DNA from: an uncultured Chryseobacterium sp.
GTDB taxonomy: Bacteria > Bacteroidota > Bacteroidia > Flavobacteriales_F > PHOS-HE28
DNA: 28,400 nucleotides
Reading direction: 5' to 3'
NCBI GenBank assembly: GCA_964517015.1
Contig: CAZFAW010000002.1
Location: 1-28,400, forward strand
A program made the position numbers and the translations under genes. The number at the start of each line of letters is the position of its first letter. Within the stretch, counting starts at the first letter, position 1. Of the stretch, positions 1 through 28,400 are shown piece by piece. The notes beneath the pieces are model-generated. The model did no database searches. It had not been told where the DNA came from and saw only the letters and a program-made list of their open reading frames with translations.

Positions 1-1407
1 CACGGCGAGGTCCCAGATCCCGCGGGCGCTGTGCACGTCCAGTTCCAGTTCGAACGGGCGCACACCGCCGAATTCGCGTTCGAACCACAGGAAGCCCTGT
101 TTTTGCGGATCGCTCTCGGGCAGGTCTTCCAGCAGGAAGTTGTTCACCTTGAGCCGGGGCAGGAACACCGTGCACGCCGCCACCACCAGCAGGGCGAACC
201 ACGGGATCCTTCGCCGGTCGCGCAGCACCCGGCGCAACAGGCCGTGCACCGCGCGATCCGCACTGCTGCCGCGCACGGCGCGTAGGGACGGCACAGGTGT
301 GGGCAACAGCACCAGCACCGCAGGCAACAGGGTGAAGGAAAGGGCGTACGCCAGGAACACGCCCGCCGCGGTGAACACCCCGAACTCGCTCATGGGCCGT
401 ATGCCGCTGGTGACCAGCGTGGCATACCCGATCGCCGTGGTGAGCATGGTGATGAAGGTGCTCAGGCCCACTTCGGCATAGGTGATCGCCAGGGCGCGCT
501 GTTTCGCATGGCCCTCGCGCAGGGCTTCGATGTAGCGCTCGATGATGTGCACCGAATCGCTCATGCCCACCACGAACAGGATCGTGGGCAGCAGCATGGT
601 GAGGATGCTGAGCGGATGGCCCAGCGCCGTCATCAGCGCCACCTGCCAGAGCACCGTGAGGCCCACCACGGCGATGGGCGCGATCACGCCCCACGGCTTG
701 CGGAAGGCGATGAAGAGGAAGATCGCGAGCAGCACCACCGAACTGGTGAAGAAGGTCACCAGTTCGCGCTCCATGAGGGCGATGTAGTGTTGCTGGCCGT
801 GGATGCGCCCGGCCCTGCGCACACCGGGCAGCCCGCTCGCGTTCACCACGCGCTCGATCCCCGCCAGCAAGGTGTCGCTCTTCGCCTTGCTCAGGTCGGG
901 CTCGCATTGCAGCAGCACCAGCAACGCGGTCGCATCGGTGTTGAAGAAGCGCTCGCTCACGAAGGCATCGCCCATGATCCGCGCCGAGTCGGCGGCCAGG
1001 GTGCTGTCGGCGTCCAGGCGCAACCACGGCACCTCGAACACCCCGAACGGCGTGATGCGGGGATCCTTGAGCCGGGTGGGGGTGGCCACCGAGCGCACGC
1101 GGGGTACCCGTTGCAGACGGGCGGCCATGCTGTCCACCTTCACCAGGAAGCTGCGATCGAACACGGTGGGCGCGTTCGGCACGCCGATCATCACGAAGTC
1201 GTTGTCATGCCCGAACCGGTCGCGGAAGGCCAGGTACCGGTCCAATTCCGGATCGTCCTGCGGGAAGAACTTCTCGAAATCGTAATCGAGCCGCACGTGG
1301 CGCAGGGCCGGGATCGCCGGCAGGGTGATCACGGCCAGCACCAGCAGCATGCGCCAGGCCATGCGGCGCGTGAGCCACCGTTCGATCCGGGCGATCCGCT
1401 CCTCCAT
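1..1407 (-). CDS. MMPL/RND-superfamily transporter (5' part; runs off the left edge)
   Basis: Manual minus-strand translation from ATG at 1407: MEERIARIERWLTRRMAWRMLLVLAVITLP...LDYDFEKFFPQDDPE. It then shows a periplasmic loop and a TM block with the RND/MMPL motif LPTILFVVGMSDSVHIIERY, followed by more TM helices. No stop in the window, so it is absent from the ORF track. Confidence 0.85.
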   Translation of the reverse strand, partial: MEERIARIERWLTRRMAWRMLLVLAVITLPAIPALRHVRLDYDFEKFFPQDDPELDRYLAFRDRFGHDNDFVMIGVPNAPTVFDRSFLVKVDSMAARLQRVPRVRSVATPTRLKDPRITPFGVFEVPWLRLDADSTLAADSARIMGDAFVSERFFNTDATALLVLLQCEPDLSKAKSDTLLAGIERVVNASGLPGVRRAGRIHGQQHYIALMERELVTFFTSSVVLLAIFLFIAFRKPWGVIAPIAVVGLTVLWQVALMTALGHPLSILTMLLPTILFVVGMSDSVHIIERYIEALREGHAKQRALAITYAEVGLSTFITMLTTAIGYATLVTSGIRPMSEFGVFTAAGVFLAYALSFTLLPAVLVLLPTPVPSLRAVRGSSADRAVHGLLRRVLRDRRRIPWFALLVVAACTVFLPRLKVNNFLLEDLPESDPQKQGFLWFEREFGGVRPFELELDVHSARGIWDLAV

Positions 1408-1434
1408 CAACAAGGGCCCGTCGATCGGGCGTCG

Positions 1435-1442
1435 CAAAGGTG
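1435..1442 (-). promoter_or_regulatory. Putative Bacteroidota -7 element (CACCTTTG) for the MMPL gene
   Basis: One mismatch to TAnnTTTG, 27 nt before the ATG at 1407, back-to-back with the WG-gene motif. Confidence 0.4.
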
Positions 1443-1466
1443 GATCAGCGCCGCGAACCGCAGGGG

Positions 1467-1474
1467 TACTTTCG
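1467..1474 (+). promoter_or_regulatory. Putative -7 element (TACTTTCG) for the WG-repeat gene
   Basis: Variant of Bacteroidota TAnnTTTG, 6 nt before ATG 1481. The same octamer recurs at 9250 (+) and 25155-25162 (-). Confidence 0.55.
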
Positions 1475-1480
1475 CCCCCG

Positions 1481-3607
1481 ATGCGAACGATCGCGAGGGC
1501 CCTGGCCGCGGGCGTCCTGTGCACCCTGGCGCCGCCGGTAAAGGCCGGCAAACTGGACAAGGCCTTCGAGGCCCTGCAGGTGCACAACTATTTCCTTGCG
1601 CGCGAGATCCTGCTCGGCCAGGTGAAGAAGCACCCGGCGGCAGCGTGGTACGGCCTGAGCGTGATCACCGGCCGCGCGGACAACCCCTTCTATCAGCTCG
1701 ACAGCTCCTTCTTCGCGATCCAACGCGCCGATGCCGCCTTCACCACCACCGACGACCGTGAGCGCGTTCGGATCAAGAAGCTGGGCGTGGACGATGATGC
1801 CATCCGTGCGCAGCGCAAGCACGTGAACGACGTGGCCTGGGATCAGACCAGGGGCCTGAACACCATCGCCGCGTACGAACGCTACCTGAACACCTACCAG
1901 CAGAGCGCCCACCTGGAGGCGGCCCGCACCGTGCGCGATTCCATGGCCTTCGAAGTGGCGCGTGCCGCCAACACCGCGGCCGCCTATCAGGCCTTCATCG
2001 ATCGCTATCCCGAGGCCCACGGGATCTTCCAGGCTCGCGCGCGATTGCAGGAGGCGATCTACCGCGAAGCCACGCCCGACCGGACCATACCGCAGTACGA
2101 AGCCTTCCTGGCCCGCTACCCCGACAGCCCGTTCACGCAGAACGCCGAGGACGAGATCTACCGCTTGAGCACCACCGCCCGCACGGCCTCCGCCTTCCGG
2201 GACTTCATTTCCAAGTACCCTACGAACCACCGCGTGCCCGAAGCCTGGCGCGCATTGTACGAGATCCACACCAAGGACCTGAACGTGGGGACCATCACGC
2301 AATTCCTGCGCGACCATCCGGACTATCCCTACATCAACGAGCTCTCGGCCGACTACACCGTGGCCAACCTGCGCCTCTATGCGATCCGCCGCGACGGGAA
2401 GTGGGGCTACATGGACGAGGACGGCCTGGAACGCATCAAGGCCGAGTACGACGAAGCGGAACCGTTCCGCAACGGGCAGGCACTGGTGGGCCGGGAGGAG
2501 CGCACCGGCACCATCAACAAGGGCGGAAGGGAGGTGGTGCCGATCCTCTACGACGATGTGTTGGAGTTCAGCGAAGGACTGGCCACCGTGGAACGTGGCG
2601 GCAAGGTGGGCGCGGTGGAGCGCTCCGGAGAACTGAGCGTGCCCATGGAATTCACCGAGGTGGGCGAGTTCAAGAACGGTCTGGCCTACGCCGAACGCGA
2701 GGAGAAGTACGGATACATCGACGCACGGGGCGGCGAACGCATCGGATTCGTGTACGACATGGCGGGCACCTTCCGGAACGGACTTGCCGTGGTGGAAAAG
2801 GAGGACCGCGTGGGCGCCATCGATGCGAAGGGCGATGTGGTGGTGCCCTTCCAGTACGATTGGATCGAAGGGTTCGAGCAAGGCCCCTCGCGCGTGCGCA
2901 ACGGCGATCACATGGGCATCATCGGTCCTTTCGGCGATGTACTGCTCGCCGTGGAACATGAGCACGTGGGCGCATTCAAGGACGGCCTGGCCCTGGTGAT
3001 CGACGGCCGCAAGTGCGGCTACGTGGACATGACCGGTCGTTGGGTGGTGCCACAGCAGTACGAAGCGCCTGAGGGCGCCGCCACCTGGGGCGACTTCTTC
3101 AACGGTTGCGCCGAAGTACAGAAAGCCGGCAAGCGCGGAATGATCGATACGAAAGGTGCGTTGCTCTTCCCCTGCCAGTGGCAGGACATCGGGCGGGTGA
3201 CCGGCCCGCTGGTGCCCGTGAAGAAGAAGGACAGCTGGAGCTACGTGGACCGGAAGATGGCGCCCGTGGGCAAGGTGCAAGCCGATCAGGCGTGGGAACC
3301 CGTGTCCGGTCATGCGCGCTTCCGCATCGGCGATCGCTTCGCCATGATCGACAGTACCGGCCGAACGGTGCTGCCCGCGCACTATTCGGCCATGTCCGAT
3401 GTGCAGTTCGGGAAGGTGGTCGTGGAGAACGAAGGCGCCACCGGGATCGTGGACCTGGCCAATGGCGTGGTGTTGCCGCTGGCATACGATGCCGTATCGA
3501 TCGTGGACGAGCACATGGCCCGTGTGACCAGAGGGGAACGCATCGCATGGTACCGCACCGATCGCAAGGCCTTCGTATGGAAGGAGCAGGGCTTCGATGC
3601 GGAGTGA
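1481..3607 (+). CDS. WG-repeat (KWG/WG_beta_rep) protein with signal peptide and N-terminal helical YxxF(L/I)xxYP repeats
   Basis: Signal-peptide-like MRTIARALAAGVLCTLAPPVKA. Helical repeats AYQAFIDRYP, QYEAFLARYPDS, AFRDFISKYPT. Then many WG repeats (DGKWGYMDEDG, EPFRNGQALV, EFSEGLATVERGGKVG, EFKNGLAYAEREEKYGYID). ATG 1481 preferred over the track start at 1325. Confidence 0.85.
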   Translation: MRTIARALAAGVLCTLAPPVKAGKLDKAFEALQVHNYFLAREILLGQVKKHPAAAWYGLSVITGRADNPFYQLDSSFFAIQRADAAFTTTDDRERVRIKKLGVDDDAIRAQRKHVNDVAWDQTRGLNTIAAYERYLNTYQQSAHLEAARTVRDSMAFEVARAANTAAAYQAFIDRYPEAHGIFQARARLQEAIYREATPDRTIPQYEAFLARYPDSPFTQNAEDEIYRLSTTARTASAFRDFISKYPTNHRVPEAWRALYEIHTKDLNVGTITQFLRDHPDYPYINELSADYTVANLRLYAIRRDGKWGYMDEDGLERIKAEYDEAEPFRNGQALVGREERTGTINKGGREVVPILYDDVLEFSEGLATVERGGKVGAVERSGELSVPMEFTEVGEFKNGLAYAEREEKYGYIDARGGERIGFVYDMAGTFRNGLAVVEKEDRVGAIDAKGDVVVPFQYDWIEGFEQGPSRVRNGDHMGIIGPFGDVLLAVEHEHVGAFKDGLALVIDGRKCGYVDMTGRWVVPQQYEAPEGAATWGDFFNGCAEVQKAGKRGMIDTKGALLFPCQWQDIGRVTGPLVPVKKKDSWSYVDRKMAPVGKVQADQAWEPVSGHARFRIGDRFAMIDSTGRTVLPAHYSAMSDVQFGKVVVENEGATGIVDLANGVVLPLAYDAVSIVDEHMARVTRGERIAWYRTDRKAFVWKEQGFDAE

Positions 3608-3628
3608 ACGTCCGCCACGCCCGGTTCC

Positions 3629-6600
3629 TCAGCGCAAAACCGTCACGTGACCTGTCAACCGGTGCTGGTCCACGCCCATGTCGGTGGACGCCTTGTAGCG
3701 CAGTGACCAGACGTACGTTCCGTCCTGCACCGCGTTCCCGTTCAATGTGCCGTTCCAGCCGGCATGCGGATCTCCGGTGCGGAAGATCGCTTCGCCCCAG
3801 CGATCGAACACCAGCAGTTCGTAAGCGTCCATGCTGCCGGTGATCACCGGCAGGAACACATCGTTCACGCCATCGCCATCCGGGGTGAACGCGTTCGGCA
3901 CGTGCACCATGGGCGGGCAGTCACCCGCTTCCACGTGAACCGTGTCGCTCGCAGCGATGCAATCGCCCGTGATCACCACACTGTACCAGCCCGCTTCGAG
4001 CACGGTGAGCGTGGCATCTTGGTCGCCCGTGCTCCAGTCGTAGGCCGCGCCGGGCGTGGAAGCATCGAGTTCCACGGTTTCGCCTTCGCAGATCGTGCGG
4101 TCCGGCCCAAGGTCGATCGACCCGACGAAGGGCACGAAGGTCAAAGTCACCGCATCCGTCGTACTGCACCCATCAAGGGTGAAGGTGACCTGATAGGTGC
4201 CCGATGCGGTGACCGCCACCGCGCTCCCCGAGCCGCCGGTGCTCCAAAGCACCTGCGCGGCGCCCGGTGCGACCTCCAACAGGGCCGTGTCGCCCGCGCA
4301 GTAGGACGCATCGGGACCGAGGTCCGGTTGTGTGATGGGCGTGATGGCGAGGAGCAGGGAGTCGCGCTCGCTGCATCCGGAGATCGATACGTCCACCCAA
4401 TACAGCCCCGCTGCGGATGTGCTCAAGGTCCCAGCCGTGGATCCGTCCTGCCAGAGGTAGCTGCCTCCGGGAACGGGATCGCCAAGGATCACCGATGCAC
4501 CGGGGCAGATGGACAGGTCGGGACCCAGGTCCACGAAGCCGGGAGCGAGGTAATCCACCACGATCGCATCGCTGGCCATGCACCCCGCAAGGTCAACGGT
4601 CACCGCGTACGTGCCCGGTGCGGTAACACCGTAGGTCGGCCCGGTGGACCCGTCCTGCCAGAGGTAGCTCGCGCCGGCCTGCATCACATCCAACGCGAGC
4701 GAGGCGCCATCGCAAAGAAGGGTGTCGTTGCCGAGTGCAACGGTGGGCAGGGGCAGTACGTCCACGTTCACCTCGCCGGTGGTGGTGCAAGCGCTCACCG
4801 TGGCGTTCACCGCGTAACTGCCGGTGGATGTTGCCGTGATGGTGGGCGTGGTGGCGCCCGTGCTCCAGAGGTAGGTGGCACCGGGCAGCGTGGCGTCGAG
4901 CAACACCGCACCGCCCGCGCAGAAGGTGGTGTCGTTGCCCAGGTCGATGGTGCCCGGTGAAAGCACGCTCACCAGGATCGCGTCGCTGCTGGTGCAACCG
5001 TTGGCCGTCACGTCCACCGAATAGGTGTTCGCGCTGGTTGCCGTGATCGTGTTCGCCGTGCTGCCGGTGCTCCAGAGGTAGGTCGCGCCGGGCGCGGTTG
5101 CATCGAGGGAGAGCGAGGCGCCTGCGCAAATGGTGGTGTCGTTGCCCAGGTCCACCGTGGGCAGCGGGGTCACGGATACGGCGATCGCATCGGAGGCCGC
5201 GCATCCGCTCACGTCCACGTTCACCGCGTAACTGCCGGTGGATGTTGCCGTGATGGTGGGCGTGGTGGCGCCCGTGCTCCAGAGGTAGGTGGCACCGGGC
5301 AGCGTGGCGTCGAGCAACACCGCACCGCCCGCGCAGAAGGTGGTGTCGTTGCCCAGGTCGATGGTGCCCGGTGAAAGCACGCTCACCAGGATCGCGTCGC
5401 TGCTGGTGCAACCGTTGGCCGTCACGTCCACCGAATAGGTGTTCGCGCTGGTTGCCGTGATCGTGTTCGCCGTGCTGCCGGTGCTCCAGAGGTAGGTCGC
5501 GCCGGGCGCGGTTGCATCGAGGGAGAGCGAGGCGCCTGCGCAAATGGTGGTGTCGTTGCCCAGGTCCACCGTGGGCAGCGGGGTCACGGATACGGCGATC
5601 GCATCGTTCACTGCGCAACCTCCTTGCATCACTTGCACCGAATAGGGGCCTGCGGAGCCTACCACGATCGTGGGCGAAGTAGCGCCGGTGTTCCACAGGT
5701 AGGTGGAACCGGGCAACGTGGCATCGAGCGTGAGGGTCTGGCCCTGGCAGAGCGTGGTGTCGTTACCGAGGTCGATCGCCGTGGGCGTGGCATAGAACAC
5801 GTGGATCGAATCGGTGCCCACGCAACCGTTCGCATCGGTCAGGTCCACGTACCACGTACCCGCGCCCGCCACCATGATCGAAGGGCCGGTTGTCCCGTTC
5901 GACCAGGAGTAGGTGACGCCCGGCGTGGTGGCATCCAGCACCAGCAAGGCGCCCGGGCACAACGTGGTGTCGTTGCCCAGTTCCACAGCGGGGGCTGGCA
6001 AGGCGTTCATCACGATCGCATCGGTCACGGTGCACAAGCCTTCGTCCACCTGCACGCTGTACGTGCCTGCCGTGCTCACCGCGATCGTCGGCGTGGTTTC
6101 TCCGGTGCTCCAGAGGTAGGTGGCGCCCGGAGTGGTGGCGTCGAGCGTAACGGGCATGCCGTTGCACACGGTGGCATCGGGTCCGAGGTACACCGGTGTG
6201 GTGGTGGTGTAGGTCACCAGGATCGAATCGGTGCCCACGCAGCCGTTCGCATCGGTCACATCCACGAACCAGGTTCCGCCACCGGCGATCACGATCGCAG
6301 GGGCCGACGCGCCGTTCGACCAGGAGTAGCTGGCACCCGGTGTGGTGGCGTTCAGTGGCAGCAACGCGCCCGGGCAGAGCGTGGTATCGTTGCCCAGGTC
6401 GATCACCGGAGGTGTGTAGGCGCCGATCGTCACGGCGTCGCTGCCGGTGCATCCGTTCACGGTCACGTCCACCGAGTAGGTGCCCGGGCCCACGGAGATC
6501 GTGGGCGTCACTGCGCCCGTGCTCCAGAGGTAGCTCGCACCGGTAGCGGTTGCGTTCAACACCACGGTGGCACCGGGACAAACCGACGTTCCGGCACCCA

Positions 6601-8410
6601 GGCTCACCACGGGCAGGGCATGGAAGGTCACGTCGATGGAATCGCGCACGGCACAGCCGTTCGTACTGGCTTCCACCCAATAGGTGCCGGTCGTGGTTAC
6701 GGCGATCGCATTCGTGCTCGCACCGGTGCTCCAGAGGTAGCTCGCACCGGGAATGCTCACGCTCAAGGGCACCACATCGCCCACGCAGGCATCGATGTCG
6801 GCGCCCAGGGCCACGACAGGGAGCGTGTGGTTCGCCACGGTGATCGCATCGCTGCTGGTGCATCCGTTCACCGTCACGTCCACGGTGCAGGTACCGGCGG
6901 TGGTGGCCGTGAACGTGGCCGCAGTGCTGCCGTCCTGCCACAAATAGGTTGCACCCGGGGCGGTCGCGTCGAGCGGCACCGGTTCGCCCGGGCACACCGT
7001 GGTGTCGTTGCCCAGGTCCACCACGGGCAGGGGGTTGAAGAGCACGGCGATCGAATCGCGCGAAGCACAGCCGTTGGTGCTGGCTTCGAGCCAGTACGTG
7101 CCGCTGGTGGTCACCGTGATCGCGTTCGCGGTGGCGCCCGTGCTCCAGAGGTAAGTGGCCCCGGGAATGCTCATGCTCAACGCCACCGCATCGCCCACGC
7201 AGGCGCTGAGGTCCGGCCCCAAAGCGACCACCGGCGGTGTGTGGTTCGCCACGGTGATCGCATCGCTGCCGGTGCACCCGTTGGCCGTCACGTCCACCGA
7301 AAACACGCCCGGCGCGTTGGCGGTGAAGGTCGCGGCCGTGCTGCCGTCCTGCCACACGTAGGTTCCTCCGGGCGTGGTGGCGTCGAGCGGTACCGGTTCA
7401 CCGGGACACACCGTGGTGTCGTTGCCCAGGGCCACCACCGGCAGGGGCGTGTACGCCATGGTCACGGCGTCGGAGTTGCTGCAACCGTTGGCCGTCACCG
7501 TTACGTTGTAGGTGCCGGGGCCGGTCACGTTGTAGAACGCGGAGTTGCTGCCGTCCTGCCACAGATAGGTTCCTCCCGGCACGGCGGCGTTCAACAGGGT
7601 GTCCTCACCGGCGCAAAAGGTCTGGTCGGGTCCCAGGTCCACCGTGGGCAACGGGGTCACGTTCACCATGGCGCTGTCGCGCAGCACGATCGTCGCGCTC
7701 ACGGAAATATCGTCGATGCCCACATCGTTGCCCACGCCCCAGGTGCTCAGGTAGCGCATGCAGAGGTCCAGCCACGTCTGCGATGGGCCTGTGGTGTAGG
7801 TGGTGGTGTAGGTGTTCCACTGGCCTTGCACGCTGCTGGCGGTGAAGGGGCCCAGGCTCGTGGTCCAATCGGCCAGCAATTCCACGGTGGGCGGGCCCGT
7901 GTTGGCCAGGTTCGCCATGCGGAAGCTGAGCGTGTAGGTCTGGTCGGGGCACACCGGCATGCCCGCGCACCAGAAGCTGGCGTAAGCGTGCATCCAGCCC
8001 GCGTTCACCATGAGGAAATTGCCGCTGCCGGTGCACAGCCACTGCGGGTGGTAGGTGTTGGCGTTCGTGCCGATGTAATAGTTGCCGTCCACCTGCAGGT
8101 TCGGGTCGTAGGTGAAATCGCCGTAGAAGCCCGTGTTGCCCGCGCTGAAATCGCCGTTGGTCACCACGTTGCCGCTGGGGTAGGAGACCTGCCCCCAAAC
8201 CAGGCCGGCCGTGCCGGTGTTCAGCGAGGACGTGGTGGCGCCCGTGCTCCACAAGTAGTTCGGATACCCTCCGGGCAGGGTGAAGGTGGTGGTGGTGCCC
8301 TGGCAGATCGTCCGGTCTGGGCCGATGGAAATGGGCCCGCATTGCGCGGCGGCTGAAGCCACGATCGCGGTGCCCAAAAGGGAGCAGAGCGGTCGGCGGG
8401 AACGGGTCAT
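3629..8410 (-). CDS. Large T9SS type-B cargo (gliding-motility-associated C-terminal domain) surface protein with about 19 tandem ~69-aa beta repeats
   Basis: Signal peptide ending AAAQ. Repeats of the form (D/A)LGNDTTxCxG...LDATxPGATYLWSTG...GxYxVxV...GC...DAI. C-terminal type-B CTD VPNAFTPDGDGVNDVF...FDRWGE...WNG...DGTYVW...GHVTVLR. Confidence 0.9.
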   Translation of the reverse strand: MTRSRRPLCSLLGTAIVASAAAQCGPISIGPDRTICQGTTTTFTLPGGYPNYLWSTGATTSSLNTGTAGLVWGQVSYPSGNVVTNGDFSAGNTGFYGDFTYDPNLQVDGNYYIGTNANTYHPQWLCTGSGNFLMVNAGWMHAYASFWCAGMPVCPDQTYTLSFRMANLANTGPPTVELLADWTTSLGPFTASSVQGQWNTYTTTYTTGPSQTWLDLCMRYLSTWGVGNDVGIDDISVSATIVLRDSAMVNVTPLPTVDLGPDQTFCAGEDTLLNAAVPGGTYLWQDGSNSAFYNVTGPGTYNVTVTANGCSNSDAVTMAYTPLPVVALGNDTTVCPGEPVPLDATTPGGTYVWQDGSTAATFTANAPGVFSVDVTANGCTGSDAITVANHTPPVVALGPDLSACVGDAVALSMSIPGATYLWSTGATANAITVTTSGTYWLEASTNGCASRDSIAVLFNPLPVVDLGNDTTVCPGEPVPLDATAPGATYLWQDGSTAATFTATTAGTCTVDVTVNGCTSSDAITVANHTLPVVALGADIDACVGDVVPLSVSIPGASYLWSTGASTNAIAVTTTGTYWVEASTNGCAVRDSIDVTFHALPVVSLGAGTSVCPGATVVLNATATGASYLWSTGAVTPTISVGPGTYSVDVTVNGCTGSDAVTIGAYTPPVIDLGNDTTLCPGALLPLNATTPGASYSWSNGASAPAIVIAGGGTWFVDVTDANGCVGTDSILVTYTTTTPVYLGPDATVCNGMPVTLDATTPGATYLWSTGETTPTIAVSTAGTYSVQVDEGLCTVTDAIVMNALPAPAVELGNDTTLCPGALLVLDATTPGVTYSWSNGTTGPSIMVAGAGTWYVDLTDANGCVGTDSIHVFYATPTAIDLGNDTTLCQGQTLTLDATLPGSTYLWNTGATSPTIVVGSAGPYSVQVMQGGCAVNDAIAVSVTPLPTVDLGNDTTICAGASLSLDATAPGATYLWSTGSTANTITATSANTYSVDVTANGCTSSDAILVSVLSPGTIDLGNDTTFCAGGAVLLDATLPGATYLWSTGATTPTITATSTGSYAVNVDVSGCAASDAIAVSVTPLPTVDLGNDTTICAGASLSLDATAPGATYLWSTGSTANTITATSANTYSVDVTANGCTSSDAILVSVLSPGTIDLGNDTTFCAGGAVLLDATLPGATYLWSTGATTPTITATSTGSYAVNATVSACTTTGEVNVDVLPLPTVALGNDTLLCDGASLALDVMQAGASYLWQDGSTGPTYGVTAPGTYAVTVDLAGCMASDAIVVDYLAPGFVDLGPDLSICPGASVILGDPVPGGSYLWQDGSTAGTLSTSAAGLYWVDVSISGCSERDSLLLAITPITQPDLGPDASYCAGDTALLEVAPGAAQVLWSTGGSGSAVAVTASGTYQVTFTLDGCSTTDAVTLTFVPFVGSIDLGPDRTICEGETVELDASTPGAAYDWSTGDQDATLTVLEAGWYSVVITGDCIAASDTVHVEAGDCPPMVHVPNAFTPDGDGVNDVFLPVITGSMDAYELLVFDRWGEAIFRTGDPHAGWNGTLNGNAVQDGTYVWSLRYKASTDMGVDQHRLTGHVTVLR
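4804..5606. repeat. Perfect 389-bp direct repeat (4804-5192 and 5218-5606; period 414 bp = 138 aa = two domains)
   Basis: Line-by-line comparison showed identical nucleotides in the two copies. The protein segment DAIAVSVTPLPTVDLGNDTTICAG...STGSYAVN occurs twice. Confidence 0.9.
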
Positions 8411-8446
8411 CAGCGGGCGGCGCGGGCCGTCAGAAAACGTGCCACG

Positions 8447-8454
8447 CGAAAATA
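8447..8454 (-). promoter_or_regulatory. Putative -7 element (TATTTTCG) for the large T9SS-B gene
   Basis: Same octamer as 11824-11831 (+); 36 nt before ATG 8410. Confidence 0.5.
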
Positions 8455-8512
8455 GGACGTGCAGAACCCCGGGAACGCCGTCCGGACGCAGGATCCCTCC
8501 ACCATCCGGCGT

Positions 8513-9193
8513 TCATGGGAGGGCGGCCGGCGAGCGCCGCTTCACCGCTTCCCAGACCCTGTTGCCCGGGAGCGGCACCCGTTCGCGCACGCTGAGCCCG
8601 GCTGCGGTGAGGCCGTCGCGCACGGCCTGGCCCTGTGCCCTGCCCGCTTCGTCCAACGCCATGGTGTTCACCAGCAGCAAGCCGCCCACGGAGAGCCGTG
8701 CGTGCAGGTGGCCACAGGTCGCGGGTGCGGAGAGCTGTTCGGGAACACGGTCGTCGTGGAAAAGGTCCACCAGGATCAGGTCGAAATGGTGGGGCAGCGT
8801 GGCGATCGTGTCGAAGGCATCGGCCGTGATCACGTCCAGGTGCGGGATGCGGGCCAGGCCGAAGCGATTCAAGGCCAGGTGCACCATTGCGGGATCATCG
8901 TCCACGGCGGTGATCGGTGCGGCAAGACCGAGGTCGGTCCGCAACAACTGCACGATCCCCCCACCTCCAAGCCCCAGCACCAGCACGCGCTCCACGTGGC
9001 GCTCGCCCACGCGGGTCATGCGCAAGGTGCGGCGCCACACCTCCTGCAGGCTGCCATGGCTCTGGTTGGCGTGGGCGCTGTCGATCACCAACCGGCCGTT
9101 CTGCCATGCCAGGTCCAGCGGGCCGTGCCGTCCGGCGATCCGCGCCACACGAACGGGCCAGACGTAGCTGAGCAAGCGGGGCAGGAGGGACAT
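8513..9193 (-). CDS. Spermidine-synthase-like SAM-dependent methyltransferase-fold protein
   Basis: From ATG 9193 (MSLLPRLLSYVWP): SAM-binding motif RVLVLGLGGGG, then ITAVDDDPAMV, VITADAF and FDLILVDLF. The track ORF start at 10279 is an antisense extension. Confidence 0.8.
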   Translation of the reverse strand: MSLLPRLLSYVWPVRVARIAGRHGPLDLAWQNGRLVIDSAHANQSHGSLQEVWRRTLRMTRVGERHVERVLVLGLGGGGIVQLLRTDLGLAAPITAVDDDPAMVHLALNRFGLARIPHLDVITADAFDTIATLPHHFDLILVDLFHDDRVPEQLSAPATCGHLHARLSVGGLLLVNTMALDEAGRAQGQAVRDGLTAAGLSVRERVPLPGNRVWEAVKRRSPAALP

Positions 9194-9249
9194 GGGACGA
9201 AGATCGTGCGGAGGATGGGGCGGCGAAGGAAGTCGCGCGGGCAGCGCCC

Positions 9250-9257
9250 TACTTTCG
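9250..9257 (+). promoter_or_regulatory. Putative -7 element (TACTTTCG) for the membrane cyclase; a divergent GATCTTCG motif at 9198-9205 (-) lies 4 nt before ATG 9193
   Basis: Recurrent octamer, 11 nt before ATG 9269. Confidence 0.5.
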
Positions 9258-9268
9258 CGGCCCCTTCC

Positions 9269-10315
9269 ATGGCCCTTACCTCGGTGACCCGGTACAAGCT
9301 GCGCAAGCTGCTGAAGTACGCCCTGGTCACGGGCCTCGTGGCGGCGGTCTTCACGCTCTTCAGCGGCGAACCGTTCCGCTGGTACCACCTGGCCTGGTTG
9401 CTGCTGGGCTTGTGGACGGGCGTGCTGGAGGAGTTCCTTTTCGGCCGCGGGTTCCGTTCGCTGGCCATCCCCTTGCAGTTCCTGGGCAAGGCCATGCTGG
9501 TGAACGCCTTCAGCATCGGCATGGTCGCACTGGCCTTCGCCTTCAACGGCGAACGGCTGCTGCCCTACCTGGGCGAGGGCAACACGGTAATGGCCGATGT
9601 GTTCGTGCAGGCCGCCTTCTACCGCCTGATCATGCGCGTGGTGGTGGTCACGACCATCGCGATCCTGATCGTGCAGATCGAGGAATTGACCGGCCGCCGC
9701 ATGTTCCTCGGCTTCCTGCTGGGCCGCTACGAGACGCCCATGGCCAGCGATCGCGTGGTGATGACCATGGACCTGGTGGGCAGCACCGGCCTGGCCGAAC
9801 GCCTGGGCGACCTGCGTTACTTCCGCTTCCTGAACCGCACCTACTCGCTCATGACCGATGCGGTGCTGCACAACGAGGCCGACATCCACAAATACATCGG
9901 CGACGAGGTGATCTTCACCTGGACCATGCGCAGCGGTACGCGCCACCTGAACTGCCTGGACCTCTTCTTCGACATCCAGGAGCGCATCGCCGTGCACGCC
10001 AACGACCTGCAACGCGAGTTCGGCGCCGTGCCGCGATACCGCGCCGCGGTGCATGGTGGCACGGTGATCACCGCGCGGATCGGCCACATCAAGCGGGCGA
10101 TCGACCTGAGCGGCGACCTGATGAACAGCGTGAGCCGCATGCTGGGACTCTGCAAGCAGCTCGATGCGGGCCTGCTGGCGAGCAGCGAACTGCTGGAGCG
10201 CATGCCCGGGGCCGCCGAACGCTTCGACATCGGTCCGGAGCACACCCTGCCGGTGAAAGGGCGCCGCCGGGAGGTGCATGTTCGCACCGTTGCGCGCCGA
10301 TTAAAAGTGGCATGA
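9269..10315 (+). CDS. Membrane-anchored class III adenylate/guanylate cyclase (multi-TM N-terminus)
   Basis: About four hydrophobic helices, then class III motifs MDLVGSTGLAERLG, KYIGDEV, RAAVHGG, DLSGDLMNSVSRM and VKGR. Confidence 0.85.
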   Translation: MALTSVTRYKLRKLLKYALVTGLVAAVFTLFSGEPFRWYHLAWLLLGLWTGVLEEFLFGRGFRSLAIPLQFLGKAMLVNAFSIGMVALAFAFNGERLLPYLGEGNTVMADVFVQAAFYRLIMRVVVVTTIAILIVQIEELTGRRMFLGFLLGRYETPMASDRVVMTMDLVGSTGLAERLGDLRYFRFLNRTYSLMTDAVLHNEADIHKYIGDEVIFTWTMRSGTRHLNCLDLFFDIQERIAVHANDLQREFGAVPRYRAAVHGGTVITARIGHIKRAIDLSGDLMNSVSRMLGLCKQLDAGLLASSELLERMPGAAERFDIGPEHTLPVKGRRREVHVRTVARRLKVA

Positions 10316-11406
10316 GCATGCGTTCGTGGATCGCGCCGTTCCTGGCCCTGCCCCTGGGGTGCGCGGCCCAGGGTCTGGCGCCGTTCATCACCCCGCTCGA
10401 TCATTTCATGGCGTTCGAACGCGGCCGATTCCGCGAAGTGGAACCGCGCAAGCCGCAGCAGGTGGTGTACGCCGGCGATCGCATCGTGTACCTCGACGAC
10501 CAGGGGCGCTTGAAGTTCCGCTCGGAGAAAAGCACCACCCCGGGTGATCGCAGCGGGCCGTTGACCCTGATCGGCGGTGGTGCGCAGGTGGCCTTCACCG
10601 ACGGTACGCGGCTGGGCATCGCACGCAGCACCGGATCGCTCATGCTGAGCAACGACGCCACCGGCGTGCGCGTAACGGACAGCCTGGTGGTGTGGCACGA
10701 TCGCGAGCACGGCGAACTGAAGGTGTGCGCGCACAACAACGTGTACACCGTGGCGCCGATCACCTCCGATACCGCGACGACCCGGTGGCAGGCCGGCGCC
10801 AACACGCTCACGTTCCACGACCGGCGCTCGCGCACGATCCAGGTCTTCTACCGCGGCAAGGTGAGCGAACTGTGCGACAGCAGCGACGTGTTCCGCGTGT
10901 CCTGCGGGGGCGATGTGGTGGCCTATTGGGATCCAGGTCCGCGCCGCTTCATGGTCATGGACCACGATGCGCGCAAGGTGCTGGAGGAATTCGCACCGAT
11001 CGACTTCCAGGCCGGCGATGGGTTGCTGGCCTACACCGATGCGCTCGTGTCCTTCAACCTCTACCGCAGCGGCACAAGCGTGAAGGTGCTCGACCACCAA
11101 CCCACGCGGTATTGGGTGAAGGACAGCACCGTGGTGTTCGTGGACCGCGGCATGTTCTGGACCGTGGAGCAGGGCAGGGCGGAAGTGGTGGAGGAATACG
11201 TGCCGGAGCAGTGGGAGGTGGACGGCGGCAGCATCGTGTACCTGGACCTGAACCGCGAGATCCGCGAATACCACCACGGACGTCGGGCGCTGCTCTCCCG
11301 CGAGGCCCGCATCGCGCGGTTCGAGCGCTACGGCGATGTGGTGCTCTACCGCAACGAACTCGGCACCCTCAAGGCCGCGTGGAACGGCAGGGTCCATGAA
11401 TACTAG
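10312..11406 (+). CDS. Secreted hypothetical protein with about nine ~37-aa beta repeats
   Basis: ATGA overlap with the cyclase stop; signal peptide ending CAAQ; recurring GDxxxx(Y/F)xD-like motif (AGDRIVYLD, GGDVVAYWD, AGDGLLAYTD, DGGSIVYLD, YGDVVLYRN). Confidence 0.7.
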   Translation: MSMRSWIAPFLALPLGCAAQGLAPFITPLDHFMAFERGRFREVEPRKPQQVVYAGDRIVYLDDQGRLKFRSEKSTTPGDRSGPLTLIGGGAQVAFTDGTRLGIARSTGSLMLSNDATGVRVTDSLVVWHDREHGELKVCAHNNVYTVAPITSDTATTRWQAGANTLTFHDRRSRTIQVFYRGKVSELCDSSDVFRVSCGGDVVAYWDPGPRRFMVMDHDARKVLEEFAPIDFQAGDGLLAYTDALVSFNLYRSGTSVKVLDHQPTRYWVKDSTVVFVDRGMFWTVEQGRAEVVEEYVPEQWEVDGGSIVYLDLNREIREYHHGRRALLSREARIARFERYGDVVLYRNELGTLKAAWNGRVHEY

Positions 11407-11765
11407 CGCGGTCCCGCCGGTGCGTCGTTCTCCGGCACCCAGAACGGTTTCGTGACCAGGTAGTACCAGGCCACGCACAGCATGCCCAGGCCGAAGAAGA
11501 CCGTGGCGTAGGGACGCGTGCCATCGTTCAGGAAGAACTCGCCCAGCATCCACACGCTGTTGGCGCAGATCCAGCACACCACGGCCAGCGCGTGCAAGAG
11601 CTCCCCCCGATCGCTGCGGCATTTCCACGCGATGTGCACGGCCATGACCACCGTGGGCAGGATCATGGCCGTACCCAGCCATTTCAGGTCCAGCACCCAG
11701 CACACGTCCTTGAACAACCAGAGCACGATGTGGAAATTCTCCTTGCGGCGCAGCAGGTCGATCAT
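11403..11765 (-). CDS. Small (120 aa) multi-pass membrane hypothetical protein
   Basis: About four hydrophobic segments. Its stop overlaps the convergent gene's stop (CTAG at 11403-11406). CATCTTTG motif at 11783-11790 (-) upstream. Confidence 0.7.
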   Translation of the reverse strand: MIDLLRRKENFHIVLWLFKDVCWVLDLKWLGTAMILPTVVMAVHIAWKCRSDRGELLHALAVVCWICANSVWMLGEFFLNDGTRPYATVFFGLGMLCVAWYYLVTKPFWVPENDAPAGPR

Positions 11766-11823
11766 GGCCGGGGTGTTTCGGCCAAAGATGCACGGTGCTT
11801 GCAGAAGGCAGGGTCCGTCCCGG

Positions 11824-11831
11824 TATTTTCG
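11824..11831 (+). promoter_or_regulatory. Putative -7 element (TATTTTCG) for the three-gene paralog operon
   Basis: Recurrent octamer, 11 nt before ATG 11843. Confidence 0.5.
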
Positions 11832-11842
11832 CCCCCATCCCG

Positions 11843-12394
11843 ATGCGTTCCTTCCTGCTCTCCCTGGCCGCGCTGACCGCCTGCCCGTCGCACGCCTTCT
11901 ACATCCGCATGCACGGCATCGTCACGGAATACTTCAGCGGCGAACCCATCAAGGGCGCGCAGGTGCGCATGGTGAAGGACGGCATCGAGCGCGAGACGCA
12001 GCTCACCAAGCGTGATGGCCAGTACGAGTTCATCCTGGACCGGGGCTACACCTACCTGATCTGGTTCTACAAGGACGGCTGGGTGACCAAGCACGTGAAG
12101 ATCGACGCCACCGGCGTGCCGCCCATACCGGATGTCCCGTTCCATGAACTGGACGTGCAGGTCTCGCTCTTCACCTGGGTGGATGGGGTGGATCTCACGA
12201 TCTTCGAGCAGCCGCTGGGCCTGGCGGAATACGTGCAGAGCGTGCGGAAGACCACCTGGGACGTGGAGTACACCGAGGCCCTTCGCCCCAAGGTGGAGCG
12301 GGTGATGATCGACTATCAACGGCGCATGGGCAAGCTCGCCCACGCCCGGCCCGGAAAGGGCGATGCCGAACGACGCGAGGACCATGTGGACTGA
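11843..12394 (+). CDS. Secreted protein with carboxypeptidase-regulatory-like (transthyretin-like) domain; paralog 1
   Basis: Signal peptide MRSFLLSLAALTACPSHA; pattern GIVTE...GEPIKGAQV...T...DGQYEF...Y...F.KDG; C-terminal PLGLAEY...TWDVEYT. Confidence 0.7.
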   Translation: MRSFLLSLAALTACPSHAFYIRMHGIVTEYFSGEPIKGAQVRMVKDGIERETQLTKRDGQYEFILDRGYTYLIWFYKDGWVTKHVKIDATGVPPIPDVPFHELDVQVSLFTWVDGVDLTIFEQPLGLAEYVQSVRKTTWDVEYTEALRPKVERVMIDYQRRMGKLAHARPGKGDAERREDHVD

Positions 12395-13343
12395 ATTGCG
12401 ACGCGCAAGCCTGCTCTTCGTTCTGGCCACGGCCGGTGCGGGGGCGCATGCCCAATTGGAAAAGCTCTTCATCGAGGGGCGCATGATCGACGGCCAGAGC
12501 GGCGTGGTGATCATGGATGCCGAACTTTCCGTGATCGACAGCCTGGACCGGGAGTTCAGCTTCCGGGCGCGCGCAGGCGTGAACGGGGCCTTCAGCGCAG
12601 CGTTGTATTCCGGCGCCCACTACGCCCTGCGGTTCGCCGCACCGGGCTACCAGGACCGTTGCGCGGTGATCGACCTGAAGGCCGATCGCGACTGGCCCGA
12701 TGTTTCGCAGGTTTGGACGATCACCATGGACGTGCCCATGCAGCCGCTCGCTGCCAACATCGGCGCCCCGGCCGGCTGCGACTGGCGTTGCACGTTCAAG
12801 GGTCGAACGGCCGCCCTGGAATGGCGCGAGGACGATGCCCGACGCATGTTCCCCATCGTGAAGGCTCCGAACCCGCGCAACGCCGATGAACTGGAGCTGA
12901 GCTACCACCGCGCCGACAACCGGCAGTTGCTGGTGAAGGGCTATGTGAAGGACATGCGCGACGAACATCCGCTGGACCATGCCGAGGTGCGCTTCACCAC
13001 CACGGGGCAGCGCGATACGGTGATCACCACCGATGCGAAGGGCTACTACGAACTGGAACGCTCCTTCGACCTGCCGTTCCGCATCGCCTACGCGGCAGAG
13101 AACAAGGTGAGCAAGATCGTGGAGGTGGACCCGCGCACCGTGCCGGAGAAGGAACGGAAGCAGGGCTTCGTGGTCTGGGTCGACATCACCCTTTTCGCCC
13201 CGATCCCCGGTGCCGACCTGGGCTTCCTGTCCGAACCCATCGGCCGCGCCGCCTACGACCCCAAGAGCCGCACCATCAACTGGGACATGAAGTATTCGCT
13301 GCCGTTGATGGAACGGCTGAACGCGATCCTGGAGAAGCGATGA
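12384..13343 (+). CDS. Secreted protein with two carboxypeptidase-regulatory-like domains; paralog 2
   Basis: Signal peptide ending GAHAQ; two domains (IEGRMIDG...NGAFS and VKGYVKD...TTDAKGYYEL); C-terminal PIGRAAY...INWDMKYS. Overlaps the upstream gene by 11 nt. Confidence 0.7.
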   Translation: MWTELRRASLLFVLATAGAGAHAQLEKLFIEGRMIDGQSGVVIMDAELSVIDSLDREFSFRARAGVNGAFSAALYSGAHYALRFAAPGYQDRCAVIDLKADRDWPDVSQVWTITMDVPMQPLAANIGAPAGCDWRCTFKGRTAALEWREDDARRMFPIVKAPNPRNADELELSYHRADNRQLLVKGYVKDMRDEHPLDHAEVRFTTTGQRDTVITTDAKGYYELERSFDLPFRIAYAAENKVSKIVEVDPRTVPEKERKQGFVVWVDITLFAPIPGADLGFLSEPIGRAAYDPKSRTINWDMKYSLPLMERLNAILEKR

Positions 13344-13855
13344 AGCGGGCGCTGGGCCCCGCGCTCCTGGCCCTTGCGCTGCACACGAGCGCGCAGCACG
13401 TGATCGTATCGGGCAAACTGCGGGACTTCGATACGGCGGCGGCATTGGCGGCGGCCACGATCGATGCCACCGATCCCACCGGCGCGTCGATCCCGGCGAT
13501 CGCGAACGATACCGGCGGTTACACGCTCCGGTTGCCGTTCGATCATGCATGGGAACTGACCTTCCGCGCCGGATCGCACGTGCCCAAGCGCATCCTCATG
13601 GATACACGCGGGATCCCGGCGGAGGAACGGAGGAACGACTTCGTGATCACCGTGGACGCGACCTTGATGGAACCCGAACCGGAAGTGGATTATTCCGCCC
13701 TGGACCGGCCGATCGGGCGCTGTGCCTATGCGGCGCAGGAACGCACGGTCGCCTGGGACCTGCCGTACACGCGCGAACGGAGCGCGGCCATCCGGGCGCT
13801 CATGGAGGAGCACCAGCGCGCGCACCAGCGCATCAGCCCGCCCGCAACGCATTGA
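13340..13855 (+). CDS. Secreted protein with carboxypeptidase-regulatory-like domain; paralog 3
   Basis: ATGA overlap; signal peptide ending HTSAQ; VSGKLRD...NDTGGYTL; PIGRCAY...VAWDLPYT. Confidence 0.7.
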   Translation: MKRALGPALLALALHTSAQHVIVSGKLRDFDTAAALAAATIDATDPTGASIPAIANDTGGYTLRLPFDHAWELTFRAGSHVPKRILMDTRGIPAEERRNDFVITVDATLMEPEPEVDYSALDRPIGRCAYAAQERTVAWDLPYTRERSAAIRALMEEHQRAHQRISPPATH

Positions 13856-14678
13856 TCAGGGCCACGGCCTCCACGGCCTCCTTCACGTCGTGCACGCGCA
13901 GGATCGCAGCACCGTTCACCAACGCCACGGTGTTCAGCACGGTGGTGCCGTTCAACGCCTGTTCGGGCGTGCAGCCCAACACCTCGTTGATCATGCGCTT
14001 GCGCGACAGCCCGACGAGCACCGGATGGCCCAACGCCACGAACCGCGGCAGGGCATTGAGCAGCGCATGGTTGTGCGCGGTGGTCTTGCCGAAGCCGAAC
14101 CCGGGATCGATGATCACATCGGCGATCCCGGCGGCGTGCGCGGCCGTGGCCCGTTCGCTCAGGAAATGCGTCACCTCCGCGACCACATCGGTGTACCGCG
14201 GATCCTGCTGCATGGTGGCGGGGCGCCCTCGCATGTGCATGAGCACGTAGGGCACGCCGGCTTTCGCCACAGTGGCCAGCATGCCCGGGTCAAGCAGGCC
14301 CGCGCCGATGTCGTTCACCATCCCGGCTCCGGCGTCCAGCGCTTCGGCAGCCAAACGTGCACGCGGGGTATCCACGCTGATCAGAGCGTCCGGGTAACGC
14401 GCATGCAAGGCCTGGATCACGGGGATCGTGCGCCGCAGCTCCTCCTCCTCGGGCACTTCGCCGGAACCGGGTCGTGAACTGGCACCGCCCACGTCCAGGA
14501 TCGAGGCCCCTTCGCACAAGTGGCGTTCGGCCAGTGCCAGCGCGGCATCGACGGTCGTTGCGCGGCTCGCGGCATGGAACGAATCCGGGGTCGTGTTCAC
14601 GATCCCCATCACCAACGGGAAGCGCGGTGCGAGGAGCCGGTCCTTCACGCGCCAGCCGGGCATGGGGCCTTCGTGCAT
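13833..14678 (-). CDS. folP: Dihydropteroate synthase
   Basis: Motifs VMGIVNTTPDSF, LDVGGASSRPG, ISVDT, VNDI, LMHMRG, IDPGFGFGKT, VGLSRK, ILRVHDV. Start uncertain (14693 TTG, 14678 or 14663 ATG). Overlaps the convergent gene by 23 nt. Confidence 0.95.
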   Translation of the reverse strand: MHEGPMPGWRVKDRLLAPRFPLVMGIVNTTPDSFHAASRATTVDAALALAERHLCEGASILDVGGASSRPGSGEVPEEEELRRTIPVIQALHARYPDALISVDTPRARLAAEALDAGAGMVNDIGAGLLDPGMLATVAKAGVPYVLMHMRGRPATMQQDPRYTDVVAEVTHFLSERATAAHAAGIADVIIDPGFGFGKTTAHNHALLNALPRFVALGHPVLVGLSRKRMINEVLGCTPEQALNGTTVLNTVALVNGAAILRVHDVKEAVEAVALINALRAG

Positions 14679-14741
14679 GCCCGCAAGTTGCAACGCGAAA
14701 TGACAACGGCGCCACCGTTGTTCCGCGACGCCAGTGGTCCG

Positions 14742-16127
14742 TCAGTGCACCTTCACCACGCTGCCTTGTGCCAGCACTTGCGTGCCATCGTCCGTGAACA
14801 ACCGAACCAGGTAAAGGCCATCGGGTACCGCCGAGAGGTCCAGGTCCGTGCCCCGGTGGTGCAACCACGTTGCCGCCAAGGCACCCTGTCCGTCCATCAG
14901 TTCCACGCGGCATCCGTTCAGCGCGGCCAGGTGCCCCACGGTGAGGTGACCGGTGCAGGGCACGGGCCAGGCCCGGAGTTCGGGGATCGTGGTGCTTTCG
15001 GCGACGGCGTTCTGCGAGGCATCGGTGAAAACGTCGACGGTCTCCGGCATGTCCGTCACGAAATCATAGCCGCCCACGAAAAAGGCCTGGTTGCCGCTGG
15101 TGGTGGCCAGGAAGTTCACCCGCGCGTAGCTCATGGTGGTCGAACTCCACGCATCCGCCCCGGCATCGTGGATGTCCACTACGGCCGAAGCAGCGGTGTA
15201 GTACCAATCGGTGAGGAACCCCGAGGGCCCGCCGCCAGCGAAGAGCGCGTAATTCCCGACCGAAGTGGCCTGGATGCCGTAGCGTGCAGCGCTCAGGTCG
15301 GCCGTGCTCCAGGTGTCCGTCGTAGTATCGTACACATCCACCAGCGTGGTCGCGGTCTCATCGGCCAACTGGCCGCCGGCGAAGAACACCTTGGTTCCCG
15401 CTGCGGTGCCGCCACCGTAGAACGCGCGCGCAGCGGACAGCGTGGCCTGGGTCCAAGTGTTCGTGGAGGCATCGTAGATGTCCACACGATCGCTCACCGC
15501 GCCGTTGCCTTTGTACCCCCCGGCGAAATAGGCCTTGGTGCCCAGCACGGCGCTGGCCATGCCACCGCGCGCCTCGGAGAGCGTGGCCGTGCTCCAGGTG
15601 CCGCTTCCCACATCGTAGATATCGACCACGGAGGAAGGGGTGCCGATCAGCGGCGCACCGTCCTCGAAGTCCATGCCTCCGGCGAAGAGGATCTTGCTCC
15701 CCACACCCACCGCTGAAAGTTCCACACGGGGCGCGGACAAGGCGGCCGTTCCTTCCAAGCTGGCGGTGGCCAGGTCCTGTATCTCCACCGTGGCCGACTC
15801 CACCAGCGTGTTGAAGTTGATGCCGCCGCCGCAGAGCATCTTGCCGTCGGCTACGGCGCACGCCACCTTGCCCCGCTCTTCCGTGAGGAACAAGGGGTCG
15901 AGGTTCCATTCGTCCAAGAGCCGGTCGTAGACCTGGATGGTGGTGGTGTAAGCGTAAGAGGCGTCGTATCCTCCGGCCACATAGACCTTGCTGAAGTCGC
16001 TTCCGCCGCCGTGCTGGCATTGCCCATCGGGCAGGGTCACGGTGCTCCATTGTGCATGGGCCGATCGGTCGGGCAATGCGGTGGAACAGAGGATCGCCAG
16101 TGCGGCTGGGAGCGTGCGAGGGGTCAT
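14742..16127 (-). CDS. Kelch-repeat beta-propeller protein with T9SS type-A sorting domain
   Basis: Signal peptide ending AHAQ. Seven Kelch-like blades (KVYVAGG, KMLCGGG, KILFAGG, KAYFAGG, KVFFAGG, YALFAGG, QAFFVGG; W(S/T)xAxLSxAR). CTD AWPVP...LDLSAVPDGLYLVRL...VVK. Confidence 0.85.
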   Translation of the reverse strand: MTPRTLPAALAILCSTALPDRSAHAQWSTVTLPDGQCQHGGGSDFSKVYVAGGYDASYAYTTTIQVYDRLLDEWNLDPLFLTEERGKVACAVADGKMLCGGGINFNTLVESATVEIQDLATASLEGTAALSAPRVELSAVGVGSKILFAGGMDFEDGAPLIGTPSSVVDIYDVGSGTWSTATLSEARGGMASAVLGTKAYFAGGYKGNGAVSDRVDIYDASTNTWTQATLSAARAFYGGGTAAGTKVFFAGGQLADETATTLVDVYDTTTDTWSTADLSAARYGIQATSVGNYALFAGGGPSGFLTDWYYTAASAVVDIHDAGADAWSSTTMSYARVNFLATTSGNQAFFVGGYDFVTDMPETVDVFTDASQNAVAESTTIPELRAWPVPCTGHLTVGHLAALNGCRVELMDGQGALAATWLHHRGTDLDLSAVPDGLYLVRLFTDDGTQVLAQGSVVKVH

Positions 16128-16182
16128 GATCGTTCGGGGGTACTTGGGCGGGCAAAGTGGCCCTGGCGCCAAGTTCATGAAA

Positions 16183-16198
16183 TACCCGCTTCGTGGTA
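16183..16198 (-). promoter_or_regulatory. Palindromic operator box A (TACCACGAAGCGGGTA on - strand) upstream of the Kelch gene
   Basis: TACC-N8-GGTA, followed by TTTC at the -33 position; CCACTTTG (16153-16160) begins 22 nt after the box. Confidence 0.6.
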
Positions 16199-16206
16199 GG
16201 CGGCCT

Positions 16207-16222
16207 TACCACCAACGGGGCA
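16207..16222 (+). promoter_or_regulatory. Operator box B (TACCACCAACGGGGCA) upstream of the histidine kinase gene
   Basis: 13/16 identical to box C. GACCTTCG (16246-16253) begins 23 nt after it and lies 4 nt before ATG 16258. Confidence 0.55.
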
Positions 16223-16257
16223 TTGCCTGTTCCGGGCCGGTCATGGACCTTCGCGGC

Positions 16258-18042
16258 ATGCAGCGCTTCATACGACCTCGTGGATGCGTGCTGATGCTCC
16301 TGCTGTGTGCATGCCTTCCGGGCATGGCTCAACGCGTGGAGGAAGCCCGTCGGTTGATCCGGCAAGGCGCTGCCGAACAGGCGATCGTACTGCTGGACCC
16401 GGAGATCGCCGCGCGGGAACAGGACGGCGATACTTCGGGAATCGTCCGTGCCCTCGTGGTCCGGGCTCGTGCAGCGTACGACCTGGGCCGGTCGCCAGCG
16501 GCATTGTACGATCTGCAACGCTGCATCGCATGGGGTGGCGCTGTGGGCGCGTGGAACGAAGTGGGCGATGCCTGGACATTGAAGGGCGTGATCGCGCAGG
16601 AGAACAGCGGCATGGACAGTGCACGCAGCGCCTACGAGCGGGCCATCGCGGCCCATCTGAAGGCCGGAGACACGTCGGCCTGTGCACTTGTGTACGACAA
16701 CATGGGCCAGTTCAACCTGAACAACGGGGACATCCGCGGTGCAATGGCCTGGAGCGAGAAGGCGCTCGCCTGCCTGAAGGACACCGCATGGCCCGACCAT
16801 TACCGCACTGCGGCGCTCATCGAGAGTTCGCTGTGCAACTACCACACGTGGTCCGGGCAGGGTGAGCAAGGCGTGCAGCACGGCGAACGATCGGTGGAAC
16901 TGGCGGGGCGGAGCGGCGAGGTCTATGCCATCGTCCATACAGGCACCCAACTCGCAGGGGCGTACCTGGCGATCGGCAAGGTGTCGCCTGCACTGAAACT
17001 GCTGCTACGGTCCGATTCGCTCGCGCGCGCACATGCCTTCCCGGCGATCAAGCACCGCGACATCGCCGAACTGCTGTCCTCGGCCTATGAGGCGCTCGGG
17101 GATCCCGCGCGCGCATTGTACTACTACAGGCAGCGCGCGGCCTACAACGACAGTGCGCGAAGCCTGTCCACAAGGCGCACGATCGAAGCCATGGAACGCC
17201 GGCAACTGTTGGTGGCCGACAGCCTGCGCTACCAGGGGCGGCTGCGGGAACAAGCGGCCCGGCACCTTGCGGCGATCGCCACGCAGCGCTGGATCACCGC
17301 AGGCGCCTTGGCGGTGGGTGTGCTCGTATTGGTCATCGCCTTGCTGTACCGTGATCGCGACCGCCGTACGAAGCGCGCGAACGCCTTGATCCTCCAACAA
17401 CAGGAACGACTGGTGCGCAGCGAGCGTGCACGCCAGGCCGAAGAGCTTCGCACACGCATCGCTCGCGACATCCACGACGAGATCGGCGGCGAACTCACCA
17501 AGATCACCCTGCTGGGGAGCAAGGCGCGCCGGGAATGGAGCGAAGGATCGCCGGGGATCGAAGGCTCACTGGACCGCATTCGCGACCTGTCCAGGAGGGT
17601 GGGGGCCGCGCTCAGCGACATCGTGTGGGCCGTGGATCCCGACCGCGATACCGTGCAGGGATTGGTGGAGCATGCACGGGGCATGGTGGAGACCCTGTTG
17701 GAAGATGCACCCGTACTGGCGGACATCCGGTTCGCGCACCAGGATGGCGATCGTTCCATCGACCCCGCCGTGCGCCGCGACATCTTCATGGTGCTCAAGG
17801 AGGCGCTGAACAACACGCTCAAGCATGCAAAGGCCACACGGGTGCAGGTGCTGTTCGAAACCGATGCGCTCACCTACCACCTGCAAGTGCGGGACGATGG
17901 GCTAGGGTTCGCCGAAGGCACTTCCCGGGGGAACGGGTTGAGGAACATCCGTGCACGGGTGGAGCGGTTGCATGCCCGGTTCGAACTGTCTTCCGCTCCA
18001 GGAGCGGGCACGACCCTTGAACTGCGCGGTACATTCCGTTGA
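16258..18042 (+). CDS. TPR-sensor membrane histidine kinase, HisKA_3 (NarX/UhpB-like) type
   Basis: Signal peptide ending GMAQ; TPR-like helices; TM WITAGALAVGVLVLVIALLY; H-box RIARDIHDEIG; EALNNTLKHA; DDGLGF; GNGLRNI; GAGT. Start 16258 (alternative 16243). Confidence 0.9.
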   Translation: MQRFIRPRGCVLMLLLCACLPGMAQRVEEARRLIRQGAAEQAIVLLDPEIAAREQDGDTSGIVRALVVRARAAYDLGRSPAALYDLQRCIAWGGAVGAWNEVGDAWTLKGVIAQENSGMDSARSAYERAIAAHLKAGDTSACALVYDNMGQFNLNNGDIRGAMAWSEKALACLKDTAWPDHYRTAALIESSLCNYHTWSGQGEQGVQHGERSVELAGRSGEVYAIVHTGTQLAGAYLAIGKVSPALKLLLRSDSLARAHAFPAIKHRDIAELLSSAYEALGDPARALYYYRQRAAYNDSARSLSTRRTIEAMERRQLLVADSLRYQGRLREQAARHLAAIATQRWITAGALAVGVLVLVIALLYRDRDRRTKRANALILQQQERLVRSERARQAEELRTRIARDIHDEIGGELTKITLLGSKARREWSEGSPGIEGSLDRIRDLSRRVGAALSDIVWAVDPDRDTVQGLVEHARGMVETLLEDAPVLADIRFAHQDGDRSIDPAVRRDIFMVLKEALNNTLKHAKATRVQVLFETDALTYHLQVRDDGLGFAEGTSRGNGLRNIRARVERLHARFELSSAPGAGTTLELRGTFR

Positions 18043-18078
18043 ACCCGCAGCAGGGCGGCGTTCGGTAGATTGGCACCC

Positions 18079-18720
18079 ATGACCGATGGTCCGATCCGGG
18101 TGGCGATCGTGGAGGATGATGCGGAGCTTCGGGAGCTCCTGCGCGACGAAGTGGCCCACGCCGGGGGCATGCAGGTGGTGAAGTCATTCGCCAATGGCGA
18201 TCAGTTCCTCGCCGCCCACCGGGATCTTCAGGCGCACGTGGTGCTCATGGACATCAACATGCCGGGTACGGACGGCATTGCCTGCATCCAGGAAGCGAAG
18301 CCTGCGCTGCCGTCCACGCAATTCCTCGTGCTTACCGTGTTCGAGAACCCCGCGTACATCTTCCGGGCGCTTTGTGCGGGGGCCACGGGGTACCTGGTGA
18401 AGAACAGTGCTGCGGAGGGCATCGCCGAGGCGATCCGTGCGATCCACGCGGGCGGTTCCCCCATGTCCGCCACCATCGCGCGCTTGGTGGTCAGTTCCTT
18501 CCAGGGCCAGGTACAACAGCGCATCAACGATCAACGGCTCACCGAACGAGAGAAGGAGGTGCTGGACCAACTGGCGCAAGGCCTGCTCTACAAGGAGATC
18601 GCCGCAAAGGCCGGCATCAGCATCGAAACGGTGCGCAAGCACGCCCGGCATATCTACGAGAAGCTGCAGGTGAACTCGCGCGTCGAAGCCATTCGCAAGG
18701 CCTACCCGCGCACGCCATGA
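18079..18720 (+). CDS. NarL/FixJ (LuxR-type HTH) response regulator
   Basis: REC domain VAIVEDD, VVLMDINMPGTDG, LTV, GATGYLVK; HTH LTEREKEVLDQLAQGLLYKEIA...ISIETVRKHARHIYEKLQV. Confidence 0.95.
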   Translation: MTDGPIRVAIVEDDAELRELLRDEVAHAGGMQVVKSFANGDQFLAAHRDLQAHVVLMDINMPGTDGIACIQEAKPALPSTQFLVLTVFENPAYIFRALCAGATGYLVKNSAAEGIAEAIRAIHAGGSPMSATIARLVVSSFQGQVQQRINDQRLTEREKEVLDQLAQGLLYKEIAAKAGISIETVRKHARHIYEKLQVNSRVEAIRKAYPRTP

Positions 18721-18731
18721 TCGGGCAGGGC

Positions 18732-18747
18732 TACCACCATAGGGGTA
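18732..18747 (+). promoter_or_regulatory. Operator box C (TACCACCATAGGGGTA) upstream of the TPR-cyclase pair
   Basis: TACC-N8-GGTA, followed by TTTC. CAGCTTTG (18771-18778) begins 23 nt after the box and lies 4 nt before ATG 18783. Confidence 0.65.
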
Positions 18748-18782
18748 TTTCACGCGTGCGGCAGGCCGACCAGCTTTGGCAC

Positions 18783-21176
18783 ATGGCCGGTCGTACCGCC
18801 TTTCTCCTTCTCGTGCTCTTGTGCAGCGGCCTTATCCATGCGCAGCAACAGCGCCTCGATAGCATCGAGCGTGCGTTGAAGGAGCACACTGGCGATGGAC
18901 CAGCACGGGCGCGTACCCTGGCCGAGCTCGGCCGCACCTGCTCCACGATCTCCGCGCCGCGCGCCCTCAAGGCCCTGCACGAGGCCCGCGACCTGGCCAT
19001 CCGGAACGGCGATGATCGCTTGCGCACGCGCGTGCATGTGTACGAACGCGACCTGTGGGCCCTGATGATGGAGTACGCCAAGGCCGATTCCGTCGGGCGA
19101 CTGGCCGCGACCGAGGCGGCACAGCTCCGCGATCCGCTCCTGCAGGGCATGTCGGAGGTCTACTTCTTCAGCGACGAGAACGCGTTCGACAGCCTGCAAC
19201 TTGCAACGGCTCGCGATCGGATCGACCGTGGCCTGCGCCGCATTCGCGCGACCAACGACCGCGCCGCGCTCGCCGATGCCCTGTTCATCAAGAGCGGTAC
19301 GCAAGTCCTGAACAAGGATGTTGGCACGCTCTGGCAGGCACGCGACCTGTTCGCCTCCCTGGGCGATAGCTGCGGTGTGGGCAAGTGTCTTACCTACAGT
19401 TGGATGTACGAACCCGTGGCGTCGGACCCGAACGCGGTACGCGCGAATTTCCTTCGTGCCATGCGCCTGTTCCGTGAGCAGGGGAACATCTGCTGGCAGG
19501 CCTATCAATCGGTCAATTCGGTCTGGGCCGCATCCGACAGTGCCGACTATGCCCATGCACTGTTGAACGCGCAAGAGGCTTTCGATCATGCGGAACGGTT
19601 CGGTGCACCCGAATTGTCCGCGTATTGCGGAAATGCACTAGCGGAGATGAACTTCACGCTGAATGCCGATCAAGAGGTATTGGTGCACGCGCGGAAGGTG
19701 CTGGAGCGTTCGAAGGAGCGCACCGTTCGCGGCTATGCGCACATCATGAAAGCCCGCTTGTACCTGCGTTTGGACCAGCCGGACAGCACCATCGCCGAGA
19801 CGGGACGCTGGTTGCAGGAGAACCCGGAGCGCGGTGACCACATGAACTACGGAGAGATCCAATGCGCCCTGGGTGAAGCACTACGGTTGAAAGGGGAAAC
19901 GGTCCGTGCGTTGGAGTGCCTGCGCACCTCGTACGACATCCATCACCGCTATCCGCACAATTACTGGGAGGAATCACTGGCCGCGTTGGCCTTGGGCAAG
20001 CTCTATGCGCATGCTGACGACGCTCAACTGCGGACATTGCGGATCGCTCCTGCTCAGGCGGAAGTGCAGGCCTTGCATTACTTGGAACGCGTGCTGGAGC
20101 TCGGTGCCGCTCACGGCATCCTCAAGGAACAGGAGCAGGCATTGCACGAACTGAGCCTGCTGTACGAAAGACGCGGGGACCAGGGCACGGCCCTGCGCTA
20201 CCTGCAACGCCATGCGGTGATGCGCGACAGTGTGCTCGACGAGGACAAGACGAAGTCAATCGCCTTGTTGCAGGTCCGGTACGAAACGGAGAAGAAAGAG
20301 CAGGAGATCGCGCTCCTGGGCAAGGACAAGGAGGTGCAGGCCAAGGAGATCCAGAAGCAGAAGCTCGTGCGCAACGGGTTCATCGGCGGCTTCGCGCTGG
20401 TGGCCTTGTTCGCCGGGGTGTTCCTCGTGCAGCGCAATCGCATCGGCAAGGAGAAGAAGCGCAGCGAGGAGTTGCTCCTGAACATCCTGCCCGAAGAGGT
20501 GGCCGAAGAACTCAAGGCCAAGGGCGAAGCGGAGGCCCGGCACATCGACGAGGTCACCGTGCTCTTCACGGACTTCAAAGGCTTCACGGCCATGAGCGAG
20601 GTGCTTTCGCCGAAGGCCCTCGTGCGCGACTTGCACGAGTGCTTCAGCGCCTTCGATGCCATTTGCGAGCGGTACGGCCTGGAGAAGATCAAGACCATCG
20701 GCGATGCCTACATGGCTGCTGGCGGTCTTCCCGTGCCCAACACCACGCACGCGACCGATGCGGTGGGCGCGGCGCTGGCCATGCGCGACTTCATCGCCGA
20801 AGGCAAGGCCCGGAAGATCGCCGCCGGGCTGCCCTACTTCGAAGTACGCATCGGGATACACACCGGCCCGGTCGTCGCCGGCATCGTGGGCGAAAAGAAG
20901 TTCCAGTACGACATCTGGGGCGATACGGTGAACACCGCCTCTCGCATGGAGAGCAGCGGTGAAGTGGGCAAGGTGAACATCAGCGAGGCGACGTATGCGC
21001 TGCTGAAAGAGACCATGAAGGAAAAGGACGTGAAGGATGTAGTGGATGGGGACAACGCGCAACACGCAACCCGTCAACCCGCAACTGGGCCTGCATTCCT
21101 CTTCACCCCCCGCGGGAAAGTGCAGGCAAAAGGCAAAGGCGAAATGGAGATGTACTTCGTGGAGCAACGGGCATGA
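18783..21176 (+). CDS. TPR-sensor class III adenylate cyclase (cyclase A)
   Basis: Signal peptide ending IHAQ; TPR helices; TM; [61 protein letters not shown]. The Lys in KIKTIGD and Asp in YDIWG are the established ATP-specifying residues. Confidence 0.9.
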   Translation: MAGRTAFLLLVLLCSGLIHAQQQRLDSIERALKEHTGDGPARARTLAELGRTCSTISAPRALKALHEARDLAIRNGDDRLRTRVHVYERDLWALMMEYAKADSVGRLAATEAAQLRDPLLQGMSEVYFFSDENAFDSLQLATARDRIDRGLRRIRATNDRAALADALFIKSGTQVLNKDVGTLWQARDLFASLGDSCGVGKCLTYSWMYEPVASDPNAVRANFLRAMRLFREQGNICWQAYQSVNSVWAASDSADYAHALLNAQEAFDHAERFGAPELSAYCGNALAEMNFTLNADQEVLVHARKVLERSKERTVRGYAHIMKARLYLRLDQPDSTIAETGRWLQENPERGDHMNYGEIQCALGEALRLKGETVRALECLRTSYDIHHRYPHNYWEESLAALALGKLYAHADDAQLRTLRIAPAQAEVQALHYLERVLELGAAHGILKEQEQALHELSLLYERRGDQGTALRYLQRHAVMRDSVLDEDKTKSIALLQVRYETEKKEQEIALLGKDKEVQAKEIQKQKLVRNGFIGGFALVALFAGVFLVQRNRIGKEKKRSEELLLNILPEEVAEELKAKGEAEARHIDEVTVLFTDFKGFTAMSEVLSPKALVRDLHECFSAFDAICERYGLEKIKTIGDAYMAAGGLPVPNTTHATDAVGAALAMRDFIAEGKARKIAAGLPYFEVRIGIHTGPVVAGIVGEKKFQYDIWGDTVNTASRMESSGEVGKVNISEATYALLKETMKEKDVKDVVDGDNAQHATRQPATGPAFLFTPRGKVQAKGKGEMEMYFVEQRA
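21015..21089 (+). repeat. In-frame 75-nt insertion of short tandem repeats inside cyclase A
   Basis: Purine-rich ATGAAGGAA/GTGAAGGAT/GTAGTGGAT units, then CGCAACA-CGCAACC-CGTCAACC-CGCAACT (21058-21086). 25 aa longer than cyclase C at this loop. Confidence 0.7.
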
Positions 21177-23557
21177 AGCGCACGGTCTTCATTCTACTGG
21201 CGCTGTTGTTCAGCATGCAGCTATCGGCACAACGCGCGCGCATGCAGGAGTTGGAGCACGCCCTTCAGCAGGAACCGAGGGAGAACGCCAAGCGCCTACG
21301 CACGCTCGCGGCTCTGGCGAAAACGTGCTCCACCATCGATCCCGGACGCGCCTTCCAACTTTCACAGCAGGCCGTAGCGCTCGGACAGCAGCTGAAGGAT
21401 GACGTCGGACTCACCGAAGCCTGGGTGAGCGAACGCTGGGCGCGTTACTACCTGGGCCTCTACGGCTCTTGCGACTCGATCGAAGACCTGGCCATGGCCG
21501 CGGCAGCACGCAGCGGCGATCCCCGCTCCTGGGCCCTCACCCACGGGGTGCCGCACTACGTGACCTTCGATCGGAAGGGTGTACGGCATGCCTGGATGGA
21601 ACGGTCCCTGCACATCGCCGATTCCATCGGTGATGGCGCACTGGCGGCGGAGATCCTGTTCTGGAACGGGATCAAGAACTACATCACCGAAACGCCGGAA
21701 CTCGTGGAACAGGCCCTTATCCGCTACCGGGCGATCGGCGACTCCAGCGGCGTGGCCATGTGCCTGCACAGCTTGGCGAGCTTCGAACCCTACGTTTCCG
21801 ACCCGGTGCGCAAACAGTGGTGCATCGATCACGCCACTGCCCTTTTCGATCTGGATGGGAACGTGATCTGGTCGCTCTGGCTGCACACCGATCACAGTGC
21901 CGAGGCCACCAAGCGAACAGACTATGTGACTGCTGTGCGCGAAGGCCTCGTGGCCTTGGACAAGGCGGAACAACTGGGAATGGACGTGGAGGTCATGTAT
22001 GCCCAGGACGCGCTGGCCAACTCGTACCGGGCCATGGGCGATCTGCGTACCGCGTTGAGCTACCACTTGCGCTCGCTGGACCATGCGACCGATCTCCAGA
22101 ACCATCTCGCCACGTTGAACCAGGTCGGACGTGTCTACGGCATGCTCGGAATGGCCGATAGCGCGTTCCACTACCTGGAGCGGTCCATGGCCAAGGTGCA
22201 CAAGGATCCGGACAGGAAGGTGCCCGAGGCTGAGGTCCCTTGGAGATACAATGAGGCGGAGGGGTTCCTCGCCGAAGTGCTCGCCTCACAGGGCCGCGAA
22301 GTGGAGGCCGCTTCGCACTTCCGTTCCGCGCTGGAAGCGCACCGTCGCGAGAGTGCGTTCCAAGAGGAGGCGTGGGCCGCGCTCGGGTATGGCCGTCTGC
22401 TCGCACACGCATCCGATGGGTTGTTGGTCGCGCTCGGACTTTCTGAAGAACAGGTGCGCAGGAAAGCGCGGCAGGAACTGGAACGGGCACTGGAACTGGG
22501 AAAGCAAATGCGTATGCTCAAGGAACAGGAGGACGCGTTGTTCGAACTCGCCCATCTATGCGAGATCCAGGGCGATCTTGCCAAGGCCTTCGAATACCAG
22601 AAGCTGCACGCCGCCATGAAGGACAGCGTGCTCAGCGCCGACAAAGTGAAGGCGGTAGCGCGGCTGGAGAGCGCCCGTGAGGAAGAGAAGCGCACCACGG
22701 CATTGCGCGCGGCGCAGGAGAAGAAGGATGTGGCCGCGCAGAAGGACCTCAACGAACAGCATACCCTGCGCAATTGGCTGGTGGGCGGTGTGGTGGTGGT
22801 GGCTTTGTTCGCGTTGGTCTTTTTCCTTCAACGGAACCGCACACGTAAAGAGAAAGCACGCAGCGATGAGATCCTGCACAACGTGCTGCCGGAGGAGGTG
22901 GCGCGAGAGATCAAGGCCACGGGCACGGCGAAAAGCCGCGAGTTCGATCAGGTGAGCGTGCTGTTCACGGACTTCAAGGGCTTCACCGAACTGAGCGCAA
23001 GCCTCCCGCGACAGGAATTGATGGCCGAGATCGATGCCTGCTTCAAGGTCTTCGATGGGATCAGTCATCGCCACGGCGTGGAGAAGATCAAGACCATCGG
23101 CGATGCCTACATGGCGGCGGCCGGCCTGAAGGGCGAAGCGCAGGATGCCGCGGTGAACGCCGTGCTTGCAGCGCTGGAGATGCAGGCCTTCATTGAAGCA
23201 CGGCACACCGAACGGAGCGCGCAGGGACTTCCTGCCTTCCGCATGCGCGCGGGCATCCACACCGGCCCCGTGGTGGCCGGCATCGTGGGCGAAAAGAAGT
23301 TCCAGTACGACATCTGGGGCGATACCGTGAACACGGCCAGCCGCATGGAGAGCAGCGGTGAAGTAGGCCGGGTGAACATCAGCGAGGCGACGTACCGCCT
23401 GGTGAATGGTGAAGAGCGAATGGCGAATGGAGCAGGAGGGAACTCCCATGCACCAACTCCCGTTCACCGTTCACCTGCATTCGTCTTCACCCCGCGCGGT
23501 AAGGTGCAGGCGAAGGGGAAGGGGGAGATGGAGATGTACTTCGTGGAGCGAGCGTGA
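21173..23557 (+). CDS. TPR-sensor class III adenylate cyclase (cyclase B), paralog of cyclase A
   Basis: ATGA overlap with cyclase A; signal peptide ending LSAQ; N-terminus aligns with A (RTLAxLxxTCSTI); TM; same catalytic motifs. Confidence 0.9.
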   Translation: MKRTVFILLALLFSMQLSAQRARMQELEHALQQEPRENAKRLRTLAALAKTCSTIDPGRAFQLSQQAVALGQQLKDDVGLTEAWVSERWARYYLGLYGSCDSIEDLAMAAAARSGDPRSWALTHGVPHYVTFDRKGVRHAWMERSLHIADSIGDGALAAEILFWNGIKNYITETPELVEQALIRYRAIGDSSGVAMCLHSLASFEPYVSDPVRKQWCIDHATALFDLDGNVIWSLWLHTDHSAEATKRTDYVTAVREGLVALDKAEQLGMDVEVMYAQDALANSYRAMGDLRTALSYHLRSLDHATDLQNHLATLNQVGRVYGMLGMADSAFHYLERSMAKVHKDPDRKVPEAEVPWRYNEAEGFLAEVLASQGREVEAASHFRSALEAHRRESAFQEEAWAALGYGRLLAHASDGLLVALGLSEEQVRRKARQELERALELGKQMRMLKEQEDALFELAHLCEIQGDLAKAFEYQKLHAAMKDSVLSADKVKAVARLESAREEEKRTTALRAAQEKKDVAAQKDLNEQHTLRNWLVGGVVVVALFALVFFLQRNRTRKEKARSDEILHNVLPEEVAREIKATGTAKSREFDQVSVLFTDFKGFTELSASLPRQELMAEIDACFKVFDGISHRHGVEKIKTIGDAYMAAAGLKGEAQDAAVNAVLAALEMQAFIEARHTERSAQGLPAFRMRAGIHTGPVVAGIVGEKKFQYDIWGDTVNTASRMESSGEVGRVNISEATYRLVNGEERMANGAGGNSHAPTPVHRSPAFVFTPRGKVQAKGKGEMEMYFVERA
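23401..23475. repeat. Heptamer-repeat palindromic element in frame inside cyclase B
   Basis: Left arm GGTGAAT-GGTGAAG-AGCGAAT-GGCGAAT. Right arm CCGTTCACCGTTCACC (reverse complement GGTGAACGGTGAACGG). Net 20 aa longer than cyclase C. Confidence 0.7.
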
Positions 23558-23609
23558 AACGGATCCCGGATCCAAGCAATGCGGCCAGGAGTTCAGCAAC
23601 ACAATGCGT

Positions 23610-24512
23610 TCACTCCACGATCAACCGGCCTGCGGCACCCCGGCCTCGCGCATCCACGGCGGATACCGCATAGATGCCCGGGGCGAGAGACCGCAGGTCG
23701 ACATCCACTTGCGTGTCGGCGGAGATCCCTTCATGCACGATCCGGCCGCTCGCATCGCGCACGATCACCGTATGGGGGCCGGTGAACGGCAGCGCGATGT
23801 GCACCATGTCGGCCGCAGGCACAGGCCACATACCAAGGGCAGGAGCAGGAGTGATCGTCATCCCGGTCGCCACCTCCACTTGCCACAGGTCCAGTCCGAA
23901 GCCGGGCATGTAGGAGCCGATGGCATCGAGCATGTTGCTCGCCTGGTAGAAGGTGTAGGGGCCACCGTTCGTCTGGAACATCACCACGTTGGTGATCGTG
24001 CCCCATGGTGCAGTGATCTCGCCCGAGGCCACATAGTCCACCACATCGGTGTAGGGGTTCCCGGCGATGGTGTAGTCATCGGTGAAGGTGTTGCCCAATG
24101 AGAACGGATAGGTGCAATAGGTGCGCCCCCCGACGAACTCCTCGCTGTTGGCACCCAGCAGTTCGGCGAAAGACGAGGTGACATGGAAGTGTCTCCATTC
24201 CCCGGGCGGTGTCCCGCCGTTGTCTTCGGCGCAGATCGTGGTGGTGGGATAGATGGCCGCGTAGGGGCTGTCGCCCGGTGCGTGGTAGATCACCGTCCGT
24301 GTGATGCCGAAGGGTGTCACGCCCATGGCGTTCCAGGTGTTACCCGTGCCGGAAGTGGCCAGGCCGCTGGCACTGCCATCCTGGTGATAGCTCCGGTTCT
24401 CCACCGTGCCGATGGCCGGGATGCTGGTGGCTTCCGTCAGCGTTTGCGCTGAACAGAATGAAGCAAGAGGCAGTGTGCTGATGAACAGTGATCGGCGTAA
24501 TGTGGTTCTCAT
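23610..24512 (-). CDS. T9SS type-A sorting domain-containing secreted protein of unknown function
   Basis: Signal peptide ending CSAQ; Thr/Gly-rich beta region; CTD MWPVPAADMVHI...RDASGRIV...VDLRSLAPGIYAV...RLIVE. Confidence 0.8.
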   Translation of the reverse strand: MRTTLRRSLFISTLPLASFCSAQTLTEATSIPAIGTVENRSYHQDGSASGLATSGTGNTWNAMGVTPFGITRTVIYHAPGDSPYAAIYPTTTICAEDNGGTPPGEWRHFHVTSSFAELLGANSEEFVGGRTYCTYPFSLGNTFTDDYTIAGNPYTDVVDYVASGEITAPWGTITNVVMFQTNGGPYTFYQASNMLDAIGSYMPGFGLDLWQVEVATGMTITPAPALGMWPVPAADMVHIALPFTGPHTVIVRDASGRIVHEGISADTQVDVDLRSLAPGIYAVSAVDARGRGAAGRLIVE

Positions 24513-24573
24513 GGGTACGGTAGGTCCAGTTGGTTGACCGTGGCAAAGCTGGAAGACCGGTCCTCATCCACAC

Positions 24574-24589
24574 TACGGGTCTCACCGTA
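24574..24589 (-). promoter_or_regulatory. Operator box D (TACGGTGAGACCCGTA on - strand) upstream of the second T9SS cargo
   Basis: Perfect TACGG-N6-CCGTA palindrome. CAGCTTTG (24544-24551), identical to the box C -7 motif, begins 22 nt after it. Confidence 0.55.
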
Positions 24590-24606
24590 TTCAGCCCGCG
24601 ATCCAC

Positions 24607-24732
24607 ATGATTTTGTGCATTGTGGGTGTGAAGAAGTTCGCCTACGACATCTGGGGCGATACGGTGAACACGGCCAGCCGCATGGAGAGCAGCGACGCGA
24701 CACAGCCCGGAGGTCCCGCTGCGGGCCGTTGA
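24607..24732 (+). pseudogene. Orphan fragment of a class III cyclase catalytic core (41-codon ORF)
   Basis: 24619-24693 translates as [25 protein letters not shown], nearly identical to cyclases A and B. Flanks are unrelated and the ORF stops at 24732. Confidence 0.75.
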
Positions 24733-24809
24733 GGCCGAGGCCCCGATCGACCCGTGGTCGCTGCGCCGGACCGGGATGGACCGGAACGGGTGCGCCGGCC
24801 GCCCCCTCC

Positions 24810-25148
24810 TTACGCCTTGCGCACGTAGATGCTCTTCAAACCCATGGCGCCGAACCCGTCCACCCGGCAGTCGATGTCGTGATCGCCTTCCACCAGCTTG
24901 ATGTTCTTCACCTTGGTGCCCGCTTTCACGGGTTTGGGCATGCCTTTCACGGGCAGGTCCTTGATCACCACCACGTCATCGCCGTCCTTCAGCACATTGC
25001 CGTTGGCGTCCTTGATCACGGGGCCGGCCGCCGCCGCTTCCACTTCCTCGGGGTTCCATTCGTGCCCGCATTCCGCGCACATCCACGAGGTGCCGGTGGG
25101 GTAGGTGATCGCCGAGCGGCATTCCGGACAGGGTTTCTCGTTATCCAT
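24810..25148 (-). CDS. phnA: PhnA/YjdM zinc-ribbon protein
   Basis: CPEC...CAECGHEW zinc ribbon; KDANGNVLKDGDDVVVIKDLPVKG...KAGTKVKNIKL...DIDCRVDGFGAMGLKS. TACTTTCG (25155-25162, -) lies 6 nt before the ATG. Confidence 0.9.
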   Translation of the reverse strand: MDNEKPCPECRSAITYPTGTSWMCAECGHEWNPEEVEAAAAGPVIKDANGNVLKDGDDVVVIKDLPVKGMPKPVKAGTKVKNIKLVEGDHDIDCRVDGFGAMGLKSIYVRKA

Positions 25149-25227
25149 GGACGGCGAAAGTACCCGGATGGGTCCATGGCGGGCCGCCTGGCTCCACGTT
25201 CGGCTTTCCCTTCCCATCTTTAGCGCA

Positions 25228-28200
25228 ATGGCGCGCGTGCTCCCCCTCGTGGCCGGCTGGTTTTTCGGACTCGTCCTTGCGCCCGCGGCGCTACGTGCAC
25301 AGTCGCCGGAACGATCCCTTTTGATCGACACCATCGACCTGGCCTTCTCCAGGATCACCATCGATCAAGGGCTCTCGCAGGGCATGGTGAGCGCCATCGC
25401 ACAGGACCTTCATGGCTTCCTGTGGTTCGGCACCAAGGATGGCCTGAACCGGTACGACGGTTACCGGTTCACCGTGTTCCGGCACGATGCCTCCGATACC
25501 ACCAGCCTGCGCGAGAGCAACATCTCCGGCCTGCAGTGCGACCGCTACGGCCGCTTGTGGGTGGGAACGGCCACCGGGCTCGACCTCTTCAACGAGCGCA
25601 CGGAACGGTTCATCCACCTGCCCATCCGTGGGCCCGAAGGCGATTGGGGCAGTGTGGTGCATATCGTGCTCGACGACAATGGCGACCTGTGGGTGAGCAC
25701 CACCTCCGCCCTGGTGAAGCTCACGTTCGCCGAGCCCTTCACCGGCTACGACGTGCCCGCCTTCACCACCACCTGGTTCGGCCATGGCTACGCCACCGTG
25801 AGCCGCACACGCGACGGGCAGCTCTGGGGGAACTTGAACGAGATCACCTTCCGCATCCGCCCTCGGCACGCCATGCCGGACGTGGTGGATACCATCGGTC
25901 GGATCGAATACTCCGAGGCCAATATGCAGTTCGGTGCGCTCGCGGTGATGGAGGATACCCTGCGCGACATCGTCTACGGGATCTACCAGAACGGGATCGT
26001 GAAGGTGGATCCCCGCACCGGAGCGATCCAGTACCTCTTGAAGGACACGGAGAAGCTGCGCTGGCTGCAAGCGCTCCATCCGGTGGTGGACCGCAAAGGC
26101 TTGCTGTGGTTCTCCACCTTCCAGGGCCTGTACCGGTTCGATCCGGAGAAGCGCCAACTCACGTTCGTGCGCGCATCGGACCCGGACATGCGCCAGGTTT
26201 TGGCTTCCTTGAAGTGGACGCACCTGGATCGGAACGGCACCTTCTGGATCGGCACGTCGGGCTACGGGTTGATCAAGTACGATCCGCGGAACGAACGGTT
26301 CAACAACTGGCAGAGCGCGAGCATCCGCGCGCTGGCCGCGACCAGGGAAGGTCGGGTGCTGGCTTCGTTCTACGACCGGTTCATCACGGTGCTCGACCCC
26401 GTGCGGCGCACCACAGCCTTCGAGGTCCGGAACGCGCATCGGCAATGGCCCGCGCTCAAGGGCCAGCTGGCCACGGAGTACGCGGACATGACGGTGCAGG
26501 ACCGCGATGGTCGCTTGTGGTCCTTCGTGGCCTACGGCACACTGACCTGTTACGATCCCGCGACCGGTGCGTTGAGCATCCTGAAGCCCGAGATCGCTCC
26601 GGGCGTACGCGACGGCGGGTTCCACTTCCCGCTGCACATCGGCGCGGACAGCGCGCTGTGGTGCGGAGGGGACCGTGCCCTCTGGCGCGTGGACACGCGC
26701 ACGCACGCCTGCACGCCCTACCCGTGGCCGGTGCCGGTGGTGAACAATCCCTATCCCTTCACCACCGCCCTGTACCAGGGCGCCGATGGCGTGGTGTGGG
26801 CGGGCACCGTGAACGGCCTGCTGCGCATGGATGCCGCGACGAAGACCTGGAAGACCTACGCGCACGATCCGAAGGACAGCACCTCGCTCTCCGCGCCCAC
26901 GATCTTCTCCATCTGCCCGGACCCGGCGGACGGCCTGAACGTGCTGTGGATCGGCACCAACGGCGGCGGCTTGAACCGGTTGGATGTGCGCAGCGGCACC
27001 TTCACCCGCTTCACCACGCACGAAGGCCTGCCCAACGATGTGGTGTACGGCGTGCTGAGCGATGATCAGGGCTTCCTCTGGATGAGCACCAACAAGGGCA
27101 TCGCCCGCTTCGATCCGCGCACCCGCACCTTCCGCAACTTCAACGCCGGTGATGGGTTGCAGAGCGATGAGTTCAATCGCCATGCGTATTGCAAGGACGG
27201 CCGTGGCTGGCTCTACTTCGGCGGGGTGAACGGCCTGAACTACTTCGATCCCCGCGCATTGCAACAGGACAGCACGCCCGTGGAGGTGCTGATCACCGGC
27301 ATCAAGCTCATCAACAAGACCGTGGAGTTCGGCCAGCCCGGATCACCGCTCCAACTGCCGGTGCATCTGAGCCGGGGCATGACCATTCCGTACAGTGCGA
27401 ACATGGTCACCTTCAGCTTCGCCACCATGGAATTCGCCGCCCCGGAGCTGCACGAGTACCGCTACAAGCTCGAAGGCTTCGACGACGATTGGATCGATGC
27501 GGGTGCCGCCAACAGCGCCGTCTATACCAACCTGGACCCGGGCACCTACACCTTCCACGTGCGCGGCCGCAACCGCGATGGGATCTGGGATACGAAGGGT
27601 GCATCGTTCAGCCTTACCGTGCTGCCCCCGTGGTGGCGCACGTGGTGGTTCTACACGCTTTGCGGGATCGTGATCATCGGAGGCACCTTGCTGTACATCC
27701 GCAGCTTGCGCGTGCAGCAGGTGGTGCTGGAGCGTACCGTGGCCGACCGCACCCGCGAACTGAGGCACGAAAAGGACCGCAGCGAGGAACTTCTGAAGAA
27801 CATCCTGCCTGAGAACGTGGCCAACGAACTGAAGGTGCGCGGCACCGCGGAGGCGCGCAGCTTCGACCAGGTCACCGTGCTCTTCAGCGACTTCCGCGAT
27901 TTCACGCGCATCACCGAACAACTCACGGCCGCCGAACTGGTGGAGGAGCTCAACGTCTGTTTCAACGCCTTCGACCGCATCATGGAGAAGTACGGCGTGG
28001 AGAAGATCAAGACCATCGGCGATGCGTACATGGCCGCCGGCGGCGTGCCCGATCCCAGCGGTGGCATGCCCGTGGCCGTGGTGCTCGCCGGCCTGGAGAT
28101 GCAGCACATCCTGCGCGAACGGCAGGCCGAACGCAGGGCCCTCGGCAAACCCACCTTCGAGATGCGCGTGGGCATCCACACCGGGCCCGTGGTGGCGGGG

Positions 28201-28400
28201 ATCGTGGGACGCCGCAAGTTCCAGTACGACATCTGGGGCGATACGGTGAACGTGGCCAGCCGCATGGAAAGCACGGGCGAACCGGGCGAGGTGAACATCA
28301 GCGGGGCCACCTACGAACTCGTCAAGAACGAACCGGGCCTGCTCTTCACCCCGCGTGGCCGCGTGAGCGCGAAAGGCAAGGGCGAACTGGAGATGTACTA
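25228..28400 (+). CDS. Two-component-regulator propeller + Y_Y_Y sensor fused to class III adenylate cyclase (cyclase C; runs off the right edge)
   Basis: Manual translation from ATG 25228: signal peptide ending LRAQ; propeller repeats (GLSQGMVSAIAQDLHGFLWFGTKDGLNRYDG, GLPNDVVYGVLSDDQGFLWMST, DGLQSDEFN); Y_Y_Y (YRYKLEGFDDDW...YTNLDPGTYTFHV); TM; [36 protein letters not shown]. Frame checked at several points. Confidence 0.9.
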   Translation, partial: MARVLPLVAGWFFGLVLAPAALRAQSPERSLLIDTIDLAFSRITIDQGLSQGMVSAIAQDLHGFLWFGTKDGLNRYDGYRFTVFRHDASDTTSLRESNISGLQCDRYGRLWVGTATGLDLFNERTERFIHLPIRGPEGDWGSVVHIVLDDNGDLWVSTTSALVKLTFAEPFTGYDVPAFTTTWFGHGYATVSRTRDGQLWGNLNEITFRIRPRHAMPDVVDTIGRIEYSEANMQFGALAVMEDTLRDIVYGIYQNGIVKVDPRTGAIQYLLKDTEKLRWLQALHPVVDRKGLLWFSTFQGLYRFDPEKRQLTFVRASDPDMRQVLASLKWTHLDRNGTFWIGTSGYGLIKYDPRNERFNNWQSASIRALAATREGRVLASFYDRFITVLDPVRRTTAFEVRNAHRQWPALKGQLATEYADMTVQDRDGRLWSFVAYGTLTCYDPATGALSILKPEIAPGVRDGGFHFPLHIGADSALWCGGDRALWRVDTRTHACTPYPWPVPVVNNPYPFTTALYQGADGVVWAGTVNGLLRMDAATKTWKTYAHDPKDSTSLSAPTIFSICPDPADGLNVLWIGTNGGGLNRLDVRSGTFTRFTTHEGLPNDVVYGVLSDDQGFLWMSTNKGIARFDPRTRTFRNFNAGDGLQSDEFNRHAYCKDGRGWLYFGGVNGLNYFDPRALQQDSTPVEVLITGIKLINKTVEFGQPGSPLQLPVHLSRGMTIPYSANMVTFSFATMEFAAPELHEYRYKLEGFDDDWIDAGAANSAVYTNLDPGTYTFHVRGRNRDGIWDTKGASFSLTVLPPWWRTWWFYTLCGIVIIGGTLLYIRSLRVQQVVLERTVADRTRELRHEKDRSEELLKNILPENVANELKVRGTAEARSFDQVTVLFSDFRDFTRITEQLTAAELVEELNVCFNAFDRIMEKYGVEKIKTIGDAYMAAGGVPDPSGGMPVAVVLAGLEMQHILRERQAERRALGKPTFEMRVGIHTGPVVAGIVGRRKFQYDIWGDTVNVASRMESTGEPGEVNISGATYELVKNEPGLLFTPRGRVSAKGKGELEMY

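Follow-up and report, generated by a model that had tools for sequence, protein, structure and literature searches.

A NarL-family two-component system in a Bacteroidota locus, with candidate palindromic operators at its own operon, a Kelch gene, and two adenylate cyclase genes

An autoregulated system of the NarL family that works through a palindromic operator is, as a mechanism, ordinary. In the Gram-positive systems VraSR, LiaSR, and DesKR, a HisKA_3 kinase is encoded in an autoregulated operon with a palindromic operator upstream, and the sensors are intramembrane, responding to envelope or temperature stress. In Escherichia coli, the HisKA_3 kinases NarX/NarQ sense nitrate with a four-helix bundle, and their partners NarL/NarP, which combine a receiver with a GerE domain, recognize inverted heptamers in a 16-bp geometry at respiratory genes. 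NarL activates transcription from such 7-2-7 sites when they are centered at -42.5 to -44.5 (PMC4549865, PMC9314961). Within Bacteroidota, the Porphyromonas gingivalis system FimS/FimR has a TPR-sensor kinase and controls cell-surface proteins. No cyclases are involved in that system, and FimR is not known to be a GerE-type regulator. The promoters of this phylum are unlike the textbook type, with sigma-A elements of the form -33 TTTG and -7 TAnnTTTG. For environmental Bacteroidota, the list of known regulator binding sites is very short, and cAMP has hardly been studied as a second messenger in the phylum.

The locus described here lies in a window of 28,400 nucleotides (the whole stretch of DNA that was analyzed), and its features are collected in Table 1. 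On our best reading of the sequence, it encodes an uncharacterized NarL-family system that would activate itself and its neighbors. An earlier sequence-only reading had called genes for a Kelch protein, a TPR-HisKA_3 kinase with a NarL/GerE regulator, two class III cyclases with TPRs, and a protein ending in a T9SS tail, and these gene calls were correct. The kinase consists of a signal peptide, a TPR region of ~300 amino acids, a coiled coil, one membrane helix, and the HisKA_3 and HATPase domains; we place its start at 16258 and not at the called 16243 because the distance from promoter to ATG is conserved. Like FimS, it has a TPR sensor region; here this is a TPR domain behind a signal peptide, in contrast to the nitrate-binding bundle of NarX/NarQ and the intramembrane sensors of the Gram-positive kinases. 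The FimS model finds weak matches in the TPR parts of the kinase (E=1e-4) and of cyclase A (E=5e-6), both far under its 600-bit cutoff.

The regulator is encoded directly downstream of this HisKA_3-type kinase. Its PDB matches include VraR, NarL, and DesR at E ~1e-25, the best structural-sequence matches being to the VraSR, LiaSR, and DesKR group, whose operator sequences and regulons differ from those here. Furthermore, its GerE domain aligns with 1je8 and 8u3b, two chains of the C-terminal domain of NarL, at E ~1e-8, and its receiver aspartate, D58 in an LMDIN motif, is invariant in 8 regulator orthologues. It falls under every NCBIfam equivalog cutoff (121.7 bits versus 250 for the NarL model NF007935) and, judged by these scores, is not a NarL orthologue. 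Cyclase A is built from a signal peptide, a TPR-like sensor, a membrane helix, and a class III cyclase domain. Cyclase B shares 41% identity with A along its entire length and is assigned to the same operon because the two genes overlap by 4 nt. Both retain the K of KTIGDAYM and the D of YDIWGDTVN, which we take to be adenylate-specific residues. The Kelch protein has an in-frame ATG at 16127, 25 nt past its -7 element; its C-terminal sorting tail scores 18.1 bits against TIGR04183 (cutoff 23), and its orthologues carry Por_Secre_tail in precomputed matches. The tail of the second cargo protein likewise scores below cutoff (22.5 bits versus 27 for PF18962; 19.1 versus 23 for NCBIfam TIGR04183), and its orthologues carry the sorting domain in precomputed matches.

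Table 1. Positions of genes, boxes, and promoter-like elements in the window
Feature	Position	Strand	Sequence	Description
Kelch beta-propeller, likely T9SS cargo	14742..16127	-		Kelch_1 E=3e-25; divergent from kinase
-7-like element, Kelch promoter	16153..16160	-	CCACTTTG	22 nt after box A
Box A	16183-16198 (feature 16179..16198)	-	TACCACGAAGCGGGTA on minus strand	TTTC abutting at 16179-16182
Box B	16207-16222 (feature 16207..16226)	+	TACCACCAACGGGGCA	TTGC (-33-like) abutting
-7-like element, kinase-regulator operon	16246..16253	+	GACCTTCG	followed by 4 nt and conserved ATG at 16258
Sensor histidine kinase	16258..18042	+		Pfam and translation; HisKA_3 (PF07730), HATPase (PF02518)
NarL/FixJ-family response regulator	18079..18720	+		PF00072 Response_reg E=1.4e-20; PF00196 GerE E=2.2e-17
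Box C	18732-18747 (feature 18732..18751)	+	TACCACCATAGGGGTA	TTTC abutting
-7-like element, cyclase operon	18771..18778	+	CAGCTTTG	followed by 4 nt and ATG at 18783
TPR adenylate cyclase A	18783..21176	+		Guanylate_cyc (PF00211) E=3e-56
TPR adenylate cyclase B	21173..23557	+		Guanylate_cyc (PF00211) E=7e-51
300-aa protein with T9SS-type C-terminal tail (second cargo)	23610..24512	-		Por_Secre_tail; many orthologues
-7-like octamer	24544-24551	-	CAGCTTTG	22 nt from box D
Box D	24574-24589	-	TACGGTGAGACCCGTA on minus strand	separate conserved palindrome 5' of second cargo gene

The sequence-only reading had drawn attention to four 16-mers, all of which are present where it had placed them, at 22 (A), 23 (B), 23 (C), and 22 nt (D) from -7-like octamers. 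Its description of their surroundings also held: directly after boxes A, B, and C come TTTC, TTGC, and TTTC, respectively, and the TA start of the -7 motif is lost, in that none of the four octamers begins with T, the A at position 2 remaining in three of them. The first three boxes represent a single motif, TACCAC-N4-GGGG(T/C)A, with TTG or TTT directly behind and an nAnnTT(T/C)G element 19-20 nt beyond. The accompanying caution that bare TAC-N10-GTA matches are expected by chance was well founded, since the window contains 3 versus 0.95 expected and at least 3 occurred in 8 of 100 shuffles, which is not significant. The refined motif does reach significance: for TACCAC-N4-GGGGTA with at most one mismatch, there are 3 sites in the window versus 0.04 expected. 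The composite motif, defined as a box with at most two mismatches, TTK, 23-24 nt, and TTYG, occurs 3 times versus 0.0025 expected from 400 Markov simulations; because this pattern was built from the sites themselves, the independent test is conservation in orthologues.

Conservation in orthologous loci is very strong for boxes A, B, and C, which behave as a promoter-linked 7-2-7 element that travels with the kinase-regulator operon. Ten lineages of orthologous kinases, at 47-67% protein identity, keep the kinase promoter layout within unalignable flanks. Across the eight that we tabulated, the consensus reads TaCCac-N4-gGGGcA / TTGc / N19 / ACCTTCG / N4 / ATG, and positions between these blocks are unconserved; ACCTTCG is invariant in the eight and is found too in two additional lineages, L151 and L152. 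Box B is complete in 8 of the 10 lineages, and the TTG is invariant. L152 has the complete layout; L151, like L023, retains the promoter-proximal half alone, and these two half-site lineages, along with the finding that the regulator is not a NarL orthologue, are points against our reading. The kinase-regulator pair is kept in the orthologous loci fetched, the Kelch-kinase-regulator-cyclase neighborhood is itself conserved, and the box stays with the operon where Kelch and cyclase genes are absent nearby (L021/L022, L025, and L151).

The other two boxes recur as well. In five lineages, the divergent Kelch gene has the same box ahead of it, and the inverted pairs between Kelch and kinase, also present in five, measure 24 bp from center to center (27 bp in L017). 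Box A stands inverted beside box B also in L015, L017/L018, L019/L020, and L152, and an nnnnTTYG octamer lies at equal distance in L017 (CAGCTTTG), L019 (GAGTTTCG), and L015. A box is found 3' of the regulator gene in L018, L019/L020, L016, L023, L116, and the low-GC loci L107 and L112/L078. The gene behind this post-regulator box is a TPR cyclase in the window and L019, a Kelch gene in L016, and a DUF5122 propeller in L023, while L116 has two such sites, one of them ahead of its cyclase. In every case, the asymmetric box is oriented toward the gene it precedes.

Boxes A to C abut a putative Bacteroidota-type -33 element (TTG or TTT) upstream of a weak -7-like element, as the first reading had suspected. 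If the A of the ATG is taken as +1, the kinase -7-like element spans -12 to -5, the cyclase promoter has the same geometry, and the predicted center of the box is -43.5. The sigma-A -7 box of Flavobacterium psychrophilum has been reported at -12 to -5 (PMC9723704), a position that the octamer ending in TT(T/C)G fits, and a TTG at -35 to -33 lies across a 20-nt gap from it, a spacing that suits a promoter of this type. Three things set these promoters apart from the Bacteroidota sigma-A type: none of the three has the leading T of the -7 box, the kinase promoters all carry TTCG in place of TTTG, and the -33 element is joined to a putative regulator site. We predict that the kinase and cyclase mRNAs are leaderless, starting at the A of the ATG (16258 and 18783); leaderless mRNAs are a minority in flavobacteria, amounting to 5.5% in F. 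psychrophilum (PMC9723704). Searches of the region returned neither a sigma-70 promoter nor an RNA-fold signal.

In form, boxes A to C are 7-2-7 sites: 16 bp with TAC...G(T/C)A ends and inverted heptamers resembling TACYYMT across a 2-bp gap. The right half of box C (TACCCCT) fits the NarL heptamer exactly, as had been claimed, and the whole box agrees at 13 of 16 positions with the high-affinity site co-crystallized with E. coli NarL, TACCCCTAAAGGGGTA. There are also differences. The distal heptamers, TACCACN, diverge from TACYYMT at positions 5 and 7 and always read TACCAC, with an A where NarL prefers a pyrimidine. In our alignment to NarL, the three positions that we take to contact bases in NarL have R, K, and R here versus K, V, and K there, a further point against our reading. 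Furthermore, the promoters resemble the -33/-7 type of Bacteroidota, and the targets would be Kelch cargo and adenylate cyclases, not respiratory genes.

We assign the box to the adjacent regulator because of linkage and family resemblance. Boxes A to C are probably operators for a dimer of this regulator, which would activate its own system and the neighboring genes, with box D standing apart. We infer the binding by the regulator, activation rather than repression, and the transcription start sites. According to the mechanism we propose, a kinase whose TPR sensor probably faces the periplasm would phosphorylate the regulator, which would then bind the 16-bp sites through a distal heptamer TACCACN and a proximal heptamer T(A/G)CCCCN. 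Each site would abut the -33 TTG of a sigma-A-type promoter with a weak -7 (nAnnTTYG, leading T absent). From this class-II-like position, the regulator would activate three units, namely, the operon that encodes it together with the kinase (positive autoregulation), the divergently transcribed Kelch cargo gene, and the two-cyclase operon.

The extent of the regulon was overdrawn in the sequence-only reading, which had included box D. Measured against the A-C consensus, this box has mismatches at 6 of the 12 positions specified, and its heptamers, TACGGTG and TACGGGT, have purines where TACYYMT requires pyrimidines. Its half-site is TACGGT, not TACCAC or TACCCC, and GTGT follows directly, with no TTG there. 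Among relatives, the L027 orthologue has TACGGTGGATACCGTA with the same 22-nt gap to AACATTTG, L026 has the right half alone, and L028 has none. Conservation of box D is confined to orthologues of its own gene, none of which adjoins an orthologue of this kinase-regulator pair; one of them adjoins another two-component system, composed of a TPR-LytS kinase and a LytTR regulator. Box D is conserved but distinct, and another regulator most likely reads it; the second cargo gene is probably outside this regulon. It is also doubtful that the regulon is self-contained, as had been proposed, since the box with TTG and TAnnTTTG precedes TonB receptors and other T9SS cargo elsewhere in Bacteroidota, along with a Kelch protein and a sugar transferase. 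The suggested link from cAMP to secretion is unsupported; the Kelch protein is likely cargo and not secretion machinery.

Most metagenome loci with the same box lack a regulator gene in the flank examined, as do most box-bearing promoters elsewhere in Bacteroidota, so a different, unlinked factor could read it. Such a factor might be a paralogous LuxR-type regulator or a CRP/FNR-type cAMP receptor, through which cAMP would feed back on the promoters of the cyclases and the kinase. Class II CRP/FNR sites are typically 16-bp palindromes centered near -42 to -44, which the boxes fit, and cyclases are among the targets. However, the box accompanies the kinase-regulator operon in 10 of 10 lineages, including those without a cyclase nearby, its half-sites fit the NarL heptamer and not TGTGA or TTGAT, and no cNMP-binding regulator is encoded within the window. 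We consider a reader encoded elsewhere unlikely. Slightly less probable still is a repressive role for the adjacent regulator when bound at the boxes, for example, if its unphosphorylated form occludes the -33 element in negative autoregulation. A dimer bound against the -33 TTG could in principle block sigma region 4, and NarL does repress at some 7-2-7 sites, such as that of frdA (PMC4549865). Yet the site that mediates repression at frdA overlaps the start of transcription (-4/+6) and does not lie at -43.5 (PMC4549865), NarL sites at -42.5 to -44.5 activate (PMC4549865, PMC9314961), and the -7 elements at all target promoters are sub-consensus, as expected under activator dependence.

Two further explanations are very improbable. 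Box C lies 11 nt past the regulator stop codon and is followed by TTT, so that the palindromes might act as RNA, with box C as a terminator hairpin behind the regulator gene, but their fold energies do not improve on those of shuffled sequences (z = +0.34, -0.67, and -0.76), no terminator-like site was called at any box, the same box occurs between divergent genes, where nothing upstream could be terminated, and the half-sites are conserved in sequence across orthologues without stem-preserving compensatory changes. The idea that the boxes resemble one another by chance, or through duplication of paralogous 5' regions, and have no regulatory role draws on the insignificant bare count and the common architecture of kinase and cyclases, but it is effectively refuted by footprinting, in which conserved islands stand in unalignable flanks in ten lineages before unrelated gene types, as well as by the excess of the composite; the protein identities given above also speak against recent transfer of one DNA segment.

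Activation by the linked regulator, our preferred reading, gives the locus a candidate operator backed by ten lineages, its placement relative to the -33/-7 elements, two predicted starts, and a candidate regulator. It would also bring the adenylate cyclase genes under two-component control, offering a first way into cAMP signaling in this group. It is possible, if rather doubtful, that the box and the regulator family make up a phylum-wide Bacteroidota circuit, in which a periplasmic TPR sensor acts through a NarL-like operator fused to the -33 element to turn on surface genes along with TPR cyclases that share its sensor architecture. Those surface genes could include Kelch and other T9SS cargo, TonB receptors, and the sugar transferase, and a two-component system would then set the cAMP signaling capacity of the cell. 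If the regulator binds as proposed, NarL-type 7-2-7 recognition would have been kept across phyla. The recognition helix of the regulator, ETVRKHxRHIYEKLQV, hardly varies among orthologues, even in a low-GC one of 45% identity that is also trailed by a box.

Our results reveal a real and well-conserved promoter-linked box at the Kelch gene, the kinase gene and the pair of adenylate cyclase genes (boxes A, B and C). The sequence-only reading had proposed that four such boxes place a TPR two-component system, cAMP synthesis and T9SS cargo in one self-contained regulon. Its mechanism is largely right at three promoters and does not extend to the fourth (box D). The gene set of the window, which has a G+C content of 62-68% and Flavobacteriales MAGs as nearest named relatives, was taken from a GC3 analysis and agrees with the earlier gene calls, including the domain content of the Kelch protein, kinase, regulator, cyclases and T9SS-tail protein. 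The four 16-mers were likewise found in the sequence as described, as were the distances separating each from its -7-like octamer and the TTTC, TTGC and TTTC after boxes A, B and C.

Genes and boxes of the window
Feature	Coordinates	Strand	Description
Large surface protein	3629-8410	-	1593 aa; Ig_7, PKD, CHU_C type B T9SS signal
Weak cyclase match	8459-10315		weak Guanylate_cyc match
Kelch gene	14742-16127	-	Kelch beta-propeller protein
Box A	16183-16198	-	Kelch promoter
Box B	16207-16222	+	kinase promoter
Kinase gene	16258-18042		signal peptide, TPR, membrane helix, HisKA_3, HATPase
Regulator gene	18079-18720		NarL/GerE response regulator
Box C	18732-18747	+	cyclase promoter
First adenylate cyclase	18783-21176		signal peptide, TPR-like sensor, membrane helix
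Second adenylate cyclase	21173-23557		signal peptide, TPR-like sensor, membrane helix; 4-nt overlap with first
Second cargo gene	23610-24512	-	300 aa, T9SS-type tail
Box D	24574-24589	-	second cargo gene promoter
Cyclase remnant	24607-24732	+	41-codon C-terminal remnant, class III cyclase
phnA/yjdM	24810-25150	-	start most likely ATG 25150 (~113 aa) vs 25361 in longest ORF
Large cyclase	25228-28398		>1057 aa, Reg_prop + Y_Y_Y domains; extends past window end

The bare pattern TAC-N10-GTA was set aside as evidence, since its count in the window is not significant (3 matches vs 0.95 expected, with at least 3 in 8% of shuffles). Boxes A, B and C have in common the fuller pattern TACCAC-N4-GGGG(T/C)A, which at one mismatch or fewer occurs at 3 sites in the window against 0.04 expected. 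For the composite of box, directly following TTG or TTT (TTK) and TTYG at fixed spacing, 3 occurrences compare with 0.0025 expected. The box is asymmetric, reading TACCAC at its distal end and GGGG(T/C)A at its proximal end, and it is always oriented toward the gene that it precedes.

Orthologous loci were gathered by protein search and contig look-ups, which yielded ten kinase lineages with kinases 47-67% identical; a scan of GTDB genomes with the kinase returned only relatives at 32% identity or less and no orthologous locus. Upstream of the kinase, eight tabulated lineages align as TaCCac-N4-gGGGcA and TTGc, a 19-nt stretch that is not conserved, then ACCTTCG, 4 nt and ATG. Locus L152 has the same layout, and in L023 and L151 the box is reduced to its promoter-proximal half. 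Where the Kelch gene is divergent (the window, L015, L017/L018, L019/L020 and L152), a second, inverted box is aimed at it, the centres of the paired boxes being separated by 24 bp, or by 27 bp in L017. After the regulator gene, the box, TTK and a -7 element precede a TPR cyclase in the window and L019/L020, a 1209-aa Kelch protein in L016, a DUF5122 propeller in L023 and an N-terminal fragment without domain match in L018; the metagenome locus L116, whose regulator is 67% identical, has two box sites there, one preceding its cyclase. The box is also kept at the kinase-regulator operon of L021/L022, L025 and L151, with Kelch and cyclase genes not nearby. Given this layout and fixed orientation, boxes A-C are conserved elements linked to promoters, and they accompany the kinase-regulator operon from lineage to lineage.

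When the A of the conserved ATG is taken as +1 at the kinase and cyclase promoters, the octamer occupies -12 to -5, the TTG -35 to -33, and the box is centred at -43.5. The octamer thus has exactly the position of the sigma-A TAnnTTTG box of Flavobacterium psychrophilum (PMC9723704); in that species, of the mRNAs examined (starts were mapped for 890 coding sequences), 5.5% are leaderless (PMC9723704). Because the gap from octamer to ATG is invariant at 4 nt, the kinase and cyclase operons are predicted to be leaderless. The same conserved distance argues for a kinase start at 16258 rather than at 16243 of the public gene call, which would place the conserved -7 element within the gene; in L015, the called kinase gene starts (1458) upstream of the box itself. 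No sigma-70 promoters were found in 16000-25400.

The regulator is a typical NarL/FixJ-family member and not NarL itself, scoring under every equivalog cutoff. Across seven orthologues there is almost no variation in its recognition helix, ETVRKHxRHIYEKLQV, and a regulator with 45% identity, from an organism of 40% G+C, retains it too; there, TACCACAAAAGGGGTA-TTG comes after the regulator gene as well. The preferred NarL site consists of two inverted heptamers with 2 bp between them, and the NarL co-crystal site, TACCCCTAAAGGGGTA (PMC4549865), is identical to box C at 13 of 16 positions. Furthermore, the 7-2-7 sites through which NarL activates napF, yeaR and ogt1052 are positioned between -42.5 and -44.5 (PMC4549865, PMC9314961). 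Linkage, family, and the geometry, sequence and position of the sites all agree, and we infer that the adjacent regulator would bind boxes A-C and activate their weak promoters in a class-II-like manner. It is possible that the regulator represses instead, yet the box position and the weak -7 elements fit repression poorly. Less probably, the box is read by a factor encoded elsewhere, for example a CRP/FNR-type cAMP receptor or a paralogous LuxR-type regulator; the NarL-like half-sites speak against this, as does the strict linkage of the box to the kinase-regulator operon. Chance, paralogous duplication and RNA-level effects are effectively excluded by the footprinting, the composite statistics and the fold controls: RNA folds at the boxes were no better than shuffles and no terminators were called there, which speaks against a hairpin or terminator.

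With activation by the adjacent regulator as the preferred reading, the system is in kind an ordinary autoregulated NarL-family two-component system. Its particulars in this Bacteroidota family appear to be the TPR sensor and an operator fused to the -33 element, with two putatively leaderless target operons and adenylate cyclases among the predicted targets. No description of this TPR-sensor NarL-family system was found in the literature searched. The kinase and cyclase sensors are alike in architecture, and their marginal similarity near the membrane helix (25%, E = 0.009) does not demonstrate a common ligand.

Box D falls outside the proposed four-promoter regulon. At positions where pyrimidines stand in the NarL heptamer and in boxes A-C, its heptamers, TACGGTG and TACGGGT, have purines; it is mismatched to the A-C consensus at 6 of 12 specified positions and no TTG follows. 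Among orthologues of its gene, the one in L027 (66% identical) is preceded by TACGGTGGATACCGTA, again 22 nt from AACATTTG; in L026 the right half remains, and L028-L030 have no equivalent. The window (24590-24600, minus strand) and L027 (2055-2071) also have GGATCGCGGG in common, 6-7 nt before the palindrome, so the conserved block exceeds the 16-mer. None of these orthologues (L026-L030) adjoins an orthologue of this kinase-regulator pair. On its sequence, and on the unrelated neighbourhoods of the orthologues of its gene, we rejected the idea that box D is a degenerate version of boxes A-C: it is a promoter element in its own right, and a different factor probably reads it. In L026 (2087-4856), the cargo orthologue (67% identical) lies directly upstream of genes for a TPR-His_kinase (LytS-type) and a LytTR regulator, and related cargo genes thus adjoin TPR-sensor two-component systems of differing output families.

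An exact-pattern scan of metagenome contigs gave at least 120 matches, in which real promoters are mixed with chance matches and which were not used for counts. Many of those listed fall within genes. A clear subset of those listed is intergenic, on Bacteroidota-like contigs of 25-50% G+C, with a full TAnnTTTG. Genes preceded by the box in this subset encode a Kelch protein (L147), a T9SS cargo (L081), TonB-dependent receptors (L049, L150), a TPR protein (L128) and a Bac_transf sugar transferase (L053, L055, L082, L090, L124, L072 and L073). In this last group (~35% G+C), the exact box, TTG and TAGCTTTG (TAGTTTTG in L072/L073) lie ~55 nt before the transferase gene, a hint that in other Bacteroidota the targets include polysaccharide synthesis. 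The listed matches in L107 and L112/L078 place the box directly after an orthologous regulator gene. Its occurrence there and at such varied genes suggests that both the operator and its family of regulators are widely distributed, and that the regulon extends beyond the self-contained unit first proposed. In L107 (2933-3010), L078 (168-250) and L112 (221-236, minus strand), a full TAnnTTTG follows the box after the regulator gene. No ATG-start ORF of at least 50 aa begins within 150 nt in these low-GC loci. They have in common a short downstream stretch (CCACACCATTAACCAT in L078/L112, CCACACTATTAACCATT in L107), a possible small ORF or small RNA.

The 1593-aa protein is a large surface adhesin unconnected with the box finding. 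The window is unusually rich in cyclases, and among their genes the box is present at the TPR pair only: no box at three mismatches or fewer precedes the third, large cyclase, and the 78-nt gap between phnA/yjdM and the ATG of that cyclase at 25228 is without one. The cyclase remnant, which directly adjoins box D and is flanked by the second cargo gene and by phnA, suggests that this cyclase-rich region once underwent a deletion or rearrangement.
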